Virus record (IMG/VR): IMGVR_UViG_3300014913_000006
Source of the DNA: a virus
DNA: 64,000 nucleotides
Strand: one strand, 5' to 3'
In this document: positions 1 to 64,000 of the stretch, one piece after another
Numbering within the stretch: the stretch's first letter is position 1
Layout of the letters: each line of letters begins with the position of its first letter
Notes under the pieces: generated by a model
What the model was told of the DNA's origin: nothing
What the model saw: the letters and a program-made list of their open reading frames with translations, nothing else
Database searches by the model: none
Translations under genes and position numbers: made by a program

Positions 1-412
1 TCACCTCATCGGGTAGCCCAGTCAGATCGTACCTCTTCAGGAACTCTGTAGCCCAGACGGCACCCGTGCTCTTGAATGACCCTCTTGTGGCAATCCGATG
101 CTGCCCCTCATGACGATAAAGGATACCAAGCCACCCGTCGTATTTCTTGAAGATACGGAATCCATCATGCCAGGGAAGCGCCCACTCCTGGGTGTCTCTT
201 CGCTGGTTCATGTTGAAGAACTTAGGAAATGGCCGTGCCACTACCTTTCCTGTCTTGCGATCGAAGATGATCCCCCGGCTATTCAGCGTGAGATCATTCC
301 AAGTCTTACACCAGTTGGTGTAGCTGTAGATGCGCATATCGCCCAGATCGTCGCACCGAAGCAATCGCTCAGCTACAAGCTTGTTTCGATCTTCTATGAA
401 ATCATACTTCAT
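1..412 (-). CDS. T4 Rnl1-like RNA ligase, N-terminal part (runs off the window); not in the ORF track
   Basis: Manual translation from ATG 412 gives MKYDFIEDRNKL...SRGIIFDRKTGKVVARPFPKFFN...KKYDGWLGILY...IATRGSF. RG..F...RPF.KFFN, the KxDG motif I and TRGSF are typical of Rnl1. ATGA overlap with the upstream gene. Confidence 0.85.
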   Translation of the reverse strand, partial: MKYDFIEDRNKLVAERLLRCDDLGDMRIYSYTNWCKTWNDLTLNSRGIIFDRKTGKVVARPFPKFFNMNQRRDTQEWALPWHDGFRIFKKYDGWLGILYRHEGQHRIATRGSFKSTGAVWATEFLKRYDLTGLPDEV

Positions 413-1389
413 ACCGTCACCTCAACTGGGTGTGCGGCACTGGCTGTATCATTATAAGCAACACACACATCAAGACAGTTTTTTGCACAGATTGGATCAG
501 CACCGCTATCGTGCTCTAGAATCCAACGTAGCCGATCCGCTCTCATGTTCGGCCCAACCTCTCCGATTGGGTCTCCACCTTCGCGTAGGTGGATAATGCA
601 CGGGAAGTGCCACTTGCCAGCGACAGCCATGTCGTCCAGGGCCAGCCAACACTTGCGACAGTTCCCGTCACAAATACCACGTACATTCTGACCAGCGTTG
701 AGATTGCCAATCCGGTACTTCAGGATAGGATACTTGTCGAGAATCTCATTTGGCAAATCAGCAAGATTCGTCAGAGCCTTGTTGTACTGTGCTGCTGGGA
801 TGACGCGGATGTCAGAAACCCCTAGACTGTCTACGAACAGAACCGCCTCAACACACTGATCAACGTTGGCCTCCGTGAATACCATTCCAACCGTCACATA
901 AGTGATCTTGCTCAAAGTGCGAATCGATTCAACAGCTTTCGCCCATGCGCCCTTCACACCACCAGCCATGTCTGTGCCGACAGCGCAGCATCCACCGTCA
1001 AGGCTAATAGAAAAGTCGTTTACACCGGCCCCTACCAATGCCAAGTATGTCTCAAGTTTTGCTGTTCCGTTGGTAGAGATTGCAATGCGTTCAACCCCGC
1101 CTCCGCGGCATCGATCGACCAACTTGCCAAGCCCCTTGTATAGAGTAGGTTCTCCACCAGAGAACCGAACGTTCTTTAGCCCTTGGGCGATCCAGAGGTC
1201 AACTGTTTTGAGCGCCTGTTTGAACGGCATATCTCCACGAATCTCCGGTCTTACACCACGGCAATACGGGCACCGTAGGTTACAGCGATCAGTAAGGATC
1301 AACTCACATCGCTGCAACGGAGAGGTGTCGCTAGCGTTCATCGCACGCTTGTCAGATAGCGTATAGAATCCAATGTCTTCAAGCTTCAT
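409..1389 (-). CDS. Radical SAM protein (MoaA/PqqE-like)
   Basis: CNLRCPYC (CxxxCxxC), FSGGEP, ISTNG, ISLDG and C-terminal Cys. Start is ATG 1389 after an AGGAGG RBS; the ORF-track extension overlaps tRNA-Tyr. Confidence 0.9.
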   Translation of the reverse strand: MKLEDIGFYTLSDKRAMNASDTSPLQRCELILTDRCNLRCPYCRGVRPEIRGDMPFKQALKTVDLWIAQGLKNVRFSGGEPTLYKGLGKLVDRCRGGGVERIAISTNGTAKLETYLALVGAGVNDFSISLDGGCCAVGTDMAGGVKGAWAKAVESIRTLSKITYVTVGMVFTEANVDQCVEAVLFVDSLGVSDIRVIPAAQYNKALTNLADLPNEILDKYPILKYRIGNLNAGQNVRGICDGNCRKCWLALDDMAVAGKWHFPCIIHLREGGDPIGEVGPNMRADRLRWILEHDSGADPICAKNCLDVCVAYNDTASAAHPVEVTV

Positions 1390-1407
1390 GACAACCTCCT
1401 TCACTAC

Positions 1408-1491
1408 TGGGCTGGGCGGGACTCGAACCTGCACGCCCCCGAAGGGAACCGCGTTTACAGCGCGGCGGGCCACCAATTGCCCAACCTACCC
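1408..1491 (-). tRNA. tRNA-Tyr(GTA), long variable arm, no encoded CCA
   Basis: Anticodon arm CGCG-CTGTAAA-CGCG; T arm GCAGG-TTCGAGT-CCCGC. Confidence 0.9.
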
Positions 1492-1544
1492 TACTGCAAC
1501 TTCCTTTTTCTTCCGATCCTAGTTTACCCTGCCTATGTTTTCAA

Positions 1545-1628
1545 TGGCCTCGGCTGGATTCGAACCAGCACGCCCTTTCGGACACGGACATTTGAAATCC
1601 GCACGTCTACCATTTCCGTCACGAGGCC
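1545..1628 (-). tRNA. tRNA-Leu(CAA)
   Basis: Acceptor GGCCTCG/CGAGGCC+A; anticodon arm CGGAT-TTCAAAT-GTCCG; long variable arm; T loop TTCGAAT. Confidence 0.88.
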
Positions 1629-1630
1629 AA

Positions 1631-1703
1631 CGGGCTGGGAAGGATTCGAACCCTCAACTTTCGGCTTTGGAAACCGACGCTCTTCCAATTGAACTACCGA
1701 CCC
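1631..1703 (-). tRNA. tRNA-Trp(CCA)
   Basis: Anticodon arm TCGGT-TTCCAAA-GCCGA; G73 discriminator; T loop TTCGAAT. Confidence 0.9.
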
Positions 1704-1707
1704 ACAA

Positions 1708-1789
1708 TGCCCCAGGCAGGAGTCGAACCTGCAACCCTTTCGAGACTGGTTTCTAGGACCAGCGCGTCTGCCAGTTCCGCCACTGGGGC
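1708..1789 (-). tRNA. tRNA-Leu(TAG), atypical C33/A37
   Basis: Acceptor GCCCCAG/CTGGGGC+A; anticodon arm CTGGT-CCTAGAA-ACCAG; long variable arm. Confidence 0.85.
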
Positions 1790-1800
1790 TTTTGTCGAGA

Positions 1801-2355
1801 TTATGGTGTTCGTACAGTACCACCCCCGCCGTGTCGCAAAATAAATCCCGCAAGCTCGTCAGAGAGTCTTCGTAGCTCGTTTGCCGTAGTAGAAAACGAG
1901 GTTGTGTGTCGCTTAGATCGTAGGATGATCGTCACATCCGAATCTGACGACAACACGGTAATCTCTCCATTGCCAATAGACATAGTATGTCCGAACCGAA
2001 CAGTAGCCTGATCCATTCCAACAGCCAATGCCTCATGTAGCTCGGCAAACATCGCCGGGGAATCCAACATACGACAAAGGACAGGACCAACAACAGGGGA
2101 AGCCACAACGCCAGTCGATCGATCCCGAGACACAAGCAACACGAACATGTCGTTGATAGAATGGATGCTGAAAGTTGCACTCTTGGAATCAATGTGGCCT
2201 ATTTCTACCCCCTCTCCCGCAATTACGCTTTCTACATCCTGCGCAAGCGGTAAGAACCGGTCTACTGATTGTATGGCTGTTGGGCTAGCCAATACCACAA
2301 ACATCAAACTCAAACTGATCCAAGATGCCCCACTGCCAATCTTTTCTTTCGACAT
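1801..2355 (-). CDS. Hypothetical protein
   Basis: 184-aa ORF with RBS, located between tRNA genes. Confidence 0.55.
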   Translation of the reverse strand: MSKEKIGSGASWISLSLMFVVLASPTAIQSVDRFLPLAQDVESVIAGEGVEIGHIDSKSATFSIHSINDMFVLLVSRDRSTGVVASPVVGPVLCRMLDSPAMFAELHEALAVGMDQATVRFGHTMSIGNGEITVLSSDSDVTIILRSKRHTTSFSTTANELRRLSDELAGFILRHGGGGTVRTP

Positions 2356-2369
2356 TTCCTTACCCCTAA

Positions 2370-2452
2370 TACCCCTGGTAGGATTCGAACCTACAAGCCC
2401 TTTCGGACAGCGGAGCTTAAACCCGCCACGTCGCCAGTTGCGTCACAGGGGC
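2370..2452 (-). tRNA. tRNA-Leu(TAA)
   Basis: Acceptor GCCCCTG/CAGGGGT+A; anticodon arm GCGGG-TTTAAGC-TCCGC; T loop TTCGAAT. Confidence 0.88.
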
Positions 2453-2479
2453 TACAATCTCCCAAGCTGTTTTTCTAAC

Positions 2480-2553
2480 TTACTCGAAGGGACTCAAACC
2501 CCCGACTTCCTGGTCCCAGGCCAGGCGCTCCGGCCAGACTGAGCTATACACTG
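2480..2553 (-). pseudogene. Pseudo-tRNA-Pro(TGG)
   Basis: D arm TAGCTCAGTCTGGCCGGAGCG and anticodon arm CCTGG-CCTGGGA-CCAGG are intact, but the T loop is TTTGAGT and the 3' acceptor strand does not pair with CAGTGTA. Confidence 0.75.
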
Positions 2554-2582
2554 TTGCTTCGTTGTTCTGCTTAGTATATATC

Positions 2583-3221
2583 CTACGTAGAATGGCCTAT
2601 CACTTCAACTTCGATTCCACGCTTCCTTGCTTCACCGACTATATGCTTAGTACCCTTCGACTGGGATAGATCATCGTGGAAAGCAATAAGAAGGTGGGGC
2701 TTAGTATCTAGCATCTTGATGTTTCTTCTTATCCCTGCTGATTTCCCATACTTCCTCCATGCTGCCGGAAACTCAACCACCTCAAGGCCAAGGTCCAACG
2801 CCGTCTCCCGAGCTATCAAGTCAGCACCTTTACAGCCACCCTCGATGATTATGCTGTCAGATGGAAGATCGAACAATCGTTTGAAGATTGCTTGGCCATT
2901 ACTCCAATCCCGACCACCACAAACTAGCACCTTCATGGGTTTCTCCAAATACTCGACGATCACATCTCCATGACACGCCTTTGGCTTACAGAAACACCCC
3001 AGCCTCTTACCCCTCAACTCTTCCACTCGTGCGGCAAACTCCTGGTCAACCCGCAACCGCTTCAGGAAATACTCCCGGTACAACGCGATTGCCCGCTCAC
3101 GACCACCATCCCGCGTTACGCTATATGGGTTACCCCAATAGCCATCGTGGCCATGTCCCTCCCGACCGACGTACACATCGTATTCGTGTGTCCGAATGTT
3201 TACTACTGTGGTCTCAGCCAT
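2583..3221 (-). CDS. DUF4326 domain fused to a YspA/SLOG-like (DUF2493) domain
   Basis: N-term YDVYVGR...WGNPY...LRGKRLGCFCKPKACHGDV; C-term VLVCGGRDW...GADLIA...AGIRRNIKML...SKGTKH. Confidence 0.85.
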   Translation of the reverse strand: MAETTVVNIRTHEYDVYVGREGHGHDGYWGNPYSVTRDGGRERAIALYREYFLKRLRVDQEFAARVEELRGKRLGCFCKPKACHGDVIVEYLEKPMKVLVCGGRDWSNGQAIFKRLFDLPSDSIIIEGGCKGADLIARETALDLGLEVVEFPAAWRKYGKSAGIRRNIKMLDTKPHLLIAFHDDLSQSKGTKHIVGEARKRGIEVEVIGHST

Positions 3222-3367
3222 GTCTCAGCCTGTTCCTTAGCCTCATCCCACACTGGCTTAAACGCCTCAGCCGACCAATGGAACTCCCCGGTCTCTCGCC
3301 TCTCTTGGGTGACCATCACAGCCAGCATGTTCGAGATGACCTTCTTTGCGTCTGGCTTAACCTCCAT
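3203..3367 (-). CDS. Small hypothetical protein (MEVKPDAKKV...)
   Basis: GGGAG RBS plus ATG. In frame with the upstream ORF after its TAG, so the two may be one split gene. Confidence 0.5.
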   Translation of the reverse strand: MEVKPDAKKVISNMLAVMVTQERRETGEFHWSAEAFKPVWDEAKEQAETWLRPQ

Positions 3368-3409
3368 CGGGGCTCCCGACCGAGCCTTATACGCTGATGC
3401 TGATGCTTG

Positions 3410-3592
3410 CTATCCAGCAAGCTGAATCGCAACATGAGCCTCGGCTATATCATAATGCTGTGCCAATTCTGCTGCCCAGGCGGGTATCTCCCACATCCCT
3501 GTTTCGGAAAGCTGGATCAAGTTTCCACAAACCTGATCGGCCTCTTCTTCTGTCAACAGTTCCCGCTTGATGATCTTCTGCCCAGTCGTCAT
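3410..3592 (-). CDS. Small hypothetical protein, first gene after the attenuator
   Basis: GGAG RBS and ATG 3592. Confidence 0.6.
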   Translation of the reverse strand: MTTGQKIIKRELLTEEEADQVCGNLIQLSETGMWEIPAWAAELAQHYDIAEAHVAIQLAG

Positions 3593-3607
3593 GGTCCGAT
3601 ACTCCAC

Positions 3608-3724
3608 AAAAAAAAGCCTGCGATTTCTCGCAGGCTAAGGTCTCCATCAAAAAAACAGACAGACCCTAGCCCGCATCACCACCCAATGCGCGTGGATTGC
3701 GTGCGGCGACTAAATTGGCGGGCT
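3608..3724 (-). promoter_or_regulatory. Transcription attenuator (anti-antiterminator / antiterminator / intrinsic terminator)
   Basis: Segment 1 AGCCCGC (3718-3724) pairs with segment 2 GCGGGCT. Segment 2 GCGGGCTAGGGTCT (3661-3674) pairs with segment 3 AGACCTTAGCCTGC. Segments 3:4 form AGCCTGCGA-GAAA-TCGCAGGCT followed by a U tract. Confidence 0.8.
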
Positions 3725-3749
3725 TATACTGTCTATGTTTCATCTTCAT
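3666..3749 (-). CDS. Leader peptide MKMKHRQYKPANLVAARNPRALGGDAG (27 aa)
   Basis: Perfect AGGAGG (3757-3762) 7 nt before the ATG, directly downstream of a promoter. The stop codon lies inside attenuator segment 2. Confidence 0.75.
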   Translation of the reverse strand: MKMKHRQYKPANLVAARNPRALGGDAG

Positions 3750-3770
3750 CGTTCTTCCTCCTGCTATATC

Positions 3771-3799
3771 ATTATACCCCAAACTCCGGTGTTTGTTCC
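3771..3799 (-). promoter_or_regulatory. Class A phage promoter GGAAC-N18-TATAAT
   Basis: Same motif and exact 18-nt spacing found at 7 loci in the window. Confidence 0.75.
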
Positions 3800-3981
3800 A
3801 CAAAAAGTGAAAAAATCTGGTGCCGCCCCTTATGGGACGACACCGTTACTCCACCCACACATGGTGGGCAAGCTAGAGCAAAGCCAGCAACAACCACACA
3901 AGGCCGCCACCGACGCCAACGGCCACAATGTATCGCCACATAGCGACAACCCAAAAAATCGGCTTAAACCACCACGGAAAA

Positions 3982-4203
3982 TCAAACATCTGTCTCTCCA
4001 CCTTTCATGTGCTTGAACTTCTCCATCTGTCCAAGCCTTTTCTCAGCCTGCTTGCGAGTCGGATAGCATCCGAACTTGCGACCTGTCTTCTCGCTGTACA
4101 CACAGTAGGGCTTACTCTTCGGACCGTCCTTGCGAATCACAGCCGTCGCAGCCTCCATCGCACGTTCCGCTGCCCTCTTGACTTCTTTATCCCAGTCTGT
4201 CAT
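3982..4203 (-). CDS. Small basic hypothetical phage protein
   Basis: YCVYSEKTGRKFGCYPTRKQAEKRLGQMEKFKH; RBS present. Confidence 0.65.
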   Translation of the reverse strand: MTDWDKEVKRAAERAMEAATAVIRKDGPKSKPYCVYSEKTGRKFGCYPTRKQAEKRLGQMEKFKHMKGGETDV

Positions 4204-4355
4204 CCTGATCCTCGCCCCCCCCCACTCTCAATACAGCACGATCCAGCATGAAAATCACCTCGATGCCTAAAGCGTGCATACGGCGCCTCCTGGGTTTGGG
4301 GGTCTCACGACCCCAGCGAGACACGAAAAGGCAGCAGCGGCCACTACAGGCGTTT

Positions 4356-4831
4356 CTAGGCTACCTCTGGTCGTTCGTCACCAAATCCGTCAGCCGTATA
4401 ATACTCACGCTCTCTTGCTGTCTTCTTCGCGTGACAATTGGCGCAACGGACTACACATTTGTCGATTTCTTTCAGCACAGACGCCCACGGGTGGGTGGTT
4501 AGCATTGTTGTTATGCCTCTCGTCTTTACCCCCCCCGCACATGGTCAAATTCAAGCGTAGCTGGATGTTTTTCTTTGCAGTCAACTCACGGATGCGACTT
4601 CAAGTATTCCAGCATGAGTGGCCTATTGATAGCGGCGGTACGTTCGTAATTCGATCGAGACCTGCTGATAGCACGCCTCCGAATATCGGGTTGGTTGGCA
4701 TATCGTTTCTTCTCGTATGCTCTGTGACACAATTTGCACCACGAACAATAGCCATCCTTCCGACTTTTCCGTTTGCGAAATTCGGATACTGGCTTTTCTA
4801 CTCTACATTGTGAGCACGTCTTTAATCTCAC
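4356..4831 (-). pseudogene. HNH endonuclease pseudogene
   Basis: KTCSQC..CSWCKLC N-terminus; HP*VDC nonsense at 4586; FDHVRG followed by a frameshift at a G8 run (4529-4536); the other frame continues KEIDKCVVRCANCH. Confidence 0.8.
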
Positions 4832-5040
4832 GGCAAACTATCCATCGCTGCAACAAAGCCATCTTCGAACTTATCGGCGTTGTCGAAAAAAAGTTCCCAA
4901 CAGACTCCAAGGCCGTCCACACAAGCTGAGATATCCCACCCTTGAACATCGCTTGCAGCCCCCTCAAGGAGATTGCAACCACTACACATGACTAAACATG
5001 TAAGAAAAACCACCAAAGAAATCTTACTTCGCAACATCAT
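4828..5040 (-). CDS. Entericidin-like small lipoprotein
   Basis: Signal peptide plus lipobox SGC, then NLLEGAASDVQ, resembling the EcnA/B pattern CNT..G.G.D. Confidence 0.55.
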   Translation of the reverse strand: MMLRSKISLVVFLTCLVMCSGCNLLEGAASDVQGWDISACVDGLGVCWELFFDNADKFEDGFVAAMDSLP

Positions 5041-5428
5041 TCCACACACCTCCGAGTTCGTCCCACTTTGATATCGGAAATTACCTTCCGCTGTACTCCA
5101 AACATTACCGCGATCTCTTGTTGTGTTCTAGTCCCGAGTTTAAGCAATTGACGGATTACTGGTATGTCAAGGTTGGTCGACTTAGCGGCACCGCACTTTT
5201 CCCCATTATTGTCTGGCTGAAAGTGATTACCATGTCGCATTTTATCAGTCATATTGTTAGCATGGGTATCATATCTCAAGTTGATCAAACAATTATTGGC
5301 TTTGTCGCCGTCATTGTGACACACCTCAGTATTTTTGGGCTGATCTGGACGAGTCGTCTCACTCTACCATGTGTAGAAATCTGATACACGCTCTCAAAAC
5401 CATGGATATCTTTCCACTGTTCAAGCAT
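5037..5428 (-). pseudogene. NUMOD4-HNH homing endonuclease, internally deleted and frameshifted
   Basis: EQWKDIHGFESVYQISTHGRVR (NUMOD4) in one frame; VCHNDGDKANNCLINLRYDTHANN plus an HTH in another. Confidence 0.8.
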
Positions 5429-5678
5429 TGTCTCCCCATCCAGAACCACTACCCCTTTTTCCAACATTGGGGGGTTTCCGCATCGGCGGAAACCTACGAT
5501 AGATTTCCCCAGCCGGTACTTTGCGGAGTTCTTGCAACCAAGCATCTTCGGCTTCTGGTGTCCAGGCGTTTGGACTACCTATAGAGTCAAGCACCTCTTG
5601 GTTTGGCGGGTCTCTTTTGACCCGCTCCCGCTCCTGAACTCGCCGTTGTTTCTTTTTCTTCTTGCTGCTCTGGCCCAT
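5421..5678 (-). CDS. Hypothetical basic protein
   Basis: 85-aa ORF with RBS. Confidence 0.5.
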   Translation of the reverse strand: MGQSSKKKKKQRRVQERERVKRDPPNQEVLDSIGSPNAWTPEAEDAWLQELRKVPAGEIYRRFPPMRKPPNVGKRGSGSGWGDNA

Positions 5679-5924
5679 CGTTTATGTATCCTCGTTTCGG
5701 AGCATTTTCGCCAACATCTTTTGCCACATCGGCCCAATATCATTATGCGCACAACCCTTGATCCATCGTCCCATGACGAAAGCGGCATAGCATTGTGTGG
5801 CTACGCCCATCTCTTTTTGCAATGAGCACAGAATTTTGGATCAGCAGCATACGCAGTTAAAAACCGCTTTCTCTGTGTCTCATGCCCACGGCGAGCAGCG
5901 GCTCGCATCGCATCTTTACCAGTA

Positions 5925-5996
5925 AGCCCACTGTCAGACATGCACTGACCTCTCCTGTTTACAAGACAGGCGCATCGCTATCTATGCTTAGCGGGC
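5925..5996 (-). tRNA. tRNA-Thr(TGT), non-canonical D and T loops
   Basis: Acceptor GCCCGCT/AGTGGGC; anticodon arm CCTGT-CTTGTAA-ACAGG; T arm GTCAG-TGCATGT-CTGAC. Confidence 0.75.
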
Positions 5997-6002
5997 GCAA
6001 AT

Positions 6003-6242
6003 TCATTTCGTCACCTCTTGTACAACTTCCGCTAAGTCATCAAGACCCCTACGGGATACCACCACAACCTGTTTTTCTTTGTTGTCTGGGTGTGTGTAAT
6101 CATTTGCGATCAATAGGTTCTTGGCCCAACCAATCAAATTCTCTCGTTCGTTCCAGATACACCGTGGACATCGCCAGCCATTCATATGCCGATAGAGGCC
6201 AACGACCGCTCCACAACGATCACACTTTATTTTTTTTGACAT
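6003..6242 (-). CDS. Small Zn-ribbon hypothetical protein
   Basis: CDRC...CPRC. Confidence 0.6.
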   Translation of the reverse strand: MSKKIKCDRCGAVVGLYRHMNGWRCPRCIWNERENLIGWAKNLLIANDYTHPDNKEKQVVVVSRRGLDDLAEVVQEVTK

Positions 6243-6266
6243 CTTCTGGATTCATACCATCGTATC

Positions 6267-6566
6267 CTAAAAGCCCATCTGAACTTCATACTCTCTCCAT
6301 ACAGCCGCTCGAAATTCTTTCGAGAGTGGATGGACGGCGTAGGCCATCGCCTTCTTCCTACCCGTCGCACGGCAGAAGTTGTCGCCGGGATGACAAACTG
6401 CCAGTCCACGACCAACCATCTTTCCGTTCAGATTGACCGTAGCCAACGAACACCTACGATTTTCATCAACGCAGATACCTGTCAGACCCTCGATCTCGTC
6501 TGGCGCACAGAACTTGTGGTCAAACCGTACTTCAACTTCGTCGGAACCTAATGCTACTCTCAACAT
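6267..6566 (-). CDS. Hypothetical phage protein
   Basis: AGGAG RBS; G.AVCHPGDNFCRATGRKKA motif seen in phage hypothetical proteins. Confidence 0.65.
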   Translation of the reverse strand: MLRVALGSDEVEVRFDHKFCAPDEIEGLTGICVDENRRCSLATVNLNGKMVGRGLAVCHPGDNFCRATGRKKAMAYAVHPLSKEFRAAVWREYEVQMGF

Positions 6567-6598
6567 CTATTTTCTCCTTTTGTGTCGAACCTACTCAA

Positions 6599-6736
6599 TG
6601 GCGAGCGCTGGATTCGAACCAGCAGTCCTCTTCCTTCACCCCTTGGTCCCAGAAAATGGGGACGGTGGATTACAGGACGCCCCACCAAGCTTGCTCCAAC
6701 AATACACTCCCTAACAAGTAGTGCGTTAAACTCGCC
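6599..6736 (-). ncRNA. 138-nt tRNA-like RNA with acceptor stem and T arm, D and anticodon arms replaced by long hairpins
   Basis: GGCGAGT/GCTCGCC+A termini; GCTGG-TTCGAAT-CCAGC; starts 2 nt after tRNA-Glu. Confidence 0.7.
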
Positions 6737-6738
6737 AC

Positions 6739-6811
6739 TACCCCCAGCGAGATTCGAACTCGCGTCATCGGACTGAGAATCCGATATCCTCTGCCACTAG
6801 AAGATGGGGGC
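6739..6811 (-). tRNA. tRNA-Glu(CTC)
   Basis: Acceptor GCCCCCA/TGGGGGT+A; anticodon arm TCGGA-TTCTCAG-TCCGA; T loop TTCGAAT. Confidence 0.9.
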
Positions 6812-7015
6812 CTCATCGGGCCTCGCACCCGTTCGGCGGTCACTATTCCGGCGTTCACCGCTAACTACCGCGACATCGGTTTCGGCACAGTTTCTTGACC
6901 CGGAACAGCGTACAGTAGGTTGCCTTCGTTCGCATCTGACCCGGCAACGGCAGTGATGCTTACCCACCCGTAAGTGCTACTGTCCTCCGATTATCGCTGT
7001 CCACGACGGCCTCAT
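6812..7015 (-). ncRNA. Candidate ~200-nt structured RNA directly 5' of tRNA-Glu
   Basis: Nested helices GGACAGCG/CGCTGTTC, ACAGTAG/CTACTGT, CTTAC/GTAAG, GTTGCC/GGCAAC, GCGGT/ACCGC; no credible ORF. Confidence 0.5.
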
Positions 7016-7044
7016 GCTCTCTCTTGTGTCGCCAAGAGTTAGAT

Positions 7045-7233
7045 TCATGTCCGGGAACCAGTCCCGGCTACTCTCTTCTTTGCCGGATACTCGTTCATAT
7101 ATAACCTCTGTGCATTACAGCAGTCGTCACACCTACATACCCAATGTGATCGATAACCACCACGATTTTCTGATCGTTCAACAACGAGCAGTTTTCCGAA
7201 ACGAATATTAGTAAGATCGATAAAGCTAGACAT
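7045..7233 (-). pseudogene. Truncated homing endonuclease N-terminus
   Basis: IDLTNIRFGKLLVVER...HWVCRCD, the same N-terminal module as 48801 and 51407, followed by unrelated sequence. Confidence 0.7.
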
Positions 7234-7235
7234 TG

Positions 7236-7553
7236 TTACTCTGCGTCTCCTGCATTCCCTTCTCTTCGTCTCGACGGCAATACGCTCGGGTTGGGCGATG
7301 GAAATTTCGGCTGGCCCGTTGGAGGCGGCGATATCGGCGGTAGCTCAAACGGCTCTGGCCGATCCGCATCAAGCTCTAGGTCTTCCGGTAATCGCTTCGG
7401 AAGTATGGTGACTGGCGGTGATTGGATTCGTTCGATCTCGTTGAGTAGAAACTGCACCACACCACACAACTCGCTGACCAACACCTTCGGGTGCTTGGTT
7501 GCTGTAGACCGACTAATGTCGGCAACTTTCGCTTTTGCTTGTTCGAGATTCAT
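7236..7553 (-). CDS. Hypothetical protein with Pro-rich C-terminus
   Basis: RBS plus ATG 7553, downstream of a class A promoter. Confidence 0.6.
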   Translation of the reverse strand: MNLEQAKAKVADISRSTATKHPKVLVSELCGVVQFLLNEIERIQSPPVTILPKRLPEDLELDADRPEPFELPPISPPPTGQPKFPSPNPSVLPSRRREGNAGDAE

Positions 7554-7598
7554 CTCTTTTTCTCCAAGGCCCAAAACTGAACTTATCTGCTACATACC

Positions 7599-7627
7599 AT
7601 TATACATGCAACTCAGGAGATTGTTCC
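7599..7627 (-). promoter_or_regulatory. Class A promoter GGAAC-N18-TATAAT
   Basis: GGAAC AATCTCCTGAGTTGCATG TATAAT. Confidence 0.75.
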
Positions 7628-7654
7628 CGAAAAAACAGAAAATCATATTTTATT

Positions 7655-7790
7655 TTTTATTTTGGCGTGAATACATCAAAGCCCTTTTGATCGACCATCC
7701 ATTGTTCAATCTCCATATTATAAGACTTGCAGCTATTCCGGTTTCTTCTGGCCAAGCAGCAATACACTTAGTTTGCCCATTTAACGTTCC
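7655..7790 (-). pseudogene. Homing endonuclease C-terminal fragment
   Basis: NGQTKCIAAWPEETGI...WRLNNGWSIKRAL resembles NNKTQCLSAWAEEYG...WPIKEA in 48801. Confidence 0.6.
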
Positions 7791-8108
7791 CTACAACAGA
7801 TACAAATACAATAACCACCAACCGACAAGAATCACACATCCGACAATTCCAAATACTGAAACGGCGACCCTCCAGGGCCGCTTCTTGTGCCGCAACACCC
7901 AACCCATGGTGGTGCAAGACAGCAAAGTGATAGTCAGCTTGAATACGACCAAGCCGCCGTCTCCGAAATTCTCCCAGACATGCAGGGCTATGGGATTCGC
8001 TTCCTGGAAATCACTGCATGTTCGGTCGAAGTACAGTGTCGTTCCGAGATCACCACACGACACAAGGAACACGATAGTCGGCATGATTATGCGCCACCAT
8101 TTGGCCAT
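7791..8108 (-). CDS. DUF5658-like membrane protein
   Basis: DLGTT...FQEANPIA...GLVVFKL; 3 hydrophobic segments. Confidence 0.7.
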   Translation of the reverse strand: MAKWWRIIMPTIVFLVSCGDLGTTLYFDRTCSDFQEANPIALHVWENFGDGGLVVFKLTITLLSCTTMGWVLRHKKRPWRVAVSVFGIVGCVILVGWWLLYLYLL

Positions 8109-8121
8109 GTATTCTCCAATA

Positions 8122-8151
8122 GAAAAGCGGGGGCCATGTTGCAGGCCCCCG
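8122..8151 (-). terminator. Intrinsic terminator-like hairpin
   Basis: CGGGGGCC-TGCAACAT-GGCCCCCG-CTTTT, ~70 nt downstream of a GGTGTATAAT promoter (8222-8231). Confidence 0.55.
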
Positions 8152-8230
8152 GTCACTAAGGTAGCGAACGACGCGCAAGGATGGCATACTTTGACGCCTG
8201 CCCACCGTTCCGTTCATAGGTATTATACAC

Positions 8231-8608
8231 CTACGACCTCACTTTTGCTTTGGATTCCTTCAGAATTTGGTTTCTTGTTTTTGCTCTTGGCATGGTTCGC
8301 CGGGACTGAGAGCCAATATGGATGGTCCTATGGCGTGGCGCAACAGCAGCTTTTGGCTTGGGCGAAGCCTTCTTTGTCGCAACCTTCGGGGCTTGGACAA
8401 CGATGATGATCTGGCGTGGAGGATGCGGTATGTGGCTGTATCGTCTACTGTATCGCTTTAACCGGTAAGGGCGGCAGTGCGGATTGTGATGCCCCATATT
8501 TACATGGACTGTTCGCTTTGGTTTGCTGCTGGGACCACGAAGTTTCTGGGTTCCGCCATATGGTGCGATTGTCAAGAAAAATGAAAGCAATACAACCGTT
8601 ATGTTCAT
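8231..8608 (-). CDS. Hypothetical basic protein with signal-like N-terminus
   Basis: GGAGG RBS; hydrophobic N-terminus. Confidence 0.55.
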   Translation of the reverse strand: MNITVVLLSFFLTIAPYGGTQKLRGPSSKPKRTVHVNMGHHNPHCRPYRLKRYSRRYSHIPHPPRQIIIVVQAPKVATKKASPKPKAAVAPRHRTIHIGSQSRRTMPRAKTRNQILKESKAKVRS

Positions 8609-8609
8609 C

Positions 8610-9338
8610 TCAACCTCCAGTCAGATATTTTTTCATATTGCAGTTAAAACATAATACTTGAAATCCTTCAGGATAATTATTTTTGACCAACCAGCGATAT
8701 AGGGTCGTCCCTTGTCTGAGAAGCTGGTTTCGATGTCGCGTTCCACCACCATCTATGTGGTCGATAGATAACACAGCCATATCCATCGCATCGCAAAGCT
8801 TACATTTCCCACCATAATGCTGAAGAACTGTTAGTTTCTGTTTAATTCTATTATCCTTACCGACAATCGCATTTTTCTTTTTACAGACCAAACATAAAGT
8901 CTCATTTTCGATTGGTGGATACTTACGGCAATGGACACATAATCCATCATTTTTAACTTTGTGATAGTGTGCTTTATTTTTACTTTTCATGTATTCTGTG
9001 CAAGTATCGCAATGCACAGAAAAGTTATCGGTGGGCTTACTACATCTGACACATACTCCAGAGGATCGCCTTTGATAATAAATATCCATCTTTGCCGCAT
9101 TATATTGATCCTTATTGTCATCAACGCAAATGGAACACTGTGTTTTCCCTGGTCGTGGTGGTCTTTGGCCGCATCTAACACAAACATTTTTATTCTTTCG
9201 ACGTTCTCTCTTCTTTTTTTCTTTCAATCTAGTTTCTTCAAGATGTCGAACGCACATTTTTCTGTCTGGGACAACAGGTCCACCACATCTGGTACAGAGT
9301 TTATTGTCTATCCGATATTGTACGGTTTCCTTTTTCAT
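8610..9338 (-). CDS. HNH-type endonuclease with four tandem Zn-ribbon repeats
   Basis: Repeated C..CG/C..C units; LSIDHIDGGG...FQVLCFNCN; low GC. Confidence 0.8.
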   Translation of the reverse strand: MKKETVQYRIDNKLCTRCGGPVVPDRKMCVRHLEETRLKEKKKRERRKNKNVCVRCGQRPPRPGKTQCSICVDDNKDQYNAAKMDIYYQRRSSGVCVRCSKPTDNFSVHCDTCTEYMKSKNKAHYHKVKNDGLCVHCRKYPPIENETLCLVCKKKNAIVGKDNRIKQKLTVLQHYGGKCKLCDAMDMAVLSIDHIDGGGTRHRNQLLRQGTTLYRWLVKNNYPEGFQVLCFNCNMKKYLTGG

Positions 9339-9358
9339 ACATCAATTCCTCCAATGTT

Positions 9359-9387
9359 ATTATACGTACAACTCAAGAGTTTGTTGC
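9359..9387 (-). promoter_or_regulatory. Class A promoter GCAAC-N18-TATAAT
   Basis: GCAAC AAACTCTTGAGTTGTACG TATAAT. Confidence 0.75.
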
Positions 9388-9396
9388 ACGAAAAAT

Positions 9397-9433
9397 AAAA
9401 AAAATCGGGTGATTTCCATCACCCGATTTATTT
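9397..9433 (-). terminator. Intrinsic terminator after the tail tube gene (probably bidirectional)
   Basis: AAATCGGGTGAT-4nt-ATCACCCGATTT flanked by A/T tracts. Confidence 0.85.
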
Positions 9434-9452
9434 CTGATGTATTTAATGTTTG

Positions 9453-10550
9453 TTAAAGTGTCAATCCGGCAGGGTCTTGTGTATGAATTACAGTAAGACT
9501 GTTAAAGTTGCTATAGTTGAAAGTCACAACAACATTGCCACCACCAGCATCTCCACCGCCGTAAGTCACCGACGCCAACTTGTTCTTGGCACCAAGATTG
9601 ATCCGAGTACCTTCCTCAACCCAGACGAAAATCTTCTGGTCGGTGATGTTGCTACCACCCACAGGATCGGCCAGGGCGTCAATCAAGTCACCCTCAGACG
9701 ATGTAGTATCGATAGAACAGGTCACCTCAGTTGGGAACGATACGAACCGATGGTACGGACCACGCCGACCAAGCTCAAACAGTTCCTCACGACCCAGGTC
9801 ACTCGCAATAGTGACGGTCTGGAGGTGAGCGCTGTAAGAACCTGCCGATTCTAGGTTCCACCCATTTGCATCGATGCCGTCGATCTCTGTCGGCCACAAA
9901 CTGCCGCTCGTACCCGTAATGACACCAGCACCGTTCATCGTTACGCCAGACCCCATCAGGATGTTCTCCCGCTGTGCAACGCCACCAGATGCAGCAAGAG
10001 ACAGGGGCTCATCAGAACCGTCGAATACGGACGGGGCAAAGTGAGTCAATCCGCTCGCTACCCATTCCTTGTTGTTTCCGACGATCGTAACATCTTCTGT
10101 CGAACTGCCTTCGACGTTCAGCGTGTATGTCAACGCCGAAACGTACATTCCAGACATACCCACCGATTGCAGCGGTGTACCCGATGCGTTGTCAAACGTA
10201 TCTGGGTAGATGTTGAGGGCCGCGAAGCAGCGTTCGTTGGAACGTCCAACCAACGTCGCCGACGTAGCTGCTGGCGTAGCAAGGTGATACAGCAACGGAT
10301 AACCGTCGAGCACCTTCTGAGCCGTTAGCTCGATATCAGGAATACCCTCGATATTCTCGTAAAGCTCCAACTGACCTAGTTCGAACACCTGCTCAAGATT
10401 GAACGTAGTATTCAAACCCACACTCTGCACACCATGTGCAGTCCTAAATCCAGACGGCTCGAACAAACTGGTAGCACCAGACCCGGTTACCTCGTGCTCA
10501 GCGAACCCAAGCGCCTGAATGGCGTAGAAGATGCGCGCGTTATTGGACAT
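9453..10550 (-). CDS. Probable major tail / tail tube protein
   Basis: Position after the neck genes; HGVQSVGLNTTFNLEQVFELGQ and REELFELGRRGPY duplicated motifs; has its own late promoter and terminator. Confidence 0.65.
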   Translation of the reverse strand: MSNNARIFYAIQALGFAEHEVTGSGATSLFEPSGFRTAHGVQSVGLNTTFNLEQVFELGQLELYENIEGIPDIELTAQKVLDGYPLLYHLATPAATSATLVGRSNERCFAALNIYPDTFDNASGTPLQSVGMSGMYVSALTYTLNVEGSSTEDVTIVGNNKEWVASGLTHFAPSVFDGSDEPLSLAASGGVAQRENILMGSGVTMNGAGVITGTSGSLWPTEIDGIDANGWNLESAGSYSAHLQTVTIASDLGREELFELGRRGPYHRFVSFPTEVTCSIDTTSSEGDLIDALADPVGGSNITDQKIFVWVEEGTRINLGAKNKLASVTYGGGDAGGGNVVVTFNYSNFNSLTVIHTQDPAGLTL

Positions 10551-10607
10551 TATGTTATCACCCTAACCTTTCTTTTTTGGACTACCCAAGTAACTATCCA
10601 CAACAGT

Positions 10608-10618
10608 ATTATACACCA
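10608..10618 (-). promoter_or_regulatory. Class B (late-type) promoter TGGTGTATAAT
   Basis: Same GTGTATAA core upstream of the tail tube, protease, portal and other late genes. Confidence 0.65.
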
Positions 10619-11388
10619 TAAATCAAAAATTTCTTTCGGTCCAAAGCAATATGACTATCCCTATAAAGAGTGCCAAAAATATATCGTACATACATTGCAG
10701 AATAATTAATTTCCCAACAACATTCGGTTTTTTGATGTGGATTCACTTTTGAAACAACATGCGGTATTGAACAAACAAATTCGTTGAAACCCGATACAAT
10801 ATCGAAGGTTCCACACAAACCTACTAGATTATGATTTACCCACCCATCCCCATCAATCATTCCTCGCCAAAAATGTCGATTATTTTTAAGCTGTTCTGGC
10901 ACTTTAGCGATTTTGCTTTTTCGAGGGACAATACCGTGTTCGGCAAGTTTCTCAACAATTCGATTAGAATAAAAACTGACAAAAACTCCACCTTTATTAT
11001 AATACAAAGACTTATCCGAACCAATAAATTTCTTAAATTTCTCTAGATGCTCCCAATCCTTTTCAGCCAATCCAATATTAAGTTGTTTCGATCTTTTGGG
11101 TGGGTAATACACATTTCCGTCAGCGAGCAAAAATCCAATCCAATAAGCACTCTCTTCTGTAATGGTGTCAAAAACATCTTCTTTAATCTGATTAGTTCTT
11201 TTAGCGTTACTGCGATTTCTTACGAAAACATCCCGTCTTTTTAATAAAGATGTGATTGTAACATCAGCAACTCCATATTCAAATCCCAATTGCCTAGCCG
11301 ACGTTCCTCCTTCATACTTTCCAACTATTTCCTTCGCAATAGCCTCTTCTGGATTCCATTGATCCGACCTTGCTTTTCTGTCCCGCAT
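10609..11388 (-). CDS. Free-standing LAGLIDADG homing endonuclease with N-terminal HTH
   Basis: AYWIGFLLADG and RHFWRGMIDGDG motifs; AT-rich; GGAGGTG RBS. Confidence 0.85.
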   Translation of the reverse strand: MRDRKARSDQWNPEEAIAKEIVGKYEGGTSARQLGFEYGVADVTITSLLKRRDVFVRNRSNAKRTNQIKEDVFDTITEESAYWIGFLLADGNVYYPPKRSKQLNIGLAEKDWEHLEKFKKFIGSDKSLYYNKGGVFVSFYSNRIVEKLAEHGIVPRKSKIAKVPEQLKNNRHFWRGMIDGDGWVNHNLVGLCGTFDIVSGFNEFVCSIPHVVSKVNPHQKTECCWEINYSAMYVRYIFGTLYRDSHIALDRKKFLIYGV

Positions 11389-11457
11389 AAGCTTCACCTC
11401 CCTGTATAACTTATACACCAATTCTATGCAATTCAGGCCCTAAATCTAACCAAAATA

Positions 11458-12387
11458 TTAAATGCCTGCCATATCTACTTCCACTTCCCAGGTCACACGA
11501 GCCCTAAACAACTGAGAATTTAATGAGTTGATTGTCGCTGGAGTGCTGTCTATGACCCTCAAACGCTTCCACGGATGGGCAGACACCATATTCGGCCAAT
11601 TCGTCACGCCATCCACGATATCCCCATGTTCGTCGAACGGGAATGTGATATTGTTCAGATCAGCCATCCAGAACGTGCTGCGACTCTGGTAATCCACCCA
11701 GTCCATCAACAGGTTCCGGTCCGCTGGATTGTCTGCGAAAATGTGAAAAGTCACGTACCTTGTTTTTATCTGCCCGCCCCCAAGTTGCCAGCCACGCTGC
11801 TTGCCTGTCCCGACCTCGATGAAGATGCTAGGTAGCCAAATCTGGTGTTCCCTTGCAGGGGTGCCAGACGTAGAAGAGTCGGTCAAGAATTCCTCGACAG
11901 CGTTCAGCATCAGATTGCGGAAATCTGTGTCGTCTGCGAATCCAACGTGGACTGATCGACGGGTGTACTCGGCCCTGATATCGTCATCGGCGCTCTTCGG
12001 CTCATCGAATACGATCCGACCATTCAGGTAGTCGGTGTGATGCGCGTAGATACCTGCGGCATCGCTAGCGTAGAAGTCACCATCGATGTACACTCCCGAG
12101 ACACGGAATGGATCGACGGCTCCGCTACCTAACGAAACTCCACTCTCCCACACCCATTCGCGTCCTGCCCCTTCCCAGACACGACCTTGTTCGTACCTTT
12201 CATCAGGGACAACATGTAGTCGAGCCTCGTCGTCGTCATACCAGCTTTCAGAGTCGTATTCGTAGATGCTGTAGGCACCACGATTCAAGAGGCCCCAATC
12301 AAGGAACCACTTCAAATTGTACTGAAGCTGATCGGTCAACTCATAGCCGCCAAAACCTCCTTCGTTTGTTCCTTTGAAGTTAAGCAT
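11458..12387 (-). CDS. Probable tail-completion / terminator virion protein
   Basis: Synteny before the tail tube; LPSIFIE...GWQLGGGQ...FHIFA motif. Confidence 0.5.
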   Translation of the reverse strand: MLNFKGTNEGGFGGYELTDQLQYNLKWFLDWGLLNRGAYSIYEYDSESWYDDDEARLHVVPDERYEQGRVWEGAGREWVWESGVSLGSGAVDPFRVSGVYIDGDFYASDAAGIYAHHTDYLNGRIVFDEPKSADDDIRAEYTRRSVHVGFADDTDFRNLMLNAVEEFLTDSSTSGTPAREHQIWLPSIFIEVGTGKQRGWQLGGGQIKTRYVTFHIFADNPADRNLLMDWVDYQSRSTFWMADLNNITFPFDEHGDIVDGVTNWPNMVSAHPWKRLRVIDSTPATINSLNSQLFRARVTWEVEVDMAGI

Positions 12388-13069
12388 ATTGCACCCCAAC
12401 TTTCGAACCCTTTTTCAAATTACATGTAGGGCATAGTAGTGACAAATTTTCCAAATCAAACAAATCCAAAATCTCTTGTTTATTCGTTGCTGTCGATAAT
12501 GGAGTAATGTGGTCGATATGAAACCCTACTTTTTCGTATGATTGACCACATTTCGGACATCTATCATCCTGGATACAACGAATGAACTCCAAATGATCCC
12601 GTAACTGTTGTGGTGAATACGGCAAATGTCTAAAACAACCTTTATCTCGACCTAGAAATCCACGCAAATAGACACGTAATCTACTCGTATATCTACCCAA
12701 TGGAGTTAATCTATATCGCCGCTGTTTGTCTCTGTCATATTGTTGTCTTTTTTCTGTTTTGGGTTTGTGTTTATTTGACAGACGGACGCATTCTACGCAT
12801 CCTGTAATTTTGCCCCTAGAGGTATAATGAGAATGCAGACCATGTAATTTACATTTGGCCAATACTTTTAGGCCATCTAATTGATCGATAGCCGCTTTTT
12901 GTGGTCTACCACTGGACGAAATACATGTAGAAATCCTCAGTCTGCTAGCTTTCTTTTTTATTGATTCGGCAGATCGATCCATAATGTCACAACAGTATTG
13001 AGCACCCTTTTGAGGATAATGTTTCCGAATCAAATTGCATTCATGGCGAGTCCAATGACGATTATTCAT
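12380..13069 (-). CDS. HNH endonuclease with Myb-like N-terminus
   Basis: CPKC...HIDHITPL...NLSLLCPTCNLKKG; paralog of 29480 and 36786. Confidence 0.85.
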   Translation of the reverse strand: MNNRHWTRHECNLIRKHYPQKGAQYCCDIMDRSAESIKKKASRLRISTCISSSGRPQKAAIDQLDGLKVLAKCKLHGLHSHYTSRGKITGCVECVRLSNKHKPKTEKRQQYDRDKQRRYRLTPLGRYTSRLRVYLRGFLGRDKGCFRHLPYSPQQLRDHLEFIRCIQDDRCPKCGQSYEKVGFHIDHITPLSTATNKQEILDLFDLENLSLLCPTCNLKKGSKVGVQYA

Positions 13070-13767
13070 TATCTCACCTTCTTCATCAGTATTGTCGCAG
13101 CTTCCACAGCAACGTTTGGTTGTCTCAGTGCGTATTCAATAAAGTTCTGGCCACCTTGTCCAGATATGATACTCGGTAACACATAACCTCCGCTGCCACC
13201 CAATGCCTTCAAGGACACCATAATTGCTCGCCCACTACGAGATACCTTCTGTATCCTCACGTCGAACTTCTCGTCTTCCCCTTTGAACACAATATCATAC
13301 GCTGCTTGACCAATATCGATACTTGGGTCTATCAGAAGCCATCTGGCTACTGGGATTGTGATATTGGATGGATGTGATACGTACTGAGCACCCGGCAGAC
13401 CAAGGTAATCACTCCAGTTGTCTTCGACAGCTTGAATCTTGATTGACACAGAATCTCCAGCACCACGACTCAGAATATGGACGGACGACTGTATTAGCTT
13501 TGCCATTCCATCAGCCAAAGCGTGTGCTGTGCCGTCATCCAGTCCAAGGTGTGCTGGCAAATCATTCGCCCCTTGTCCCCTAAGAGCTTTTGCTACGTCT
13601 GTGTTGTCGAAAGTCTTAACCAGCATTGTACCTATCTCTTTACTAACACTAGACGCTCTGGCCAAAACACGCCTTGCCCACAGTCTAGACCCTTCTTGTT
13701 TGACACCCTTTATCAGTTGGGCCATAGTCTTGGCGGTTGGTTGTACGACGAACCTTATCTTTGCCAT
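13069..13767 (-). CDS. Hypothetical virion neck protein
   Basis: Synteny within the structural operon. Confidence 0.45.
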   Translation of the reverse strand: MAKIRFVVQPTAKTMAQLIKGVKQEGSRLWARRVLARASSVSKEIGTMLVKTFDNTDVAKALRGQGANDLPAHLGLDDGTAHALADGMAKLIQSSVHILSRGAGDSVSIKIQAVEDNWSDYLGLPGAQYVSHPSNITIPVARWLLIDPSIDIGQAAYDIVFKGEDEKFDVRIQKVSRSGRAIMVSLKALGGSGGYVLPSIISGQGGQNFIEYALRQPNVAVEAATILMKKVR

Positions 13768-13768
13768 C

Positions 13769-14953
13769 TTAGATTCTCACCCCATCAGCATTCCAGCTTG
13801 TTGCGAACTTCGCAAAAGGACGCCCAATGACCAAATCACAAGTACCAAATGTTGATCCAGTCCCTAACGGTGGGTCTAGATCAACGACAACGGCTTTTCC
13901 GTAATTGCTATCGTCCGTATCTTCGTAAGCCACCATGCAATAACGATCGTTGAAAAGTTGGGCCTTGTGTACGAATGCCGTACCGCCACCATGTATGACA
14001 AGTGGGCTGTCGGGGAACGAGAACACTGTTCCACTCACCGTACCCTGCAAGATTTTCAACTTGGAGGCGTCGTCTGTATCGATATACACAATGTCGATGT
14101 TGTTGTCGCCGTACACGACAGAGCTAACGCATTTGACAGTTCCGCTATTCCATATTTGAATATCCCCATAAGCGGCTGTATCACCACTTCTTGAAGCATG
14201 AACGATTTGTCCAGTATAGCCGTCGTCCTGATCGACAAAAGTGACTACGAACTCTTCTGCGTCGTGAAGCGGTGTTACGTTGAGATAATAGGGATCAACC
14301 GGACTGGCGACAAAGTTGCTCTCAGTCTTGTTTGTCATCGAATCGCCAACAACTGTCATGTTTCTAGTTTTGCCTTCCGGTGTATTCTTTCTAGCAAAGA
14401 TTAAAACCCGTCCACTATCACAAACGCCAATCGAATGGAAAGCATAGCTTCCCCAAAAAGTACGGAACCTAGCTGTCTGACTGTCTATTGTTGTCCCGGT
14501 CACATTCGTCACCCTGCTATACTCTCTTTGTGAACAGAAAATCCTAGAGCCAGATGTTAGGGTAGCTGGGTCACCATAGCAATCATCACCAGCTTGGGCG
14601 TATTGTTCTACGTCACCAAGCGAGACCGTTGTACCCGAGATAGAAGCCAAACCCAACCAGCCAAATGGGCCAGTATCATCGTTGAACTTAACACACACTT
14701 GGTCAGTATCGTATTGACATATACCCAATGCACTGTAATTGTCATTATTCTGATAGTTGCCACTTCTAACCAAAACACCACTGCCCAAAGTCAGATCAGT
14801 GCCATCTCTTGTTGCTGCCAATAGGTACACAGGGTATCCGCTGTCATCCTTCTGATAGAAAACAGCACATGTATTTTCATCAACAGGCATAACCACTTGG
14901 CCACGAACGTCGCCAGTGCAGAATGTATGCTCTTCTCCAACAAGAATAGACAT
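13769..14953 (-). CDS. Beta-propeller-like repeat virion/fibre protein
   Basis: ~50-aa repeats ending in SGT.(V/I)..G; homologous to the N-terminal half of 15552..17387. Confidence 0.6.
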   Translation of the reverse strand: MSILVGEEHTFCTGDVRGQVVMPVDENTCAVFYQKDDSGYPVYLLAATRDGTDLTLGSGVLVRSGNYQNNDNYSALGICQYDTDQVCVKFNDDTGPFGWLGLASISGTTVSLGDVEQYAQAGDDCYGDPATLTSGSRIFCSQREYSRVTNVTGTTIDSQTARFRTFWGSYAFHSIGVCDSGRVLIFARKNTPEGKTRNMTVVGDSMTNKTESNFVASPVDPYYLNVTPLHDAEEFVVTFVDQDDGYTGQIVHASRSGDTAAYGDIQIWNSGTVKCVSSVVYGDNNIDIVYIDTDDASKLKILQGTVSGTVFSFPDSPLVIHGGGTAFVHKAQLFNDRYCMVAYEDTDDSNYGKAVVVDLDPPLGTGSTFGTCDLVIGRPFAKFATSWNADGVRI

Positions 14954-15543
14954 TAGATCAACTCCCAAAAACTGATACAGTACCGATCTTCTCGCAACCC
15001 AACGGGGATCGGCCCCTGGACCAACTTCACCGTTAGCTTCATCTGACCAACGATATCGTGATTGACTATCACCGTCTTTGCCCTCGACAGATCATCCGCC
15101 TCGGTCAGATATGTCTTGAGCCGCACAATTCCACCAACCTTGGAAACAGCGATGCCGAAATTCTTGGCATCTTCTGGATTCCACTTGATAAGACACTTGA
15201 TACACTTGTTGACTGGTGTCTCGGTGAAACCACGCCCCTTGCAATACGGACACTTTCGACCACGAGCGAACGGTCTCGGTCCACCTGCTTTATACACCCC
15301 TGTCGAACGCTTACGCATAGTGTCGTATTCACAGTTTGGGCACGGCTCACGAATCGGATTGAACTCCAAGTAGACGTTTTTCCCAAGCTGATTGATCAAG
15401 GCGTCGATCCTCTGCTGATAGATGGTAATCAGCGAGTCTTTAATCTGTATCGACGCGGTGGGATCGAGCGTAGGACAAGCAAGCGATGGCTTCGGCTCGT
15501 AGCCATTGATGAAGAATCCAAGATTTCCACTTTCACTTGTCAT
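14953..15543 (-). CDS. Probable head-closure / neck protein with Zn finger
   Basis: CPNC...F..G.KCPYC.G.G pattern typical of large-phage neck proteins. Confidence 0.55.
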   Translation of the reverse strand: MTSESGNLGFFINGYEPKPSLACPTLDPTASIQIKDSLITIYQQRIDALINQLGKNVYLEFNPIREPCPNCEYDTMRKRSTGVYKAGGPRPFARGRKCPYCKGRGFTETPVNKCIKCLIKWNPEDAKNFGIAVSKVGGIVRLKTYLTEADDLSRAKTVIVNHDIVGQMKLTVKLVQGPIPVGLREDRYCISFWELI

Positions 15544-15551
15544 GACTACTC

Positions 15552-17387
15552 CTAACGAATGTACGTGCTTCTATCATCTGGATGCTTCCATCTTTGATCC
15601 TCTGTGACAAACATAGCCTGCCCCCAGAAGATTTCTCCCGCATCTGAGTTCATCTGGTAGTAGAGGTGCCCACTGTAATGCGTTGGCAGGTGTTCTGTTG
15701 ACCAACCCCAGTAGTTGGTGTCACCGATCTGGTAGCAACCACTCGACGCTAACGCAAGGGCTGTGTTTACCCCGTTGGTGATGTCCCACACCTGAACCGT
15801 AACGAGTGTCGCTGCCGTATCAAACGATCCGACGAACTGTGGATCATAATCTGGTGTCTTCTCTAGCCAATCAAACGCCTGTCCCGACGCCGCCGCTCCA
15901 CCCGATGCCGCCACTGTACCTCTGGTGAATAGGTCGCACGAACCTGTTGTCGCCCCTGTCGCACCATTGGTGTACAGATCACCGGAAGCCCCGATGTCTG
16001 TTAGCCCCTTGATAAATAGGTCTCCAGAACCAAGGTGATTATCATATCCACCCACAAACATGTCACTAGATGCTTGTGTGGTTTTCAGGCCGTTGACAAA
16101 CAGATCGCCGGAAGCCGACCACGGTGTCGATGACAAACCTTCGATGAACAAATCGCCGGAAGCAGATATCTCACCAATGTTCGCAATATACAGTGGACTC
16201 GTACCAGAGAATGGGATCGGACCCTGAATGTAGAGACCGATCTGGGCGTCAACGGGTAGTTGGATAATACGAGCAGTACCGTAGTTACTATTCGCCGTAT
16301 CCCTATAAGCAACCACAGCGAATGGATATGTTAGAAGCGTAGCGTGGTGATCAGCCGAACTAGCCTCATGCCATATTTCGGCATCACTGTATGCCTGTGT
16401 ATCGCCTGTAATCTTACCACGAGCAATCTTGCCATAACTACTATCGCTTCGGTCTACATAGAGAATATCAAATTCATCCTCGTCTTTGGCCACAGAGGCC
16501 CCGAGATAGATACTATTCGTAGTAAGCAGAGCATTATCCTCAACGGCAATGACACGCGATGCACCACTGGTCGAGATGTATGTGGCACGAAGATCATCTG
16601 CCCAGTTGTGTGCTATAGCCAGTTTCGCAACTGTACCAGAAGACAACAAAACTGGTTCGTTTTCTCGCGGCTCCCATGCCGCAGCAGGAGCAGTGTATAT
16701 ATTTTTAGACGCACCACGAGTAAGAACCGTGCCGCTTCTTGTGTATATGGCACCTCTTAGATATTTGGTGGCCCAAAGTCGTTGGCGACTCCAGGTCATC
16801 AAAGCGCGGTCTTCGTCAATAATGGTGACTCTTGGATGATCTACATAACTTTCATTTATGGCCGATTCCACCCCGAGAGATATTGTTGTGCCAGTAATAC
16901 TAGCAATCTTAGACCTTAAATATTGACCATTCCAGGTATTCTCATAGTCTAGAGTCCACATCACCTTATCGTTTGTGAAAGCAGCACAAGCAACACTTTT
17001 TGTCTTATTTGCCAATCCGGCGCTGTGGTGATACGTGGCACCAGATGTCAGCACGTCGCCACTTACGGTACACACAAGACCATAGGAGTAAAAATCTGTT
17101 AGAACATATGCCACAAAAATACTGTCTTCATCAAGAACAGCAACATCATGTGTTTGGCGAGCATAATCGTAGTGCGCCCCCGCATTCAACACGCCTGGAG
17201 TAAAAGTAAGAGTTGGCCCATATGTGATATCGGTGCCACTCCTGGTACCAACACATATCTTACCCTTATCGCTATCTGCGGCATCTCTCCAGGCGACTAC
17301 GAATTTGTCGTCGGAAAGTGCGCGGACAACGGGGACTTCCGTTGAACCACTCGCAAAAACAAATTCACTCCCAAGTGTTATAGCCAC
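15552..17387 (-). CDS. Fibre/decoration protein: propeller repeats, SGDLFIxG stalk repeats, shared C-terminal module
   Basis: 8 copies of (S)GxxDL(F/Y)xxG; C-terminal SSGCYQIGDT..WGWST module shared with 17391 and 22095. Confidence 0.65.
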   Translation of the reverse strand: MAITLGSEFVFASGSTEVPVVRALSDDKFVVAWRDAADSDKGKICVGTRSGTDITYGPTLTFTPGVLNAGAHYDYARQTHDVAVLDEDSIFVAYVLTDFYSYGLVCTVSGDVLTSGATYHHSAGLANKTKSVACAAFTNDKVMWTLDYENTWNGQYLRSKIASITGTTISLGVESAINESYVDHPRVTIIDEDRALMTWSRQRLWATKYLRGAIYTRSGTVLTRGASKNIYTAPAAAWEPRENEPVLLSSGTVAKLAIAHNWADDLRATYISTSGASRVIAVEDNALLTTNSIYLGASVAKDEDEFDILYVDRSDSSYGKIARGKITGDTQAYSDAEIWHEASSADHHATLLTYPFAVVAYRDTANSNYGTARIIQLPVDAQIGLYIQGPIPFSGTSPLYIANIGEISASGDLFIEGLSSTPWSASGDLFVNGLKTTQASSDMFVGGYDNHLGSGDLFIKGLTDIGASGDLYTNGATGATTGSCDLFTRGTVAASGGAAASGQAFDWLEKTPDYDPQFVGSFDTAATLVTVQVWDITNGVNTALALASSGCYQIGDTNYWGWSTEHLPTHYSGHLYYQMNSDAGEIFWGQAMFVTEDQRWKHPDDRSTYIR

Positions 17388-17390
17388 AGC

Positions 17391-20141
17391 TTACACCAAA
17401 TAATCCCCTCTATCGCTAGGGTGAATCCATTTTGCACCTTCTGGTACATCCATGATGAATTGTCCGTCAAACGTTTCGCTCGCGTCGGAAGTCATGAGAT
17501 AGAAATATTGCCCTGCATGTCCATCGGGTGTTGGTAGATTGGCGGTAGACCAGCCCCATCTGCCAGTATCACCTATTTGGTAACAACCACTGCTTGCCAA
17601 AACCATCGCTGTGTTTGATCCGTCCGTCACATCCCATACTTGAATATTCACGAAGTTGGCCGCTGTCTCGAACGTACCAATGATCTGCGGATGATGATCT
17701 GATGCCCTTAGAAGCCAATCAATTGGTCGTGCCAAATCGCCAGACTCAGGTGGGGCGGTTGTGATACCACGGATAAAAATGTCTGCATCACCAGATGATG
17801 GTCGTGGGCTGCTCATGAACAGATCGACGTTGTCGGACGCTGCGTAGATACCATGGGTGAACAGGTCGCCAGACGCAACAGAGTCGTTGTCAGCCAGTAC
17901 GAACATGTCGCATGAATCAGATGATACCGCATGTCCCTGGATGTACAACCGTAGATTGTCGTGGCCATAGATGAACAGGTTACACTGCCCTGTTTGGTCT
18001 GTGTGCCCACGAGTAGATAGGTCGCCGGATGCCTCTGTGTTTTCATGTCCATCGATAAACAAATCACCGGAGGCAGCGAATTCTGTGACGAGTTCGACTC
18101 CACAAATGTACAACGGCAGATTCTTGCCACCGGCTATGAAGCAATCACACGTCCCCGTGTCTTCTGCATAGCCTTGTATGAAGAGATTACACGAACCAGA
18201 ATCAGTGCCACCATATTGGTCGTACTGATCCATCGTAGCACCATGATTCTTACCTAGCTCGTATAGCCTGCTGACCTGGAAGTCATCAAATGGGCCAGCC
18301 AGTTCTGTCCAACAAACCACTTCGTCCACAACAAGTGGCGGTGAAAATCCGTTCAAATCTGTCATGTAGACCGAATTGTATCGTTGACCAGACATCGCCG
18401 TAGTCATGGCAGAATCATCTAGTAGATAGGTCAGCGGTTCACCATCGATGCTTCCATAGACATGCCAGTTGCCGCCAGACATTTCAGCATACAGCACCAC
18501 AAAATGCCAGTCTTCGTCGTCTGGCACTGAACCAAACGTGGCATCATCACCTTGAACATCATCAACAGCAAGAGTCGCTTTGCCAGCAGTACCCCACAAT
18601 GTGAATCCGTTGAAATCATTCGGAGATGTGCTGGTCAAACTATTGCCAATGTATAGAACGGAATCTCGGCTGCTAGAAAAGAATCCCTTGGTCCAACAGG
18701 CGACGGCTATGCTAGTAGCATTTTCAAATGAAGGATAACTACCAGCTTGATTGTCGTAAGATATTTCAGCTTCAGTATCGACATCAATAATGGCACCATT
18801 AGCTAATATCCCACCAGAAAATGGGAAATATTGTTCGTCCCAATCAGCTTGTAATGTGTGCTCTGTCACGTCATCAAGGGGGTGATAGAAAACAACACTC
18901 TCGGGATGCTTCATTCCGAACGTATCTCGGGCTTCCAAGAAGAGGTTGCCAGAACCAGAGAATTCCGTTGGTGTTGGAGCACCTCCCTCTCCCAAATCAA
19001 CAATCATCGTGTATCCACTGGCACTATCGAACACGTTGTAGGAGATAGCAATGGCATCATCTGTTAGGGCGGCACACTGGGCACTACCGAGAGTATCATT
19101 GTGTACCTCGTCGTCACAGAAAACCCCCGACTGGGTGTAGGTAATGGCCGTCCCCGAAACTTCCCCGACCATCCACGTTCCCTTGCCTGAATTGCCCTGA
19201 TCGGAGAAGGTGAACACAAATTTGTTGTCGCCAATTCGCTGTTGACTAATATATGGGACACTGTTGCCAGAAGCAAAACCATATCTTTGGCCGAAGGTAA
19301 TCGTTGTTCCACTAACTTCACCAACAACCATATACCCACTCGGAGTACCTTCGTTGGTGCTGTACCCGAGCACAAACTTTTCTGTATTCAACACACATGT
19401 TCGTAGGCCATATGCGTATATTGAAGCGACACCAGGATCATGAAAGGTTGTGGCGATACCAGCGCTCGGCGCTCCAGAATCATTGTAGTCGAGGATGCGA
19501 GCTTTGGCTCGGTATATCCCCCCAGTCAAGTGGCGATAAGTCACAACTGCATGGCCAGCGGCGGGGTTGATGACCTGACATTGATTGTACGTCATATCTG
19601 GCGTACTTTCAGAGACTACTTCGGCTCTAACGGAGATACTTTTGTCTCCAGCGACATCAGCCGAGAAACTTCTCATCCGGTTACCAGACAAATAACGGAA
19701 GTTACATCCGACGTGACCCGAACTCAGAGCAGAAACACTCATCAGGTTTTGATTAGAGCTATCCGACCATTCTGTCGCTGTTCCCCATGAAATGGTTTGT
19801 CCACTGACACTACCGCATTTGTGGATACCCTCAGCGGTAGATACTTCTACACCGTCCACGTCTTTAGAATAGACATAGATGCGATCGGCGTCACCGGAAG
19901 GCCACAACTCTCCACTCGGGAGAGCATCCATATCCAGCCACCAACCAGCACCGTCGAAAACATTATAGCCAGACCCAACAGATACCTCAGTTCCGATGCG
20001 ATCACAAATCACAACACGGCATCTGTCGGTACCAGTGGTGGTTCTGTATCCAATGGCATATTTGTCATCGGTCAACCGGCACATAGCGCCATTGTTGTGA
20101 CGACCATCATTGAACAGGACCGGTGTTCCGCTGGTAGCCAT
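17391..20141 (-). CDS. Large fibre/decoration protein: propeller, LamG-like domain, stalk repeats, shared C-terminal module
   Basis: YHPLD...DWHFVVL...VDEV LamG-like domain; ~12 stalk repeats. Confidence 0.65.
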   Translation of the reverse strand: MATSGTPVLFNDGRHNNGAMCRLTDDKYAIGYRTTTGTDRCRVVICDRIGTEVSVGSGYNVFDGAGWWLDMDALPSGELWPSGDADRIYVYSKDVDGVEVSTAEGIHKCGSVSGQTISWGTATEWSDSSNQNLMSVSALSSGHVGCNFRYLSGNRMRSFSADVAGDKSISVRAEVVSESTPDMTYNQCQVINPAAGHAVVTYRHLTGGIYRAKARILDYNDSGAPSAGIATTFHDPGVASIYAYGLRTCVLNTEKFVLGYSTNEGTPSGYMVVGEVSGTTITFGQRYGFASGNSVPYISQQRIGDNKFVFTFSDQGNSGKGTWMVGEVSGTAITYTQSGVFCDDEVHNDTLGSAQCAALTDDAIAISYNVFDSASGYTMIVDLGEGGAPTPTEFSGSGNLFLEARDTFGMKHPESVVFYHPLDDVTEHTLQADWDEQYFPFSGGILANGAIIDVDTEAEISYDNQAGSYPSFENATSIAVACWTKGFFSSSRDSVLYIGNSLTSTSPNDFNGFTLWGTAGKATLAVDDVQGDDATFGSVPDDEDWHFVVLYAEMSGGNWHVYGSIDGEPLTYLLDDSAMTTAMSGQRYNSVYMTDLNGFSPPLVVDEVVCWTELAGPFDDFQVSRLYELGKNHGATMDQYDQYGGTDSGSCNLFIQGYAEDTGTCDCFIAGGKNLPLYICGVELVTEFAASGDLFIDGHENTEASGDLSTRGHTDQTGQCNLFIYGHDNLRLYIQGHAVSSDSCDMFVLADNDSVASGDLFTHGIYAASDNVDLFMSSPRPSSGDADIFIRGITTAPPESGDLARPIDWLLRASDHHPQIIGTFETAANFVNIQVWDVTDGSNTAMVLASSGCYQIGDTGRWGWSTANLPTPDGHAGQYFYLMTSDASETFDGQFIMDVPEGAKWIHPSDRGDYLV

Positions 20142-20599
20142 TAGCCCTCTATCTCCTTACGAAGAGCGTCTATGCCGACAGTATCTTTAGCCACATCCAC
20201 GGTTGGATCGCCGATTAGATTCATACCCTCGTTCAGTGTTTCGGCAGAATGGTTCTTCATAGTCACACCCTGTTCAGCAAAGTGAATAAAGCACGCCATA
20301 CTAATATGTCCACCACCCCACTCAATGAGACCGCAATCGTTGGTGTCAGCAATTTCAACAGTCTCAGCACAAACACTTGGTTCATCTGGGCAAAGAATCT
20401 TATTCTTCTCGGCCAAAAGACGAGCCATTTCCGCTTTTGTTCTGTCTGTCAATTCTTTGGAAACTATCTGACTGGCTGACAAGTCATTGAATGCGTCTAG
20501 AAGTTCCCCGCATAGAGTACCTTGTAGGTACCCTTCATACGTCCACTTTTCGGTGTAACCGAGGTCGCTAGCTTGAGTTTCGAAGTCTTGTTGTTCCAT
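20141..20599 (-). CDS. Hypothetical protein
   Basis: RBS; coupled to the downstream gene. Confidence 0.6.
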   Translation of the reverse strand: MEQQDFETQASDLGYTEKWTYEGYLQGTLCGELLDAFNDLSASQIVSKELTDRTKAEMARLLAEKNKILCPDEPSVCAETVEIADTNDCGLIEWGGGHISMACFIHFAEQGVTMKNHSAETLNEGMNLIGDPTVDVAKDTVGIDALRKEIEG

Positions 20600-20644
20600 A
20601 TTCGCCTACCTCTCACGCGGATGGACGGGGAAAACAACCAATGT

Positions 20645-20950
20645 CTACTCGCCATCTGGTTCGACCACCACCGCACATGGTGCATCGATGCGAAAACGAT
20701 CCCCCTCAATTCCAATCGGCATCGCCGAGAGAATCCAGCCAATAGATGCAAACGGAACGGTCATTGATAGCTCTTGATCCTTACTATTTGTCCAGACAAA
20801 GATGTGATCTTGATCTCGTGTCCAGGTGCGAAAACTCTGAACCGCATCCGTCATAATCTGAGATGGAACAGGATGGTTTTCGTTCACCTTAATCTTTATA
20901 TTGGTGCCAGAAGCTCCAATTTGTGCCACAGTAATGATCGTTGCTGCCAT
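20645..20950 (-). CDS. Hypothetical protein
   Basis: RBS; lies within the structural operon. Confidence 0.6.
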   Translation of the reverse strand: MAATIITVAQIGASGTNIKIKVNENHPVPSQIMTDAVQSFRTWTRDQDHIFVWTNSKDQELSMTVPFASIGWILSAMPIGIEGDRFRIDAPCAVVVEPDGE

Positions 20951-20965
20951 TTCTCTTACCCCCTT

Positions 20966-21514
20966 CTAAGAACGGTCTCTTCGACCTGTTTCGCCCGTGG
21001 CAAACTGATCGTAATACCACGAGATAGTGTCCAACGCATTGCCTCCCGGTGTCCTATACGGACCCAGAACAGCCTTACCAACCCCAGCACCGCCTTCGGC
21101 AGCGCCAGACGCCAACAGGGACCACTTCAGCTTCTCATACGCTGCACACGGCCCCATCTCCAGAATGTCACGGTAGCCCCTGAAACTGACACTCGTGTCA
21201 ATCGCACTGTCTCCGTCCCGCACCTTGATCCCCTGCCCCAACGCCTGCTTGAACTCACCCTGCGTCAAAATACACGCAGCCTTCAGTGGCACTAGGGCCA
21301 TGAAGATGTTGTCCGAGCTTGTCACGGGGTCGGGAGCAATCGTCAGGACACTGATATCGTAGGCGTAGTCATAGCTGAACGGGAACTCGGCGTCAACCAT
21401 GATCCCAGCGGTAATCAGCACCCGCTCAAGATACTCATCGGTGTAGGTCTGTGGCAACGAGATGTCGCTCACCAGAACCCTCACCATCAAAACCAAATCA
21501 GTGTCCCAAGCCAT
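20966..21514 (-). CDS. Probable head-tail adaptor
   Basis: VRVLVSD....YTDEYL...LKAAC pattern typical of gp6/gp15-like connectors; AGGAGG RBS. Confidence 0.6.
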   Translation of the reverse strand: MAWDTDLVLMVRVLVSDISLPQTYTDEYLERVLITAGIMVDAEFPFSYDYAYDISVLTIAPDPVTSSDNIFMALVPLKAACILTQGEFKQALGQGIKVRDGDSAIDTSVSFRGYRDILEMGPCAAYEKLKWSLLASGAAEGGAGVGKAVLGPYRTPGGNALDTISWYYDQFATGETGRRDRS

Positions 21515-21523
21515 TTTTTCCTC

Positions 21524-22082
21524 CTAATCGGGGGACGACCATCGTCCACGTTCCGGTACAACAATGAAGAACTCACCGTAATCATATTCACCTTCATTTG
21601 AAGTCATCCCGACTTCCACTGATATGTACGGTAGCTATGTCAGACGAGAGATTGGATCGCCACATGGTGTAGGTCATATCGCCGGCACTATCGTAGGCGC
21701 CAAGCGTCATGTTGCCAGCATCGTCGTCTACAGTTACAACCCTACCAAGCACCTTGCCGTTGGTGGATGCAAAAACAGTAATGAAACGGTTGTCATCACC
21801 AGATATCGGCAAATATTCCAATACCATTTGTCCATTGTGATTCAAGTCTGTATGTTCGTTTGCAACGGCAGCAACCGTTGGTCCACCAAGCGTAGCAGAA
21901 CCAATACCACTACTGATAATGGCATTATCAAAACCAGCAGAACCAAGCCATGCGTCACTCTGGACACCTTCGTCATAATTGTCAAGTGGATGATAGTAAA
22001 TTACGTCACCAGAACGCAAGAATCCACTAGCCGCCATGGTCCCGGCAATGAATATATTTCCACTTCCAAAAAACGAAGCCAT
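21524..22082 (-). pseudogene. Fibre paralog with an out-of-frame internal deletion
   Basis: N-terminal stalk repeat plus YHPLD domain start; stops at 21594. A shifted frame from ~21607 encodes MTSNEGEYDYGEFFIVVPERGRWSSPD*, the family C-terminus. Confidence 0.75.
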
Positions 22083-22094
22083 GGCTCTTTCCCC

Positions 22095-22442
22095 TTAGTT
22101 CCGTATGATGTACGAGTCTTTGTCATTCAACGACGGCATACCACCATCGCGGTTTTCATGAGAGATGAGGGCAAAGTCTCCCTCATCGGTGTTGGTCCCA
22201 TCCGACATGCGCCAGTGGAATTGCTGTCGACTGGCTGTCAGCGTTGGGATACCACTCGTAGACCAACTGTACCGCCCGGTAGTGTTGATCTCAGTGCAAC
22301 CACTCGCTGTAACTGCAACCCCAGAACCATCTTCCCACAATTCGATATTGACGGTTTGACCCGTCACCAGTTCGCCCACTATGGCAGGTGGCGAATCTGG
22401 AAAGAAATCAAATTCAGCAATTGTTTGACCTATCAGAGCCAT
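22095..22442 (-). CDS. Stand-alone copy of the shared fibre C-terminal module
   Basis: VNIELWE...SGCTEINTTGRYSWST...WRMSDG aligns with the C-termini of 15552 and 17391. Confidence 0.7.
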   Translation of the reverse strand: MALIGQTIAEFDFFPDSPPAIVGELVTGQTVNIELWEDGSGVAVTASGCTEINTTGRYSWSTSGIPTLTASRQQFHWRMSDGTNTDEGDFALISHENRDGGMPSLNDKDSYIIRN

Positions 22443-22453
22443 TTCGTTCCCCC

Positions 22454-23374
22454 TTACTTTATTCGCTTATCCCAGTTACCAGAATGCCACATTGTGGACA
22501 TCGCCTGATGACCACCAATGGTTGACAACAACAACGGCCTATTTGGTATACCATATTGATCGTTATAGGCATCCAATGGCCGACCGTAACCACTACCCAA
22601 ATCGTATATCTTTGTCAAGACCCCAGACGGGAAAGATGTATCGCCCCAAAAGCCAACCTCATCAACGGCTGGACAAAATCCAGACCCCTCTACTGTTGGC
22701 CGCACGTATATCTGCGGATACAGATTCGTCGTAATTACAGGACATCCAGTTGGGGCCATTGATCCTGAATACACGATCGGATACAATGGTAGCCACTCTC
22801 CACCATCATAATTAACTTGACACTGCCAATGGCCAGAAGCATTACCGCTTTCAACATGATGCGATACAGCAATAGAAGAAAGATGCCAATCATTCAAATC
22901 GCCCTCGCCAGACGGCAAAGGAAAGTCAGAAGCATCGCCAAACACATCAGAGCCACTACTCCAAACAGCTTCCACTTGTCCAGAAACCAATAGCCTAACT
23001 TCATCATTACCAAACAGAATACCATTCTGCTCGTCACCAGAAGCGTCTGACAGGCCAACCCATCCACTAACCCCACCAGCATCTACACCATAGAAGCCAC
23101 TGGTCCAAAATACTGTGGACAGACACAATACACTATCTGCCCCTGGAGAAATCGCTCCGCTCGCCCGAATGTGATCGCCCAAACTGCTCCCATAAATACC
23201 ACTGCCAACAACCCCATCACCAAAGGACATTCCGTAATTGACCCAACTGTCACCAGTTGTATGTTCTTCTAGATCGTCAACCGGATGATAGAAAAGTACG
23301 AACTCTTCTCCTGGCAATCCACTTGGGACTACGTCGCGTAACCAATAACTAGGACATGTGCTGATAAAACTCAT
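22454..23374 (-). CDS. LamG-like virion protein
   Basis: VLFYHPVDDLEEHT...DWHL...VDEVGFW...IYDLG aligns with the domain in 17391. Confidence 0.65.
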   Translation of the reverse strand: MSFISTCPSYWLRDVVPSGLPGEEFVLFYHPVDDLEEHTTGDSWVNYGMSFGDGVVGSGIYGSSLGDHIRASGAISPGADSVLCLSTVFWTSGFYGVDAGGVSGWVGLSDASGDEQNGILFGNDEVRLLVSGQVEAVWSSGSDVFGDASDFPLPSGEGDLNDWHLSSIAVSHHVESGNASGHWQCQVNYDGGEWLPLYPIVYSGSMAPTGCPVITTNLYPQIYVRPTVEGSGFCPAVDEVGFWGDTSFPSGVLTKIYDLGSGYGRPLDAYNDQYGIPNRPLLLSTIGGHQAMSTMWHSGNWDKRIK

Positions 23375-23377
23375 AAC

Positions 23378-24529
23378 CTACCCACCTACAGGTGTCTCGT
23401 TCTCCAGGCCACGACGGTAAAGTGCCTGCGTTTCTGCATGATTGAACAAACCATTCCCAAGCGAATGTTGGTGGCCCCATTTCTGCATGACCCAATCATT
23501 TGTACGACCAGACCATAATGCAACCTGTCTGATAGATGGTGGTGTCTTAGACTCATCCGCATTCCACAAATGAATTTGAAGATATGATCCTATAGTTTGT
23601 GGAGTAAAACGACCGCAAAATGCCTCGACTCTTCTCATTGGACCACCATCAATGCTATAAGCAATCCAACATCTGCCAGACAATTTTTCTTCATCAATGC
23701 AAGACTGGTCAAAATAGGCATCAAGAATTACAAAATGCCAACACTTCCCATCCTGAGCATCATTCAATACCGTGTGTATATCAGATAATCCTGTAGGACT
23801 ATGAACCCATCCGAAGCCATCAGAACCGTTGACGGAACCATGGATGCACCACTGATTCTCACCCCATGTCATACCAAGACCATCGGTAAGCCCCAGACCA
23901 GAACCACCACCCCATCCAATAGCAATCGCCGAACCAGGATTTCCAAAAAAATCCTTAATCCAAAATGCAGTAGTGTAATGCACGCGACCATAACCTGGAC
24001 ACCATCGGCTATTCCATCGATCAGACGAACCACCCATCTCGTAGTATCGGCTTCCATAAGTCTGCAAACAAATCCCAGAAGCCGATCGAACATCTCCCAG
24101 TTCTTCTTCTGGAGAACCTCTATCTATAAAGTCCGCAGCGTATGCTACAAGTTCTGGCCCCGTAATGCTAAAATCTCCGTTCGAATCAGCGGGATGAGTT
24201 ATCTGTCCATCATGAATCCCTTGTGCTCCACCATCATACAACCTGTCTCTTTCGCCCGCCCCTGGCGGATCATAGTATTGCAAACCGGTCCACATTTCAT
24301 GAGTACCTCGAAGTGCGTATAGTCCGATGAACCGAGGAAACGACGGAGACTGTGGAACAGAGTTTACGCCATCTAGCTGCGCACCGCCAGTAAGGGTCCA
24401 CTCGGCACCATGTAATCCTTCTTCCGTAGTAACAGGGAACGGTCCTAGAGTTTCATGGTCCCAAAACAGCGGGACACCATTGAGCTTCTGGTAGAAAGCT
24501 AAAAAATGTTGTTCCCACAATTGACTCAT
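23378..24529 (-). CDS. LamG-like virion protein
   Basis: TAFWIK...WHFVIL...YSIDG...VALW...QALY. Confidence 0.6.
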   Translation of the reverse strand: MSQLWEQHFLAFYQKLNGVPLFWDHETLGPFPVTTEEGLHGAEWTLTGGAQLDGVNSVPQSPSFPRFIGLYALRGTHEMWTGLQYYDPPGAGERDRLYDGGAQGIHDGQITHPADSNGDFSITGPELVAYAADFIDRGSPEEELGDVRSASGICLQTYGSRYYEMGGSSDRWNSRWCPGYGRVHYTTAFWIKDFFGNPGSAIAIGWGGGSGLGLTDGLGMTWGENQWCIHGSVNGSDGFGWVHSPTGLSDIHTVLNDAQDGKCWHFVILDAYFDQSCIDEEKLSGRCWIAYSIDGGPMRRVEAFCGRFTPQTIGSYLQIHLWNADESKTPPSIRQVALWSGRTNDWVMQKWGHQHSLGNGLFNHAETQALYRRGLENETPVGG

Positions 24530-24915
24530 TATTCACCCACCATTTCCATCAAGCGATCTAGGACATCCGGTACCATGAAATGTCGTCTAAACTCTTTATC
24601 ACTGTAACGAATCCGACAGGCTACGCCGCGAGGCCGCAAAGGGAACTTGACGGTGTGTAATCGTTTCATGACAGTTGAAGGGTCAACCCCCAAAAGCCTC
24701 CCGATCTGAGAAGCGGAGAGACCCAGGTTGTAAAGTGATATGAAAATAGAGTCGGGGAAAATCTGGTTTGCTTCCGACCGACTCCGTATGGCAACCCCGA
24801 GCGATTTAAGCCGATTATACATGGCTGTTTCGCTGCATCCGTCAAGGCGGGCAACATCTGCGCAACTTTTCCCCTGATTGTATAATTGTGTAACTTGTGT
24901 GTCAGGCAGAGACAT
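24529..24915 (-). CDS. Tandem HTH DNA-binding protein
   Basis: Two LY..G.S...(V/I)..L.G.....V..RL repeats. Confidence 0.7.
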   Translation of the reverse strand: MSLPDTQVTQLYNQGKSCADVARLDGCSETAMYNRLKSLGVAIRSRSEANQIFPDSIFISLYNLGLSASQIGRLLGVDPSTVMKRLHTVKFPLRPRGVACRIRYSDKEFRRHFMVPDVLDRLMEMVGE

Positions 24916-24953
24916 AGCACCCCCAGGAAAAAAGACCTTTCATCAGCTACTAG

Positions 24954-25007
24954 ATTATACACCAGAATGTAAAATAAAAGGCTGGGAACCACAATGTGCC
25001 CCAGCCT
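24954..25007 (-). terminator. Intrinsic terminator immediately followed by class B promoter GGTGTATAAT (24954-24963)
   Basis: AGGCTGGGGCAC-ATT-GTGGTTCCCAGCCT-TTTATTTT, then TGGTGTATAAT. Confidence 0.7.
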
Positions 25008-25039
25008 AGCTGAATATTGTTCTGTAAACGACGTGTTGG

Positions 25040-26290
25040 TTATTTAAGGATATTCCGTATAGTGGTATCGCTGACCTCGTACATTCTAGACAGTTCGGAA
25101 ACGGTCACCCCAACAGTAGCCAACCTTCGTACCCTATCCCTTTCTTGTCTAGCCTTACTCTCAACAGATTTCTTCCGGTTGCCTGGCGTAACGTTATTCT
25201 CTCGCAGGATTTTGTATAAAGTGCTACTGGCAATTCCATATCTATCGCATATTACCCTAATTGTTTCTCCACGTATATATGCCCCCAAAACACCGGACTT
25301 AGTTTCCTCGGGAATTTCAAATCTCTCTTTGTTGTAGAAGCTCGTGCTCCTCCTAGCTTGACCTATTGCCAGAAACCTAGCACGGACAAAGGACAACGAT
25401 TTACCGAAATGCTTGGAAATGCGTTGACATGACCACCCCCGATCGTGTAGGGCTAATAATTCCTCATCCCTAATCCCGTTATGCATATGTAACCTCTTGT
25501 GTATGTCTGCTGTTACGGTCATCCCGTTGTCAATGTCCCAAAACTGCTCGAACGATTGCGACAGTTCGAACAATTGATCACAATCAACTATAGGATTAAG
25601 TTCCGAATATCCCTTTAAGAATGTGTTGAAAATCTTGGAAAAACCAGCAGGATAATGGTGTACTTCCAGCCTTCCAGTATCTCCGGTAACCCTACACTTA
25701 TAATCGTCTCTCTCCATACACGCCCTGCGCCAATATTCAGCCTTCTCACAATGGCGAATTCTCTCGTGCAACCTAGTAATACCACCCTTATATGATTTAA
25801 CCCTTGCACCCTTATGCTCCGGGGCGATGCCATTTTTCTTCAGGATGTCGGCTATCGTAGTTTTATGCACCCTATAATCCCTAGCAATATCTGCACAACT
25901 CTCGTTTTTATTAGCCTGGTAGCGGTCGCAAATGACTTGATGATCTGATACAGGAATCTTACGGACAGCCTTGGCTACTTCAGTTTTTCTGTCTCGCATT
26001 TGAACACCATTCTTAGACAATCTTCCCCACACCGATGGCGAACTCATTCCGTGTTTTTGGGCGATATCGGAAATAGACATTTCCAAGTCTTCGTATTCGT
26101 GTCGTATCGTTTCAAAATCGATTTTTTGATGAGATTCCCCACACGACCTAATAATCACTCCAGCTTCTCTTAGACGAGTTATTAGTGTTTGAACTGAACA
26201 CCCTACTGCTTTAGACACTTCTGGAGTTCCTTTGCTTTCGTCCCTATAAAGTCTGATAGCCTTTTCTATGTCAATTTGCTTCTTCGCCAT
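25040..26290 (-). CDS. Multi-HTH HNH homing endonuclease
   Basis: Several HTH repeats flanking WRRACMERDDYKC...LEVHH...NGMT...HKRLH. Confidence 0.75.
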   Translation of the reverse strand: MAKKQIDIEKAIRLYRDESKGTPEVSKAVGCSVQTLITRLREAGVIIRSCGESHQKIDFETIRHEYEDLEMSISDIAQKHGMSSPSVWGRLSKNGVQMRDRKTEVAKAVRKIPVSDHQVICDRYQANKNESCADIARDYRVHKTTIADILKKNGIAPEHKGARVKSYKGGITRLHERIRHCEKAEYWRRACMERDDYKCRVTGDTGRLEVHHYPAGFSKIFNTFLKGYSELNPIVDCDQLFELSQSFEQFWDIDNGMTVTADIHKRLHMHNGIRDEELLALHDRGWSCQRISKHFGKSLSFVRARFLAIGQARRSTSFYNKERFEIPEETKSGVLGAYIRGETIRVICDRYGIASSTLYKILRENNVTPGNRKKSVESKARQERDRVRRLATVGVTVSELSRMYEVSDTTIRNILK

Positions 26291-26310
26291 GGTTCGTCTC
26301 CTTCTATTTT

Positions 26311-26339
26311 ATTATACGTCGCAAAGGATGTTTTGTTTC
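26311..26339 (-). promoter_or_regulatory. Class A promoter GAAAC-N18-TATAAT
   Basis: GAAAC AAAACATCCTTTGCGACG TATAAT. Confidence 0.7.
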
Positions 26340-26367
26340 ATGGAAAAAATAATTTTCTTTAGTCCAA

Positions 26368-26404
26368 GAAAAACAGGGCTGACAAATTGCCAACCCTGAT
26401 TTTG
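26368..26404 (-). terminator. Intrinsic terminator after the major capsid gene
   Basis: CAGGGTTGGCAA-T-TTGTCAGCCCTG-TTTTT. Confidence 0.75.
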
Positions 26405-26418
26405 TTATTAGAAACTTC

Positions 26419-27444
26419 CTAAAAGCTCGCCAAAAGTACGCGGCGGCCATCTAACGCAGCAAAACCATGTTCTTGCCACCCGTAAAAACCGGCTTTCTGC
26501 CGCCTGTGGAGCATGTCATCTTCGAAGATGGCAAGTTCCCGCTTGACCGGCATCACAAACGAGTCGCCGTGCGACAGATCGAGACCCACGACGATTTCCT
26601 CGTCGCTCGCGCCCATGCTGACACCCAGCGTTGCGAAGTACGTCTGGAACTCCTGGCCCACGCCAAGCTCGTCCAGCGGATGCAGATTGACGCCGTAGAT
26701 GCGAGCCATCGGGCCACCATCGTCACCAGCGGTGAAGATTTCCCGACGAGTCAGGTCGTCAACCTCATCACTATCCCACTCACGAATGTCTTCGAGAGCC
26801 TCTGGACTGATGAACAGGTCAGTCAGACGACCGCGATTGGCCGTTGCACTGTTGCCACCAGCAAGACGAGCCATAGTCGTCTTCATCAGAGACACGAGAC
26901 GCTTTGTGAACTGACCAGCAGTTGCAGCACTGTCGTACACCAGCGGAGCCCCGCCAGAGTAGTCGGTACGCCCTGCACCAGCCGCGATGATGACACGCCA
27001 ACCGTCCGTGTTCATCTTCTTCACGAAACCGGCCTCAAGCACTTCCATCGCACGAGCAACAATGTTCCAACGTGCAGATGTAGCATACTTCAGCGGCCAG
27101 TCGATCGCGTTACCCACGTCGTAGGTGTTGATCGTCACTGCGTCACCTGTGATGGTACGCTGTGGCAAAGCACCCTCGGATGGGATCATATACGCCACAT
27201 AGTCATTTTCCTGTGCAGTCTGGTAGAAATCCAGCGGATACTCGGCAGTTGCACTTGGGTCCAGAACTTCAGGTGCGAAGATTCCGCCCAAGATGTCGCC
27301 GTCAAGCAGCGCTGAACGTAGAGGAACTTGTAGAGCCTGAGCGAGAGAATGCATCGCCTCCAGGGCCTCGGTCTTGTTTGCCGACCCAGTGCGCCGTAGA
27401 AGTTCAACCTGCTCAGGTGTTGGTTTTCTGATATTACGCTTCAT
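26419..27444 (-). CDS. Major capsid protein (HK97 fold, probable)
   Basis: 341 aa after the protease/scaffold and decoration genes; ARWNIVARA and GFYGWQEHGFAALD C-terminal pattern; strongly biased codons. Confidence 0.8.
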   Translation of the reverse strand: MKRNIRKPTPEQVELLRRTGSANKTEALEAMHSLAQALQVPLRSALLDGDILGGIFAPEVLDPSATAEYPLDFYQTAQENDYVAYMIPSEGALPQRTITGDAVTINTYDVGNAIDWPLKYATSARWNIVARAMEVLEAGFVKKMNTDGWRVIIAAGAGRTDYSGGAPLVYDSAATAGQFTKRLVSLMKTTMARLAGGNSATANRGRLTDLFISPEALEDIREWDSDEVDDLTRREIFTAGDDGGPMARIYGVNLHPLDELGVGQEFQTYFATLGVSMGASDEEIVVGLDLSHGDSFVMPVKRELAIFEDDMLHRRQKAGFYGWQEHGFAALDGRRVLLASF

Positions 27445-27458
27445 TCTTCTTCACCCCC

Positions 27459-27935
27459 TTACGTTATGTCAATCGAGACCCGCGCAAAGCCAGCCGCATC
27501 GACAGTCGTCTCGAAACGACCAATCTGCGGAGCACCAGCAGCCTGCGTCTTACTGATTAGTCCACTTGCAGCCAGATAAGCAGCGTCCCCAACACTTGGT
27601 GTAGTGCCGGTGATCATATCTGTAACCACAAACCCCTTCTTGACTAGAGTACACTTGTCCCCAGGACGAATCTCCCCGTTCTCAAAGTTCGGGAAGTCCC
27701 GAGTTGCACTCATAGCCGCTGCTACCGTCTGGAGCAAGACGCCCTTGGCAATCACGCCGGATGGGTCTGCCACATAGCCCACAACGTTTGGCTCATCGAC
27801 GATGTTCACGCCGATAGCCGCGCCAGAACCTTGTGTGACGACACCAGCGCAGCCACCCCTCTCAGCCGCAACTGTAGTCCAGAAGTTGGTAATGTCGGTA
27901 ACCTCATTGTACTCACGATCTGGTTTCAAAGCCAT
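27459..27935 (-). CDS. Capsid decoration / cement protein
   Basis: MALKPDR...GVLLQ...GDKCTL..KG.VVTD...IGRF...GFARVSI; located between scaffold and capsid genes. Confidence 0.7.
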   Translation of the reverse strand: MALKPDREYNEVTDITNFWTTVAAERGGCAGVVTQGSGAAIGVNIVDEPNVVGYVADPSGVIAKGVLLQTVAAAMSATRDFPNFENGEIRPGDKCTLVKKGFVVTDMITGTTPSVGDAAYLAASGLISKTQAAGAPQIGRFETTVDAAGFARVSIDIT

Positions 27936-27937
27936 CC

Positions 27938-29464
27938 CTATTCACCCCCTTCGTCTTTCTCATCTTTGCGCCCACATAGCGCGCCTGCCACTGACAACCA
28001 TTGATCAGCCTCCGTCTTCGCCACATCCTCCGATGCGTTGAACTCGGCGCTATCGTCTTCTTCTACGTCGTTTAGAGCAGCCTCCGCTTGCTCTGCTTCC
28101 TTCTCCCGTGCCGTTGCGTCATCCGTCTTGGTCTCTGTTGCGTCAGTCTTCTCTTCCGACTCTCCGTCAACAACCTCTTCGGACTTGGCTTCGCCAGCAT
28201 ACTTCAGAACCGCTTCGAATGTCTCGTCGGTCATACCACGAAGTTCGGCTAGCGTTGCCTCTTCGTCATCAACCTTCTTAACCTCCGATAGCTTCACCAG
28301 GCGATCACGAGCCGTCTCGTTCTGGCGGATTTCGTCTAGCTCCGCATCACTCTTCTCGGCACGCTGTGTCACCTCATCGAGTTGCTTCTGAAGCTCGGCC
28401 TTTGCGGCCTCAACAGCTTCCATCTTCTCAGACGCCTCCGTCACACTGGCAGTCAGTTCCTCGACCTTGGTATTCAGAGCAGCAAGCTGCCCCTCGTAGT
28501 CCTTAGCCTGAACCTCTTCCGCTGCCTTCTGCAACTCAGCGACCTCCTTGGCTTTGCTCTCTAGACCCGCCTGAGCCTCTTCAAGCTTCGCCTGAAGTTC
28601 CTGCAATTGTTTTTCATCCACGTCTTCTACACCCCCTTCCGACAAGTCACTCAATTCAGCAGTTACAAAACTCCGCGAAGCGGCCATTTTACCTGCCGCG
28701 ACCTTAATCACCGATTCGGGATTCGCTGGGGTATCAACAAACCCCTGCGCACCGAAAATAATGTCCTTCAACACACGACCGACCTTGTAGCCCTGGTATT
28801 CCCCGCTGCCACCGTAAATCCGCAAGTGCTTAGTGAGAAACGCGGTTTTCTCAGTACGCTCGATCAATTTGACCTCACCGGTCGCGGAATCGATCAAGCC
28901 ATAACCGAAATCAGGGAACCAAGCCTCCATCGAAACGAACATCTCGCCAGCTTTCGCTTTTGTGATAATTTCGTCGATTCGCTCGGACAACTCTGGGAAT
29001 GCCCGGTATAGCACACCGGCCACTTCAATATCAAACTCGGTTGGGGGAGAGTCGCCTTCAGCTACCTCAACCTCATCACCAGATTTATCCAATGCCCTAG
29101 TCTGAACGATATGGCCCAGGATTCTCTCGGCTTGGTGGTTGTCGTTCATTGGCTTGTGAAGCGGCGACGACCGAGCCTTCCAGACCTCTTCTGGTGTGAA
29201 AACATCATCGTTCAAATTCCAGCCTGTGCTGACCAGAATTGCGACAACCAGGGCTAAATCCGGTTGTTCCTGACCGAGAAGCTCTTCCACGCTCTGTACA
29301 GTAGGGGTGGCTTTCACCAAATCGGCGACAGACATGCCATCGAAATGCTTTTCGATATTGCCAACCTGTACCCGTGCCGTGACAAATGAAGAAGAACTTC
29401 CGGCTTTGTTCATCTGGAAATCGATTCCAGCATCTTTTTCAGCTTGATAAACGCGCACGAGCAC
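27938..29464 (-). CDS. Prohead protease fused to a coiled-coil scaffold
   Basis: LVSTGWNLNDDVF, KPMNDNH..ILGHI, VSME, G.GFVDTPANPES, then an acidic coiled coil. Confidence 0.8.
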   Translation of the reverse strand: MLVRVYQAEKDAGIDFQMNKAGSSSSFVTARVQVGNIEKHFDGMSVADLVKATPTVQSVEELLGQEQPDLALVVAILVSTGWNLNDDVFTPEEVWKARSSPLHKPMNDNHQAERILGHIVQTRALDKSGDEVEVAEGDSPPTEFDIEVAGVLYRAFPELSERIDEIITKAKAGEMFVSMEAWFPDFGYGLIDSATGEVKLIERTEKTAFLTKHLRIYGGSGEYQGYKVGRVLKDIIFGAQGFVDTPANPESVIKVAAGKMAASRSFVTAELSDLSEGGVEDVDEKQLQELQAKLEEAQAGLESKAKEVAELQKAAEEVQAKDYEGQLAALNTKVEELTASVTEASEKMEAVEAAKAELQKQLDEVTQRAEKSDAELDEIRQNETARDRLVKLSEVKKVDDEEATLAELRGMTDETFEAVLKYAGEAKSEEVVDGESEEKTDATETKTDDATAREKEAEQAEAALNDVEEDDSAEFNASEDVAKTEADQWLSVAGALCGRKDEKDEGGE

Positions 29465-29479
29465 CTCCCGTCATATGGC

Positions 29480-30223
29480 TTATACACAACCATCGATCGA
29501 AAGTACACTACAACTCACCGGATAAAAAGACCTTTCACCGACAGAGTCGCCTTTATCACCATTGCACCGTGGGCACAACAAGGATAAATTCGACAAATTA
29601 AAGAGAGACCACACCTCTTCGTCGGATTTGGCAATAGCCAATGGTTGCACATGGTCAATCTGATAGCCTACCTCATCGTAATCCGAACTACACACAGGGC
29701 ACCTATTCTGTTGGACAAAACGTATATGCTCAAGATGGTCGTGTAGCTCAATTGGCGAAAATGGAAGATATCGAAAACAACCAGAAGGTGTAACCGAAGC
29801 CCCAATTTTTTTGTAGTAATTCAACCGACTTCGCAAACGATTAGCATAGTTGACTACCATGCTTTGTCGTCGCATCGTGTCATATCGCCTACGAACGACC
29901 TTCCCGCCTGTCGATTGTCTCCACTTTTGAGTGCTGACTCTTGTACATTCAGCACATTGAAGCGATTGCCCACTGTATCCATAATAATGCAGTACATCTC
30001 CGCGAGACGGACATTCAGCTATCACCTTGTTTTTGCCGAGATGAGCAACAATACGTCTCCGTAATTTGGGCCGAGGATTGGAAGTAGTAAGACCAAGGGT
30101 ATATGCCTTGCGAGTCACACTCATCCTGGAACGATCCAGACGTTGCATACAAAAGGCGATGCCATCACAATCATAATGATTGCGCAAAACGTCTGTTTCA
30201 TCTATAGTCCATCGTTTGCCCAT
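29480..30223 (-). CDS. HNH endonuclease (paralog of 12380)
   Basis: CPVC...QIDHVQPL...NLSLLCPRCNGDKG. Confidence 0.85.
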   Translation of the reverse strand: MGKRWTIDETDVLRNHYDCDGIAFCMQRLDRSRMSVTRKAYTLGLTTSNPRPKLRRRIVAHLGKNKVIAECPSRGDVLHYYGYSGQSLQCAECTRVSTQKWRQSTGGKVVRRRYDTMRRQSMVVNYANRLRSRLNYYKKIGASVTPSGCFRYLPFSPIELHDHLEHIRFVQQNRCPVCSSDYDEVGYQIDHVQPLAIAKSDEEVWSLFNLSNLSLLCPRCNGDKGDSVGERSFYPVSCSVLSIDGCV

Positions 30224-30228
30224 TATTG

Positions 30229-30552
30229 CTATTTACGGTCACGCTTGAAGAAATCAATCACATCAGCCTTGGCCTTCTCGTCATCGTGAAGAATCTTGGA
30301 CGCGAATCCTTCCTCGTCAAGCCCGGCGTGTGCTTCTGTCGCAAGCCCTTCGGGGGGCGGAAGATAAAACTGCCGCCTTTCCTTCATGCCATTGGCATTC
30401 ACAGATTCGATCGTATAACCGAATCTAACCATAGCCTCGCCACCGTAGACATACCTCTCCACGAAAATGTCATCCGCAAGGACCAGCACGCCGTTGACAG
30501 TAAGAACCACCTGCCGACTACCGGTATCCAATGAAACGTTCACAATCGCCAT
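30229..30552 (-). CDS. Hypothetical protein
   Basis: GGAGG RBS; operonic. Confidence 0.65.
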   Translation of the reverse strand: MAIVNVSLDTGSRQVVLTVNGVLVLADDIFVERYVYGGEAMVRFGYTIESVNANGMKERRQFYLPPPEGLATEAHAGLDEEGFASKILHDDEKAKADVIDFFKRDRK

Positions 30553-30554
30553 AA

Positions 30555-31214
30555 CTACCTCCCAGTAGGTTCGAGACCCTTATTCACAAACAGATGGCAG
30601 GGCCAATCATTCTGTTCCTCCACCACCCAGAAAAACTCAGACATCCTTCGCACCATCTCCACAGTTTCATCCTGTGGATAAATACGACCACCATGAAAAG
30701 AGACACAAAGTTGACCCAATCTATCCCGCAATTCGGGTTTGGCCAAGACCTCGTTCAGTATGGGGATTTCTGCCCCCTCACAGTTCAAGAAAAGCAGATC
30801 GATACGTTGGCAATCATTCTCGTCCATGATGGTATCCAGGCTAACAGACCGGATATTGCTAGTACGACGTAGACGCCTTCCCTCACCCTGATGTCGTGGA
30901 TAAACACTATTAGACGACTCTTCCACAAACTCGTAGAACTCCGCAGTACCATCAAACCCGGTAACCACAGCACGGTGAGCAGTGATAGGAGCACCTGCCT
31001 TTTCAATCCCAACGACCAAACTGTCGTGATTTTCCTTGCCAGCCTCGTAGGCTATCATGGTCAAGGCATTATCGAGTTTCTTGCACAGCTTGATACCATG
31101 CGCACCATGGATAGAACCCACTTCAACTATCACCGGGTCCGCTGGCAACATGTTAGATGCAAAGTACATGTACGTGTCACAACGATCAAACGTGAATGGA
31201 GGTGACTCCACCAT
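30555..31214 (-). CDS. FkbM-family SAM methyltransferase
   Basis: IVEVGSIHG, SVSLD...IDLLFLNCEGAE..IL, QLCVSFH. Confidence 0.8.
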   Translation of the reverse strand: MVESPPFTFDRCDTYMYFASNMLPADPVIVEVGSIHGAHGIKLCKKLDNALTMIAYEAGKENHDSLVVGIEKAGAPITAHRAVVTGFDGTAEFYEFVEESSNSVYPRHQGEGRRLRRTSNIRSVSLDTIMDENDCQRIDLLFLNCEGAEIPILNEVLAKPELRDRLGQLCVSFHGGRIYPQDETVEMVRRMSEFFWVVEEQNDWPCHLFVNKGLEPTGR

Positions 31215-31216
31215 AC

Positions 31217-33361
31217 CTAGTCTCCTGTGGGCAACACAGCCGCCCAAGCCAAAGATGCCAGTGTTCTTCGTTCCTTAGAGTTGGGCGCCTTTTTGGTTGA
31301 CAGGGTAAAGTCGGCCACCAAGTCGCAGAAACGAGCCTCCATACGACGAGCACCCTTTCCTGCGGTGGGTAATCTATCTGCGATAAGTTCCTTGGTCACA
31401 GTGTCCCCTGGACGCAAGACGGACAAGATACCACGCTTGGTTCTCTCCAACTCGGTACGCTGAGCCTTGGTGAGAGATCGCAGGTTCTTGACCTCCTGTT
31501 GTTCCAAATAGGTGCTATCCACCAATTGATCAATACGATCCATAAGCCCATCGGCTACGACACTCAGAACTGAGAGCGTCTTTGGTGTTCGTTCGTCCCT
31601 TGGCGCAGTATCCTTCGTTGACGGTGGTCGCCCAGGCGAATTGTCCCCATCGTCTTTCGGCTGATCACCACTCGGATTATCCCCGCCACCATTGTCGTCT
31701 GTGCTGGTCGGTAGCTGGCTGTTCCTATTCAAACCCTGTTTGACTTTTTCTACCTGGATAGAAAGGTCTGTTTGCTTCTCCATGACGGAGAACGGACGGT
31801 TGTATGGACCTGCCTTTTCTAGCACGCCTGGGTTTTCCTCTCTGATCTCTTGCTCCGACTTGATTCTCTCAAGTTCGATCATGTAGTTGACACCGAAGAC
31901 CTCGGTAGCCTTCTCGGATGAGATGATACCACGGTCGAGTAATTGAATCATCAACTGCTTCTCTGCTGCTTCGTCACGCAAAGACATGATACCGAAGTTG
32001 ATGGCCGGGATCTTTTTGAAGCCCATCGCATCAGCGACGAGGCGTAGTTCGCCTTCCATCCAGCGGATAGCGCGACTTCGCACGTATTCAAGACGTTCGA
32101 CAAGAGTCTTTAGCTGAACGAAAGCTGACTGTGCGTTACGTGTACCCAGATCGGCCCCACCAACCAAAGAGTCGGGAATACCGATACCACGAACGATATC
32201 ACCATTGACACCAATATACTTCTCCGCTCCTAGAATCTTATCTGTCGGTGGGTACTCTACAGTGAGATCGATCATATCGTCCCACACTAGGTCCATGACC
32301 CCGCCACCAACATTGTGTTGCAGGATGTCGATGAGTTTGTCTACAGCCGCTCCAGTAGGTAGGATTTGCTGGTCTGATTTGCCAAGCTTCCATAGGCGGA
32401 TAACGTTGATCACACCGTCAAGAGCCGCCATGTCTGCTAAACGCATTTTCTCTTTGAACATCACATCTTCGAGGACACCGTAGAGGAAGGGGGTGCCCCA
32501 ATCCTCCCAGTCGTCTTTCTTGTAGTAGTCGACGAAGATTTTGTCCATATCCAATGCGACCAGCGTGCCACTCTTCTTTGCCGCCTTCACGACTTCCTTG
32601 GGTAGCTTGGCTACAAATGCCTTCTCGGCATCGGTCTTTGGTCTTTTGATGGCATTGGCAAGAGAGTGTGGAATGCGCATCCCGAGTGCATCGGAACCGA
32701 AAAATCGACCCACTTCACCACCGATTTTCTCGACAACGACAGGTGACAAAAAGGTGTATCGCCACGGGATTTCTCTTCGGTTGGTTTTCTTCTTGGTGGT
32801 TTTGACCTTCTCGGGTGGCTCAGCGACTTTACTCTCATCGATTAGATCAAGACCGCTGACCCCGCCCCTTGTCATCTCTTTGACAGCAGGCTTGGTAATA
32901 AACGCATTCTTGCGACGAACGATTACGTTGGCATCGCGCATAAGAAGCTTCATGAAGTCGTGGGCTCTTCCTTGCAGATTCACACGTCTGGCCCACTCAC
33001 GGAAAAATCGTTCTTGTGTCTTGGTGGTGTGCTGTAGCTCAAGTCCTTCTGCGGCAAAGTCGGTCATCAGATCGATGATGTTGCGAACCATACCAACCCT
33101 GCGGTAGATAGCCTGACAAGCTACGAGGATTTCGGCGTGTTTTGTAGGCAACTTATCGTTTGGGCGCTTGCCGTCGTAGTCGTGGCGGTTATTTCCAGTG
33201 CGAAGGTTGACATCGGACGCAATGGTCCTGTGGGCGACACCATGCGTTAGGTGACATGTGTCGGGGAGTACGTGTCCTGTGATACTTTTTACACCCTTGG
33301 TGTACAACTGCCCCTTTGCTGGAGTCTTCGGCTTACTGGTGCCGGTTGTCTTCGCTGCCAT
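31217..33361 (-). CDS. Portal protein
   Basis: Follows the terminase; VRNIIDLMTDF, YYKKDDWEDWGTP, DMAALDG motifs. Confidence 0.8.
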   Translation of the reverse strand: MAAKTTGTSKPKTPAKGQLYTKGVKSITGHVLPDTCHLTHGVAHRTIASDVNLRTGNNRHDYDGKRPNDKLPTKHAEILVACQAIYRRVGMVRNIIDLMTDFAAEGLELQHTTKTQERFFREWARRVNLQGRAHDFMKLLMRDANVIVRRKNAFITKPAVKEMTRGGVSGLDLIDESKVAEPPEKVKTTKKKTNRREIPWRYTFLSPVVVEKIGGEVGRFFGSDALGMRIPHSLANAIKRPKTDAEKAFVAKLPKEVVKAAKKSGTLVALDMDKIFVDYYKKDDWEDWGTPFLYGVLEDVMFKEKMRLADMAALDGVINVIRLWKLGKSDQQILPTGAAVDKLIDILQHNVGGGVMDLVWDDMIDLTVEYPPTDKILGAEKYIGVNGDIVRGIGIPDSLVGGADLGTRNAQSAFVQLKTLVERLEYVRSRAIRWMEGELRLVADAMGFKKIPAINFGIMSLRDEAAEKQLMIQLLDRGIISSEKATEVFGVNYMIELERIKSEQEIREENPGVLEKAGPYNRPFSVMEKQTDLSIQVEKVKQGLNRNSQLPTSTDDNGGGDNPSGDQPKDDGDNSPGRPPSTKDTAPRDERTPKTLSVLSVVADGLMDRIDQLVDSTYLEQQEVKNLRSLTKAQRTELERTKRGILSVLRPGDTVTKELIADRLPTAGKGARRMEARFCDLVADFTLSTKKAPNSKERRTLASLAWAAVLPTGD

Positions 33362-33430
33362 TCTTGCCCCCTTACAGAATCAATAGCATTGCAATACGAA
33401 CTCGATCTGATTGATTATACACCACACGCT

Positions 33431-36400
33431 CTAGATTCGCTTGCCCTTCTTCACAGCCTTGAAAACCCCGCCCTGACGTGTTTCGTGGGCGTTCCTCATA
33501 CGGCCAACTCCAGCCCCACGGTACATTGCTTCGTTTTTCGGTGATTTCTTCCTTTTCTCGATATTCCCTGCCACGTCTTCATAGTCGATATCATCAGGGG
33601 TGGCGATTTCAGTGTTGTAGATGTACTTGTGAGACAGCAGGAGGGCTGTGTAGCGATCCTTGAGAAGTCTACCCTTACGGGCACGACCCTCGACGGCTCC
33701 GACCTTGACAACCTGTGGGGTGTCGAATCTCTCTCTGCCTGTCGCAGTTTCGCTCATCTGGATGGTACAAAGCTCATTCTTTAATTCTTCAAGATTGAAC
33801 ACATTTTCCTCGAAGGTGTCGAAAATGACACCAGCCGACTTTTCAGCCTCTATGGCGGCATACATTTTCACGCTATCGAAGGCGGGGAACAATAGGGTAC
33901 GTGTCTCCAGGCTCTTGTGCAGGGCAATGTTGGCATCCTGGTTGTACTCAGTGCTTTGCTTGACGAGATGGAGGATGTGGCGTCCATCTGTCTCGCCATC
34001 GGTTTCCTTCGGTTCGTCGAAGTCGATTACCTCATAGATCGGGAAATCGCCCTCATCCATATTCATCAGTTTCTTGTTTCGCAACATCTCCGCTACGGCG
34101 TAGCCACCACCCTGACTATCCATCTCGATGCGCACAGGACTGAATAGCCGAACCACTTCACGAATCCTCGCACAACAATATGCGTAGTAGTCATCGTCGG
34201 TAATCAACCCGCGCTTCTTGCGCTTCATGAATTCCTTTTTGTTCACAGCCCAACAATAGACTACGCGATAGTGGTTGGGCCAAACTTCGGTCATAGTGAT
34301 CGCAAGATTGTCTCGTTCGGCAGCGGGGTCAACACCCATCACATACTTCCGCTTCGACTGGGCTCTCATAAGTGGAGTGAATGTTACAGCACCGTCTGGT
34401 GTTGTTATCGGCTTATTGGGTCCGACAGTACATGCCTCAATCAAGCTACGTGGATAGAACCCATCTGAGTCTTTGACGAAAACAGCCCCATACTCCATGA
34501 GGTAGATGTTGCGAGGGAGTGTCGCCTTGGCGTGAGCCAACTGTCTTTGGTCCAGTAGGCCTTCGGGTAGATGTGTATGCGGGATACGAATGATAGAATA
34601 GTCCCTATGGTTGAAGCCATCGGGGACGAGGTTCTCGCCTCCGAAAATCTGAGCCACCTTCTCTGGATCACCTTTGCTGGCAATGATCTCTTTCCACATC
34701 TGATATCTCTTGGCAAAATGATTGAAAGCATAGTATGCTGTACCAGAATACACGATTTGGTTACCGCGCATCTTATCATCGTCGGTTGTCAGTCTCTTCT
34801 TCTCCCCTGCTGGCAGATCGAGTTTTGCCAACTGTTTCTCAAATGCTAGTTTCTTCGCTTCCTCCACAGGAGTTTTTGCCGTCGCGGCAAAACCACGCAC
34901 AACCACATCGAATACATCCTCTGGGATGGATGCGAACTCGTCGGCGATAACGACGTTAGCGCGGAAACCTCTGATTTTCGTGTTGTGACTGTAAAAGCCA
35001 TTGGCACAATATTCATGGCCATCTGGAACATGAACATCGAATGCAACACACTCATCATCTTCTATTGAAACGATTTCGTCATAATAAACATCTGGATCAG
35101 CAAGACAACGAACAGTATCAATGCGTGAATCATCTATGTGTCCATAAACTCGTAGAAAATTATCAACCAATGGCCTACTAACGGATTTTTTAACTTTTAG
35201 TCCACCCGCACAAACAGAAACACAATTGCTAGTACCGTGTTCAGCTCGATTGTTCTCTGAAATATCTATCATATCATCTAATACATCTGGAATGTTATCG
35301 TTCTGATCCATCCATCGTTTTTTCTTCTCGATTCCAGCCAGTAATTTATCTTGTTTCCTCTTCAGACGAAAACCTATTTCAGTAGCGAAAATCAACACGT
35401 CCCTACCAGTTATTGAAAGCTCATAGCATTCTTCCCATTTTTCGTCACGTTTACGAGATTTGACATGTGCTACGATTCCATAATGCAATAATATATACTG
35501 AAGTTGTCTAACTAGTTCTCTGCTGGTGTTATAAAATGTGACACCTATCTGGGTGCCACCTCGCTCTGTTGTAACCTGAACATGGCCATCCGTGTCGAAC
35601 AAACCGGAAATAAAAGCGGATGTTATATTACGTGGTGATTTGAGAATGGTGGACGGGAATTGTTTGTCTTTTGTTTTGAGATGATCAACGTCTATATCAA
35701 ATCTTCTGAATATAGCATCAATCTTTTTGTGTCCATACATATTCCAATGCACTATATCGGAAGATTGCTTGAAAGGACCAACAGCCTGAATGGCCTCGGC
35801 TAATTCTGTATCTTGTGTAGCAAAACCCAATCTGTATCCATTTTGGGCAATGAAACATCCACCCCCAGTAAGCAAACCGATACCATAAGCTTCGCTTTCT
35901 GAAATCTCACCATTTCCATTATGCCAGCGGACAGAACGATCTAATAAAATACGATCACCAATTTTTATTTCATCCATCTGTACCCACACAACACACTTGT
36001 TTCTAACAACTTTTAATCGATGATTATGAGTTGCGTTAAATTCGAATCCATGATGTGTCTTGATTTTTTTGGTTTTGGATGTTCCATTGCAATAAGATTC
36101 ATCACTCAATCTGAATTCTTTATTACCCCATACCAGTCTTTCTCTGTCTACGATATTTTTAGCAGATTGAAATAATGGCTGATCATCTGCGAGGGTTCCG
36201 AAACCATCTCCATAAAGTGTAAGCGTATCTTTTGAAGCACAGCCGTCCCCCATAGGCAGTGCGTAGATAATCGAATCGCCAATGCGAAAATAGCAAAGGT
36301 CCACATTCTGTCTGGGGCCAGCCTTCTTCCCGCCACCGACAATGTTGCGAAGAACAGGAGCATTTGTCCAGATGGTATCTATGTAGTTGAACACCAATCG

Positions 36401-36793
36401 AGCTTGACGTAAACCAGCACCAACGATAACGATCTTGGCACCTGGGTCCAACAACGCCCTTAGAACTGCATACACGGCCAGCATAAAGGACTTACTACCA
36501 CCACGACAGGCGATCAGCATTGGGAACGGAGTGTTCCACATCATCTGAAGCGTAGCGATCTGGATAGGAAACAGATCAAGCCCTAAGACCACCTTCGCTG
36601 TCCAGCCAATGTAGTTGATATCGAGCATCCTGCTGACGACTACCTGATCCAGCGGGTCTTTGGATTGCTTCAAATCCGTGAAAATGTGTTTGCGCACTGT
36701 TGGCACACGATCACGGTATGGGAACAGATACCCATATCGGCCTTGATCTGAATGCAATAAATCGTGTAATATTGTTTGTTGTTTTTTATTCAT
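33431..36793 (-). CDS. terL: Terminase large subunit containing an intein
   Basis: Walker A-like ACRGGSKSF, Walker B IRGFRANVVIADEF, MEYGA.F, nuclease MGVDPA and KDRYTA. Confidence 0.9.
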   Translation of the reverse strand: MNKKQQTILHDLLHSDQGRYGYLFPYRDRVPTVRKHIFTDLKQSKDPLDQVVVSRMLDINYIGWTAKVVLGLDLFPIQIATLQMMWNTPFPMLIACRGGSKSFMLAVYAVLRALLDPGAKIVIVGAGLRQARLVFNYIDTIWTNAPVLRNIVGGGKKAGPRQNVDLCYFRIGDSIIYALPMGDGCASKDTLTLYGDGFGTLADDQPLFQSAKNIVDRERLVWGNKEFRLSDESYCNGTSKTKKIKTHHGFEFNATHNHRLKVVRNKCVVWVQMDEIKIGDRILLDRSVRWHNGNGEISESEAYGIGLLTGGGCFIAQNGYRLGFATQDTELAEAIQAVGPFKQSSDIVHWNMYGHKKIDAIFRRFDIDVDHLKTKDKQFPSTILKSPRNITSAFISGLFDTDGHVQVTTERGGTQIGVTFYNTSRELVRQLQYILLHYGIVAHVKSRKRDEKWEECYELSITGRDVLIFATEIGFRLKRKQDKLLAGIEKKKRWMDQNDNIPDVLDDMIDISENNRAEHGTSNCVSVCAGGLKVKKSVSRPLVDNFLRVYGHIDDSRIDTVRCLADPDVYYDEIVSIEDDECVAFDVHVPDGHEYCANGFYSHNTKIRGFRANVVIADEFASIPEDVFDVVVRGFAATAKTPVEEAKKLAFEKQLAKLDLPAGEKKRLTTDDDKMRGNQIVYSGTAYYAFNHFAKRYQMWKEIIASKGDPEKVAQIFGGENLVPDGFNHRDYSIIRIPHTHLPEGLLDQRQLAHAKATLPRNIYLMEYGAVFVKDSDGFYPRSLIEACTVGPNKPITTPDGAVTFTPLMRAQSKRKYVMGVDPAAERDNLAITMTEVWPNHYRVVYCWAVNKKEFMKRKKRGLITDDDYYAYCCARIREVVRLFSPVRIEMDSQGGGYAVAEMLRNKKLMNMDEGDFPIYEVIDFDEPKETDGETDGRHILHLVKQSTEYNQDANIALHKSLETRTLLFPAFDSVKMYAAIEAEKSAGVIFDTFEENVFNLEELKNELCTIQMSETATGRERFDTPQVVKVGAVEGRARKGRLLKDRYTALLLSHKYIYNTEIATPDDIDYEDVAGNIEKRKKSPKNEAMYRGAGVGRMRNAHETRQGGVFKAVKKGKRI
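34982..36241 (-). mobile_element. Intein (420 aa) with LAGLIDADG endonuclease
   Basis: GDG|CASKDT ... ATHNH (block B) ... FISGLFDTDG ... FDVHVPDGHEYCANGFYSHN|T; lower GC than the exteins. Confidence 0.92.
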
Positions 36794-37190
36794 ATCGAAT
36801 ATCCAACCTATCTTTTTTAACATACCTGTTACACGCCAGACACAAAAGAGATAAATTGTTGAGATCAAAAAGCGTTGCCAACTGTTCACGAGATAATGCT
36901 GACGAAATTGGTATAAACCGATGTTCGTAGTTACCTAATTTTGTAGACCGCCTCTTTCTAACCCATTCGTTTTTCTTCTTCTTATATGAATCTGTCGAAT
37001 GATTGATTTTCTGATGTTGTCGCCGACACAGCAAACATTCCGGTTTCCCAGAAGGGTTGATATAAAATTCTGTTATCCCATGATGTCTACAAAGCATTAA
37101 AGCTCTCTTGTCATCAATCTTACGAATGATCGCTTTTTTGGGTTGACCAGGGGTAATATTCGTACTGAGATCATATCTCTTAGCACCCAA
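36786..37190 (-). pseudogene. HNH endonuclease with an in-frame internal deletion
   Basis: Aligns with 12380/29480 but jumps from LGNYEHR to FIPISSA, losing the CxxC...IDH segment. Confidence 0.7.
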
Positions 37191-37725
37191 GGCAATCCCC
37201 TCCCGACTTCGGTTTGGGTTCCTGGTGGACCCAACGGTCCTTCTCTACTCTAACAACTTCTTCGAAAATCATCTGAGCCACCTTGCGACCACACTGTCCT
37301 GCTGGTATGATGTTGACACCATACTTGGCTGTCAGATACATCAACCATCGTACCAACGATTTGCCTGGAACACCTTTGGCAAACTGTGGTGGAGATAGCT
37401 CAAGAATATCAGGGGTCAACGACGATTCCACAATAATGTACGCATGTTTGAGTTCCGACATACGTTCCATCTCTGCCTCAAAAGCTGGCCGCTTTTTGGC
37501 GCTGTAGTTTCCCCACAATTCTGAAAATGCAAACTTGCGTTCCACGGCTAGGATGTCAGTATACCCAACCAGACTATAGTCCCCCGTTTGCACCGTGTCG
37601 ACAATTGTTCCCGCGCATTTTGGGGGACGACGATCGGGCACATGCGCATCAAAGAACCACCCATGACCCTCCTGTTCACGGGTGTCTCTGATCACTGTGT
37701 ATGTGGGAAGAACTAGGCGCGGCAT
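37180..37725 (-). CDS. ERCC4/XPF-family nuclease
   Basis: DTREQ, TGDYSL, AVERK, F..EMERM. Confidence 0.85.
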   Translation of the reverse strand: MPRLVLPTYTVIRDTREQEGHGWFFDAHVPDRRPPKCAGTIVDTVQTGDYSLVGYTDILAVERKFAFSELWGNYSAKKRPAFEAEMERMSELKHAYIIVESSLTPDILELSPPQFAKGVPGKSLVRWLMYLTAKYGVNIIPAGQCGRKVAQMIFEEVVRVEKDRWVHQEPKPKSGGDCLGC

Positions 37726-38726
37726 TCGATCCTCTCTCTGTGGTCACTCTGAACCATGCGATCCACCAGTTCTCCGAAGCAAATGGTTGGTTCCCAACCA
37801 AGTATCCGCTGCGCCTTACTCGGATCAGCATGAAGCAGATTCACGTCAACGGGACGATAGAACTTTGGGTCGATAGTGATGTAGTCGTTATAATCAAGGC
37901 CGATGGAACCAAAGGCCAACTGAAGGAATTCCTTGACGGTGTGTGTTTCGCCAGACCCCAACACATAATCATCTGGTTCTGGGTGTTGCATCATCAACCA
38001 CATACCACGTACCATGTCTTCAGCATGGGACCAGTCCCGCTTTGCTTCGATATTGCCCAGCGCGAGCGGACGAACATCAATATCTTTCTTCGGGAATCCG
38101 TCGTGGGTGTCCATCCAGTCCTGGATCATGGCAACATATTTGGTGATTTTCCGTGTAACGAATGCTTCGCCACGACGCTCAGATTCATGATTGAACAGAA
38201 TCCCTGCACATGCAAAGACATTGTAGGCACGACGATAAAGGCCAACCAGTTGATGTGCGTAGAGCTTGGCAACAGCATATGGCGAGTTTGGTGTCATAAC
38301 CGATGTCTCACTCTGTGGGGAAACAATGGTGTCTCCAAAGAGTTCTGATGTGCTGGCCTGATAGAACTTGCTCTGCGGAGACGATTGGCGGATTGCCTCC
38401 AGAATGTTCAAAGGCCCCATGGCGTCAATATGACACGTAGCGATCGGTTGATCGAACGACACGCCAACATGACTCATGGCAGCAAGGTTGTACACCTCGT
38501 CGGGCTGAATCCCCGATATCAACCTGTGCATACATGCCGCATCTGTAATATCACCCTCCACTAGTTCAAAGTGTGGATGATTCTGGAAATGGGCAATTCG
38601 CTCTGTCGTATCAACAGAGGCTCGCCGAATCAACCCATGAACTTGATACCCCTTGTCGAGCAACAGTTCTGACAAATAACTCCCATCCTGCCCGGTCGTT
38701 CCGGTGATAAACGCTGTTTTACCCAT
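37713..38726 (-). CDS. gmd: GDP-mannose 4,6-dehydratase
   Basis: ITGTTGQDGSYL, NLAAMSHV, QASTSELFG, SPYAVAK, LFNHES, FVTRKIT. Confidence 0.95.
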   Translation of the reverse strand: MGKTAFITGTTGQDGSYLSELLLDKGYQVHGLIRRASVDTTERIAHFQNHPHFELVEGDITDAACMHRLISGIQPDEVYNLAAMSHVGVSFDQPIATCHIDAMGPLNILEAIRQSSPQSKFYQASTSELFGDTIVSPQSETSVMTPNSPYAVAKLYAHQLVGLYRRAYNVFACAGILFNHESERRGEAFVTRKITKYVAMIQDWMDTHDGFPKKDIDVRPLALGNIEAKRDWSHAEDMVRGMWLMMQHPEPDDYVLGSGETHTVKEFLQLAFGSIGLDYNDYITIDPKFYRPVDVNLLHADPSKAQRILGWEPTICFGELVDRMVQSDHRERIECRA

Positions 38727-39006
38727 TGATCTTCCTACCTCCCTCTAGTTTGCCCTTCGCCTCTTCTTCTGCCTTGCGATGAGCGTCAATCATCTTCTGA
38801 ATGTCCTCTGGTAGCTTAGTGACATCGGCATTACCGTCTGATGCAGTAAGAGCATCAATATCGCCGATACAACAGTGCTTGTACTTCTTCCCGCTACCAC
38901 ACAAACATGGCCAGTTGCGGCCCCACCTCGTCCGCTTACGACCAATCGGCATCGTAACGCCCTGGATTCTTCTCCGCAAGTTTCGTCTTTCTGTTTTTTT
39001 TGTCAT
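38719..39006 (-). CDS. SEC-C motif protein
   Basis: GRNWPCLCGSGKKYKHCC. Confidence 0.8.
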   Translation of the reverse strand: MTKKTERRNLRRRIQGVTMPIGRKRTRWGRNWPCLCGSGKKYKHCCIGDIDALTASDGNADVTKLPEDIQKMIDAHRKAEEEAKGKLEGGRKING

Positions 39007-39285
39007 CCATTTTTCCTTTTTTAACAGGAGTTGCCAATGCCTTTTCTTGTGACCACCCATATAGGCAAAGCCTTGCCCATAAAGTGCTTCGCTTGATATT
39101 CAACTCATTTGCCCAATCAATTAGACATTGAGTTTTTCCATGATAGGTAAGCAAATGATTATTGCGTCGATTTCTGCTGTTCACCTTAGCGGTAACCCAC
39201 CTACAATTCTTTTGATGATATTCTTGATTATTATCAATTCTGTCAAGCGACCAAGACTACGCTGCTCCGATCGCGTTTTGCTCAT
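38990..39285 (-). pseudogene. Homing endonuclease remnant
   Basis: NSRNRRNNHLLTYHGKTQCLIDWA...GWSQEKAL C-terminal module with a frameshifted or deleted N-terminus. Confidence 0.65.
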
Positions 39286-40363
39286 AAGGTATGCCTCTTT
39301 CCTCGGCACTGAGTCTGGCATCGATTTCCCAACAATGCCTGACCGCTGCCCTTTGTCCTTCTTCTGCCACCTCGGTCGCCTGATCATCCCATCCGACGAT
39401 CCCGAACAAGTCCACCAATCTATTGAAGTATGTGTGCTGATGAGCTACGTGCTCAACACCAGCACGAATCTGCTCAAAACGTTCTGGTCGATCACCTACC
39501 AGTTCCACCACCTGGGACATGAAATCGGTCACGTTGTAAGCTATTCGACAATGTGGCCCCAGGTATCTTGTGACCAACGGATTGTCAGATACTTGTACGC
39601 CACCACATAGCGGGATCATAAACGATCTTTCATTGACATACGCCTGAAGTCCGACCTGCTGTTCCGTATGTACATTCGGACACACACGGGCTGTCGCGTA
39701 AACATGGGATAGTTTGCTGTAGTCATCCAACGGACCATTGTAATTCAGCCCTGCTCTTGCCCAGATGTCGTCGCCAAAAGCTTGATACGAATGACCGAGC
39801 AAATCCAGTCGTTTGAATAGTGGTTCGATCAGTTGCTTCATGATCCCCTGACGGTGGGCGAAGTTGGCCACCATAGCAACGTCAGTCAGGGCGGTACATG
39901 TCGGCGGTAACGCCCTGATTAGGTTACCCGCTGCGGGAATATGTGATAGATCGACGCCCTGCTCTCCCCAGGCAGACATATAGTTGCCCCACAGGTGGGG
40001 CTCCAGACGGGTATGGACAACAACCGACTCGATGGCTCTGACAACATCTGCCTCATCCTCGTGAGCCAATTCATATGGACCATCGATTGTCAGTTCGCCA
40101 GTGTTGAACGGCAAGGCTTCTACGAAAACCATCACCTGATTGGCATTGATAGTATCAATCGGCAACTGTCTCATCCCGTATCTTGAATGTGTCATGATCA
40201 ACCCGATACCGTGTTTTTCGATCAGTTGGGCACACCCCAATTTCGTCTTGGGGTCTCCGACGTATACCTTCCAGCCAAGATGTCGCAACGCATCGACATA
40301 TCCATTCTGGATCATCCTTGAGGTTCCACCTGGGCGAGGAATACACAAAGCACATTTATTCAT
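39257..40363 (-). CDS. Glycosyltransferase (GT-B, CgeB/YkvP-like C-terminal domain)
   Basis: YATARVCPNVH, VNERSFMIPLCGG.QVSD, HTYFNR. Confidence 0.8.
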   Translation of the reverse strand: MNKCALCIPRPGGTSRMIQNGYVDALRHLGWKVYVGDPKTKLGCAQLIEKHGIGLIMTHSRYGMRQLPIDTINANQVMVFVEALPFNTGELTIDGPYELAHEDEADVVRAIESVVVHTRLEPHLWGNYMSAWGEQGVDLSHIPAAGNLIRALPPTCTALTDVAMVANFAHRQGIMKQLIEPLFKRLDLLGHSYQAFGDDIWARAGLNYNGPLDDYSKLSHVYATARVCPNVHTEQQVGLQAYVNERSFMIPLCGGVQVSDNPLVTRYLGPHCRIAYNVTDFMSQVVELVGDRPERFEQIRAGVEHVAHQHTYFNRLVDLFGIVGWDDQATEVAEEGQRAAVRHCWEIDARLSAEERGIPYEQNAIGAA

Positions 40364-41267
40364 CAGTGTCTTCTCCAAAGTCTGTATCTGCATCCATTAT
40401 GATCGGCTCAACACTACCATCCGGGAATTCGACCGGTTGACGAAACTCTTCCTTGATATCATCGGCAGCTAGTTTGGTCAACTCGGCAAATCGCCCCTGC
40501 TTATCTCTTTCGTCTTGCGAGTGTTGCAATTTGCCAACCAACTCTATGAAGCTCTCCTTACCGCCTTTCAGTTCATCCAAGCGATCTTTACGAGTCGCAG
40601 CCAAGCTACTGTAGATTTTCTGTCGCTCCTTCACCAAAGCGTCATAACGATCATTGACACCCTTGAGGTATCTATGCTTGTCATCCAGTTGTCTTTGCTG
40701 CAAAATGCGGAACTTGGTGGTATCCTTGTCTTCGTCTTCCTGTTTGGGATTCGATACAAACCACATCTGTAAATCTGCTATCTCCCTCTGTAGAGAACGA
40801 CCAAGAATCAGTTGCCTATCCACCAGAATTCTATGTTTCAGAAAGTCATCAATCTGCATGAACTCACTGATGACGATATCTTCGAACTGACAACACAAAA
40901 GACCGAAATCCTCGATGTACATATCGACTTCTTCTGTTTCAAATTGTCTTTGAATGGTTTTGTACAGATGGGTCTTTTTGAATTGATCCCTGAACCAATA
41001 AGCCTTCTCTGTCTCCGAAAGTCCAGGCGGTGGTGTTGTCAACACAGGACCGTCCAGGACATCTGTATTAGTCGGTTCGCCAGATTTCTTTGTAACACCC
41101 ATAGCACGACGGCGTCTACCGATTGTGTCGAGGGTCCACTTGTACCCACACTCTTGCGCTAGTCGCTGTTGAATCTTCTTGTCTGTAAGCCCTTGTCGAA
41201 CACAGTCGGCAAGAATCTTCAGAGCCTTCGGGTTGGATGATAGTTTCTGGTTCTTAGTGTCCGACAT
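40356..41267 (-). CDS. HTH plus coiled-coil protein, possible terminase small subunit
   Basis: N-terminal HTH and helical C-terminus; upstream of terL in the same operon. Confidence 0.4.
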   Translation of the reverse strand: MSDTKNQKLSSNPKALKILADCVRQGLTDKKIQQRLAQECGYKWTLDTIGRRRRAMGVTKKSGEPTNTDVLDGPVLTTPPPGLSETEKAYWFRDQFKKTHLYKTIQRQFETEEVDMYIEDFGLLCCQFEDIVISEFMQIDDFLKHRILVDRQLILGRSLQREIADLQMWFVSNPKQEDEDKDTTKFRILQQRQLDDKHRYLKGVNDRYDALVKERQKIYSSLAATRKDRLDELKGGKESFIELVGKLQHSQDERDKQGRFAELTKLAADDIKEEFRQPVEFPDGSVEPIIMDADTDFGEDTDE

Positions 41268-41805
41268 CGCGGTCCCTTTCTTCCAAAATCTCAGCAACCT
41301 TCTGTCGTATCTCTTCAACGATGGGACTACGAACTCGATTGTTCCCAATCAGGGCTTCAAACGGTTCTGATAAGTCATCTGGCAACCGCTCCCTGATGTA
41401 TGCAAGAGTCTCGTCACACAAAAGATGATCGATCGGATCGATGTTTACTGGCGTCGAACCCAGAAGCACGCCCTGTTCTGCTGTGTCTCCACCACCCAGA
41501 GGAAGTGCATTCACCAAATTCATCCTGGTGCGAGCAAGACCAGAACTCGGAGCGTCCGAGCCTGGACGAAAATAGTTGTCCCGCTTCAGGTTCTTGAGAC
41601 GATTGGTGACATGTCGAACCAAGTAGTTCTCGATCGGTCCTATCTCGGGATTATATCGCCCCAGGGCCTCAAGACACATCCTCCACACCTCTTGAGAGAC
41701 ATCGCCGTTCTCGTAATATGCAAACGCACCGTTGGCGCTACGGGAACTGGCTAGCCGCTCAATGATCGGATATGCCTCATCAAGAATTGCTTTACTTACT
41801 GTCAT
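41254..41805 (-). CDS. Phage sigma-factor-like protein (sigma70 region 2)
   Basis: DVSQEVWRMCLEALGRYNP...ENYL..HVTNRLKNLKR matches the region-2 pattern; region 4 appears reduced. Confidence 0.7.
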   Translation of the reverse strand: MTVSKAILDEAYPIIERLASSRSANGAFAYYENGDVSQEVWRMCLEALGRYNPEIGPIENYLVRHVTNRLKNLKRDNYFRPGSDAPSSGLARTRMNLVNALPLGGGDTAEQGVLLGSTPVNIDPIDHLLCDETLAYIRERLPDDLSEPFEALIGNNRVRSPIVEEIRQKVAEILEERDRDVGH

Positions 41806-41959
41806 CCTCTGTTTCCTCTTCCGTGGCTTCCTTGATTGCCCGTGCTCCCTCAGTCGGTTCTGGATCGGGAATCTTCAGATCATCAACAGCCTTGGCGTTG
41901 GCCTTGCTGGTCCCCTGGGTTGTAAGACGGCACTCAATCTTAGTTTTCTTGTCACTCAT
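41792..41959 (-). CDS. Small hypothetical protein, first gene of the leftward late operon
   Basis: ATG 41959 with GAGGG RBS, after the class B promoter at 41976-41985. Confidence 0.55.
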   Translation of the reverse strand: MSDKKTKIECRLTTQGTSKANAKAVDDLKIPDPEPTEGARAIKEATEEETEDDSK

Positions 41960-41975
41960 TTCTATCACCCTCAAA

Positions 41976-42109
41976 ATTATACACAATTGCGTCCGACACC
42001 TAACGTCCGATAAAAACGTCCCTCCATATATATAGAGAGTCCATTTTCGGAAAAGCGCTCCAACTTTTTTTCTTTTTTTTCGAACAGACCCCCTAGCTAG
42101 ACGTATAAT
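41976..42109. promoter_or_regulatory. Divergent promoter region: class B leftward (41976-41985), class A rightward CGAAC-N18-TATAAT (42081-42109)
   Basis: Strand switch point; also contains one TTATCGGAC (minus strand, 42005-42013). Confidence 0.7.
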
Positions 42110-42114
42110 GGGGT

Positions 42115-42411
42115 ATGTCAAAATTCGTTGTACGGAAAAACACGCTACCCTATGTCCACCAGTGGGCAATGATCGATACAGACACAGGGGGTAAGGTCGG
42201 TGAGTACAAAACCAGGAAACTCGCTGAGAAGGCTTGTAGTGGCTTTGAGAAGTACGGAATACCGGAGGATGCCCACGGCACCCCACCGGGCTTTGAGAAC
42301 GCCTGGAACGCTGTGAGCAAGCGTATGAAGCGTCCTGGGGGCGATCCTCTACCGAAACCGCCCAAGCGTAAGCGAAAACACTCAGACAAGCGGCGAGTGG
42401 AGCTAGACTGA
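42115..42411 (+). CDS. Hypothetical protein
   Basis: ATG 5 nt after the -10 box (probably leaderless); overlaps the next start. Confidence 0.6.
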   Translation: MSKFVVRKNTLPYVHQWAMIDTDTGGKVGEYKTRKLAEKACSGFEKYGIPEDAHGTPPGFENAWNAVSKRMKRPGGDPLPKPPKRKRKHSDKRRVELD

Positions 42412-43124
42412 TGATCAAACTGATCCATGGACGATTCGAGCAAATTCCATCCGTCAACCTCGGAAGGGTCGATCTGATTATGGCCGATCCGCCAGATTGC
42501 ATAGGAATGAAGTATGCCGAATTCATTGATCGCCAACCAGCCCAGGAATACGAAAACAATCTGCGACTTTGGCTCGGAATGATGGCCAATTTGACCAAAG
42601 GTCCAATTTTTTTCACCTTTAATGAAAAATGGACGCAAGCCGTCGAAAACGCCATCGTATCTGTCGGTATCCCGTTGATTCAAAGATTACAGTGGTACTA
42701 CACATTCGGACAGGACCAAACCACCAGAGGAAAGTACGCTTTGTGCTATCGACCAATCTATTGGCTCAATTCGGAATATGTCCGACCCGACAAAATCAAG
42801 GTGCCTAGTGCCAGACAAGAAAAATACAATGACAAACGAGCGGCCAAGGGTGGAAAGATGCCCCCCAACGTATGGGAAATCCCTCGGGTCTGCGGTACGT
42901 TCAAGGAAAAGAGAAAATGGTTGCCAACTCAACTGCCCGAGTCGCTTGTGGAGCGTATCGTCAAAGGCCACTGCCGCCCGTGTGGTCGCGTGCTCGATCC
43001 ATTCATAGGAAGCGGAACCACCGCAATCGTGTGTCAACGGCTGGGACTAGATTGTGTCGGTATCGACATAGACAAAAAAACAATTCAAAAAACATCCGAA
43101 TACCTAGGGGTTGATTATGAGTAA
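42411..43124 (+). CDS. DNA N6A/N4C methyltransferase (beta class), orphan
   Basis: ADPPD motif IV variant, PTQLPE.LV, VLDPFIGSGTT. Confidence 0.85.
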   Translation: MIKLIHGRFEQIPSVNLGRVDLIMADPPDCIGMKYAEFIDRQPAQEYENNLRLWLGMMANLTKGPIFFTFNEKWTQAVENAIVSVGIPLIQRLQWYYTFGQDQTTRGKYALCYRPIYWLNSEYVRPDKIKVPSARQEKYNDKRAAKGGKMPPNVWEIPRVCGTFKEKRKWLPTQLPESLVERIVKGHCRPCGRVLDPFIGSGTTAIVCQRLGLDCVGIDIDKKTIQKTSEYLGVDYE

Positions 43125-43655
43125 ATACAAAACTATGCTAATGCCATTAGTAATCTTGCAGCAATATCAAAACTTATTTTGGTCAAAAGCCAACCGATTA
43201 AATAATTGTTGGAATTGGCGACCAGCCCCAGCCAGCGGAAAGTACGGACTATTTGCAATAGTACACAATAAGATACGATATCACATAAGAGCCCATCGTG
43301 CGGCATGGATGTTACAACATCACTGTCAAATTCCGCCAAAACTTTTAATATGTCATCATTGCGATAATCCAGTCTGTGTCAATCCAGATCATCTCTTTTC
43401 GGGAACGAATGCTGACAACCCATCGGATATGTCGCAAAAGGAAGATCACCCAAGGGGCGAAAAAGAATACTAGAAAACTGCGCCAGAGGCGAAAATAACG
43501 GATGGTCCAAACTAACAACCACAAAAGTCCAAAAAATCAAGACAATTTTGTCAAAACCAGATAGACCATCATATAGACAAATGGCAAAACAATTTAGTGT
43601 CGGCTATACCACTGTTTGGCACATTGCGAAAGGAGATACTTGGAAACATGTGTGA
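43117..43655 (+). pseudogene. HNH homing endonuclease, frameshifted
   Basis: CWNW...RAHRAAW...CHHCDNPVCVNPDHL; the C-terminal RGENNGWSKLT...HTH lies in another frame. Confidence 0.8.
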
Positions 43656-44445
43656 CGTAGCAGAAAACGGCATACATCTGACAAAGGAATACTACAAGGA
43701 CTTCCTACCAACCGACCTACAATGGACGGTGACCAAAGTCGATAATGACTTCACGCTCTACGACTTGTTCCGATTGGTCTATCATGCTGATCACATGATC
43801 CCAGGCATCTTCACCACTATGGGTGTGTTGGAATTCAAAACGTTTTGGGATCAGATTCAACGCGACCGCGACCCAGACGATGTGGATGATGTTGAATATC
43901 TGGAACTCTACTGGCATCTCGGTTACGATACTCGCAAGGTCAAGCAGACCGGCAAACCGACTGATCAACCGAAGGGTAATTGCGCCCTACTCGACGATGG
44001 GCACAACTACTGGGATGACCCCAAGATCGCAGAACTGCCCAACCTCATGGCTTTTCATGGTATCGGCCCAGGTTGCCCAGCGAAGGGTCTCGACTTCCAC
44101 GAGTGCGGCGACGATTGCCCAGAAGACACCGGATACGCAATCGAGTTCACCCCTGTCAACAATCTCGCCCACCTGCCTATTCGTGTCTCGCCAGAGGTGG
44201 AATGCTTCCCGCCGTATGTCGAGTCTGATCGTGACTTCCATCGTACCGGATTCAAACTCACCATCCGGCCAACACTGTGGTGCTTCATTACTAGCATCTT
44301 CTGGGAATTGACCTTTGCTGGTTCCAATCCCAACGAAGTCGCCGACCACATAGAAGAGATTTCCAACCGTGTCGATAAAGCCAAGGAACATTTCAAGGAA
44401 AACTTCGATGAAGAAGATGGTGGTGATAACCCCCTTGTCGGTTGA
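43648..44445 (+). CDS. Hypothetical protein
   Basis: AGGAG RBS plus ATG 43648; long ORF. Confidence 0.7.
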   Translation: MCDVAENGIHLTKEYYKDFLPTDLQWTVTKVDNDFTLYDLFRLVYHADHMIPGIFTTMGVLEFKTFWDQIQRDRDPDDVDDVEYLELYWHLGYDTRKVKQTGKPTDQPKGNCALLDDGHNYWDDPKIAELPNLMAFHGIGPGCPAKGLDFHECGDDCPEDTGYAIEFTPVNNLAHLPIRVSPEVECFPPYVESDRDFHRTGFKLTIRPTLWCFITSIFWELTFAGSNPNEVADHIEEISNRVDKAKEHFKENFDEEDGGDNPLVG

Positions 44446-44710
44446 GCCCAATACATTCAAGCAGGTTCTCGAACTGCCTCCAGAAACCATGCTGGAGTTG
44501 ATTGAGACTGTTAGTGTTGGTGCCATGATGAGTGCCAAACTGGCTCTGGCCCCACACGATAAGATAGCCATCGCATGTACCATGCTGGCAAACGCGAATA
44601 CTCTGCTAGAACAGTGTGGATGTCAGATAGATACTACTATCAAGAACAAGACGTGGACTCAGGATGCCACGTACAAAACTGAGGTGGATGGTATGGAGGG
44701 AATCTCGTGA
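44417..44710 (+). CDS. Hypothetical protein
   Basis: Operonic ORF. Confidence 0.5.
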   Translation: MVVITPLSVEPNTFKQVLELPPETMLELIETVSVGAMMSAKLALAPHDKIAIACTMLANANTLLEQCGCQIDTTIKNKTWTQDATYKTEVDGMEGIS

Positions 44711-45060
44711 ACGAGGTTAGAGTACAACAGTTGCTTGACCGATGGAGCACCGTACTAGAAATGGGCGAACAAGCATCGCGGACCAAGGCTAGCAAAAACC
44801 AAAATGGGTTAGAGGGGCGGATTACAAGGACAACAGGTACACCGGTCATTTTCGATTTCGATGCTTTCGGGAACCAAAACGCTGTGCAGTCTTCGCTATG
44901 TCAAGAAATACCACAATATGCCGACCTGATTCGCAGCAAACCGGAGATAATGGATGGACATGCGTGGACTCGTGGTGATTTTATTGAGCTTTATTTCGGG
45001 CACTTCCGTTTGGTCGTGGATAAACTCCGACGACTCACCGGCCAAACGACTGACGTGTGA
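44707..45060 (+). CDS. Hypothetical protein
   Basis: GGAGG RBS; GTGA overlap. Confidence 0.65.
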   Translation: MNEVRVQQLLDRWSTVLEMGEQASRTKASKNQNGLEGRITRTTGTPVIFDFDAFGNQNAVQSSLCQEIPQYADLIRSKPEIMDGHAWTRGDFIELYFGHFRLVVDKLRRLTGQTTDV

Positions 45061-45266
45061 CACCTGTGGTAAGCTCAAACCAACAGCCAACATGCACAAA
45101 GTGTGGGGGGGTATCTGTCTCTGCGAACAGTGTGTGAAAATCATCCTTGCTGTTCATGTGGCCACCAATCCATTGAAAACTCTTTGTCCACACTGTTATG
45201 GCAAAGAGGGAAATACTGGAACGTGTATTTACTGCGATCTGCCATTGCAATCGGAGAAGACAAACG

Positions 45267-45656
45267 GTGACAATTGAACTTGAACGATCATACATCTTTC
45301 CTCACGAGAGTATCCCCCACATTGTCGATTTTCTCGGGGCCACTATCGAAGAATTACCTCTTGATCTGCGAGACTATTATCTCAACCCGAATTTGCGTGT
45401 CCGCTCCACAACACTCAAGAAGCACGACCAAAGCGACTTCAGCACAATACAGCTAACCCGCAAGGACGGTGACAAGGGTAGTGGACGACGCACTGAAGAA
45501 AATCGCACCGGAGAGATACATGATATAGCAGAGCGAATATACGCTTTTCTACAATGGCACGGCATTCCCCATGTCGTGGCCGAGCAGGGTGACGCCCGGA
45601 GAATACTTGGCAGTCTGTTCTACATGAACGAGACTGGTAAAGAAAGGTGGGAGTAG
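45267..45656 (+). pseudogene. CYTH-domain N-terminus apparently fused to an unrelated C-terminus
   Basis: ELERSY (ExERK-like), DYYL..LRVR, LTRK..R.E, then an abrupt switch to IHDIAERIYAFLQWHGIPH; too short for a full CYTH domain. Confidence 0.55.
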
Positions 45657-46369
45657 TGAGCAACTACGTAAAGGAAGACATAGACAGATGGTTTGATTAC
45701 AGCTACCTCTCATCTAAGCGGATGATCCATGTCGGATCACACGACGCAGAGATGACACATGAGACTGGTGAATCTGGAACAGATTGTGCGATGTCTGAAT
45801 TTTTCATCAAAGCCATCACACATCTAAACCGCATCTCATCACAACCTATTGTTATCCACATGAACAACCTCGGTGGTGATTGGTATCATGGGATGTCAAT
45901 GTACGATGCCATCCGGGCGTCAACTGCACATGTCTACGGTATCTGCTGGGGGCACGCAATGAGTATGGGGTCAATCATCATTCAAGCGTGCGACTCACGC
46001 ATTGTCGCTCCACATTGCACCTTCATGATTCATGACGGATTCGAAGGACTAAGTGGTACCTGCAAGAGTGTCGAAGCGTGGGCGAAATACACTGCTAAGA
46101 TGCGAAAGAGGATGTACGAAATCTACTTCAGCCGCATGAAGCCAGCCAAGTCTCGTATCACCATGAAGAAGATCGAAGAACTATGTTCTCACGATACTGT
46201 CTACACAGCAGAAGAAGCCGTCAACCAAGGACTAGCAGATTGGGTACTCGAAACACTCGACGACCCATACAAGTTTTTCGCAACCGATGATCAGGACTCC
46301 AAATGGCAACCGACCATGAAGCTCGGTAAGCACGAGGTTGAGGACGAAGAAAAGAACGAAGACGAATGA
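45647..46369 (+). CDS. ClpP-like serine protease
   Basis: NNLGGDWYHGMSMYDAI, AMSMGSII, FMIHDG, TAEEAV..GLAD. Confidence 0.85.
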   Translation: MGVVSNYVKEDIDRWFDYSYLSSKRMIHVGSHDAEMTHETGESGTDCAMSEFFIKAITHLNRISSQPIVIHMNNLGGDWYHGMSMYDAIRASTAHVYGICWGHAMSMGSIIIQACDSRIVAPHCTFMIHDGFEGLSGTCKSVEAWAKYTAKMRKRMYEIYFSRMKPAKSRITMKKIEELCSHDTVYTAEEAVNQGLADWVLETLDDPYKFFATDDQDSKWQPTMKLGKHEVEDEEKNEDE

Positions 46370-46884
46370 TGAATTTGCGAGAATACCAAGCAAAAGCAAG
46401 AAGCACGGCTATCTATCTGAAGGTTGAGAATAACCGCATGTTATATCCTGCTCTTGGCATCATAGGTGAGTGTGGCGAAGTCGCAGAAAAAATCAAGAAA
46501 CTCATCCGCGATGCAAATGGAGAAATGACACCAGAGCGAGTAGCAGCCATCGCGAAAGAACTGGGTGACTGCTGTTGGTATGTCGCCAATATCTGTTGCG
46601 ACACAGACCACGATCTTGCAATGATGTATGAAATGCGTGGGTCTTCTATCCTCCACCAAGTTCGCAAACTTTCCCTTCCTCGTCTAGCCTTGCACATGAA
46701 TCGCCACGCAACTGCTGTTGCAACGTTACTGGAACGGTGGTACAAAATATTCGAACCCATGGTGTATAAATACTATGGAAGTCCTCGATTCGTAGCGAAA
46801 GGGGGCAACTACGATGATCGAAGTTGCTTGGATTGTTCTGAGGGACGAAAATCGATTTCTGCTAACTCAAAGGTCGCTAACTGA
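46366..46884 (+). CDS. MazG-like NTP pyrophosphohydrolase (C-terminus possibly truncated)
   Basis: EYQ..A..TA.Y, LGIIGECGEVAEKIKK, KELGDCCWY. Confidence 0.8.
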   Translation: MMNLREYQAKARSTAIYLKVENNRMLYPALGIIGECGEVAEKIKKLIRDANGEMTPERVAAIAKELGDCCWYVANICCDTDHDLAMMYEMRGSSILHQVRKLSLPRLALHMNRHATAVATLLERWYKIFEPMVYKYYGSPRFVAKGGNYDDRSCLDCSEGRKSISANSKVAN

Positions 46885-47263
46885 CACAGCTAGTGGAACA
46901 TGGGTCTTTCCGGGAGGAAAGATGGACCCAGAAGACCGTACTCTTGTTGATACAGCAGCAAGGGAGCTAAAAGAAAAAGTGGGAATTGAAGGAGAACAAT
47001 TCAAACTACTATGTGACACACACCTGGACAAGTATCGCGTCCAGGTTTTTTGTTGTAAAAAATGGTCCGGCAAACCCCGACCGGCATGTGACGACACAAT
47101 CGGAGTGGGCTGGTTCTCGCTAGCAGAAATGTATGCACTCGGCCAAAGCCTTGCCCCGTTTGTTGATGATAGCCTGATGTATCTGTCGTACTTGATACAG
47201 CATTATGATAGTCATCCCGGTGAGTGGCGAGAAGGATGGAGGAAATGTAGCGAAAATGTCTAA
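46814..47263 (+). CDS. Nudix hydrolase (MutT-like)
   Basis: WVFPGGK.......AARELKEKVG Nudix box with one Glu replaced by Lys. Confidence 0.85.
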   Translation: MIEVAWIVLRDENRFLLTQRSLTDTASGTWVFPGGKMDPEDRTLVDTAARELKEKVGIEGEQFKLLCDTHLDKYRVQVFCCKKWSGKPRPACDDTIGVGWFSLAEMYALGQSLAPFVDDSLMYLSYLIQHYDSHPGEWREGWRKCSENV

Positions 47264-47516
47264 AACGTCCAAACCTGAGTTAATGCAGCAATTCGAACAC
47301 ATGTTGTGGGTCAATTCTCCCAAGGACTGGATACTAAAGACTACTTACTTCCAAGGTACACTATTTGTATCCATGTTGATAGAAGCTCCTGCCGGGAGAG
47401 AATATCAAAAGATACGTCGAAATTTCGGCTTTGACTTGATAACAGAACGTGCGTTCGACTTATGGGGTCTTGCCTCCGATTGTGTAGACGAGATGAAAAC
47501 CGAAGTAAAAAATTAG
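47256..47516 (+). CDS. Hypothetical protein
   Basis: Operonic ORF. Confidence 0.5.
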   Translation: MSKTSKPELMQQFEHMLWVNSPKDWILKTTYFQGTLFVSMLIEAPAGREYQKIRRNFGFDLITERAFDLWGLASDCVDEMKTEVKN

Positions 47517-47528
47517 CGGAGACACAAA

Positions 47529-47885
47529 TTGATCACCCAAGGAAATGACCGCAAACAGCTACTCGAATTCCTGATTCAAAGATGGCTCCTTATAACAGGA
47601 CTAGCCGCAATAGAAAGGGTGTATAAGGCAATGTGTCAATTCGCCCAAGAAAATGGCAAGGAAATACCCCCCAAGCCACTTGCCATTAATGTAAATCCAT
47701 GTCTCCAGATAGAGATCATCAAACAGCACATCATCGAAATTCTCCCCGAAGCCCACTTCATAGACTACCTATATGAATCGCCAGCCCCATTAAACCCCGA
47801 CGACTTCGTGGAAATGTACATTGCGGATCATCATCAATGCGCAAGCAAAGTCATAGACCTTATGCAACGGATGAAAATCACATGA
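47529..47885 (+). CDS. Hypothetical protein
   Basis: GGAG RBS plus TTG. Confidence 0.55.
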   Translation: MITQGNDRKQLLEFLIQRWLLITGLAAIERVYKAMCQFAQENGKEIPPKPLAINVNPCLQIEIIKQHIIEILPEAHFIDYLYESPAPLNPDDFVEMYIADHHQCASKVIDLMQRMKIT

Positions 47886-48799
47886 CTCAGGAAAACGAAC
47901 TGAATCACGCACTCGATAACCCAGACCTTCTTATCATAGCTGGGTCTCGACTGTACGGAACAAGCACCCCAGAGAGCGACCACGATTATCGTGGTTTCGT
48001 AGTCCCCCCTTTTGAATATCTCGCTGGCCTTGGTAGATTCGAGCACCGAGTCATCCGAGAACCCGACACAGTAATCTACTCACTCCAGCGATTCATTGAG
48101 CTACTCATCATGGGAGACCCTGTTTGTTACGAAATCCTATTCGCCCCCGAAGCCAATATCATCGAGCGTACCGCAATAGGTGTCGCTTTGCTTCGCAGCC
48201 GAGAACTGTTCGCCTGCAAACGGTTCGCCCGTCGCATAAGTGGATATGCCCAATCAGAATGGCGCAAGGTCGCTGGAACGCAACTGGTCCCGGTCAAACG
48301 CACCCCAAACGAAAGCGAAGTTGTGGAGGATATCCGTGCAGTCTTCCATCCGCAGAAAGAAGAAATGGATGAGGTCATCCGCCTACTCTTCCTACAGCAT
48401 CCAAGGGAGACCCGACCGGCCAGACGCAAACTGGGAGCGAAGCGTAAGGCTCAGATTGAACGCTATGGCTATTGTACGTCTAGCGCGTGTCATACCATCC
48501 GCCTTCTGGGACAGCTAAGAGAACTCATGCAAACAGGCAAACTCACGTTCCCTCGACCCCAGGCAAAGCTACTCTCGATGATCAAGCGTGGAGAGCTATC
48601 ATTAGACCGGGTGGTAGAGCTATATGAAGATGCCAAAACGAGAGCGGATCGGGCAATAGAAAATACTGATCTACCAACGAACGCACCCATCAAACAGATA
48701 CGAACCATATACCACGAGATTGTAGCCCACTCCATACGTTGCGACCAACGCTTCGTGGACTACGCTGAAGGGTATGGGGAACGATGGGAAAGGTGGTAG
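47882..48799 (+). CDS. Pol-beta-type nucleotidyltransferase (Nuc-transf / YcgL-like)
   Basis: GSRLYGTSTPESDHDYRG, GYA..., HTIRLL, LL.MIKRG. Confidence 0.85.
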   Translation: MTQENELNHALDNPDLLIIAGSRLYGTSTPESDHDYRGFVVPPFEYLAGLGRFEHRVIREPDTVIYSLQRFIELLIMGDPVCYEILFAPEANIIERTAIGVALLRSRELFACKRFARRISGYAQSEWRKVAGTQLVPVKRTPNESEVVEDIRAVFHPQKEEMDEVIRLLFLQHPRETRPARRKLGAKRKAQIERYGYCTSSACHTIRLLGQLRELMQTGKLTFPRPQAKLLSMIKRGELSLDRVVELYEDAKTRADRAIENTDLPTNAPIKQIRTIYHEIVAHSIRCDQRFVDYAEGYGERWERW

Positions 48800-48800
48800 T

Positions 48801-49859
48801 ATGGCTGATCTAGTGAACCAAAAATTTGGTAAATTAACAGTTATCAAATCATCAGGACGCAACAAACATGGGAATAAACTGTGGTTATGTAAATGTGACT
48901 GTGGCGAGACCATAGTTGTTCGTGGCTCCAGTTTACTAGCAGGCCAAAAGGGTTGTAAGTGTCTTATGAGAGAAGCTGGTAAACGCACCAGTCAGATAAA
49001 TGTCCGACACGGACATAGCCGTCGTGATCACAAGTCCAGGGTATATGGTATTTGGGAAGAAATGACTGCAAGATGCAACAACCCAGACAGAAAAGCCTAT
49101 GATCATTATGGTGGACGTGGAATATCTATTTGTGAACGATGGAAAAAATTCGAAAATTTCTTGACCGACATGGGCGAACCACCCAGCGATAAACATACAT
49201 TAGAACGGATTGACAATAATAGGGACTATCAACCAGACAATTGCATCTGGGCAACTCGGAAACAACAGGCGAGAAATACTTCAAGAAACAGATTGATTAC
49301 TTTCAACAACAAGACTCAGTGCTTATCGGCTTGGGCCGAAGAATATGGTCTATCACCAGCCACTTTGTACAAACGAATAGTTGCACTGGATTGGCCGATA
49401 AAAGAGGCTTTTACTGCACCACCAAACAGCACGAAATCACTTGTACAATGTGCTTGGTGTGGCACTAAATTCCTGAAACCACGCAAAAGAATAACACAAA
49501 CACTCAAACAACAAAGACAGCACGCCTGCTCTCGCTCCTGCGCATCCAAACTGACCAACGAGGAACGCCGCTGTGAACCGACCACGGTCAACGCAGCCCA
49601 CACTCGCAAGGACAAGGAAAAGTTCCCTGAGAAAGCCCACGCACGCTACCTTGTGCGTCAGGCTGTGAAAACGGGCAAACTCGTTCCATTAGAAGAATGC
49701 GAGTTCTGCGACTCTGACAACCATGTTGAGGCCCACCACCCGGATCATTCTCGACCGTTTTTTTTACTGTATCTCTGTAAGGACTGCCACTCGGACGCAG
49801 ATGACTCAATCGACAAGTGGGAGAACCTAGCTACCGACTACTCAGGGTGTATAACATGA
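48801..49859 (+). CDS. HNH homing endonuclease, multi-domain
   Basis: KFGKLTV..WLCKCDCG, YGGRGISICERW, TLERIDNN.DY.PDNC.WAT; second CxxC..EAHH.DHS...LCKDCH domain. Confidence 0.85.
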   Translation: MADLVNQKFGKLTVIKSSGRNKHGNKLWLCKCDCGETIVVRGSSLLAGQKGCKCLMREAGKRTSQINVRHGHSRRDHKSRVYGIWEEMTARCNNPDRKAYDHYGGRGISICERWKKFENFLTDMGEPPSDKHTLERIDNNRDYQPDNCIWATRKQQARNTSRNRLITFNNKTQCLSAWAEEYGLSPATLYKRIVALDWPIKEAFTAPPNSTKSLVQCAWCGTKFLKPRKRITQTLKQQRQHACSRSCASKLTNEERRCEPTTVNAAHTRKDKEKFPEKAHARYLVRQAVKTGKLVPLEECEFCDSDNHVEAHHPDHSRPFFLLYLCKDCHSDADDSIDKWENLATDYSGCIT

Positions 49860-49898
49860 TGGTGAGGCTAGGTTTTGAGTATCGAAAAGGGGGTCGTC

Positions 49899-50492
49899 AT
49901 GAAAGAGTCATTGCTGTTCAAGCTGGAAAAGGTGGTATTCCGCTTTATCGGGGATATCAAGTGGGCTGGAGTCTTGCATCCGTTTTGGTTCATCATCAAT
50001 GGTGTGTCGTTCCGTCTGAAAGGAAAACACTACCGCGATCTGGAAAAAGTGATCCAACCTGGAGACATCCTCATCCGTCGATTCGAAGGATATATCGACA
50101 AGTGGTTGATTCCGGGCTGGTGGAATCACGCAGGCATGTACGTGGGGGAACTTGATGGCAAGGACCACAAGGTTGTCCATGCTATCAGCGACGGGGTCGT
50201 TGTAGACGATCTGATTGACTTCATGCGTACCGACCATATGATTGTCCTGAGAGCCCCAGAGGCGGGCCGTGAAGAGGCTATCAAGCGAGCCAAGGCCGCG
50301 ATAGGTAGCGATTACGACTTCGCCTTCGATTTCAACGAGACACTGAGGTTCAGTTGTACTGAACTGGTAAGTCACTGTTATCCAGGGATCATCACCGGTA
50401 AGAGGCGATTCGGTCGCATTACGGTGGTTGCTGACGACATCGTTGGTGCTCCTGCCCTGGAGGTGGTGTGGGACTCAAGAAAGGACGGCTAA
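49899..50492 (+). CDS. Permuted papain-like (YiiX/YebB NlpC/P60) amidase
   Basis: PGDILI, WNHAGMY, YDFAF...FSCTELV. Confidence 0.85.
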   Translation: MKESLLFKLEKVVFRFIGDIKWAGVLHPFWFIINGVSFRLKGKHYRDLEKVIQPGDILIRRFEGYIDKWLIPGWWNHAGMYVGELDGKDHKVVHAISDGVVVDDLIDFMRTDHMIVLRAPEAGREEAIKRAKAAIGSDYDFAFDFNETLRFSCTELVSHCYPGIITGKRRFGRITVVADDIVGAPALEVVWDSRKDG

Positions 50493-50495
50493 GCC

Positions 50496-50801
50496 ATGGA
50501 CGAGGACACGTTCAACAAGAAACTAAGGGAATTGATCCGTGAGATCGCAAGTCCACCGGCAGACAAACAAAAGCAGCTAGCTCCGCTGGTGGAAGAAACA
50601 AAATCGCGTCACAATGAGATCAAAGAAAACGTTGACAAGGTTACGAAGTCGCTTAGCGACCTGCGAATCTGTATCAAGTATCTGTTGTTTGATCTTGAGG
50701 CTACAAGGCGAGAACGAGATCGGCTGAAGAATATCGTGGACAATCAACCACCGAAAGACGCCGACGACGACGAGCCAAACAAGGCAGAGGGTGAGATGTA
50801 G
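50496..50801 (+). CDS. Homolog of a conserved planctomycete coiled-coil protein
   Basis: LR..IKYLLFDLEATRRE signature, recalled from planctomycete proteins; not verified by search. Confidence 0.7.
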   Translation: MDEDTFNKKLRELIREIASPPADKQKQLAPLVEETKSRHNEIKENVDKVTKSLSDLRICIKYLLFDLEATRRERDRLKNIVDNQPPKDADDDEPNKAEGEM

Positions 50802-50988
50802 TGGTTGAAGATTGGCTTAGGCTATTCTGGCAAGAAGTGAAGAAGATGTTCTGTTTCTGGCGGAAGTAACATCATGAACAACAGACGGTGGGTTATCGTA
50901 GGCATCCTTGCCTTTCTCGCTTTGTGTGTAGCGTTTGGCAACAAACAACGTTTACACTATCTGTACGAGACCCATATCTCCCCCATGA

Positions 50989-51417
50989 TTACTCCGGTTC
51001 AAACGAATTCAAACCACACTGATGGGGATCGAACTGACGAGTCTCCCCTTCCTTATACGGCAATCGGTATTGAGCAAGATTCAAGGGGGCAAGATCAAGC
51101 TCTTTCCCGTTTGTGTCTAGGATTATTTCATATGCTTGATTTCCTATTGCAAACGACACAAACACTTCTACATTAGCACCCAATGAGTCTCTCCATCCTG
51201 GTAGTAAAACAATACCTTTGCATGAACTAATAATTGCTGTCAAATCTAAAACCATACAATCAGCAAATGACGACAGAGAAGAGGTTTCTTCACTTTCTGC
51301 CGGATTCCATACAGTAAAACCATTTTTTCTCAATATTTTTGCAGCTAACATAAACATTGGTCTATTCAAATCTTTATACCCCCTCATACCCCCAGCCAAA
51401 TAAAAGTCATAAACCAT
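50989..51417 (-). CDS. DUF4406 (nucleoside deoxyribosyltransferase-like) protein
   Basis: YLAGGMRG...N.P.F, WNPAE, LLPGWRDSLGANVE. Confidence 0.85.
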   Translation of the reverse strand: MVYDFYLAGGMRGYKDLNRPMFMLAAKILRKNGFTVWNPAESEETSSLSSFADCMVLDLTAIISSCKGIVLLPGWRDSLGANVEVFVSFAIGNQAYEIILDTNGKELDLAPLNLAQYRLPYKEGETRQFDPHQCGLNSFEPE

Positions 51418-51598
51418 GTTTCATACATCCACAACTTCTTGTATGACCATTTTTGATGTTATAACCCAAAGCCTCTATCTTTTTGCCACATTCACAAGAG
51501 CATAACCACCTAACTCTTTTGCCAGACATGGTTTTGGCCCTAGACAAAACAGTAAGTAACCCGAATCTTTTACCAGTTAAATCTATCAAACTAGACAT
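51407..51598 (-). pseudogene. Truncated homing endonuclease N-terminus
   Basis: IDLTGKRFGLLTV...WLCSCECG...TRSCGC, then stop. Confidence 0.75.
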
Positions 51599-51609
51599 GC
51601 AGAATCCCC

Positions 51610-52407
51610 CTATTGATATTCTTGCCATTCCTTCTCGGCCACGACGCTAGCGCACCGAACAATAGTTCCCATGTCGCAGTCGTACAAACCAGCGCAACTA
51701 AAACTGTTAATCTCAAGCAGATACATTTTGCCATCCGACTCAGCAATGTCTACTGTATAACACAGATCAGGTTGCCACTCTTGCGATGCTACTAACTCGG
51801 CTAGACGAAAAGATGAGGGCGGGTAATTGGGTGACTCATCTGGGAGATACCTGCACCCAGCTACAACCTCTCTGTCGCAGATAACGAAACGCCACTCGGC
51901 ACCGACGGGCTTCTCTGGAGCGACAACAATTAGCATTTCTGGACCAACCGCTCGTACTAGCGTTTGGATTTTGTGCTTCTCATCTGGTGCGACTACATAT
52001 CCAGTGAAGGGTTTGGCACCACTGTCTGGTCGCAAGAACCATGATTGACCTGGCGATTGTTTCGTGAGCTTGTCCCATTTTCTCAATAGGTCGCCGACTG
52101 GCATCATGCTATATTGCTGGTTAAGTAAGTGCCCACCGAGATATGCGTAATAAGTGCTACATTTCATGTTGTTGAAATTACACCAAGCACCCGGAATGAA
52201 TGGTGCCCGTTGATAGACTTGTCGCACAAAATCGATGTCGCCATAACAGACAATGCAATCATGGGGATCATACCCGTCGAAGTCAACCTGAGACCCAAGC
52301 TTGTGTTCGATCTCCCGGACCTTCATGTCTTGCTTAAAAACTTCGGCAATCATTGGCCCAGTGTTTACACCTTCCATGTCTATTTGTATCATCCAGTCTG
52401 GTCTCAT
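51610..52407 (-). CDS. ATP-grasp protein (R2K / DUF4343-like)
   Basis: FLRPDSGAKPFTG, EWRFVI, TVDIA...LLEINSFSCAGLY. Confidence 0.85.
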   Translation of the reverse strand: MRPDWMIQIDMEGVNTGPMIAEVFKQDMKVREIEHKLGSQVDFDGYDPHDCIVCYGDIDFVRQVYQRAPFIPGAWCNFNNMKCSTYYAYLGGHLLNQQYSMMPVGDLLRKWDKLTKQSPGQSWFLRPDSGAKPFTGYVVAPDEKHKIQTLVRAVGPEMLIVVAPEKPVGAEWRFVICDREVVAGCRYLPDESPNYPPSSFRLAELVASQEWQPDLCYTVDIAESDGKMYLLEINSFSCAGLYDCDMGTIVRCASVVAEKEWQEYQ

Positions 52408-52655
52408 GCAAACACCTCATCCAGTATTAGTCGAATCGCATTAGCTCGTGCGTTCCTGGCGGCAGTCTCTTGGTCGTCGCCCCTGCTACGATAGAAATAA
52501 TACAGATCAAATACGATGTTCCTATCCTTCATTGATTGTTCACACACCTCTTTTCCGTCCAGCGGCGAATACCGACACATTCGCTCAACTCGAAAACACA
52601 AGTCCATCACAATCTGGTTTGCTTTACGCCTTGGGTCTACATCTTCTGGAGCCAT
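52404..52655 (-). CDS. Hypothetical protein
   Basis: Coupled ORF. Confidence 0.5.
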   Translation of the reverse strand: MAPEDVDPRRKANQIVMDLCFRVERMCRYSPLDGKEVCEQSMKDRNIVFDLYYFYRSRGDDQETAARNARANAIRLILDEVFA

Positions 52656-52790
52656 GTCAAAAGTCGTCCCTGTATATCCACCGTATCAACATCACGACCA
52701 GCACATCCGGGATGGTAAACGGCATAATGCAGATCAACAGCAAGAGAATGGGCAGATCACTCATTATAACTCATGCCCCCATCTAGATTG

Positions 52791-53744
52791 CTACTCCCCT
52801 TTGACTTCACCGTTTTCGATGATCACCTGACACTCCTTCCCCTTCGATACCCGCTCCAGCCAAATCTGGGCGTCAGCATCTTCGGCCATCTTAGCACTCG
52901 GCGACCTCGATTGTTCGCATAACCCAATCAACTCTAAGTTGATCGCATCGTATGCCTTGTTCTCTCTGACCTTGAGATTGAGACCCTCGGCGTCAGACAT
53001 CTGAGCATGAATAGCTTCCGCATCAACTTCTTCAACTCCATCAAGAGCTTTTTGCTTCTGCTTTACACTCTTCTTCAGTGTAGCAACAAGCTTCTCCAAT
53101 CGTTGAAGTTCTGTCACCTCAGATAACAGCGCATCGCGATCGCGCATGATTCGTTGATTGTGCTCAATAGCTTCGGCATATTTGGCACCTAGCCCTTGAA
53201 TTGATACTTCCTTGTCTGGTACGCCATCATGCTTGGCCATAGAATCAAGCTTAGCCTTGGTTTCTTTGCCGCAACGATTGACACCAGTTCTGGCACTGAA
53301 CAGGTGTTTGTATCGGGCATTAACTTCGTCGAAGTTCAAGCCAACTAATTGCTTGAGAACTTCGGCTTGTAGCTTGGCATTCATCTTAGGAAATTCTAAT
53401 GGATCAAAAGTCAATTCACCTACTAGTTTATCCAGCATGGCCTGGGGAGAAGCAAATGTTGCACCATCTTTGTTTTTGACAACGAGATTAGTACCGTTAG
53501 CAGTAAAGGTACGTGTTACTATAATGTCACCCATGTCTAGGACAACGCGAGCCTTCTCCTGTCCGGTCCTAATAGGTTTGGCGGGGATAGCACCAGCACC
53601 ATTCAGAGCATACTCGATAGAATCCAACACACAAGTTTTGCCCTGAGCATTATCTCCACCGATAACGATCAACGAACCATCAGGTTTGATACAGACGGCT
53701 TGTAGATGCTTTACGTTTTCTGACTCAAGTGCGACTATCTTCGT
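52791..53744 (-). pseudogene. SMC/RecN-like ATPase with a mutated start and an internal deletion
   Basis: ACG in place of ATG before KIVALESENVK; Walker A GDNAQGKT; the coiled coil jumps directly to AEDADAQIWLERV, with no signature or Walker B motif. Confidence 0.7.
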
Positions 53745-53759
53745 CGGACCTGCCTTCCA

Positions 53760-53996
53760 TCATTCGTCATCTGGGTCTCCATCTATGTCTGCTGGTACAT
53801 CTCCGTCCAGAATCACCAACTTCTGATCCAGGTCGTCCTCGACATATGTGATGCAACCGCCAAAGTGCCGTATGCCTTCGATTATCTGGTAGATGCCATC
53901 TATGGTGTCCAGATGAAGCATGAAGGCTTCGGCGTTCTCAGAGGCATCCCTGCCCCTGAAAACGAAACTCACTTCGACCACTTGCGGTTTAGGCAC
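53760..53996 (-). CDS. Hypothetical protein
   Basis: GAGG RBS plus GTG. Confidence 0.55.
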   Translation of the reverse strand: MPKPQVVEVSFVFRGRDASENAEAFMLHLDTIDGIYQIIEGIRHFGGCITYVEDDLDQKLVILDGDVPADIDGDPDDE

Positions 53997-55767
53997 TGTA
54001 TCGCCTCGAACGGAACCGCATCAAACCCAGTGGGAGCAACATGCCAACGACTGTCAGACCGCCGAAAGCACCACATGGACCAGCGCCGCCACCGGGTGCC
54101 TCTTCGACAACCTCTTCCTCTTCAGGGAAGAAACCTGTCAGGATGTCCTCAATCGAATCAGCGCCGCTTCCACAGTTGTAGACCAACACCTCAGAGTCGC
54201 CACAGGCAACGAGACAAGTGGCATCCAGGTTGTCAATGACATCACAGCCCTCTCCGTCAAGGCCGTCGATACCGTCAACACCGTCTAAACCATCCTGTCC
54301 CGGAGGCCCCTGCGGACCATCCTGGCCGTCTACACCATCGATCCCGTCAGCGCCATCAGCACCATCAGAACCATTTGATCCGTTAGAACCATTGGCACCA
54401 TCGGTCCCATCGGAGCCGTCTGCGCCGCTACCACCATCGCTGCCATCATTGCCGTCACTACCGTCGTCACCCTGGCAGTCGAGAGCGTCGAACTCTCCGT
54501 CGCCGTTGGGGTCTTCGGTATAGCCACAGATGAGAGCAATAGCGTCCGAATCGAACTCTGTGAAGGTGGTCAGATATTCCGAACAGGTGACCACAGCACC
54601 ACACTCACCGTCGTAGGTCTTAGCGGCCCGCATCGCCTTGCTCGTAGCGGGCGGGAACTCACACTCGTAATCGATGAAGAAGTCTTCTGCTACCGGACAG
54701 ACATCGTCAAACATGCTGGCCAATTGCGGGTGGCAAGCATCCTGTTCGCCATTCCCGTTCAAGTCCCAGCAGTTCAAACCATCCGCACCATCAACTCCAT
54801 CTTCACCATCGGCTCCGTCCTCACCATCGGCCCCATCCTGGCCATCTGCCCCGTCTTCGCCGTCTTCACCATCTTCGCCGCGACAGTCATAAACATCAAC
54901 CTCTCCGTCGCCATTGGTATCCTCGGTAAAGCCGTCACCCCGACAAGCTTCTGCCCACGGGAAGAAACAGCACCAGAAAGGCTTCTCGGCGTAAAAGTCC
55001 TTCTCACCGTTGCCATTCAAGTCCCAACAACTCAGACCGTCTTCACCGTCTTCGCCGTCAACGCCGTCTTCGCCATCGTGAACGATGACACTCGTGCCGT
55101 CGCCGCACTCAATTTTGTAACCACCGCAACGACGCTCACGAACCGTACAGCCTTCTCCATCCTGGCCGTCTGCGCCATCTTGACCATCGGCTCCATCCTC
55201 TCCGTTCTCACCATCGGCTCCGTCGAAGATCGAGGTGCATGTCTCACCACAGCAGATTTCGGCACCGTCTTTGATCTGGGTCACGACACAGTCGTCGCCA
55301 TCTTCGCCATCCTCACCGTCTTCTCCGTCTTCACCGGGCGGGCCTTGAGGACCAGGGATACCACAGGATACAATTTCAAGATTCACATTCTTCGTGTCCT
55401 TGTTGTTGTCGCACCCTTCCCTCTCGAATATCTTGACCTGCACATTACCGACACCCTGAGTACCAGGGGCGATAATCGTGAAGACCTCAGTGAAGGTCTT
55501 CGCTCCGTAGCCCGTATAGTGACAATCATGCTCGTAACACACACCATCGATGCTAGTGCTATTCCACTTCTGCTTGCTGTGCTGGCTGTACGAGCGGTCG
55601 CGCATCTTGACAACAACAGTGACCTCTACCTCGTCACCCGCACACGCCGTAGCGGGGTCGAGTGTTACCGACTCGATGTTGTTGTAGCTAGAACCAGATG
55701 CCTGCGCTGCATTCGGCACCATAGCTGTACAAAGACAAATCAGCAAACCTACAAGTAACTTCTTCAT
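53989..55767 (-). CDS. Secreted collagen-like surface protein with Ca-binding loops and a C-terminal CG-TM-RR sorting signal
   Basis: Signal peptide; G-x-D triplet runs; CWDLNGNGE.D and ED.NGDGE.D..DC each twice; ends GPCGAFGG-hydrophobic-RFRSRR. Confidence 0.8.
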   Translation of the reverse strand: MKKLLVGLLICLCTAMVPNAAQASGSSYNNIESVTLDPATACAGDEVEVTVVVKMRDRSYSQHSKQKWNSTSIDGVCYEHDCHYTGYGAKTFTEVFTIIAPGTQGVGNVQVKIFEREGCDNNKDTKNVNLEIVSCGIPGPQGPPGEDGEDGEDGEDGDDCVVTQIKDGAEICCGETCTSIFDGADGENGEDGADGQDGADGQDGEGCTVRERRCGGYKIECGDGTSVIVHDGEDGVDGEDGEDGLSCWDLNGNGEKDFYAEKPFWCCFFPWAEACRGDGFTEDTNGDGEVDVYDCRGEDGEDGEDGADGQDGADGEDGADGEDGVDGADGLNCWDLNGNGEQDACHPQLASMFDDVCPVAEDFFIDYECEFPPATSKAMRAAKTYDGECGAVVTCSEYLTTFTEFDSDAIALICGYTEDPNGDGEFDALDCQGDDGSDGNDGSDGGSGADGSDGTDGANGSNGSNGSDGADGADGIDGVDGQDGPQGPPGQDGLDGVDGIDGLDGEGCDVIDNLDATCLVACGDSEVLVYNCGSGADSIEDILTGFFPEEEEVVEEAPGGGAGPCGAFGGLTVVGMLLPLGLMRFRSRRYSA

Positions 55768-55964
55768 AGTCCGTGTCTCCTAGTTCTCCATCGGGATCAA
55801 TGGGAGAACCAAATCCAGATTGCCGAAATCCAATTCCACACCAATGAACGACTCCCTGTCGCCCAACCCAGGATCAACCGCCACGCTCCACTCTTGGATA
55901 GCGCACGACCCAGCGGCCAATACGGTTGAACATGCCAAAATAGACAACCACCTCCGCATCGCTA

Positions 55965-56159
55965 CTACTCCTTCACCAGAGAGATATCGTCCACGTTCAC
56001 GAAACTGGGACGATTGGTTTGTGGCCTACCACGGCCAAAATTCAATGTCGCAGCATTGTATCCGGGATCAGCAGTGAAACCCGTGATCTTTGCTGTCTTG
56101 CCCACGATTGCCGGGCAGGCGTCACACTTGTTGATCTTAACCTTCGATCCTACGTCCAT
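55965..56159 (-). CDS. Small SH3/KOW-like hypothetical protein
   Basis: VGSKVKI...VGKTAKI...FGRGRP; GAGG RBS. Confidence 0.55.
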   Translation of the reverse strand: MDVGSKVKINKCDACPAIVGKTAKITGFTADPGYNAATLNFGRGRPQTNRPSFVNVDDISLVKE

Positions 56160-56625
56160 TTCAAATCCTCACTTCCTCAGTTCTTCCAAGGCATCACTCA
56201 ATTCCTGAGCGATCTCACCATTGACCCCAAATCCACGTTGCAATACCGCTTCAGAGGCAGCGGCTACCTTCTCATATCGGTTAAGAAGCTTGGCCATACA
56301 CCTAAAGCATGGAGCGTGAACGCTGGTATGTTGTGCCACGCACTGTCTCCTGACTTCGAGGTATATGTTTCCGCCTAGCTTCATGACTCTGTTACATCCT
56401 CCGTGACCGGAATCTCCAATTCGACGATCTTCACCTGGAAGCACAAGAGTAGCCAGCCAAAGCCGAAACCCAAACATGCTCCGTCATCGCCTTTGCCCAG
56501 TAACCGTGGCTTCCACCACACAGGTCTGCCGTAGCCGAGCCATCCCAGGTACCCATGATGACCCAATCGCAATCCCACGGCGAAACCATGCTCGTGGTTC
56601 CTAATATGCCTGAAGATGAATCGCT

Positions 56626-57135
56626 TCACGGCAAGTGCCCCCACGACTTGCCAAGTTTTATAGCACCGATCGTCGTATGGTCTACACCGAATCGTTTACC
56701 AAGACTACGTAGACTGTGGCCAGTAGCCAACAGCTTCTTGATCGTTATTACTTGACTTTCTGTCAATTTAGACCTACCATTCGTCTCACCCCTAACCTGT
56801 GTGCCGTGGCGTATAGCGTCGGCTGCATTTTCTCGTTGCGTACCCCACCGGAGGTTGTTGAATCGGACATTCTGTCGATCACCGTCACGATGGAGACATT
56901 GATGACCTTTGGGTCTGGGACCACAGAAAGAAAGCAGCACCAAATAATGAACACGGTAATAAGCCGTAACTCCATTCTTGACCAATCGCATTTGCGGATA
57001 TCCTTCACCATCAAGATACGTCTTCCGTATGTATCCTCTGGCTTCTGGTCTGCGATACCTACTCATAACGCGACCTTCAGATAATATCCGGTACAATCCC
57101 TCATGCCCAACAATATCTCGCCAAGTTTCTATCAT
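56626..57135 (-). CDS. NUMOD4-HNH homing endonuclease
   Basis: ETWRDIVGHEGLY, VHYLV..F.G, HRDGDRQN...NLRWGT..EN, C-terminal HTH. Confidence 0.85.
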   Translation of the reverse strand: MIETWRDIVGHEGLYRILSEGRVMSRYRRPEARGYIRKTYLDGEGYPQMRLVKNGVTAYYRVHYLVLLSFCGPRPKGHQCLHRDGDRQNVRFNNLRWGTQRENAADAIRHGTQVRGETNGRSKLTESQVITIKKLLATGHSLRSLGKRFGVDHTTIGAIKLGKSWGHLP

Positions 57136-57142
57136 AACGACA

Positions 57143-57376
57143 CTACCATCCCTTGAGGGATTTGATGGCCCTAGCAATGGCAATCACCCTATCAGCCTCT
57201 ATACCACGTTGTAGTTTACTCACACCGAAACCGACTTTCGCTTGACCCTTCGTTATCGGGATGGTGGCTTTCATCTGAATCGTCAATTGTTCCACAGCCG
57301 CCTCAAGCTGATCCAACAATTCAGGATTGCCGATCACGCCCTCTTCTTTGAAAATCGGTGCCTTAGCCGCAGCCAT
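57143..57376 (-). CDS. Hypothetical protein
   Basis: GGAG RBS. Confidence 0.55.
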   Translation of the reverse strand: MAAAKAPIFKEEGVIGNPELLDQLEAAVEQLTIQMKATIPITKGQAKVGFGVSKLQRGIEADRVIAIARAIKSLKGW

Positions 57377-57700
57377 TACTCCGTCTCCCCTTCAAGAATC
57401 CTGAGCATCTTGGCCCCGTAGTAGAAATCGAAATCATCGAAGCAGCCACCCTGATACATGACGATACCAGCCAGAATGAGAATCACAAGGAGCATCAGTT
57501 TCTTCATTTCCCCGACCCATACCTTTCAGCCCTTTGGCGTCTAGCCATTTCTCTAACAGCCTCACTATCCGGCAACTTGAGGCTGTGGTCACAAACACTA
57601 CATTGCATTTTCAAATCATCTCCAGACAAGACCATTGGCTTCAACCGGTCTGGTTCTAGCCGGTGCAAATGACAACACCGGACACATGTCTCAAAGCATC

Positions 57701-57976
57701 TCATGGAGTAAATTCCTCGACATCAGAAACAACAACGTGCTTAATGTTGTATATCCGTGTCACCCGCTTCAAATTCCGCTTCACGCAGTCATCGCAGATA
57801 ATCACTTGCAGATACTCTTCCTGGCCAATAGGCATGGGGTCAAATATCGTGGACCCGTAATTACCCGAAGCCCGGAAGATCAGGCCGTCGTAGACGGGAC
57901 TGAGAGTGAGGGGGTCATCACCGAGAGACTCAACACTCAACCAGTTGCCACAACAAATACACTGTGCCTTTTCCAT
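57701..57976 (-). CDS. Cys-rich hypothetical protein
   Basis: CICCG...GNYGSTIFD...ICDDC. Confidence 0.6.
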   Translation of the reverse strand: MEKAQCICCGNWLSVESLGDDPLTLSPVYDGLIFRASGNYGSTIFDPMPIGQEEYLQVIICDDCVKRNLKRVTRIYNIKHVVVSDVEEFTP

Positions 57977-58300
57977 ATCAGCCGATCTCCAGCCAAATCT
58001 CGTACCGTCCATGCTAAATACGCTTCCCGTTCTTCATCGCCCACGATCCATGCTAGTCGTTGGCACGATTGTACCCCCATCCGAAATCTGGTTCCATGAG
58101 ACGGACCGGAGGGGGTGCTGGTTTGTCGGTGATCTGCCATAAAGCGATGCCAGACGACAAAGTGAGCAGCCATCCAAACAGAGCAATCCAGAGGCAAGCT
58201 CGTAGACCCTTGATGGTCTTACGTTGTGTCTCGACAAGAGCCCGTGCCTCTTTGAGTTCTTCCCTCAATCCCGAAGTCCAATGCATACTTTCCATACCCC

Positions 58301-58329
58301 ATTATACGTACAACTCGACCCTGTGTTGC
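58301..58329 (-). promoter_or_regulatory. Class A promoter GCAAC-N18-TATAAT
   Basis: GCAAC ACAGGGTCGAGTTGTACG TATAAT. Confidence 0.75.
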
Positions 58330-58502
58330 CAACAAATCCAATTTATTCCTACTTGCACTGGTCAGGATGATCCTGCTTGTACTGTTCCCACTCACGCTGT
58401 TTGTAGTTCGCCGGGGTATGCGGGTCTTCCGGCCACCACCATGAGAACGGGCGCGGAGGGGCACATCCGGTCAGGAGCAGGACGACAATCAGACCGATAA
58501 TC

Positions 58503-59222
58503 CTACTTCGCATTGGGACACCCCGGCCAGTGATAGCTTTGCGCGGCAGCGGCCATGTCTATGAGATACCACTTACCCTCTTTCTCAGACCAGAGCCAGT
58601 CGATGGACCATTCTTCACCAAGCTCTCCCCCGACTTCGCTGCTGAGTCCCGATAACAGACTGACTTCATCTTCATCCTCGACGTTGATTGCAGCCAGAAG
58701 CTCTTCCCAGTTGAAGGGCTCGTTGCCTCGCAAGAATGCTTCTCGTGGCCAGTAAGGGTGATGACACACCACTGTTGCGTCACGCACGAAATACCGACGC
58801 TCTTTGACAATCGGCATATCACCCGGAAAGGCAATGAACGCAGCCAGGGTCGGCAGAAGATTCCTTACAACCCAACAGTCGGTCGGGAAGCCCATCATGT
58901 CTGCCATAGCACTCTCTTCAACCAGACGAAAGACGTGGTCGCTGACATCGGTCGATGCGGGTATGTGGCAGGTGTTCTTCCAGTTGTGCTTACCACTCAG
59001 GTAGTCCGTTCGCAGAAACATCGGCCATCCAAGTTTGTAGCCAGCCTGGGTGATGTCCGCAATCAGAATGTCGAAGCCCTCTGGGATTTTGCCGTCCAGG
59101 AGGTTGATCAGGTCTTCCCCGGTATACGGAATGATCGTGGTCTCTGGTGTCGAGATATGCGACGGCAGCTTCGGGTACCAGTACGAAAGCCGGTTGCGGT
59201 CTTCAGGGCGTCCTCTGTTCAT
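58503..59222 (-). CDS. Second ATP-grasp-like (R2K / D123-like) protein
   Basis: PMFLRTDYLSGKH.W, ERRYFV, HHPYWP, WSIDW...WYLIDM. Confidence 0.7.
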   Translation of the reverse strand: MNRGRPEDRNRLSYWYPKLPSHISTPETTIIPYTGEDLINLLDGKIPEGFDILIADITQAGYKLGWPMFLRTDYLSGKHNWKNTCHIPASTDVSDHVFRLVEESAMADMMGFPTDCWVVRNLLPTLAAFIAFPGDMPIVKERRYFVRDATVVCHHPYWPREAFLRGNEPFNWEELLAAINVEDEDEVSLLSGLSSEVGGELGEEWSIDWLWSEKEGKWYLIDMAAAAQSYHWPGCPNAK

Positions 59223-59234
59223 GTTTTCTTCCAA

Positions 59235-59305
59235 AGCCGGGAGCGGGTATCGAACCCATTGGGTATCAGCGTCCTGACCCCTAGCCGCCAGTTGGTTCTC
59301 CCGGC
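59235..59305 (-). ncRNA. 71-nt tRNA-like RNA lacking an anticodon loop
   Basis: GCCGGGAG/CTCCCGGC acceptor; D-like AACTGGC loop; GGGGTCAG-GACG-CTGATACCC hairpin; TGGG-TTCGATA-CCCG T arm. Confidence 0.65.
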
Positions 59306-59365
59306 AAGACACAAAAGGGCAATGGTTGTGCATCGCTCATGAGAGCAGACGTAGACTGCTATCTT

Positions 59366-59394
59366 ATTATACGTGCAACTGCCCTCCGCATTCC
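59366..59394 (-). promoter_or_regulatory. Class A promoter GGAAT-N18-TATAAT
   Basis: GGAAT GCGGAGGGCAGTTGCACG TATAAT. Confidence 0.7.
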
Positions 59395-59830
59395 ACCCAT
59401 CTCCGATTTTTTTTCAGGTGAAGGGCTGTCCGATAAGGCGGTTGATGCAGGTGCTCAGAAAAGGGGGGACCCCTGTTGTTGCCTAAAAGGCGGGGGTTGA
59501 AGTGGGTGTCAACTGTGCGGCATAAGGGTGAAGGACAAGGCGAGTGGTGCAAAGAAGAGTGTACACGAAAAGTGGGAACCAGTTGATTTTTCGAGCCTAC
59601 TATGACTAAGCCCCCATGCGTTATCGGACCCACCCCAGTTATCGGACCATTCTATTTATCGGGCGTAGCCCTCCAGGCCGAGTTATCGGACCTCCCACCC
59701 ACCAAACTTATCGGACCAACACACCTGATCCAATCCTGAAAAAATTATCGGATGCATGTGTTATAGGTCTATGCTCTTGCATGACATGCAAGGCAAGTTA
59801 TCGGACCCAAAAGATTCCTGTGCTTCCCCC

Positions 59831-59859
59831 TTGCTATCGTGTCGAACGTATCCTATACT
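59831..59859 (+). promoter_or_regulatory. sigma70-type promoter TTGCTA-N17-TATACT
   Basis: Canonical spacing; followed by an RBS and the ORF at 59902. Confidence 0.65.
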
Positions 59860-59901
59860 CTATTAGAACGAACGAACGAAACACAACGAAAGGAACGAAC
59901 G

Positions 59902-60063
59902 ATGAATTATCAGACGCTACTCGACAATACGATGCACTGGCTGTTCTCCGACCCTATGCACGCGGTGTGTGTTGTGGCTGGAATTGCTGTGCTAGGTGCG
60001 ATAAACGGGGTCCGCCTCAGCTTGAAACGTTGCAAAGGTCCGTATAACGGACGCATCCTGTAG
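59902..60063 (+). CDS. Small membrane protein (putative early gene)
   Basis: AAGGA RBS; one TM helix. Confidence 0.55.
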   Translation: MNYQTLLDNTMHWLFSDPMHAVCVVAGIAVLGAINGVRLSLKRCKGPYNGRIL

Positions 60064-60096
60064 GGTACGATAACCACCAGAACAAGGGGCGATAAC

Positions 60097-60333
60097 ATGA
60101 ACATGACACTCATCAAGTATCGGACCACCGAAACGCCCCATAATCAGTACGCTGTAGTGCCAACGATATGGGTATCGGACCTACTCCACTGGCTCACGTT
60201 ATCGGAATTAGCAGAGATTATCTCGACCGATAATAACTGTGACGATGGAGCTATCCTTCCGATAACATGGCCGAGTTATGAGACGTGCCGTGAGTGTATG
60301 AGAATATCGGACGTAGTGGCCTTGTGCCGATAA
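60097..60333 (+). CDS. Small hypothetical protein
   Basis: AGGGG RBS; motif-rich sequence. Confidence 0.45.
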   Translation: MNMTLIKYRTTETPHNQYAVVPTIWVSDLLHWLTLSELAEIISTDNNCDDGAILPITWPSYETCRECMRISDVVALCR

Positions 60334-60566
60334 TAAGGAGAACGCCATGTATGGTAAAGCTACGCTTGACATCCCAGCGGTTGGAGATATCGGACACTCA
60401 CACACAGAAGGACTATCGGACCTACCAAGACCAACAACGATACGGATAATATCGGACCATGCTCGGCTCGTTATCGGACCTTGGGCCGTGAGGCGTGTTA
60501 TGGGACGTGCGAGGTGAGTTTGTTATAGGGCGTTCCTTTTTTTCTGAAGATTGTTGGTTATGGGAC

Positions 60567-60595
60567 TTGACTTCTGGTCGCATGTATGCTATAAT
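60567..60595 (+). promoter_or_regulatory. sigma70 promoter TTGACT-N17-TATAAT
   Basis: Near-consensus with extended TG. Confidence 0.85.
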
Positions 60596-60620
60596 ATAGT
60601 GTACACGAAAGGAGACAATT

Positions 60621-60965
60621 ATGGGACCATTCGATGATCTCGGACCATACGCCGAAACTACGATAACGACAAGGAAAACGGACGCTGACAAGGCGACCGA
60701 TAATGAATCCCATTTCGGTCATCTTGTTATCGGAACCTTGTTGCTTGGTCCAGCATTATGGGTCGTTGTGTTTATGGGACTATTCTGCTGGAAGTATATC
60801 GGACCTCTCTCCGCTGCCGGTCTTATCGGACTAGGCTTCTGGGCGTGCGGACATTATGGGACTAACAGGTCGGTTCTGGACCGCTTCCGTTATCGGACCA
60901 CCAAGGCGCAGCGAGAGACAATCCAGCGCAGATTATCGGACATCAAAGATTCTGGAAGAAAGTAG
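60621..60965 (+). CDS. Membrane protein with 2 TM helices (putative early gene)
   Basis: AAGGAG RBS. Confidence 0.65.
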   Translation: MGPFDDLGPYAETTITTRKTDADKATDNESHFGHLVIGTLLLGPALWVVVFMGLFCWKYIGPLSAAGLIGLGFWACGHYGTNRSVLDRFRYRTTKAQRETIQRRLSDIKDSGRK

Positions 60966-60975
60966 GTTATCGGGT

Positions 60976-61004
60976 TTGACTTTTGGTCGTGCCGATGGTA
61001 TAAT
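60976..61004 (+). promoter_or_regulatory. sigma70 promoter TTGACT-N17-TATAAT
   Basis: Near-identical to 60567, including the downstream ATAGTGTA. Confidence 0.85.
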
Positions 61005-61054
61005 ATAGTGTAGGCGAAAACGAACGATTCTCGAACCTTTATGGGAGATTCACG

Positions 61055-61420
61055 ATGCAGAAAGTTATCGGACAGACGGGCACGAGTGTGCTATCGGACG
61101 AGAAAATCCAGTATAAGCTGGCGAGAAAGCGGACGGTCCGATATTGGTACATGAAGTGCCAGCATGGTTATCGGGCCGAGGTGGTTGGGCCATTTCACAG
61201 CGAACTTTATGGGGCGTGTGGTTTTGGGACCAAGAAGACTTCGGCTAAAGCCGCACTTGAACGGAACCTTGCCAACAACCAAGGTTATATCGGACGCTTG
61301 TTGTTCACGACCGTAGATGAAGCCGATAATGTTGGTCGTGTCGATCCAAGGTTATTGGACGAGAATGCGACATCACGACCGATAAGCAACGGCGAACTTA
61401 TCGGAAGCGCTGGGCAGTAG
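61055..61420 (+). CDS. Hypothetical protein (putative early gene)
   Basis: GGGAG RBS; 121 aa. Confidence 0.7.
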   Translation: MQKVIGQTGTSVLSDEKIQYKLARKRTVRYWYMKCQHGYRAEVVGPFHSELYGACGFGTKKTSAKAALERNLANNQGYIGRLLFTTVDEADNVGRVDPRLLDENATSRPISNGELIGSAGQ

Positions 61421-62186
61421 GTTCTCGGACGTAGGGCGGGGTGGGGTTTTCGGACCTTGCCCCGCTCGGTGGAGTGTGAGTTATGAGACTCTGGCGACTA
61501 TCGGACGAACAATGGTTTTGGCGCAAGACTGTATTTCTTGCGGTTCTGATAACCATAGCAATATGGTAGGAGTGATAACATGGCACGTTACCGGACCACA
61601 GCCAGGACCATCTGCCGTTATCGGACCTTGGGCCGTGAGGATATTATGGGACTTGTGCGATAACGTTTACCCTGTGTGTGTTCTAGTACATGGATTATCA
61701 CTCTGGTCCGGGAATATCGAATGTGAGTTTTTTGCGTGACATTATGGGACGTTATCGGACCTTCACCTCGGTCGGACGTTCCGAATTATCGGACGTTCCG
61801 CCGTGGGCGATTATGGGACGGGTCCGGGAACTAGTTTGGTGCGTGTGATAATATGGCCGTTTTTGAGCACGAGAACGCGGTTTTCGGGTTCTGGGACGTG
61901 CAGATTATCGGAAAGGGTAGATAATATCCCGGTTTTCGGCGTTTTCGCGGGTTATCGGACCAAAAGCGGCGCGAGTTATGAGACTCGCGTAACGTGTTTT
62001 ATCGGAACATCCGGTAATGTAGCGGTTTGGGGCGGATTGTGCGAGTTTTTATCGGCGAACGACCGATATGTGATCTCAGAAAACGGACGTAATCGCGACT
62101 TCGATATTATCGGGCGTTGCCTATAATATGTGCGTTTTTGGGCGATCAGGCGGGAAGTTATCGGCAAAAAATTCTGAGAATGAGTG

Positions 62187-62215
62187 TTGACGACTTGTAT
62201 AACTAACGGTATAAT
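62187..62215 (+). promoter_or_regulatory. sigma70 promoter TTGACG-N17-TATAAT
   Basis: Near-consensus; drives the structured leader, the 62441 ORF and probably the large ncRNA. Confidence 0.85.
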
Positions 62216-62440
62216 CTAATGTAGGACGAAACGATAACACAACGAAAAGAACGGACCGAAACGGTCCGCGTGTGTTATTGGACGCAAACCGACGCGGTTA
62301 TCACAACCGCCGATAATTAGTGGCCTGCGCAATGTAGGTCCGAATATGAGTTTCAGTACGAGTTCACTACTTGTCCGTCCGATAGTCTGGACGGTGTAGT
62401 CGTGGATTATCGGGCGGGCTTTGTCTCTGGGGAGATGATT

Positions 62441-62755
62441 ATGAGTCAGTCTGATAATGCTGGAACGTCGGTCGAGTTTGGTGCGAAGCAACTCCAGGCC
62501 AATGCTGCTGTCTACCATGGCGCGAAGCGGATCGTCGATGCCGCGTCTGGTTTCGACAGTCTCGATGACGCCGTCGCTGCGCTCACGGAAGCGTGGGAAG
62601 TCTTGGAGGCGCAGGTCGAGTCGGGCGCGGGATACACGCCCGATAGGGAGTTGGGCTTCGGGTCTGATAACGCCGCCGTGATTGCCGAGTCGATTCTCGG
62701 TCGTCGCAACAGCGTCGGCGCTACTCGCAGGGCGTTCAACAACATGGGCAAGTAG
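62441..62755 (+). CDS. Hypothetical helical protein
   Basis: GGGGAG RBS; strongly biased codons. Confidence 0.7.
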   Translation: MSQSDNAGTSVEFGAKQLQANAAVYHGAKRIVDAASGFDSLDDAVAALTEAWEVLEAQVESGAGYTPDRELGFGSDNAAVIAESILGRRNSVGATRRAFNNMGK

Positions 62756-62804
62756 TCTGCGGAGTGTCTGCCGCACCGCGCCCCTATCTTATGGGGCGTG
62801 GACC

Positions 62805-63455
62805 GATGGACATTCAGATGTAAAGTCTGGATTGAACCGCTTGGCTAGGACAACCTAGTCGTTATAGGCACCCAATATAGTGTCAGCGGTTCCCATAACC
62901 AATCACAGCGGGTGGTCCGTTAATCGCGCGACTATTCCCGGACGGGATTGGGTAGTAGTCCGATAGTCTGCCCAAGTAGGGTCTGTCGAGCGCGCAGGAT
63001 GTGCGTCTAGGGTCTGAACGGGGGTAACAGTTATCGGTCGAACTCCAGTCTTAGAGGCGACAAAACGCAGAGCCCCAGTCGTGGGCTCGGTCTGCGCCGT
63101 CAAAGCGTGGGCGGGATAAGTGGCGAATCGTCTGCACGATTCCTTGTATGTCTGGCAGGAACCCGATTCAGTGTCGGGTCGCAAGACAGAAAGGGCAGGT
63201 CGTGTTGACTATTCTACGGTTCGTCATGGTAATCCGTCTTCGTTGGTGTAGGCTCAAAAGGTTATTGTCGTGGGATAGGCATTTCCAGTAGCAAGTCTAG
63301 TTGATTTCGTCGCAACGATTTCTTTCGTAAAGGTCTGAAACGTCATTGCTGGTGGCGCTAGGGTCGGCGGGTTGGATAGCGGCGCGATCCCGATTTGCTG
63401 GTTAGGTCTTAGTCTGAGGCGCGCAACGGGTATTGCAGTCTCGGTCTTTGCTACC
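62805..63455 (+). ncRNA. Large structured ncRNA, GOLLD/ROOL-like
   Basis: No credible ORF; at least 10 helices; GCAA tetraloops; AGTA/GAA E-loop-like motifs; CTCAAAAGG and a 3' TCTCRGTCTT, which I recall from GOLLD-type phage RNAs. Confidence 0.6.
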
Positions 63456-64000
63456 ATATTGCTGAACGACACGACAGAACGGACGGGTTGAATAAACGGA
63501 ACAATTGCGCTGGCGCAACCGTCTCGACTCGATCAGTTCTAAAACAAAGGACCCAAGAAACTGTCCTGGAATCACAAACAGCCAGATTTTGTTTGCTAGG
63601 GCATGGTTCAATCGTTTTGTGGGCGCTGGTGCATAAGTCGTATGGGACCAGCAGGATTAGATTTGGTGGGGAATCTTGTCCACTCTTTTTTGAATGTGGC
63701 GACAATGGCAAAAAGTCCCTGATATGGCGCATGGGTCCAAGCCTCTATGGCATCGACTGTGTCGTCCTGTCGGGGATTTCTTGCTGCGCTGTTATCGACC
63801 CCTCTCAACTACAGTCGTCACCGAGAAACTATCCGGGGGTTTTTCAGAGACTTCCGGGGTTTTTTGTGGTAGTCTGGGCGAATCTCTGGCACTGGTACAA
63901 AATCCAGGTTCAAGAAACGCTGGCTCGCGTTGGCTTGGGGTTTGCTTGTTATGGGGGTTAGGTACCTGACTGGCACAAAACAGGGCTCACGGGTCCGAAA

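Follow-up and report, generated by a model that had tools for sequence, protein, structure and literature searches.

Preceding a set of tRNA and RNA-repair genes of an uncultured large phage, we found a switch of about 190 nt on the minus strand of the window, a 64,000-nt stretch of IMG/VR record IMGVR_UViG_3300014913_000006. Judged by its sequence, the locus is a real ribosome-type attenuator and a further form of a known circuit class. It comprises a dedicated promoter, a strong Shine-Dalgarno (SD) sequence, a short open reading frame (ORF) and two mutually exclusive RNA helices, one of them belonging to an intrinsic terminator, and these parts are conserved in relatives. The feature is beyond chance because it recurs there, with changes, and since the switch is kept, the phage probably reads through into its tRNA and repair genes only upon slow decoding by ribosomes.

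The sequence features named in an original prediction for this DNA are all present, with slight corrections to the coordinates of the promoter, SD, ORF, segments and terminator. Its interpretation fared less uniformly in a comparison with 16 other variants. The translated leader with its stop codon in segment 2, the antiterminator that excludes the terminator, and the dedicated promoter were all supported. The full trp-style three-helix design was not supported, as the helix between segments 1 and 2 is neither conserved in position nor above background across the family.

Architecture of the leader

All features described here lie on the minus strand. The upstream transcription unit is closed by an intrinsic terminator (3819..3844; an 11-bp stem with 8 G-C pairs and a T-rich tail), which sits just before the leader promoter and is retained in relatives L013, L038, and L045. 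The promoter itself (3771..3815) is made up of a T-rich block (3815-3802), a -35-like GTGGAA (3801-3796) within a conserved ACAAAC block, TTTGGGG (3783-3777), and the -10 element TATAAT (3776-3771). Nine aligned relatives show no variation in the T-rich block, ACAA-C, TTTGGGG, or TATAA, and the exact sequence TTGGGGTATAAT occurs only once in the window, at this site. A consensus promoter scan left it unlisted because its spacer is 18-19 nt. The distance from the -10 element to the leader ATG is 22 nt, which places the SD close to the transcription start. This SD, AGGAGGAA (3755..3762), lies 5 nt 5' of the ATG; in 15 of 16 variants, GGAGGAA or AGGAGGAA precedes the start codon by 5-8 nt.

The leader ORF has the predicted 27 codons followed by TAG (3666..3749, with the ATG at 3749 and the stop at 3668-3666) and ends in Gly-Gly-Asp-Ala-Gly. 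The 171-nt leader folds with an energy of -58.6 kcal/mol (z = -3.4 vs. shuffles). Within it, segment 1 (3703..3724) consists of AGCCCGC (3724-3718) and GTCGCCGC (3710-3703) and pairs in minimum free energy (MFE) structures of the window with segment 2 and the G-rich tract next to it. This pairing, which had been predicted, is good in the window (P ~ 0.07 vs. shuffles), but across the family its strength is no better than background and its position is not fixed. The G-rich, SD-like tract GGTGGTGAT (3675..3683) lies just 5' of segment 2; it hardly varies in alignments A1 and A2 and is unpaired in the antiterminator fold.

Segment 2, GCGGGCTAGGGTCT (3661..3674), holds the leader stop codon, and segment 3, AGACCTTAGCCTGC (3630..3643), overlaps the terminator's 5' arm by 7 nt. 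The two segments form the 14-bp antiterminator that had been described (3674-3661 with 3643-3630): segment 2 agrees with the reverse complement of segment 3 at 12 of its 14 positions, with G-U pairs at the other two. The intrinsic terminator (3608..3636), likewise as described, has a hairpin at 3636-3615 with a 9-bp stem and a GAAA loop, and its U tract (3615-3608) is a run of eight T. Folding had been proposed as a check, and in predicted structures the leader does alternate between the mutually exclusive antiterminator and terminator. When the transcript is cut off at segment 3, 14 of 16 variants have the antiterminator in their MFE structure; at full length, 15 of 16 have the terminator.

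From this arrangement, a ribosome-mediated transcription attenuator is the best explanation, and one we consider fairly likely to be correct. Transcription from the dedicated promoter would yield an RNA starting almost at the strong SD, and ribosomes would translate the 27-codon leader toward a stop codon in the middle of segment 2. If segment 2 were free when segment 3 emerged, the more stable 2:3 helix would form, and RNA polymerase would continue into the genes for the DUF4326-SLOG protein, the tRNAs, the radical SAM protein, and the Rnl1 ligase. A leading ribosome that had reached the stop codon or the codons just before it would instead mask segment 2, the terminator would fold, and the transcript would end near 3608. 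We infer the role of ribosome position as the decider, and what slows the ribosome; if masking of segment 2 does decide the fold, read-through would rise with slow decoding of the leader.

Conservation of the module and the reading of its signals

The module was found in 17 sequence variants from metagenomic relatives, which keep the SD, an uninterrupted frame (21-46 codons), the stop site in segment 2, and the overlap of antiterminator and terminator. Several of these were found without selection on the leader motif: L001, L002, L034, L038, L040, and L041 through homologues of the downstream protein, and L045 by its promoter and SD alone. The SD and ORF are retained in 17/17 variants, and the frame stays open in all of them despite changes in length (21, 22, 26, 27, 29, or 46 codons). 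As had been predicted, the window's stop codon (3668-3666) falls inside segment 2 (3674-3661), and in the 16 variants tabulated it occupies positions 7-9 of that segment. This position is held even with a TAA stop (L040 and L045, the latter with its stop at the equivalent site of the segment 2 motif) or with a differing C-terminus (L041).

Both helices recur across the family, which speaks for the conservation that the original prediction had proposed to look for. The terminator covaries strongly, with compensatory changes in 6 of 9 pairs and a score reached by 0/500 shuffles. For the antiterminator, the paired share of cells is 82%, compared with 15-51% with slid partners, and every variant gives it a lower energy (-17.5 to -28 kcal/mol) than its terminator. 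A search of ±1.5 kb around segment 3 ranks segment 2 as its best partner at 12 of 16 loci (z = -3 to -6.6). G-C/G-U changes leave the antiterminator helix intact, and in all variants it overlaps the terminator arm; because these changes are one-sided (G-C to G-U), its covariation score is not significant, being reached by 38/500 shuffles. C/U changes in a terminator arm are expected anyway.

These data also bear on a reading without regulation, in which the locus yields a stand-alone small transcript (an sRNA of ~160 nt or the message of a tiny gene) from its own promoter, the terminator is leaky, and the 2:3 pairing serves RNA stability or processing. Such a reading would account for the lack of both a codon run and a conserved 1:2 helix, and phage tRNA regions are rich in small units with their own signals. 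Some relatives do without the module, which is absent in four (L033, L036/L037, L042, and L006) and is therefore dispensable. We nevertheless think this reading unlikely, as the overlap of antiterminator and terminator arm is universal among the variants, the antiterminator is the favored fold at the decision point, the place of the stop codon is held within the 2:3 helix, and the peptide has no protein-like selection. In L001 and L002, moreover, the ribosome-binding site (RBS) of the next gene comes directly after the U tract in a promoterless gap. The start codon of the DUF4326-SLOG gene lies there ~20 nt past the terminator, and a further promoter therefore has no space.

The selection data come from close relatives. 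The leader has pS of 0.11 and pN of 0.10 between L001 and L018, where the neighboring gene has pS of 0.43; between L018 and L023 leader pS is 0 and that of the neighboring gene 0.49. Leader bases thus change more slowly than the synonymous sites of the neighboring gene, and pN/pS among close relatives is ~1 for the leader vs. 0.2-0.26 for the neighboring protein. By this substitution pattern, the constraint acts on the leader RNA, not on the peptide.

The same pattern weighs against the idea that the product of the leader ORF is itself functional, as a micropeptide that might, for instance, be a precursor for modification by the downstream radical SAM enzyme. That enzyme's nearest relatives are SPASM-type peptide maturases and MoaA, and a C-terminal Gly-Gly-(Asp/Gly)-Ala-Gly is conserved. 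The conserved C-terminal codons, however, are segment 2 itself, and in L041 the C-terminus differs while the RNA pairing is kept. Together with a pN/pS near 1 and the lack of a family for the peptide in PHROGs or NCBIfam, this makes a functional micropeptide very improbable. A pairing of RiPP precursor and radical SAM maturase was also considered and rejected on the same pN/pS and on L001, which has the leader; ~560 bp separate its last tRNA (ending at 5818) from its Rnl1 match, too short for a gene of ~1 kb, and radical SAM is therefore absent.

A further alternative retains the RNA switch but has it set by a trans-acting factor: an RNA-binding protein from phage or host, or a tRNA whose 3' end pairs, in the manner of a T-box, with the UGGU of the conserved GGUGGUGAU tract next to the antiterminator. 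It would fit the tRNA island setting and the near invariance of GGTGGTGAT (3683-3675) outside the 2:3 helix, but a switch set by a factor alone has no need of a conserved SD, open frame, and stop position. UGGU is absent in L013, and the RNA, which starts ~15 nt 5' of the ORF, has no Stem I or specifier-loop region. Over positions 1-8000 there was no match to the T-box or any other Rfam family at E up to 1. We regard a trans-acting factor as quite unlikely; the T-box riboswitch proper (Rfam RF00230) was rejected on the lack of a match in that search and on the ~15 nt before the ORF.

Downstream genes and leader composition

Immediately after the terminator comes a conserved junction, GGAGTATCGGACCATG (3590..3605), which supplies the first gene with its RBS and start codon and stands before different genes in different relatives. 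In the window this gene is a 60-aa ORF (3410..3592) that has no known family and no counterpart at the same place in L001 and L002, and it is followed by a 54-aa ORF, also of no known family (3203..3367). A 212-aa fusion of DUF4326 (Pfam PF14216, 4.7e-24) and a YspA-type SLOG domain (PF10686, 5.6e-12) occupies 2583..3221 and has 167 homologues. Next are a degenerate tRNA-Pro(UGG) (2487..2546), tRNA-Leu(UAA) (2370..2452), a 184-aa ORF of no known family (1801..2355), tRNA-Leu(UAG) (1789-1708), tRNA-Trp (1704-1630), tRNA-Leu(CAA) (1629-1544), and tRNA-Tyr (1491-1408). The degenerate tRNA has C33 and no acceptor stem; Rfam's tRNA model matches it at 31.1 bits over model positions 8-63 only, and ARAGORN does not call it. 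The radical SAM protein (409..1407; PF04055, 1e-19) is nearest MoaA and SPASM-type maturases, with NCBIfam matches all far below cut-off; its listed start, 1476, lies within tRNA-Tyr, and the true start is therefore further downstream. Last is the N-terminal part of a T4 Rnl1-type RNA ligase (2..412; PF09511, 1.3e-10; phrog_562, 1.1e-26), which leaves the window. The genes are thus those that had been listed: the DUF4326/SLOG fusion, the pseudo-tRNA-Pro, five tRNAs, radical SAM, and Rnl1. In the window, protein genes stand between the switch and the tRNAs.

On the minus strand from 3615 to base 1, there are two weak promoter-like matches (3478-3449 and 1544-1516), of a kind that occurs at chance frequency in an 8-kb scan, and no terminator-like sites. 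No other promoter before the tRNAs is evident, in line with the prediction.

The leader contains no run of one codon. Across variants, Pro and Asn are ~3-fold overrepresented in the leader cores, and Arg, Ala, and Leu are enriched as well; the relatives' downstream tRNAs come in the order Pro, Asn, Ala, Leu, Leu, Leu ... Arg. Of the leader core residues, 14/16 in L034 (0.30 expected, P = 3e-6) and 20/23 in L001 (0.47 expected, P = 8e-5) are amino acids for which a tRNA lies downstream. The enrichment P values count related sequences as independent. At the codon level the link is weak in most relatives. In the window, downstream tRNAs can read 3 of 21 leader codons vs. 12% expected; there is no excess, and the proposed link through TAT, TTA, CCA, and TTG does not rise above chance. 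Since the relatives' leaders consist largely of amino acids carried by the operon's tRNAs (Pro, Asn, Ala, Leu, Arg), their bias suggests a feedback loop acting on the tRNAs that the phage itself supplies.

Phage tRNAs are now discussed as substitutes for host tRNAs lost to defense nucleases (PMC10264068). The switch could conceivably gauge translation capacity: depletion of tRNA by anticodon nucleases or by infection would make the leader ribosome lag and turn on spare tRNAs, Rnl1, and other RNA-repair genes, in an inducible circuit for counter-defense and tRNA homeostasis. We offer this extension tentatively, as possible though not likely. A conserved, predicted translation-coupled switch of ~190 nt is a concrete, testable element with which to ask whether phages match tRNA supply to need.

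Comparison with known attenuators

The amino-acid operons of bacteria provide the textbook case of attenuation through a leader peptide, as in the trpL, hisL, pheL, leuL, thrL, and ilv leaders. The pheL attenuator has been reviewed (PMC3082878). In the literature searched, we found no published description of such attenuation in a phage or before tRNA genes, and no Rfam family. The phage switch resembles the enterobacterial leaders in its promoter-proximal short ORF with an SD, its stop codon in segment 2, its antiterminator overlapping an intrinsic terminator just 5' of the first structural gene, and, in relatives, a leader composition biased toward what the operon supplies. Unlike them, it belongs to a phage, precedes tRNA and RNA-repair genes instead of biosynthetic enzymes, lacks a tandem codon run and a conserved 1:2 protector helix, and has neither a sequence relation to them nor an Rfam family.

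With T-box riboswitches it shares a G-rich, UGG-containing tract by the antiterminator and, as proposed here, a choice between terminator and antiterminator tied to tRNA status; it differs in lacking Stem I, a specifier loop, and the T-box bulge, and in having a conserved translated ORF. Another relevant system is vmlR of Bacillus subtilis, a uORF-stalling attenuator responsive to translation stress (PMC9226507). There the setting is a bacterial host, not a phage, and the stalled ribosome blocks an anti-antiterminator, a helix that is unsupported across the phage family. The proposed logic is nevertheless alike: slow or stalled translation of a mixed-codon uORF would favor the antiterminator and read-through of the intrinsic terminator, and the output would aid translation.

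Organization of the leader module

Comparison of sequences across relatives makes it fairly probable that the module is a real, conserved attenuator of the ribosome-mediated kind, placed in a new setting. It lies on the minus strand of the window, as do all window features given here with coordinates. The region opens with an intrinsic terminator (3844-3819), followed by a promoter made up of a T-rich block, a -35-like GTGGAA within a conserved ACAAAC block, TTTGGGG, and TATAAT (3776-3771). A Shine-Dalgarno sequence (SD), AGGAGGAA (3762-3755), precedes a leader ORF of 27 codons (3749-3666) that runs from the ATG at 3749 to the TAG at 3668-3666. Segment 2 (3674-3661) includes this stop codon and is complementary, save for two G-U pairs, to segment 3 (3643-3630). 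The terminator (3636-3615) is a 9-bp hairpin with a GAAA loop and eight U, and its 5' arm overlaps segment 3 by 7 nt. The original prediction had read this layout correctly, from the promoter and SD through the stop codon in segment 2 to the 2:3 helix and the terminator. In the minimum-energy fold of the window (-58.6 kcal/mol, z = -3.4), AGCCCGC (3724-3718) upstream pairs with segment 2, and the terminator is formed.

The module is not a T-box, and a search of Rfam found no family for the leader region; a match to OmrA-B (23.5 bits at 3609-3696) scored below threshold and was taken to reflect the terminator only. A G-rich tract, GGTGGTGAT (3683-3675), is conserved and near-invariant, yet it falls outside helix 2:3. 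It is SD-like and ends 6 nt ahead of the last sense codon; one speculation is that it keeps the terminating ribosome on segment 2, another that it binds something else. The window also carries a run of seven U (3648-3654) after the long 1:2 hairpin and within the antiterminator loop, where transcription could pause or meet a weak first terminator. U-rich runs occur at the equivalent place in the related loci L015, L019, and L028, and not in the L001 group.

Conservation among relatives

Relatives were collected by three routes: a scan for exact motifs, which is biased toward segment 2; contigs encoding homologues of the DUF4326-SLOG protein, a route unbiased as to the leader; and a scan on promoter and SD alone. 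Together they yielded seventeen distinct variants. The relatives are uncultured contigs ~30-180 kb long, and several of them bear a marine-sediment label. Nine of 23 metagenome pattern matches were set aside as chance hits lacking the module (L010, L012, L020, L021, L024-L026, L029, and L031), as was a 28-nt exact copy of the terminator sequence in the 572-kb IMG/VR contig L007, which has no leader. Among the relatives found through the protein, L001, L002, L034, L038, L040, and L041 carry the module and L033, L036/L037, L042, and L006 do not; thus, it is common but dispensable.

The promoter block is identical across 9 aligned sequences, and the variants carry a strong SD, with the exception of L002, where it is weak. 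The leader frame is open in all variants at 21, 22, 26, 27, 29, or 46 codons, so that at least five length changes have survived, and in all of them the stop codon keeps its position inside segment 2. Even in L041, which has other C-terminal residues and a TAA stop, the place of the stop codon in the helix is unchanged. All variants have an antiterminator as well as a U-tract terminator. In one leader alignment (A1), the rows for L011 and L017 have misregistered ends, with no material effect on the counts.

Several further features were seen around the module. In L002, a tRNA-Ala(CGC) (3634-3704) sits between the conserved promoter and the lengthened 46-codon leader, and the terminator there is weak. 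Behind the terminator, the junction that leads from ribosome-binding site to ATG (GGAGTATCGGACCATG or a near variant of it) is conserved (window 3590-3605, minus strand; L001 2330-2348; L013 3745-3761; L015; L022), and the gene that follows varies between DUF4326-SLOG and assorted small ORFs; the module appears to be bounded by recombination at this start codon. Directly ahead of the upstream terminator, where the preceding small membrane-protein gene ends, lies a conserved hairpin, CCCACC-ATGT-GTGGGTGG, with AGTAAC after it (window 3845-3875, minus strand; L013 3440-3500; L038 ~2715-2790); it is retained even in the attenuator-less L033. A second conserved RNA-like element, consisting of a hairpin, GTAATCCACAAAGGCTT, and another hairpin (L041 2530-2600, L034 2745-2815, L001 1980-2030, L002 3715-3770, L013 3545-3605), precedes the promoter in most relatives, in L013 lies downstream of the promoter in the 5' UTR of the leader, and was absent when looked for in the window. 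The relatives carry up to 19 tRNAs in 14 kb. ARAGORN calls a tRNA with a four-base anticodon (ccga) at L013 565-642, and one relative has a tmRNA in its tRNA island (L027 1408-1758; tag peptide GESQFRMAA by ARAGORN).

Alternative helices

The terminator covaries clearly in the sequence comparison: compensatory changes were found in 6 of 9 pairs, 90% of cells were paired against 29-49% with slid partners, and none of 500 shuffles reached the observed score. For the antiterminator, 82% of cells were paired against 15-51% when slid, even with a plain MAFFT alignment in which four rows aligned poorly. Its shuffle test did not reach significance, as segment 2 varies little and the changes are nearly all from G-C to G-U. 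Further tests speak for the 2:3 pairing. The 2:3 fold ranges from -17.5 to -28 kcal/mol and exceeds the strength of the terminator in every variant. As a partner for segment 3, segment 2 came first among 2,000-3,000 windows within ±1.5 kb in 12 of 16 loci and 6th to 19th in the remaining four. The inner base pairs of this helix (GGUCU with AGAC) fall outside the terminator, and a model with the terminator only therefore offers no reason for their conservation. A transcript ending at segment 3 has the antiterminator in its minimum-energy fold in 14 of 16 variants, and once segment 4 is added the terminator is in that of 15 of 16, a predicted order of folding that is compatible with a kinetic switch.

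The trp design has three states because of helix 1:2, the pairing of segment 1 with segment 2. The original prediction of a trp-style architecture stands, except that this helix is not conserved. The helix is good in the window, where it may be a protector added by this phage, but across the family its partner shifts among codons 1-5, 5-11, and 11-16, and its strength was not significant against background-block duplexes or against shuffled upstream sequence (p ~0.07 in the window, 0.1-0.9 in most others). As this helix is not fixed and does no better than background, we describe the conserved device as a putative two-helix switch, 2:3 against the terminator, that would be read by the ribosome.

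Leader codons, downstream operon, and known systems

Downstream of the terminator come two small ORFs, a fusion of DUF4326 with a YspA-type SLOG domain (3221-2583), a degenerate tRNA-Pro(UGG) that has C33 and lacks an acceptor stem, tRNA-Leu(UAA), a 184-aa ORF, tRNAs for Leu(UAG), Trp, Leu(CAA), and Tyr, a radical SAM gene (409-1407), and, adjoining it, the start of an Rnl1-type ligase gene. From 3615 to base 1, no terminator-like site was found on the minus strand, and the two weak promoter-like matches there, with matches at chance frequency in an 8-kb scan, agree with the earlier remark that no other promoter was noticed there. The closest families to the radical SAM protein are MoaA and SPASM-type maturases, with all scores far under family cut-offs.

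The window belongs to a very divergent tailed phage that has genes for a portal, for tail fibres, and for a terminase carrying an HNH insertion; no GenBank phage matched the region at the DNA level by megablast or blastn. The nearest cultured-phage matches to the downstream protein are the Vibrio phages vB_VpaP_SJSY21 and Vp_R1, near-identical to each other, and at that gene Vp_R1 has neither leader nor tRNAs. A 1152-aa ORF (33431-36889, minus strand) has matches to the terminase large subunit, to helicase-like proteins, and to HNH endonucleases, and could be a terminase that carries an insertion. An extended -10, TGGTGTATAAT, before several genes (8222, 10608, 24954, and 33414, minus strand), unlike the TTTGGGGTATAAT of the leader promoter, suggests two promoter classes in this phage.

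Among close relatives, pN of the leader is about equal to pS (both ~0.10 for L001/L018), and several pairs show exclusively non-synonymous changes. For the same pairs, the adjacent DUF4326-SLOG gene has a pN/pS of 0.19-0.26 and a pS of 0.43-0.49, far above that of the leader. The low pS together with the parity of pN and pS indicates that the bases are constrained beyond neutral sites and the amino acids are not, a pattern consistent with a cis-acting RNA whose peptide is translated and non-functional. The same parity speaks against a functional micropeptide or a radical-SAM substrate, and the reading as a RiPP precursor was rejected; L001 has the leader and no space for a radical SAM gene between its last tRNA and Rnl1, and the peptide matches no family in PHROGs or NCBIfam.

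The leader has no run of one codon. In its core, defined as the leader minus Met1 and the last five codons (those of segment 2), Pro and Asn are enriched ~3-fold, Arg 2-fold, Ala 1.8-fold, and Leu 1.6-fold, and the tRNAs after the DUF4326-SLOG gene in relatives run Pro(UGG), Asn(GUU), Ala(UGC), Leu(UAA), Leu(UAG), Leu(CAA), and later Arg(UCU). The amino acid of a downstream tRNA is matched by 14 of 16 core residues in L034 (0.30 expected, p = 3e-6) and 20 of 23 in L001 (0.47 expected, p = 8e-5); the match exceeded expectation in 10 of 10 relatives tested. At the codon level under wobble rules, the signal was weaker (L034, p = 8e-4; L013, p = 0.008) and not significant in several relatives. In all of these p-values, related sequences count as independent, and the values are indicative. 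The window itself lacks it: the earlier argument from codons read by downstream tRNAs fails there, at 3 of 21 against 0.12-0.13 expected for tRNAs up to base 1. Its array has lost Asn and Ala, and its tRNA-Pro has decayed. Rare codons are suggestive only: of the Leu codons, the phage's genes use UUA, found at leader codon 13, least often (RSCU 0.49), and the RSCU of CCC is 0.60. The leader-tRNA match in relatives is compatible with feedback on the supply of the tRNAs that the operon encodes. As the original prediction proposed, the module is also a plausible candidate sensor of tRNA damage inflicted by defence, on the contextual grounds of the Rnl1 gene and of how phage tRNAs are now viewed (PMC10264068).

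A literature search found no phage or tRNA-gene example of such an attenuator, and a phage setting ahead of tRNA genes would be new for the ribosome-mediated kind. The module would work like the leader-peptide attenuators of enterobacteria and like attenuators based on uORF stalling such as vmlR (PMC9226507), and it has no sequence relation to either.

What the first reader, a model, noticed from the sequence alone, without database searches (positions are those of the whole stretch)
6599..6736. 138-nt tRNA-mimic RNA co-transcribed with tRNA-Glu
It has a 7-bp acceptor stem plus discriminator A and a perfect T arm, so it should be processed like a tRNA. The interior is two long irregular hairpins (TTAACGCACT/AGTGT..GTTGG and GTCCT..GTCCC-CATTTTCT-GGGAC..AGGAC) with no 7-nt anticodon loop. 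It is too short for tmRNA and has no tag ORF. Established: T4 and T5 tRNA clusters encode stable tRNA-like RNAs of unknown function. Inference: a decoy for tRNA-targeting defences, or a scaffold.
Basis: partly seen in the sequence, partly recalled or inferred. Interest (0 to 1): 0.7.

Follow-up and report, generated by a model that had tools for sequence, protein, structure and literature searches.

The report
Anticodon-less tRNA-shaped phage RNA family
This is a real, conserved 138-base phage RNA gene that keeps the acceptor stem and T arm of a tRNA but carries a knotted fold where the anticodon arm should be; it cannot read codons, it resembles the still unexplained T4 "species 1" RNA in kind, and its job is unknown.

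Summary
The element is real. It lies on the minus strand at 6599-6736, 2 nt after tRNA-Glu(CUC) and 32 nt before a 99-aa ORF. It has a 7-bp acceptor stem, discriminator A and a canonical T arm. ARAGORN and Rfam 15 do not call it.

I found 10 further distinct homologues (138-175 nt). All are the last unit of a tRNA array in uncultured phages; the complete genomes are 160-166 kb. A covariance model built without the window sequence hits the window over its full length (57.8 bits).

Covariation is strong: 98% of cells paired and 24 of 37 pairs with double changes, against 27-48% paired in slid controls.

It is not coding, not an intron-bearing tRNA and not a tmRNA.

Best reading: a non-decoding tRNA-framed RNA, matured by tRNA enzymes, whose knotted module is the working part. 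Its target is unknown and the decoy idea is untested. Earlier notes of this scan describe similar tRNA-shell RNAs on other DNA, and one looks like this family.

The parts
6599..6736 (-). Whole tRNA-shaped RNA, 138 nt
   Evidence: Full-length hit of model R1, which was built only from distant homologues: 57.8 bits, E 3e-13. Family covariation.
6730..6736 (-). Acceptor stem, 5' strand GGCGAGU
   Evidence: Pairs with 6600-6606. In the family this helix is 100% paired and 6 of 8 pairs show double changes. The other subtype has 8 bp.
6704..6724 (-). Hairpin A, D-arm-like: GCACU/AGUGU with loop ACUUGUUAGGG
   Evidence: L009 changes G.U to G-C and C-G to U.G and stays paired. The family helix has 4 of 5 pairs with double changes. 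The loop motif UUGUUAGGG is conserved.
6691..6702 (-). Hairpin B: UUGU/GCAA with a 4-nt loop
Evidence: The family helix is 100% paired and 3 of 4 pairs show double changes.
6664..6686 (-). Pseudoknot stem S1, GGUGG (6682-6686) with CCACC (6664-6668); its loop holds the 5' strand of S2
   Evidence: GGCGG/CCGCC in 9 relatives and GGUGG/CCACC here and in L009. It is 100% paired although it was not part of the model.
6674..6678 (-). Pseudoknot stem S2, 5' strand GUCCU
   Evidence: Pairs with AGGAC at 6625-6629. 100% paired and 5 of 6 pairs with double changes.
6625..6629 (-). Pseudoknot stem S2, 3' strand AGGAC, 1 nt before the T stem
   Evidence: Its position next to the T stem is that of a class II variable arm.
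6639..6661 (-). Hairpin D, CCCC/GGGG, with a 15-nt loop holding the invariant GGACC (6645-6649)
   Evidence: All 4 pairs show double changes, for example GUUUC/GAAAC in L027. GGACC is invariant in all 11 sequences.
6607..6623 (-). T arm GCUGG-UUCGAAU-CCAGC
   Evidence: Identical (17 of 17) to the T arm of the window's own tRNA-Leu(CAA). 100% paired in the family.
6599..6606 (-). Acceptor 3' strand GCUCGCC plus discriminator A (6599); no CCA is encoded and UU follows
   Evidence: All 11 homologues have UU after the discriminator and none encodes CCA.
6739..6811 (-). tRNA-Glu(CUC), directly upstream on the same strand
   Evidence: ARAGORN; Rfam tRNA 53.9 bits.
6267..6566 (-). 99-aa ORF that starts 32 nt after the element; the conserved syntenic neighbour
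   Evidence: 21 homologues. It is present with and without the element. AlphaFold2 pLDDT 92 with no clear PDB fold match.

Best explanation
The element is a gene for a non-decoding, tRNA-framed structured RNA.

Shown here:
- It belongs to a family of at least 11 distinct sequences.
- Every member is the last unit of a phage tRNA array.
- Seven helices are supported by covariation: acceptor stem, D-like hairpin, small hairpin, two pseudoknot stems, a hairpin with an invariant GGACC loop, and the T arm.
- There is no anticodon arm, no conserved reading frame and no encoded CCA.

Inferred:
- It is co-transcribed with tRNA-Glu.
- RNase P cuts it at its 5' end.
- Its 3' end is trimmed after the discriminator (UU always follows) and host enzymes add CCA, as for the phage's own CCA-less tRNAs.
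- The acceptor/T/D frame then acts as a natural 'tRNA scaffold': it gives precise ends and nuclease resistance, and it presents the pseudoknotted module that replaces the anticodon arm.
- The module is the working part and binds an unknown partner. The most likely partner is a protein in the phage-host conflict over tRNA.

My odds:
- Real functional RNA, about 0.85.
- tRNA-type maturation, about 0.65.
- Scaffold plus cargo logic, about 0.5.
- Specifically a decoy for a tRNA-directed defence, about 0.2.

The confidence figure given for this explanation (0.55) is for the statement as a whole.
For: Homology. Model R1 was built from 8 relatives without the window. It hits the window over its full length at 57.8 bits and L009 at 65.5 bits.

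Covariation. On alignment A5, 98.3% of cells are paired and 24 of 37 pairs show double changes. None of 500 shuffles reaches these values, and slid controls pair 27-48%. The sequence-only MAFFT alignment A3 gives 95.8% paired and 17 of 37 pairs with double changes. Pseudoknot stem S1 was not in the model and is still 100% paired.

Position. The element is always the last unit of a tRNA array, 1-12 nt after a tRNA or a conserved leader, on the same strand. A ribosome-binding site follows within about 25 nt.

Not coding. The open frames are inconsistent between homologues, L015 has stops in all six frames, and lengths differ by non-multiples of 3.

Class II tRNA flavour. R1's best hits outside the family are tRNA-Leu genes in the window (17.1 and 12.8 bits) and T4 tRNA-Leu and tRNA-Ser. 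The T arm is identical to that of the window's tRNA-Leu(CAA).

Experimental precedent. An engineered scaffold of acceptor, T and D arms with the anticodon arm replaced is processed precisely in E. coli and protects its insert (PMC3753655). T4 RNAC and RNAD accumulate from the T4 tRNA region (PMC9697503, PMC3014915).

Context. Relatives carry RNA ligase, Macro, Nudix and phosphoribosyltransferase genes beside the array.
Against: There are no expression data of any kind. Mature ends, CCA addition and stability are all inferred.

The single-sequence folding energy is unremarkable (z -1.07).

The tRNA frame is loosely kept:
- The T loop has 6 nt in 6 of 11 members.
- The acceptor plus T stack is 12 or 13 bp.
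- The discriminator is A in 6 members and G in 5, and it differs between the window and its 93%-identical relative L009.

Four complete related genomes lack the element, so it is dispensable.

The family is narrow: one phage clade, with no hit in 185,579 species genomes by pattern search.

With 11 related sequences, and with the A5 alignment fitted to the model, the covariation counts are somewhat inflated.

No partner has been identified.
Confidence: 0.55

Rival explanations
1. It is only a processing and stability signal (punctuation). In this reading the tRNA-like fold exists to give RNase P and RNase Z cut sites. These finish the 3' end of the last true tRNA and release or stabilise the downstream mRNA. 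The RNA has no function of its own.
For: It is always the terminal unit of the array. A ribosome-binding site and an ORF follow within about 25 nt, and UU always follows the discriminator. In L031 a different ORF follows, yet the arrangement is kept.
Against: An ordinary tRNA does the same job in relatives that lack the element (L024, L225, L022). A cut signal does not need a covarying pseudoknot or invariant loop motifs such as GGACC and UUGUUAGGG.
Confidence: 0.15
2. It is charged with an amino acid by an anticodon-independent synthetase of the Leu or Ser type, and serves as an aminoacyl carrier outside normal decoding.
For: It has class II-like features. S2 lies 1 nt before the T stem, as a long variable arm does. 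The D-like loop resembles the tRNA-Leu D loop. R1's best non-family hits are tRNA-Leu and tRNA-Ser. From established knowledge, LeuRS, SerRS and AlaRS do not read the anticodon.
Against: The discriminator switches between A and G, even between sequences that are 93% identical. There is no G3.U70. The acceptor/T stack length and the T loop vary. Conserved synthetase identity would predict none of this.
Confidence: 0.1
3. It is a decaying tRNA gene: a relic of a class II tRNA with junk inserted, and no function.
For: It is patchily present and absent from four complete relatives. The T loop is degenerate in several members.
Against: Compensatory changes keep all seven helices paired across sequences that are down to roughly 55-65% identical. 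Loop motifs are invariant. A relic would lose pairing.
Confidence: 0.05
4. It is a miniature tmRNA-like ribosome-rescue RNA, or a tRNA interrupted by an intron.
For: It combines a tRNA-like acceptor and T domain with a pseudoknot, and its size lies between those of a tRNA and a tmRNA.
Against: ARAGORN in tmRNA and intron modes finds nothing at default thresholds. At relaxed thresholds it gives a different anticodon and different borders in every homologue. No Rfam tmRNA or tRNA hit appears even at E 10. There is no G3.U70 and no conserved frame. Five complete relatives carry no SmpB gene.
Confidence: 0.03

Closest known systems
Bacteriophage T4 stable RNAs, species 1 (rnaC, 139 nt) and species 2 (rnaD, 119 nt)
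   Same: It is a small RNA gene at the 3' end of a phage tRNA cluster, on the same strand as the tRNAs and about 140 nt long. rnaC carries a canonical T arm, CCGGG-UUCGAAU-CCCGG. Its function is unknown (PMC3014915, PMC9697503).
   Different: There is no detectable homology: R1 scores 6.3 bits on rnaC. The interior architecture differs. The T4 RNAs are shown to accumulate, whereas this one has no expression data.
Class II tRNA, especially tRNA-Leu (Rfam RF00005)
   Same: It shares the acceptor stem, the discriminator, the T arm (identical to the window's tRNA-Leu(CAA)) and a long D-type loop with GG. A helix abuts the T stem like a long variable arm. R1's best non-family hits are tRNA-Leu genes.
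   Different: It has no anticodon arm and no Rfam or ARAGORN call. The D-like stem has 5-6 bp. The acceptor has 8 bp and the T loop 6 nt in many members. The discriminator is not fixed.
tmRNA (SsrA)
   Same: A tRNA-like acceptor and T domain is joined to a pseudoknot, and the RNA is matured by tRNA enzymes.
   Different: It has no tag frame, no G3.U70 and no long P2 helix. It is less than half the size. No model matches it, and the phages carry no SmpB gene.
Engineered 'tRNA scaffold' for recombinant RNA (PMC3753655)
   Same: The design is the same: acceptor, T and D arms are kept and the anticodon arm is replaced by a structured insert. This design is processed and protected in E. coli.
   Different: The scaffold is man-made. 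Whether the natural RNA uses its frame for this purpose is inferred.
YrlA / bacterial Y-RNA-like RNAs (Rfam RF02553)
   Same: Both are non-decoding RNAs with a tRNA-like domain, and YrlA genes also occur in some phages.
   Different: In YrlA the 5' and 3' ends form the Ro-binding stem and the tRNA-like part is internal. Here the ends form the acceptor stem. RF02553 does not match the element.

Membership tests
tRNA (RF00005) | Acceptor stem of 7 bp plus discriminator, and a T arm of 5 bp with a 7-nt loop | tested here: met
   Read directly from the window sequence. In relatives the acceptor has 8 bp and the T loop often 6 nt.
tRNA (RF00005) | Anticodon arm (5 bp, 7-nt loop) and a score above the family threshold | tested here: not met
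   No ARAGORN call. No Rfam tRNA match even at E 10.
tRNA with intron | Removing one insert restores a cloverleaf with the same anticodon in all homologues | tested here: not met
   ARAGORN in intron mode gives none at the default threshold. At a relaxed threshold, the anticodons and borders differ in every homologue.
tmRNA | G3.U70, a resume codon with a tag reading frame, and a match to a tmRNA model | tested here: not met
   Position 3:70 is C-G or U.G. There is no conserved frame. ARAGORN -m and Rfam are negative.
tmRNA | SmpB partner | tested here: not met
   No SmpB (PF01668) in 5 complete related phage genomes. A host SmpB cannot be excluded.
T4 rnaC/rnaD-type stable RNAs of phage tRNA clusters | Lies at the 3' end of a phage tRNA array on the same strand, is about 120-140 nt long, and has tRNA-like features | tested here: met
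T4 rnaC/rnaD-type stable RNAs of phage tRNA clusters | Homology in sequence or structure to rnaC or rnaD | tested here: not met
   R1 scores 6.3 bits on rnaC and has no significant hit on rnaD.
T4 rnaC/rnaD-type stable RNAs of phage tRNA clusters | Accumulates as a discrete stable RNA during infection | not testable with these tools
   The phage is uncultured and no RNA data are held.
Class II tRNA-Leu shell | Discriminator A73, a class II D arm and a T arm retained | tested here: inconclusive
   A73 is present in only 6 of 11 members. The D-like loop resembles tRNA-Leu but the stem is 5-6 bp. The T arm equals that of the window's tRNA-Leu(CAA). tRNA-Leu genes are the best non-family hits of R1, but they score only 11-17 bits.
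YrlA (RF02553) | Match to the family model, with a terminal Ro-binding stem | tested here: not met
   No match on the element. Its ends form an acceptor stem.

The most novel reading that the evidence does not exclude
The element is one family within a broad, undescribed class of phage RNAs. In this class the top half of a class II tRNA serves as a natural expression and stability scaffold for diverse structured cargo modules. Here the cargo is a pseudoknot with an invariant GGACC loop. It would act as an RNA anti-defence factor or regulator by binding a host or phage protein. The same logic would explain T4 RNAC and RNAD.
Probability: 0.25. Interest if true: 0.8.

Novelty: new variant of a known kind. 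Interest (0 to 1): 0.55.

Why it matters
Stable tRNA-like RNAs at the ends of phage tRNA clusters have been known since the 1970s (T4 RNAC and RNAD), and no function has been assigned to them.

This family adds a well-defined example backed by covariation. The tRNA frame is clearly separable from a conserved pseudoknotted module with invariant loop residues. That gives concrete targets for mutagenesis, pull-downs and structure work.

If the frame-plus-cargo reading holds, phages would be using the cell's tRNA maturation system to make and protect functional RNAs. This would be a natural counterpart of the laboratory 'tRNA scaffold'.

The practical limits are real. The phages are uncultured sediment viruses, the family is narrow, and nothing about expression or partners is known.

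Tried and rejected
Database and model searches that found nothing:
- Rfam at gathering and at E 10, on the window and on the divergent subtype.
- ARAGORN in tRNA, intron and tmRNA modes. The relaxed-threshold calls were inconsistent.
- INPHARED phages by DNA and by portal protein: no close relative.
- Two IMG/VR tries with the window's own sequences.

Searches that were poorly aimed or came back negative:
- The pattern TACGGCGGG...AACCGCCA was too loose. It gave 54 viral and 120 or more genome loci, and the model confirmed only two of the 54 viral loci, both already known; the genome loci were not put through it.
- A tighter 3' pattern found only known viral members and no member in the species genomes.
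- A partial model hit in L048 is GC-rich coding sequence.

Other checks that led nowhere:
- A naive scan of all column pairs for further covarying contacts was uninformative with 11 sequences.
- A possible pair between position -1 and position 73 is not consistent.
- A possible CUGU/ACAG helix shows no covariation.
- The stop codons UGA and UAA near the 3' part suggested a tag frame, but no frame is conserved.
- Protein coding is rejected.
- The fold of the neighbouring 99-aa protein is confident but matches nothing clearly in the PDB. The double-stranded-RNA-binding-domain-like rows at TM 0.3-0.4 are not evidence.
- No SmpB or CCA-adding enzyme gene was found in five related complete genomes.
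- Promoter and terminator scans were at chance level.

Full report
**1. Observation**

Read on the minus strand, window 6599-6736 is a 138-nt stretch. It has these features:
- It begins 2 nt after tRNA-Glu(CUC) (6739-6811).
- It ends 32 nt before the ATG of a 99-aa ORF (6267-6566).
- Its ends form a 7-bp acceptor stem, GGCGAGU with GCUCGCC, followed by discriminator A.
- Directly inside lies a canonical T arm, GCUGG-UUCGAAU-CCAGC. This is identical to the T arm of the window's own tRNA-Leu(CAA).
- CCA is not encoded, as in the phage's true tRNAs.

ARAGORN does not call it as a tRNA or a tmRNA. Rfam 15 gives no match at gathering thresholds or at E 10.

The minimum-energy fold of the single sequence is not unusual (z -1.07). 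So the case for a real RNA has to come from comparison with homologues.

**2. Setting**

The window is a phage with only remote relatives among deposited phages, and no whole genome is held for it.

The 99-aa neighbour has 20 homologues in metagenomes. Their contigs and further loci give the syntenic region in many uncultured phages; the complete genomes are about 160-180 kb. The samples appear, from my reading of the record names only, to be mostly sediments.

In these loci the gene is preceded by a tRNA array.

**3. Homologues**
- L009 and its duplicates carry a 93%-identical copy, again right after tRNA-Glu.
- Nine further distinct loci carry a more divergent element of 147-175 nt in the same slot: L013, L014, L015, L027, L029, L031, L044, L046 and L229.
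- L044 links the two subtypes. It has tRNA-Glu followed by the divergent type.
- Covariance model R1 was built from eight divergent members only. It hits the window over its full length at 57.8 bits (E 3e-13) and L009 at 65.5 bits. The two subtypes are therefore one family.
- Four complete related genomes lack the element. It is single-copy where present.
- Pattern scans found it only in this phage clade and in no bacterial or archaeal species genome.

**4. Structure**

The family shares seven helices:
- An acceptor stem (8 bp in the divergent type, 7 bp here).
- Hairpin A, D-arm-like, with the loop motif UUGUUAGGG.
- A small hairpin B.
- Pseudoknot stem S1 (GGCGG/CCGCC in most members; GGUGG/CCACC here).
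- Stem S2. Its 5' strand lies in the S1 loop and its 3' strand lies 1 nt before the T stem (GUCCU/AGGAC here; for example ACUCCU/GGGAGU in L027 and GUUCCG/CGGAAC in L029).
- Hairpin D, whose loop holds an invariant GGACC.
- The T arm.

Some members have an extra hairpin between D and S2.

Covariation figures:

| Alignment | Cells paired | Pairs with double changes | Shuffles reaching this | Slid controls paired |
|---|---|---|---|---|
| A5 (fitted to the model) | 98.3% | 24 of 37 | 0 of 500 | 27-48% |
| A3 (MAFFT, 8 divergent members) | 95.8% | 17 of 37 | 0 of 500 | 27-47% |

S1 was not part of the model and is still 100% paired.

Two caveats apply. There are only 11 related sequences, and one of the alignments is fitted to the model.

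**5.
- The outer helix of the second hairpin is S2. It is fully supported.
- The inner helix GUCCC/GGGAC is paired in 41.8% of cells, the level of the slid controls. It is replaced by S1 and hairpin D.
- The core of the first hairpin is hairpin A.
- The UUAAC/GUUGG extension competes with the covarying hairpin B.

**6. What it is not**
- Not coding. The open frames are inconsistent, one homologue has stops in all six frames, and lengths differ by non-multiples of three.
- Not an intron-bearing tRNA. ARAGORN intron mode finds nothing at default, and relaxed calls disagree in every homologue.
- Not a tmRNA. It has no G3.U70 and no conserved frame, no model matches it, and five complete relatives carry no SmpB gene.
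- Not YrlA.

**7. What it resembles**

T4 rnaC is 139 nt, is annotated 'species 1 RNA', lies at the end of the T4 tRNA cluster and has a canonical T arm. R1 does not recognise it (6.3 bits), so the likeness is one of kind and not of descent. The roles of T4 RNAC and RNAD are stated as unknown (PMC3014915; PMC9697503).

The frame has a class II tRNA flavour. R1's best hits outside the family are tRNA-Leu genes of the window (17.1 and 12.8 bits) and T4 tRNA-Leu and tRNA-Ser. S2 also sits where a long variable arm would.

**8. Mechanism**

Shown: a conserved, non-decoding, tRNA-framed fold in line with tRNAs.

Inferred: co-transcription, RNase P cleavage at 6736/6737, 3' trimming after the discriminator (UU follows in all 11) and CCA addition by host enzymes. 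Five complete relatives carry no CCA-adding enzyme gene.

The engineered 'tRNA scaffold' keeps the acceptor, T and D arms and replaces the anticodon arm. It is processed precisely and protected in E. coli (PMC3753655). On that basis I read the frame as a natural scaffold and the pseudoknotted module as the working part.

Several facts argue against a role that needs strict tRNA identity, such as specific charging or ribosome entry:
- The discriminator varies between A and G, even between the window and L009.
- The T loop has 6 nt in six members.
- The acceptor plus T stack is 12 or 13 bp.

The partner is unknown. The neighbourhood of RNA ligase, Macro, Nudix and phosphoribosyltransferase genes in relatives fits a tRNA-conflict setting but proves nothing. 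The decoy idea remains untested.

**9. Earlier notes of this scan (unchecked leads)**

These notes describe several anticodon-less 'tRNA-Leu shell plus module' RNAs in other phages. One 152-nt element has the same GGCGG/CCGCC helix and an 8-bp terminal stem after tRNA-fMet. It looks like a member of this family.

The scaffold reading was suggested by one of these notes. I adopted it after finding the experimental precedent.

**10. Verdict**

This is a real new RNA family of a known but unexplained kind. The function is open.

Noticed in passing
window 6812-7043 (-), especially 6817-6898 and 7011-7043: The non-coding stretch 5' of tRNA-Glu has two blocks that are 90-100% identical in L013, L014 and L031/L032. 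The neighbouring protein in those loci is only 52-78% identical. In those loci the blocks directly precede the tRNA-like element, and in L022 they partly precede tRNA-Glu(UUC). The window copy carries an insert of about 110 nt between the blocks. Rfam has no match and the folding energy is unremarkable (z -0.61). It may be a conserved leader, a promoter region or a second RNA.
   Followed up: partly
window 2487-2546 (-): A partial tRNA match (Rfam 31.1 bits, model positions 8-63) that ARAGORN does not call. It has D, anticodon and T arms, but no proper acceptor stem is visible. It may be a truncated or unusual tRNA.
   Followed up: no
L014:1094-1183: A tRNA-like sequence with an acceptor stem, a D arm and a T arm (GUGGGUUCAAAUCCCAC) but extra sequence in the middle. 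ARAGORN does not call it. It sits where relatives have tRNA-Met. It may be a tRNA with an insert, or another shell-type RNA.
   Followed up: no
window 6267-6566 (-): The 99-aa protein conserved across this phage clade has invariant Cys, His and CHPxDNF motifs. Its AlphaFold2 model is confident (pLDDT 92). It has no Pfam or PHROG family and no clear PDB fold match.
   Followed up: partly
L047:1-490: In one relative the RNA ligase gene beside the array carries an intein with a LAGLIDADG endonuclease, according to the precomputed Pfam hits.
   Followed up: no
window 409-1476 (-) and 2583-3221 (-): A radical SAM protein and a DUF4326 plus YspA/SLOG-type protein lie among the tRNA genes of the same island.
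   Followed up: no

Follow-up and report, generated by a model that had tools for sequence, protein, structure and literature searches.

A polar field of XerC-arm-like words in the early region of an uncultured sediment phage

The early region and its motif field

The window analysed here is a 64,000-nt stretch of IMG/VR record IMGVR_UViG_3300014913_000006, part of the ~170-kb genome of an uncultured sediment phage. Four host-type promoters and a series of small rightward genes in this window are overlaid by a dense field of copies of the 9-base word TTATCGGAC and its variants. Sites were collected with an iterated weight matrix at a cut-off of at least 11 bits, which gives the consensus (G)TTAT[C/G]GGAC(C/G). 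The features of the field, and the isolated copies elsewhere in the window, are as follows (G and L numbers are our handles for other genomes and contigs):

3592-3604, minus strand: isolated one-mismatch copy GAGTATCGGACCA (14.5 bits; variant GTATCGGAC)
3830-3838, plus strand: copy of the variant TTATGGGAC
42005-42013, minus strand: isolated exact copy in a second divergent region, overlapping the -35 zone of an extended -10 promoter that points leftward (TGTATAAT)
59426-63041, mainly plus strand: whole motif field, with 69 sites scoring 11 bits or more in 59426-63029
59428-59436, minus strand: exact copy to the left of the strand switch, upstream of a leftward operon (gene 58503-59333) and co-oriented with leftward transcription
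59619-62417, plus strand: densest part of the field
59831-59859, plus strand: early promoter P1, TTGCTA-17-TATACT, 9/12 match
59866-59902, plus strand: GAAC-repeat leader downstream of P1
59902-60063, plus strand: gene for a 53-aa protein, orthologue in G003 (47% identity)
60097-60333, plus strand: gene whose 78-aa product has orthologues in L126 (44%) and L122 (60%)
60347-60517, plus strand: 56-aa ORF of uncertain coding status, with 5 motif copies in two frames and a G003 match limited to its first 25 residues
60567-60595, plus strand: early promoter P2, TTGACT-17-TGnTATAAT, 11/12 match, with TTATGGGAC at 60558-60566 abutting the -35 hexamer
60621-60965, plus strand: gene for a 114-aa protein with ~10 motif copies inside, orthologues in G003 (47%) and L123 (36%)
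60976-61004, plus strand: early promoter P3, TTGACT-17-TGnTATAAT, 11/12 match, with the variant TTATCGGGT at 60967-60975 abutting the -35 hexamer
61055-61420, plus strand: gene for a conserved 121-aa early protein, orthologues in L123 (58%), G003 (55%), L102 (45%) and L147 (32%)
62187-62215, plus strand: early promoter P4, TTGACG-17-TATAAT, 11/12 match
62252-62268, plus strand: hairpin CGGACCGAAACGGTCCG on the 3' side of P4
62441-62755, plus strand: gene for a conserved ~105-aa protein at the right edge of the dense field, almost without motif copies

The Pfam search found no domains in the ORFs of the field and no HTH repressor adjoining it. Hydrophobic stretches suggest a membrane segment in the 53-aa protein and membrane segments in the 114-aa protein. 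An assignment of the 121-aa protein as dsRBD- or HicA-like was considered and dropped, its predicted structure having a mean pLDDT of 61 and non-significant fold matches.

The exact word occurs 16 times in the window where shuffling predicts 0.37 (shuffle maximum 2): fourteen plus-strand copies lie within 59621-61960, and the other two are the minus-strand copies at 59428 and 42005. Eight plus-strand copies of TTATGGGAC and 10 further plus-strand copies of the form VTAT[C/G]GGAC are present in the field, and TTATSGGAC has 25 copies in total against about one expected. These counts reproduce those of an earlier sequence-only reading of the locus, and we agree with it that in this window the exact 9-mer lies outside the field solely at 42005, and that a variant lies near 3593. 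The word is far from equally common across the window, with 69 weight-matrix sites in the field and 10 in the remaining 60 kb. The field is not an assembly artefact because independent sequencing runs contain the same sequence: an identical 5 kb is present in contigs of two runs, and identical pieces occur in two hydrothermal-vent runs from other studies. No tandem-repeat or low-complexity structure was found in the field.

The sites are irregularly spaced (median 37 bp, range 10-382 bp), reach a density of about 1 per 45 bp in the small early genes, and are strongly polar, with 54 on the plus and 15 on the minus strand (binomial p = 2.6e-6). Coding bias does not account for this polarity, since the reverse word creates a stop in one of three frames and so predicts a ratio of about 3:2, where 54:15 is observed. 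The 26 plus-strand sites within five conserved ORFs are divided 9/9/8 among the three frames; in the 78-aa gene, for example, motif copies are translated as YRT, VSD, LSE, SYET and ISD. The use of all three frames in genes that are conserved in relatives bears out the earlier proposal that selection acts on the nucleic acid and not on the peptides. Some of the motif copies in the 121-aa gene are positionally conserved, and others are lineage-specific. Copies had also been noted beside the strong sigma70 promoters, and this too is the case: they abut the -35 hexamers of P2 and P3 and overlap the -35 zone at 42005, where the spacer of the leftward promoter contains, in addition, a partial copy TGTCGGAC.

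Position in the genome and distribution among phages

The cumulative GC skew has its minimum at the start of the field, where the gene strand switches, and the field starts exactly at this minimum in three unrelated lineages (58922 in the window, 49883 in G003 and 2219 in G011). In six complete relatives (160-181 kb, 37-49% GC) a k-mer map shows that the word is concentrated in one polar field of 2.5-4 kb per genome. Analogous arrays, for which the sequence-only reading had suggested a search, are also carried by at least four unrelated phage groups; these are smaller arrays of the same word, in mixed orientation and within non-coding gaps, and in groups B and C they take the form of paired clusters of opposite orientation. 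The best reading of the field is a protein-binding array at the DNA level, because the same word forms these mixed-orientation arrays in non-coding gaps in the other groups. The array-bearing genomes span 37-59% GC, and the persistence of one word across this range points to a conserved reader.

No protein family common to all array-bearing genomes was found by all-against-all BLAST and phmmer among seven genomes. PF18909 (dATP/dGTP diphosphohydrolase) was considered as a common reader, as it is present in 9 of 10 complete array-bearing genomes, and was rejected: it is no DNA binder, and PurZ is absent. Comparison of the field with 50,697 phage records (megablast and word-11 blastn) gave no real match to a cultured relative, and the sole match of the portal protein is to Clostridium phage Amboise, at 27% identity. 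A scan of bacterial genomes for pairs of the word gave at least 6 copies in 14 of 120 loci, several of which are plain 9- or 12-bp tandem repeats; by our estimate most of the two-copy matches are at chance level.

The word and the XerC arm of dif

Reverse-complemented, the word reads A[C/T]GTCCGATAA, which several phyla have as a genuine XerC arm of their dif. Real dif sites with this arm occur in Myxococcota, Planctomycetota, Acidobacteriota, Sphingomonadales, Thermodesulfobacteriota and others. Among published dif sites (PMC2731167), those of Anaeromyxobacter (ACGTCCGATAA-TATGGA-TTATGGTAACT) and Myxococcus (AGGTCCGATAA...) contain XerC arms that read TTATCGGACGT and TTATCGGACCT, respectively, on the opposite strand, and the Geobacter and Desulfovibrio arms in the same source give TTATGGGAC, the second variant of the field. 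The core 9-mer and the commonest 11-mer forms in the field are identical to 11-bp XerC-binding arms of genuine dif. When genomes were scanned for GTCCGATAA-N6-TTATG, the XerD-arm consensus continued in 54 of 122 matches against about 2 by chance, and Planctomycetota and Corynebacterium have recurrent variants of their own. XerC arms differ between bacterial lineages, and TTATCGGAC is among the recurrent ones (5/119) when dif sites are sampled by way of their XerD arm. Apart from the dif table in PMC2731167, a literature search by the motif string gave almost nothing but primers. That the word is an Xer-type half-site (the XerC arm of dif), common to unrelated phages, had escaped the sequence-only reading.

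We consider the field a binding array, not a recombination site, because it holds only the XerC-type arm, with no XerD arm or full dif-like site. No XerD arm TTATG[TG][AT]AA was found in the field and no ATAA-N6-8-TTAT pair with good arms in the window, and positions upstream of the motif are uninformative in the weight matrix. Three weak full dif-like sites, which could be chance, lie within the arrays of G007, G010 and G013. Arrays of another common XerC arm, TTATGCGAA, are mostly plain tandem repeats, with at most 3 array-like loci among the matches listed; because such arrays are rare among those matches, the principle of an XerC-arm array is not obviously general. DnaA boxes, which are defined by their CACA part, were considered and rejected, since the word has just TTATC in common with them and the CACA part is absent.

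Which protein might read these half-sites? Each of the six field-bearing complete clade genomes (93-100% complete) encodes one catalytically intact Xer-like protein of ~295 aa, which scores 231 bits with the XerD model and 229 bits with the XerC model, and one distant relative that has no field has no Xer-like protein (n = 1). This evidence comes from the six complete relatives, the window being 64 kb of a ~170-kb genome. The recombinase gene of the clade lies ~100 kb from the field, no conserved site was found beside it, and the closest bacterial homologue of its product is at most 32% identical and so gives no clue to the host. Ten array-bearing contigs of other phage groups were found to contain no tyrosine recombinase or SAM-like core-binding domain. 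Against reading by XerC stands its weak binding to isolated arms in the E. coli system. A conserved protein probably reads the word in a manner not yet described, to judge from these sequence comparisons.

Candidate explanations and known systems

We tentatively prefer to explain the field as a polar, DNA-level array with an Xer-type reader, which would serve in the control of early transcription in the manner of stoperators or in the blocking of translocases in the manner of the XDS, the XerD-bound dif-like half-sites that, according to PMC11840125 (citing Karaboja et al. 2021), unload Smc-ScpAB in the Bacillus subtilis terminus. From the array, its polarity, conservation and position and its sequence identity with the XerC arm we infer a reader and an effect of binding as follows: the ~70 asymmetric predicted sites would be bound by a protein of the Xer type (tyrosine-recombinase family), which may be the Xer-like recombinase of the clade, host XerC, or both, and their use would be binding and not recombination, each site being without a partner arm. 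The predicted sites run from the point of strand divergence, co-directionally with early transcription, through the small early genes and their four strong promoters of host type. Occupancy of the array would most likely reduce or shut off expression of these early units for host takeover, the promoters being occluded and orientation-dependent roadblocks being set up, analogous to those formed by the L5 repressor at stoperators. A replication origin would suit the position at the GC-skew minimum just as well.

The sequence-only reading had proposed a cooperative protein-binding array, naming a repressor coat, origin iterons, a partition centromere and a packaging or injection signal as candidates. 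Its general part stands as a DNA-level array. A partition centromere (parS/parC) is disfavoured, in that five complete clade genomes gave no match to ParB_N or ParA (AAA_31). Classical iterons are a poor fit: a core of 9-11 bp spaced at 10-382 bp and lying inside genes compares badly with regularly phased direct repeats of 17-22 bp beside a Rep gene and an AT-rich unwinding element, and there is no Rep-like domain in the neighbouring ORFs.

The main competitor of an Xer-type reader, which we regard as possible though somewhat unlikely, is a sequence-specific non-Xer protein, either a small fast-evolving phage protein or a host factor, for which the sites would be origin iterons or early operators and the identity with the XerC arm a coincidence. 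This agrees with the three unrelated lineages in which the field starts where the cumulative GC skew is lowest, and with a second family of ~30-bp direct repeats (GGCAACCCACC...) that adjoins one array in G010, as at iteron origins. Moreover, the two outer flanking positions, which vary rather little among dif arms, are only weakly constrained in the field, and arrays of the other arm are rare in phages among the matches listed. What speaks for an Xer-type reader instead is that the 9-mer is identical across genomes that have no common protein family, where one would expect a phage-encoded reader and its site to have drifted, and that a random 9-mer has a very low probability of matching a recurrent XerC arm with TTAT in register at its inner end. 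In addition, no Rep-type gene is adjacent, and the sites are intragenic and irregularly spaced.

A wider scheme would be that several unrelated phage lineages exploit an Xer protein without recombination: their arrays of XerC-type half-sites would recruit the conserved host XerC or, in the jumbo-phage clade, a phage Xer paralogue, and the resulting directional nucleoprotein barrier over the early region would silence early genes on schedule, or would stop or unload translocases such as SMC-type complexes on the phage DNA. We think this generalization doubtful.

Another explanation, which seems to us distinctly unlikely, keeps the Xer-type reader and gives it another purpose, a polar barrier or unloading zone for translocases (SMC/condensin-type or FtsK-like) analogous to the XDS. 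The strong polarity and high copy number suit a directional barrier, and there is precedent in the literature: Xer half-sites act without recombination and an artificial array of XDS stops translocating SMC complexes (PMC11840125 citing Karaboja 2021; PMC12322038), FtsK stops at XerCD-dif (PMC2800217), and SMC complexes are known phage targets, MukBEF being inhibited by T7 gp5.9 (PMC7617805). The XDS, however, are XerD arms in the terminus, where the arm here is XerC-type and lies at an origin-like switch, and the clade is without ParB. SMC loading on these phages would be hypothetical, and the whole explanation is an analogy.

Could the field instead mark a genome end, as a packaging or DNA-entry signal at a concatemer junction or at the first-entering end, like T7 SRL/SRR? 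The T7-like G008 has its array directly after a T7-type large terminase gene, where genomes of this type have their junction and early promoters, groups B and C have their cluster pairs of opposite orientation, and contigs L130, G022, G023 and L164 break inside arrays. Breaks at repeats are expected in any case, however, and unrelated terminases would not be expected to share one recognition word. In the clade of the window, furthermore, the field lies 23 kb away from the gene for the terminase and is internal in six contigs, and what look like "terminal repeats" in the complete contigs are assembly overlaps of 99-144 bp. We think such a role very unlikely.

It is still less probable that the motif acts in RNA, as UUAUCGGAC in early transcripts, where it would be a target or sponge for a nuclease or RNA-binding protein. 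Copies are co-oriented with transcription in the clade of the window (54 vs 15), but copies also lie upstream of promoters and so are untranscribed, the mixed-orientation clusters of the other groups lie in non-coding gaps that are spanned by gene blocks on a single strand, and no Rfam match was found for the field. Least probable of all is a polar host "self" word like Chi, KOPS or an uptake sequence, copied by phages: the word is short, polar and common to unrelated phages, but in five complete bacterial chromosomes (two with this dif arm, though these may not be the hosts') it has control frequency and no polarity, and 1 per 45 bp is far above known Chi or KOPS use.

A 9-base word that is forced into small early genes in all three frames, and kept there in genomes of 37-49% GC, implies that infection starts with a protein-DNA interaction which is strong and widespread and has no described counterpart. 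If its reader is XerC or an Xer paralogue, the recombination-independent roles of Xer proteins (XDS, SMC unloading) would extend to virus-host conflict, and the word would be a simple sequence marker by which the early regions of uncultured phages, and possibly their host range, could be recognized.

How does the field compare with known systems? One close system is dif, the site at which XerC and XerD resolve chromosome dimers, together with the dif-like attP of IMEX elements. With its flanks the word, TTATCGGAC(G/C)T, when reverse-complemented, matches the XerC arm of real dif sites exactly. Unlike dif, however, the field has no XerD arm TTATGTnAAnT and no central region of 6-8 bp with an inverted partner, and there is no full site in the window; it consists of ~70 copies in a phage early region at the GC-skew minimum, whereas dif is single copy and lies at the terminus-like maximum. 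The XDS are likewise isolated Xer half-sites without a partner arm (for the field, binding is predicted), and their arrays act as barriers, but they are a few chromosomal XerD arms near the terminus, whereas the field comprises dozens of polar XerC-type copies in an early, origin-like phage region.

Two phage systems resemble it in other respects. The SRL/SRR short-repeat arrays, said to have been described by Dunn and Studier in 1983 beside the terminal repeat of T7, also present an irregularly spaced word of 7-9 bp beside strong early host-type promoters. They comprise ~12 non-coding copies on the flanks of a defined terminal repeat, whereas the copies in the field run through genes. The stoperators of mycobacteriophage L5 and Cluster A, reportedly described by Brown and colleagues in 1997 together with the gp71 repressor, are sites of ~13 bp, ~30 of them genome-wide and mostly intergenic, which a phage HTH repressor recognizes in the lysogenic state. 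Like the field they are short asymmetric sites co-oriented with transcription inside transcription units, with a copy at the -35 region of an early promoter; the strand ratio given above conforms to this pattern, and the copies at 59428 and 42005 follow their own leftward operons. The sole candidate for a cognate reader in the clade is the Xer-like recombinase, no HTH repressor lying beside the field by Pfam, and in contrast to the L5 sites the field packs ~70 sites into 3.6 kb, most of them intragenic, with a word that is common to unrelated phages.

The motif field and its early genes

The 64-kb window has 16 copies of the 9-mer TTATCGGAC (0.37 expected from shuffled sequence) and a further eight plus-strand copies of TTATGGGAC, so the counts given by the sequence-only reading were right.

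Exact copies of TTATCGGAC in the window
59621-61960, plus strand: 14 copies
59428, minus strand: one copy, upstream of the leftward operon and in the same direction as leftward transcription
42005, minus strand: one copy, in the window's other divergent region, where it overlaps the -35 zone of an extended -10 promoter pointing leftward; it too runs in the direction of leftward transcription

An iterated weight matrix (consensus (G)TTAT[C/G]GGAC(C/G), cut-off at least 11 bits) finds 69 sites in 59426-63029, 54 on the plus and 15 on the minus strand (p = 2.6e-6), and only 10 in the remaining 60 kb. Their spacing in this field is irregular (median 37 bp), positions flanking the 9-mer core are under loose constraint, and the field has no tandem-repeat or low-complexity structure. 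An identical 5 kb is present within one contig in each of two sequencing runs, and identical pieces of the field were found in two hydrothermal-vent runs from other studies; sediment or hydrothermal vent is the habitat. Because identical sequence recurs in independent runs, the field is not an assembly artefact.

The window belongs to a very divergent tailed phage with a large terminase carrying an HNH insert, a portal protein and a tail fibre. Genes lie on the minus strand left of 59333 and on the plus strand right of 59600; the window's cumulative GC-skew minimum (58922) is beside this switch and the start of the field. The field contains four rightward sigma70-type promoters (P1-P4), three of which are 11/12 matches to the consensus, two of these with an extended -10. 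As had been claimed, motif copies adjoin promoters: they abut the -35 hexamers of P2 and P3. Five small ORFs of the field have orthologues in relatives (44-60% identity) and, judged on sequence, are real genes. Within these genes the motif uses the three frames 9, 9 and 8 times; in alignments certain copies keep their position (for example LSD near the N-terminus of the 121-aa protein, 61055-61420, plus strand, in four of four genomes) and others are lineage-specific. Since all three frames are used and the genes are conserved, selection is on the nucleic acid and not the peptide, in agreement with the sequence-only reading.

Other features of the window
59866-59902, 60600-60615, 61010-61025 and 62222-62250: ACGAA/GAAC-rich runs in the leaders downstream of all four promoters; the P1 leader includes a GAAC x8 repeat
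62252-62268: perfect hairpin CGGACCGAAACGGTCCG, after P4
60091, 60261, 61574 and 61847, plus strand: GATAAYATG, which includes the TTATC half of the motif in reverse complement; its only four copies in the window, all within the field; in one copy the final ATG (60097) starts the conserved 78-aa gene
33431-36889, minus strand: large terminase ORF (1152 aa) in which terminase-like segments flank an HNH-endonuclease match (residues 425-527), a possible intein or inserted homing endonuclease
56626-57183 (minus), 48774-49859 (plus) and 25040-26290 (minus): free-standing HNH/NUMOD4/HTH homing-endonuclease-like genes, one of them 2 kb left of the field

Relationship of the 9-mer to the XerC arm of dif

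The bacterial chromosome-resolution site dif is ACGTCCGATAA-N6-TTATGGTAACT in Anaeromyxobacter and AGGTCCGATAA-N6-TTATGTAAACT in Myxococcus, and the corresponding arm of the Geobacter and Desulfovibrio sites carries GTCCCATAA (PMC2731167). In the field, the most frequent forms are TTATCGGACGT, TTATCGGACCT and TTATGGGAC, the reverse complements of these XerC arms. When 185,579 species genomes were scanned for GTCCGATAA-N6-TTATG, at least 122 sites came up, and among the matches listed the XerD-arm consensus continues at 54 of 122 (about 2 expected); Planctomycetota and Corynebacterium have recurrent dif variants of their own. An unbiased sample of sites, taken by anchoring on the XerD arm, shows that XerC arms differ by lineage, with TTATCGGAC accounting for 5 of 119. 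Neither a XerD arm nor an inverted partner was found in the field, which is therefore not a recombination site. For a different common XerC arm, no clear phage arrays were found among the matches listed. A possible parallel is seen in two phage contigs of 44-48 kb (L586 911-1196 and L651 1695-1875), where another common XerC-arm sequence, (G)TTATGCGAA(C), forms arrays with a 15-bp period.

Arrays in other phages and their candidate readers

Portal relatives were found at 69 IMG/VR loci, on contigs up to 160-181 kb. The genome-wide k-mer map that had been proposed, run on this clade, gave one 2.5-4 kb field of near-perfect polarity in each of five complete or near-complete genomes, with only 1-4 exact copies elsewhere; a sixth (G025) has the same single-field pattern. 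The field remains 20-28 kb from the portal gene, in opposite orientation, and relatives carry about 90 (L123 and L126), 42 (L102) and 35 (L147) sites. The word is kept in G003, with a GC content of 36.8% (versus 48.9% in the window), where the cumulative GC skew reaches its global minimum (49883) at the left edge of the field (50061-53449).

The suggested search for analogous arrays was also productive. A pair scan of IMG/VR found at least six copies of the 7-mer core TATCGGA at 47 of 118 loci (we estimate that most two-copy matches are at chance level), and by gene content these loci represent at least five groups, essentially without common proteins. Arrays outside the clade have 10-25 sites and are located chiefly in non-coding gaps between small genes, in many cases as neighbouring clusters of opposite orientation, which excludes an RNA-level role there. 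These genomes have 37-59% GC; the array of G011 (49 kb) is at the GC-skew minimum, and that of T7-like G008 directly follows the T7-type terminase gene, the junction/early-promoter zone. PurZ (PF00709) was absent from the complete array-bearing genomes, so these are not Z-genome phages.

Repeats and genes in array-bearing phages (G, genomes; L, IMG/VR loci or contigs)
L164 4-330, L207 966-1020 and G023 6-199: strictly periodic head-to-tail arrays of the same word, units of 14 bp (GGTTATCGGACCAT) or 23 bp, frequently at contig ends
L446 (G010) 14930-15070: about five direct repeats of about 30 bp, core GGCAACCCACCGTTT, adjoining one TTATCGGAC array; looks like an iteron set
G003 132747-133178, G007 24898-26109, G010 71522-72268, G011 12611-13228 and G013 25151-25828, also G001, G002, G004 and G005: PF18909 (dATP/dGTP diphosphohydrolase N-terminal) protein, in nine of ten complete array-bearing genomes of otherwise unrelated groups
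Window 2583-3221 (minus, fused to a YspA-type SLOG domain), G013 54416-54820 (adjoins an array), G010 2664-2987 and 21363-21797: DUF4326 protein, common to the clade and other array-bearing groups
L428 280-3260 (G001 about 124.9-127.9 kb): ORFs around the clade recombinase gene; ClpP-type protease, sigma factor (region 4) and ThyX-like, by eye on translations

A single Xer-like recombinase, about 295 aa long, is encoded in each complete clade genome that has a field (XerD model 231 bits, XerC model 229, both under the equivalog cut-offs; catalytic residues present as judged by eye). Its gene is some 100 kb away from the field. G021, a distant relative, lacks both the field and the recombinase. 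For the window's own genome we infer the recombinase, since the gene falls outside the 64 kb. Neither a tyrosine recombinase nor a SAM-like core-binding domain was found in 10 array-bearing contigs of other groups (five at least 92% complete), and the full set of array-bearing genomes shares no protein family; the reader in those groups is thus a host protein or undetectably divergent. One word in unrelated phages would be explained by a conserved host protein that owes its fixed specificity to its role in the cell, and XerC appears to be the one candidate with matching specificity. We give reading by an Xer-type protein a little short of an even chance, and any single function of the array less than that.

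Function of the array and known systems

The L5 stoperators follow a polar repressor-site logic, and the field resembles them in its asymmetric sites, co-orientation with transcription, promoter copies and packing into the early units. Because of this match we favor control of early transcription, in which occupancy of the array would act by promoter occlusion and polar roadblocks. A barrier to translocases is a serious alternative, given three precedents: XerD on dif-like half-sites (XDS) of Bacillus subtilis unloads Smc-ScpAB, and an artificial XDS array blocks it (PMC11840125, citing Karaboja 2021); FtsK stops at XerCD-dif (PMC2800217); and phage T7 inhibits MukBEF (PMC7617805). A replication origin is compatible with the GC-skew minimum at the field, although a Rep gene is absent and motif sites lie inside genes. 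The partition centromere offered by the sequence-only reading is unlikely because ParA and ParB were not found in five complete clade genomes, as is a Chi- or KOPS-type word, since the frequency of the 9-mer in five bacterial chromosomes matches that of controls.

We found no description in the literature of dense polar Xer half-site arrays in phages. Stoperators and XDS are the nearest known polar binding-site arrays, yet a defining feature sets the element apart from each of them, and there is a substantial chance that the field represents a new mechanism.

Follow-up and report, generated by a model that had tools for sequence, protein, structure and literature searches.

A very large, multi-domain structured RNA behind a small early gene of uncultivated phages, apparently outside known RNA families

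Does the 3' end of this viral DNA encode a giant structured RNA, and if so, of what kind? The stretch analysed here, referred to as the window, comprises 64,000 nucleotides of the IMG/VR record IMGVR_UViG_3300014913_000006. To our knowledge, elaborately folded bacterial or phage RNAs of more than ~500 nt are very rare, with OLE, GOLLD, ROOL, HEARO and raiA being essentially all of them; GOLLD and ROOL form RNA-only nanocages, yet their function is unknown. An earlier note, made from the letters alone, had placed an ornate, GOLLD/ROOL-like non-coding RNA of ~650 nt at 62805-63455. A real, folded RNA was found there, but these boundaries were too narrow, as the core runs from 62756 to ~63615. 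A large structured RNA is present at this place, far beyond chance. The explanation that best covers the evidence overall, and that we regard as probable, is that an early transcript carries a very large, structured, non-coding RNA belonging to a new family.

The RNA is surrounded by the early region of the phage, which has three rightward, near-consensus sigma-70 promoters (at 60567, 60976 and 62187). The sigma-70-type early promoter closest to the RNA (62187..62215, +) consists of TTGACG and TATAAT separated by 17 nt, with 11 of 12 consensus matches. Its -10 element (as TATAGT or TAAAGT) and a TGTA start region are kept in relatives; in the copy L007, the promoter reads TTGACT, 17 nt, TATAGT. 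It is followed by a structured 5' leader (62222..62440, +) with hairpins at ~62294-62310, 62322-62340 and 62373-62419, in the last of which GUCC(G/U)AUA is paired with UUAU(C/G)GGAC. The consensus fold of the leader (RNAalifold, 10 sequences) has 28 pairs, nine of them with compensatory double changes. An early gene encoding 104 amino acids comes next (62441..62755, +), and the RNA starts where its stop codon ends, at 62756. The structured core (62756..63615, +) measures ~860 nt, or ~940 nt when extended to an intrinsic-terminator-like hairpin with a U-run (63665..63692, +), which is the probable 3' end of the RNA. The corresponding GUGGG...UUGUCA(A/C)C with its U-run is located 55-130 nt beyond the last RNA domain (domain 7) in L015 and L018, and sequence resembling this terminator is also present in L025, L014, L007 and L008.

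A second conserved terminator module (63791..63905, +) contains a hairpin at 63832-63858 and a U-run, followed by GGUAGUCUGGG. Most relatives have this module too, although its distance from the ORF stop varies (+1.1 to +2.2 kb); it is likely the end of the early operon, outside the RNA. In relatives, variable inserts (tRNAs and small ORFs) separate the RNA from this module. Another small module, AAAGCAG..GG(U/A)(A/U)GGGCCUACGGGCCGGGAA (hairpin GGCC-UAC-GGCC), was seen just 3' of domain 7 in L002, L007, L014, L015 and L008, and is missing from the window. The promoter search of the window found no promoter-like site between the 104-aa ORF and the RNA. Because of this, and because of the promoter, the terminators and the conserved leader, we infer from the sequence that the promoter, leader, ORF, RNA and terminator form a single early transcript of ~1.47 kb.

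Related loci were found in three ways: via the 104-aa ORF, via a conserved DNA block and via a second DNA block. Besides that of the window, there are 13 distinct copies on viral or metagenomic contigs (L001, L002, L006, L007, L008, L011, L014, L015, L017, L018, L019, L020, L021 and L025); duplicates were recognized among the loci (L002 = L010 = L016; L006 = L013; L007 = L012; L015 = L024; L021 = L023). L001 continues as L003 on the other side of the 127-nt overlap of a circular contig of 165.5 kb. Because the two 127-nt ends of this contig, IMGVR_UViG_3300037247_000655 (165,526 bp; L001/L003/L004), are identical, the assembly is either circular or terminally redundant, and its junction lies within the RNA. 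In L020, a run of N begins ~40 nt past the last domain of the RNA (from ~5235 onward), so that its 3' flank is unreadable. Two further loci were dropped as chance matches: L009, which came from the pattern scan of metagenomes, aligned with none of the sequences, and L022, from the viral scan, had neither the ORF nor any similarity.

The carriers are uncultivated phages of ~160 kb from sediment or saline metagenomes, and the viral contigs measure 113-168 kb and contain terminase and portal genes. The window belongs to a contig of 160 kb and likewise encodes virion proteins, among them a portal protein and a large terminase with an intein. The intein interrupts the terminase gene (33431-36889, -) and includes a homing endonuclease domain of the LAGLIDADG type (Pfam matches Intein_splicing and LAGLIDADG_3); the terminase part is only ~25% identical to the terminases of isolated phages (Bacillus phages). 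The earlier note had assigned the DNA to a probable planctomycete phage; the NCBIfam search returned no match for the supposed planctomycete signature protein. A blastn search of GenBank phages with the element found no match. Bacterial genome contigs, scanned with one 17-base pattern, yielded 57 loci, which is about the chance number, and none had extended similarity; there is therefore no evidence of copies in bacterial genomes.

The + strand from 62756 to 63487 folds at -290 kcal/mol, with z = -4.4 versus dinucleotide shuffles; the - strand has z = -0.3. The consensus fold, calculated with RNAalifold on an alignment of 11 copies (10 distinct), comprises 217 pairs in 39 helices. Cells in a standard pair made up 93.3% of the observed total, compared to 84.0% after shuffling of the 3' letters, a control that does not correct for phylogeny, and 34-39% after sliding the partner by 1-3 columns, a control that does (fold alignments comprised 10-15 sequences). 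The covariation check suggested in the earlier note came out positive, in that 100 of the 217 pairs had compensatory double changes (51 in the shuffles, ~35 when slid); the covariation score was 0.388 (0.213 and ~0.08, respectively), and 0 of 500 shuffles reached the observed pairing and covariation values. Sequences outside the derivation of the fold still fit it, with 87% (L021), 89% (L008) and 79% (L025) of cells paired, versus 34-41% when slid. As to the kind of RNA, the earlier note was correct in proposing a giant, ornate phage RNA downstream of an early promoter.

A missed protein-coding gene was considered and ruled out by flat codon periodicity, frame-breaking indels and the lack of a shared open frame. 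Variable columns by codon position were 0.64/0.68/0.95 in the ORF and 0.75/0.74/0.74 in the RNA element. Among 204 indels in the element, 188 were not multiples of three (remainders 1/2/0 = 145/43/16). No ORF across the element exceeds 93 aa in the window, and the longest (<94 aa) is not common to the relatives. G.U pairs account for 19% of paired cells, and canonical pairing in the helices amounts to 93% when they are read on the + strand, compared to 75% for the - strand; both features identify the RNA as the + strand.

Six of the ten helices that the earlier note had listed are among those with covariation (TTCAGA/TCTGGA, GAACCGCT/AGCGGTTC, GGCTAGG/CCTAGTC, GGCAC/GTGTC, GAGCCC/GGGCTC and CCCGAT/GTCGGG). 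GCGCGCA/TGTGCGT is weakly supported, with changes on one side only. Three others (TTGGGTAG/CTGCCCAA, GAATCGT/ACGATTC and GTC-GCAA-GAC) are not conserved, and the covarying long-range helices 11/12 and 21/22 take their place.

The fold was divided into seven domains, all on the + strand. Domain 1 (62764..62830) consists of a long hairpin with a variable tip (helices 2-3) and a hairpin at 62814-62830 (helices 4-5); the first helix is recognizable in the second subtype of the family (subtype B, described below) too. Domain 2 (62834..62940) has a three-way junction (helices 6-8) and a hairpin (helices 9-10), with a near-invariant unpaired CCCAUAACCAA at 62892-62902. Domain 3 (62944..63088) is built of long-range helices 11-15 followed by hairpins 16 and 17. 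In helix 12, GUCCGAUAGUC pairs with GUUAUCGGUC, and the pairing is maintained in L007 as CUUAUAAU/GUUAUAGG; helix 17 has four covarying pairs. Domain 4 (63089..63254) is an extended multi-helix arm (helices 19-26), with double changes in 8 of 11 pairs of helix 21 and 4 of 8 pairs of helix 22. Domain 5 (63265..63476; helices 27-32) starts with a near-invariant UUGUCGUGGGAUAGGCA (63265-63281) and includes a block, GAUAGGCAUU...CAAGUCU, that is common to both subtypes; nine covarying pairs were counted in each of helices 29 and 31. Domain 6 (63484..63531) is a hairpin (helices 33-35) whose inner stem covaries as UUGCG/CGCAA, CCGC/GCGG, UUCG/CGAA and UCGC/GCGA. Domain 7 (63542..63612) is the 3'-terminal hairpin domain and is kept across both subtypes.

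A covariation search for non-nested helices (pseudoknots) gave one weak candidate, a loop-loop pairing of CAGY at 63169-63172 (loop of helix 26) with RCUG at 63348-63351 (loop of helix 31). One of its positions changes from C-G to U-A in L017 and is U.G in the window. A local hairpin at 62948-62975 that would expose GUCCGAUAG was rejected; it is not conserved, and the segment pairs intramolecularly with GUUAUCGGUC.

Covariance models of single domains were used to delimit the family. Model R1 represents domain 2, and three type-A copies were held out of its seed. It had exactly one match in the window and in each other type-A copy searched, except for L008, in which this part is missing; the held-out copies scored 148 (L024), 129 (L021) and 113 bits (L025). 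It matched none of six bacterial control loci and neither of the subtype B loci (L001/L003 and L019). Over 880 nt, the two subtype B sequences, L001 and L019, have a mutual identity of 73%, but what they have in common with the window is limited to the first helix, domain 7 and the GAUAGGCAUU block. Their consensus fold, derived from these two sequences, has 20 double-compensatory pairs (0-2 when slid). Model R2, the covariance model of domain 7, was built from type-A copies only and had one match in every member, including the subtype B loci L019 (65.9 bits) and L003 (65.8 bits), and none in the controls. Over 15 distinct copies, 97.8% of the domain 7 cells are paired, and double changes occur in 15 of its 19 pairs. 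Since R1 is confined to type A and R2 is found in all members, the family has a universal 3' domain and a replaceable 5' body.

The region is rich in repeated words. GTCT occurs 18 times in a 730-nt stretch around the element (3.5 expected), and the excess is retained in relatives, whose homologous stretches have 11-18 GTCT versus 1-6 AGAC per kb. Eleven of the 18 words are conserved, and most of them lie in helix strands paired via G.U wobbles; GGGUCU pairs with GGGUCU twice (helices 14 and 31). These words could instead be sites at the DNA level, namely if the locus specified a replication-origin RNA, a G-rich early transcript that hybridizes to its template and primes DNA synthesis, like ColE1 RNA II or the T4 origin transcripts. 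The composition of the RNA (G 0.30, C 0.23), the strong promoter, a turn of the cumulative GC skew at ~59 kb, just upstream, and the strand bias of GTCTG in the last 2 kb of the window (16 GTCTG and 0 CAGAC on the + strand) would all suit such an RNA. However, the skew turn coincides with a switch in gene orientation, so an origin is not needed to account for it, and the GUCU words are inside covarying RNA helices. Neither an AT-rich unwinding element nor an initiator gene was identified beside the RNA, and 39 conserved helices exceed the known needs of priming RNAs. We therefore consider an origin RNA to be quite improbable.

A second word, TTAT(C/A/G)GGAC, saturates the sense strand of the early region at 59400-62420 of the window, and the same saturation was seen throughout the 3-4 kb that precede the ORF in L001, L002, L007, L011, L014-L021 and L025. 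TATCGG is present in 37 copies in the window between 59 and 63 kb, and TTATCGG in 19-52 copies ahead of the ORF in each relative whose upstream sequence extends to 2.8 kb or more; this abundance makes the word a hallmark of the whole phage group. The RNA and the leader contain one TTAT(C/G)GGAC copy each, paired to the complementary GUCC(G/U)AUA. Pairing of the RNA in trans with the early-region words was considered and is unsupported; TTATCGGAC is unchanged in L007 though helix 12 has changed.

The RNA lies directly after the 104-aa ORF in all 12 copies that reach far enough upstream (L008 has no upstream sequence). The ORF has 162 relatives in metagenomes. At its end is a ...GK-stop that is conserved in all relatives. 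The encoded protein is acidic (net charge of ~-5, counted from the translation) and all-helical, with a conserved basic C-terminal tail. It matched no Pfam, NCBIfam or PHROG family, and its AlphaFold2 model (pLDDT 78) had no PDB fold match at E <= 0.001 and no recognizable RNA-binding fold. That the RNA works together with this co-transcribed protein is a tentative proposal, weakened by the acidity of the protein and by its lack of a recognizable RNA-binding fold; with no fold match, the idea of a ribonucleoprotein rests only on the invariable genetic linkage. That the RNA acts as an RNA-only assembly we find doubtful; neither a self-complementary loop nor any other sign of multimerization was established.

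The tight linkage also invites a different explanation, in which the RNA is a cis-acting 3' UTR. It would then remain part of the ORF mRNA and govern how stable this mRNA is or how it is translated, for instance by blocking 3' exonucleases or, jointly with the leader, by serving as a translational switch. The covariation fits a trans-acting RNA and a cis-acting 3' UTR alike and cannot distinguish between them. The start of the RNA at the ORF stop, the lack of an internal promoter in the search of the window, the constant company of the ORF and the word/anti-word type of helix shared by the leader and the RNA are what a 3' UTR would predict. Yet ~860 nt with 39 covarying helices and near-invariant unpaired blocks far exceed the needs of known bacterial 3' UTR stabilizers. 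Moreover, the RNA element is more tightly conserved than the adjacent ORF that it would serve: between L011 and the window, the ORF has 47% protein identity and the RNA element 74% DNA identity over 711 nt. The 3' flanks of some members point to release by processing, as in L006 and L019 the RNA borders at its 3' end on a gene for a tRNA or tRNA-like RNA, instead of the terminator hairpin. On balance, a cis-acting 3' UTR appears unlikely.

In other relatives, a tRNA lies farther past the RNA (~115 nt in L014, ~0.5 kb in L015 and several kb in L002 and L003). The contrast drawn in the earlier note, by which the RNA is situated in the early region rather than in the tRNA cluster, thus fails across the family, since tRNAs adjoin or trail the RNA in relatives. 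ARAGORN returned 'tRNA-???' with an abnormal anticodon loop for L006 (2504-2575, -) and L019 (5225-5299, +). With its 127 nt, the tRNA match in L014 (5197-5323, +) may well include an insertion or an intron.

For the new family of structured RNA that we prefer, the following course is proposed. Transcription on the + strand would start at the 62187 promoter and yield an early transcript, of which the RNA would make up the 3' two-thirds; this transcript would pass through the structured leader and then the 104-aa ORF, and the RNA would begin at the ORF stop codon. It would fold into about seven domains (39 helices) and end at the intrinsic terminator at 63665-63692; in some relatives, RNase P cleavage at the tRNA-like gene at the RNA end would release it. 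As judged from sequence comparison, the chances are slightly better than even that, early in infection, the product accumulates as a structural RNA that is stable, folds on its own and acts in trans, as a scaffold comparable to GOLLD and ROOL. In a bolder version, to which we give little credence, giant phage RNAs would have a third class of independent evolutionary origin, represented by this RNA, which would assemble into a higher-order particle (an RNA-only homo-oligomer similar to the GOLLD and ROOL nanocages, or a ribonucleoprotein with the 104-aa protein) and would be made in the first minutes of infection for host takeover or counter-defence. If this were true, the GUCU words, which can self-pair via G.U wobbles (GGGUCU/GGGUCU), could give multivalent RNA-RNA contacts.

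The window and 12 relatives were searched with all 4227 models of Rfam 15 at the gathering score, and the only matches were tRNAs, of which seven are in the window, at 1.4-6.8 kb. With E up to 10, the region 62100-64000 of the window gave only a chance microRNA match; with E up to 5, seven relatives gave only tRNAs. Literature searches found no description of this RNA. A survey of IMG/VR reports candidates with an average length of 67 nt, which could represent fragments of this RNA at most (PMC10690425).

A ribozyme or mobile RNA, in the form of an intron (group I or group II) or of a novel element that cleaves or splices itself, would be in keeping with the size and multi-domain fold, which are within the range of ORF-less group II introns, and with the HNH_3 homing endonuclease genes located near the RNA in some relatives. 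The intron models (RF00028, RF00029 and RF02001 onward) nevertheless matched neither the window, searched with E up to 10, nor any of seven relatives, searched with E up to 5. The element occupies the same site in all members, as opposed to the sporadic occurrence of mobile introns. The ORF stop is conserved and no coding sequence follows it, which leaves splicing without exons to connect; the RNA is not an intron. The alternative of an intron fragment, raised in the earlier note, was abandoned on the same grounds, and we judge any ribozyme or mobile element to be very improbable here.

The earlier note's main suggestion, membership in GOLLD or ROOL, fared no better: the models for GOLLD (RF01998), ROOL (RF03087), OLE, HEARO and raiA had no match in the window or in the relatives searched. 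The motifs described there as GOLLD-like, CTCAAAAGG (63253) and TCTCGGTCTT (63439), fall in poorly conserved, variable columns. A divergent member would share the similar size, the phage origin, the ornate fold and the tRNA neighbourhood, which has been reported for both GOLLD and ROOL (10.1101/2024.12.08.627333). [quoted passage not shown] The arrangement seen here is analogous, with the 3' domain in both subtypes and the 5' model in type A only; the domains, however, are not homologous to those of GOLLD. ROOL has several predicted pseudoknots (10.1101/2024.12.08.627333) without a clear counterpart in this RNA, in which only the one candidate loop-loop pairing was seen. Membership in either family is largely refuted by the model searches and the variable motif columns, and we regard it as extremely unlikely.

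What, then, are the nearest known systems? GOLLD is a homo-14-mer nanocage (D7) with kissing loops and A-minor contacts, and ROOL, which is shorter (~580 nt), is a homo-octameric nanocage. Like GOLLD, the present RNA is phage-encoded, exceeds 800 nt and has an ornate multi-domain fold supported by covariation. It differs in that no homology to GOLLD is detectable in sequence or structure, and in its placement within an early unit, presumably driven by sigma-70, where it comes after a structured leader and a small, conserved ORF. With ROOL, it shares the character of a large ornate RNA of phages or prophages, near tRNA islands and with no known protein partner or function. OLE (RF01071) is another large structured RNA with small proteins encoded beside it and offers a precedent for a ribonucleoprotein; it is, however, chromosomal in extremophilic Firmicutes and not phage-borne, and its model had no match. 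ColE1 RNA II and the T4 origin transcripts are likewise structured, G-rich, several hundred nt long and made from a strong promoter, but they have few helices and form an RNA-DNA hybrid at an origin, whereas no origin features were found here.

By sequence and predicted fold, the RNA shares with GOLLD and ROOL the kind (phage origin, size, ornate fold and tRNAs) and not the family; it seems to be a giant phage RNA of a new class, outside every Rfam family. An unrelated, phage-borne, tRNA-adjacent RNA of equal size class would be independent evidence on the purpose of such RNAs. Its boundaries, domains, subtypes and covariance models suffice for in vitro transcription and cryo-EM without a cultured host. 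The early promoter, the structured leader and the linked small protein are handles that GOLLD and ROOL lack, and they offer the timing and a candidate partner.
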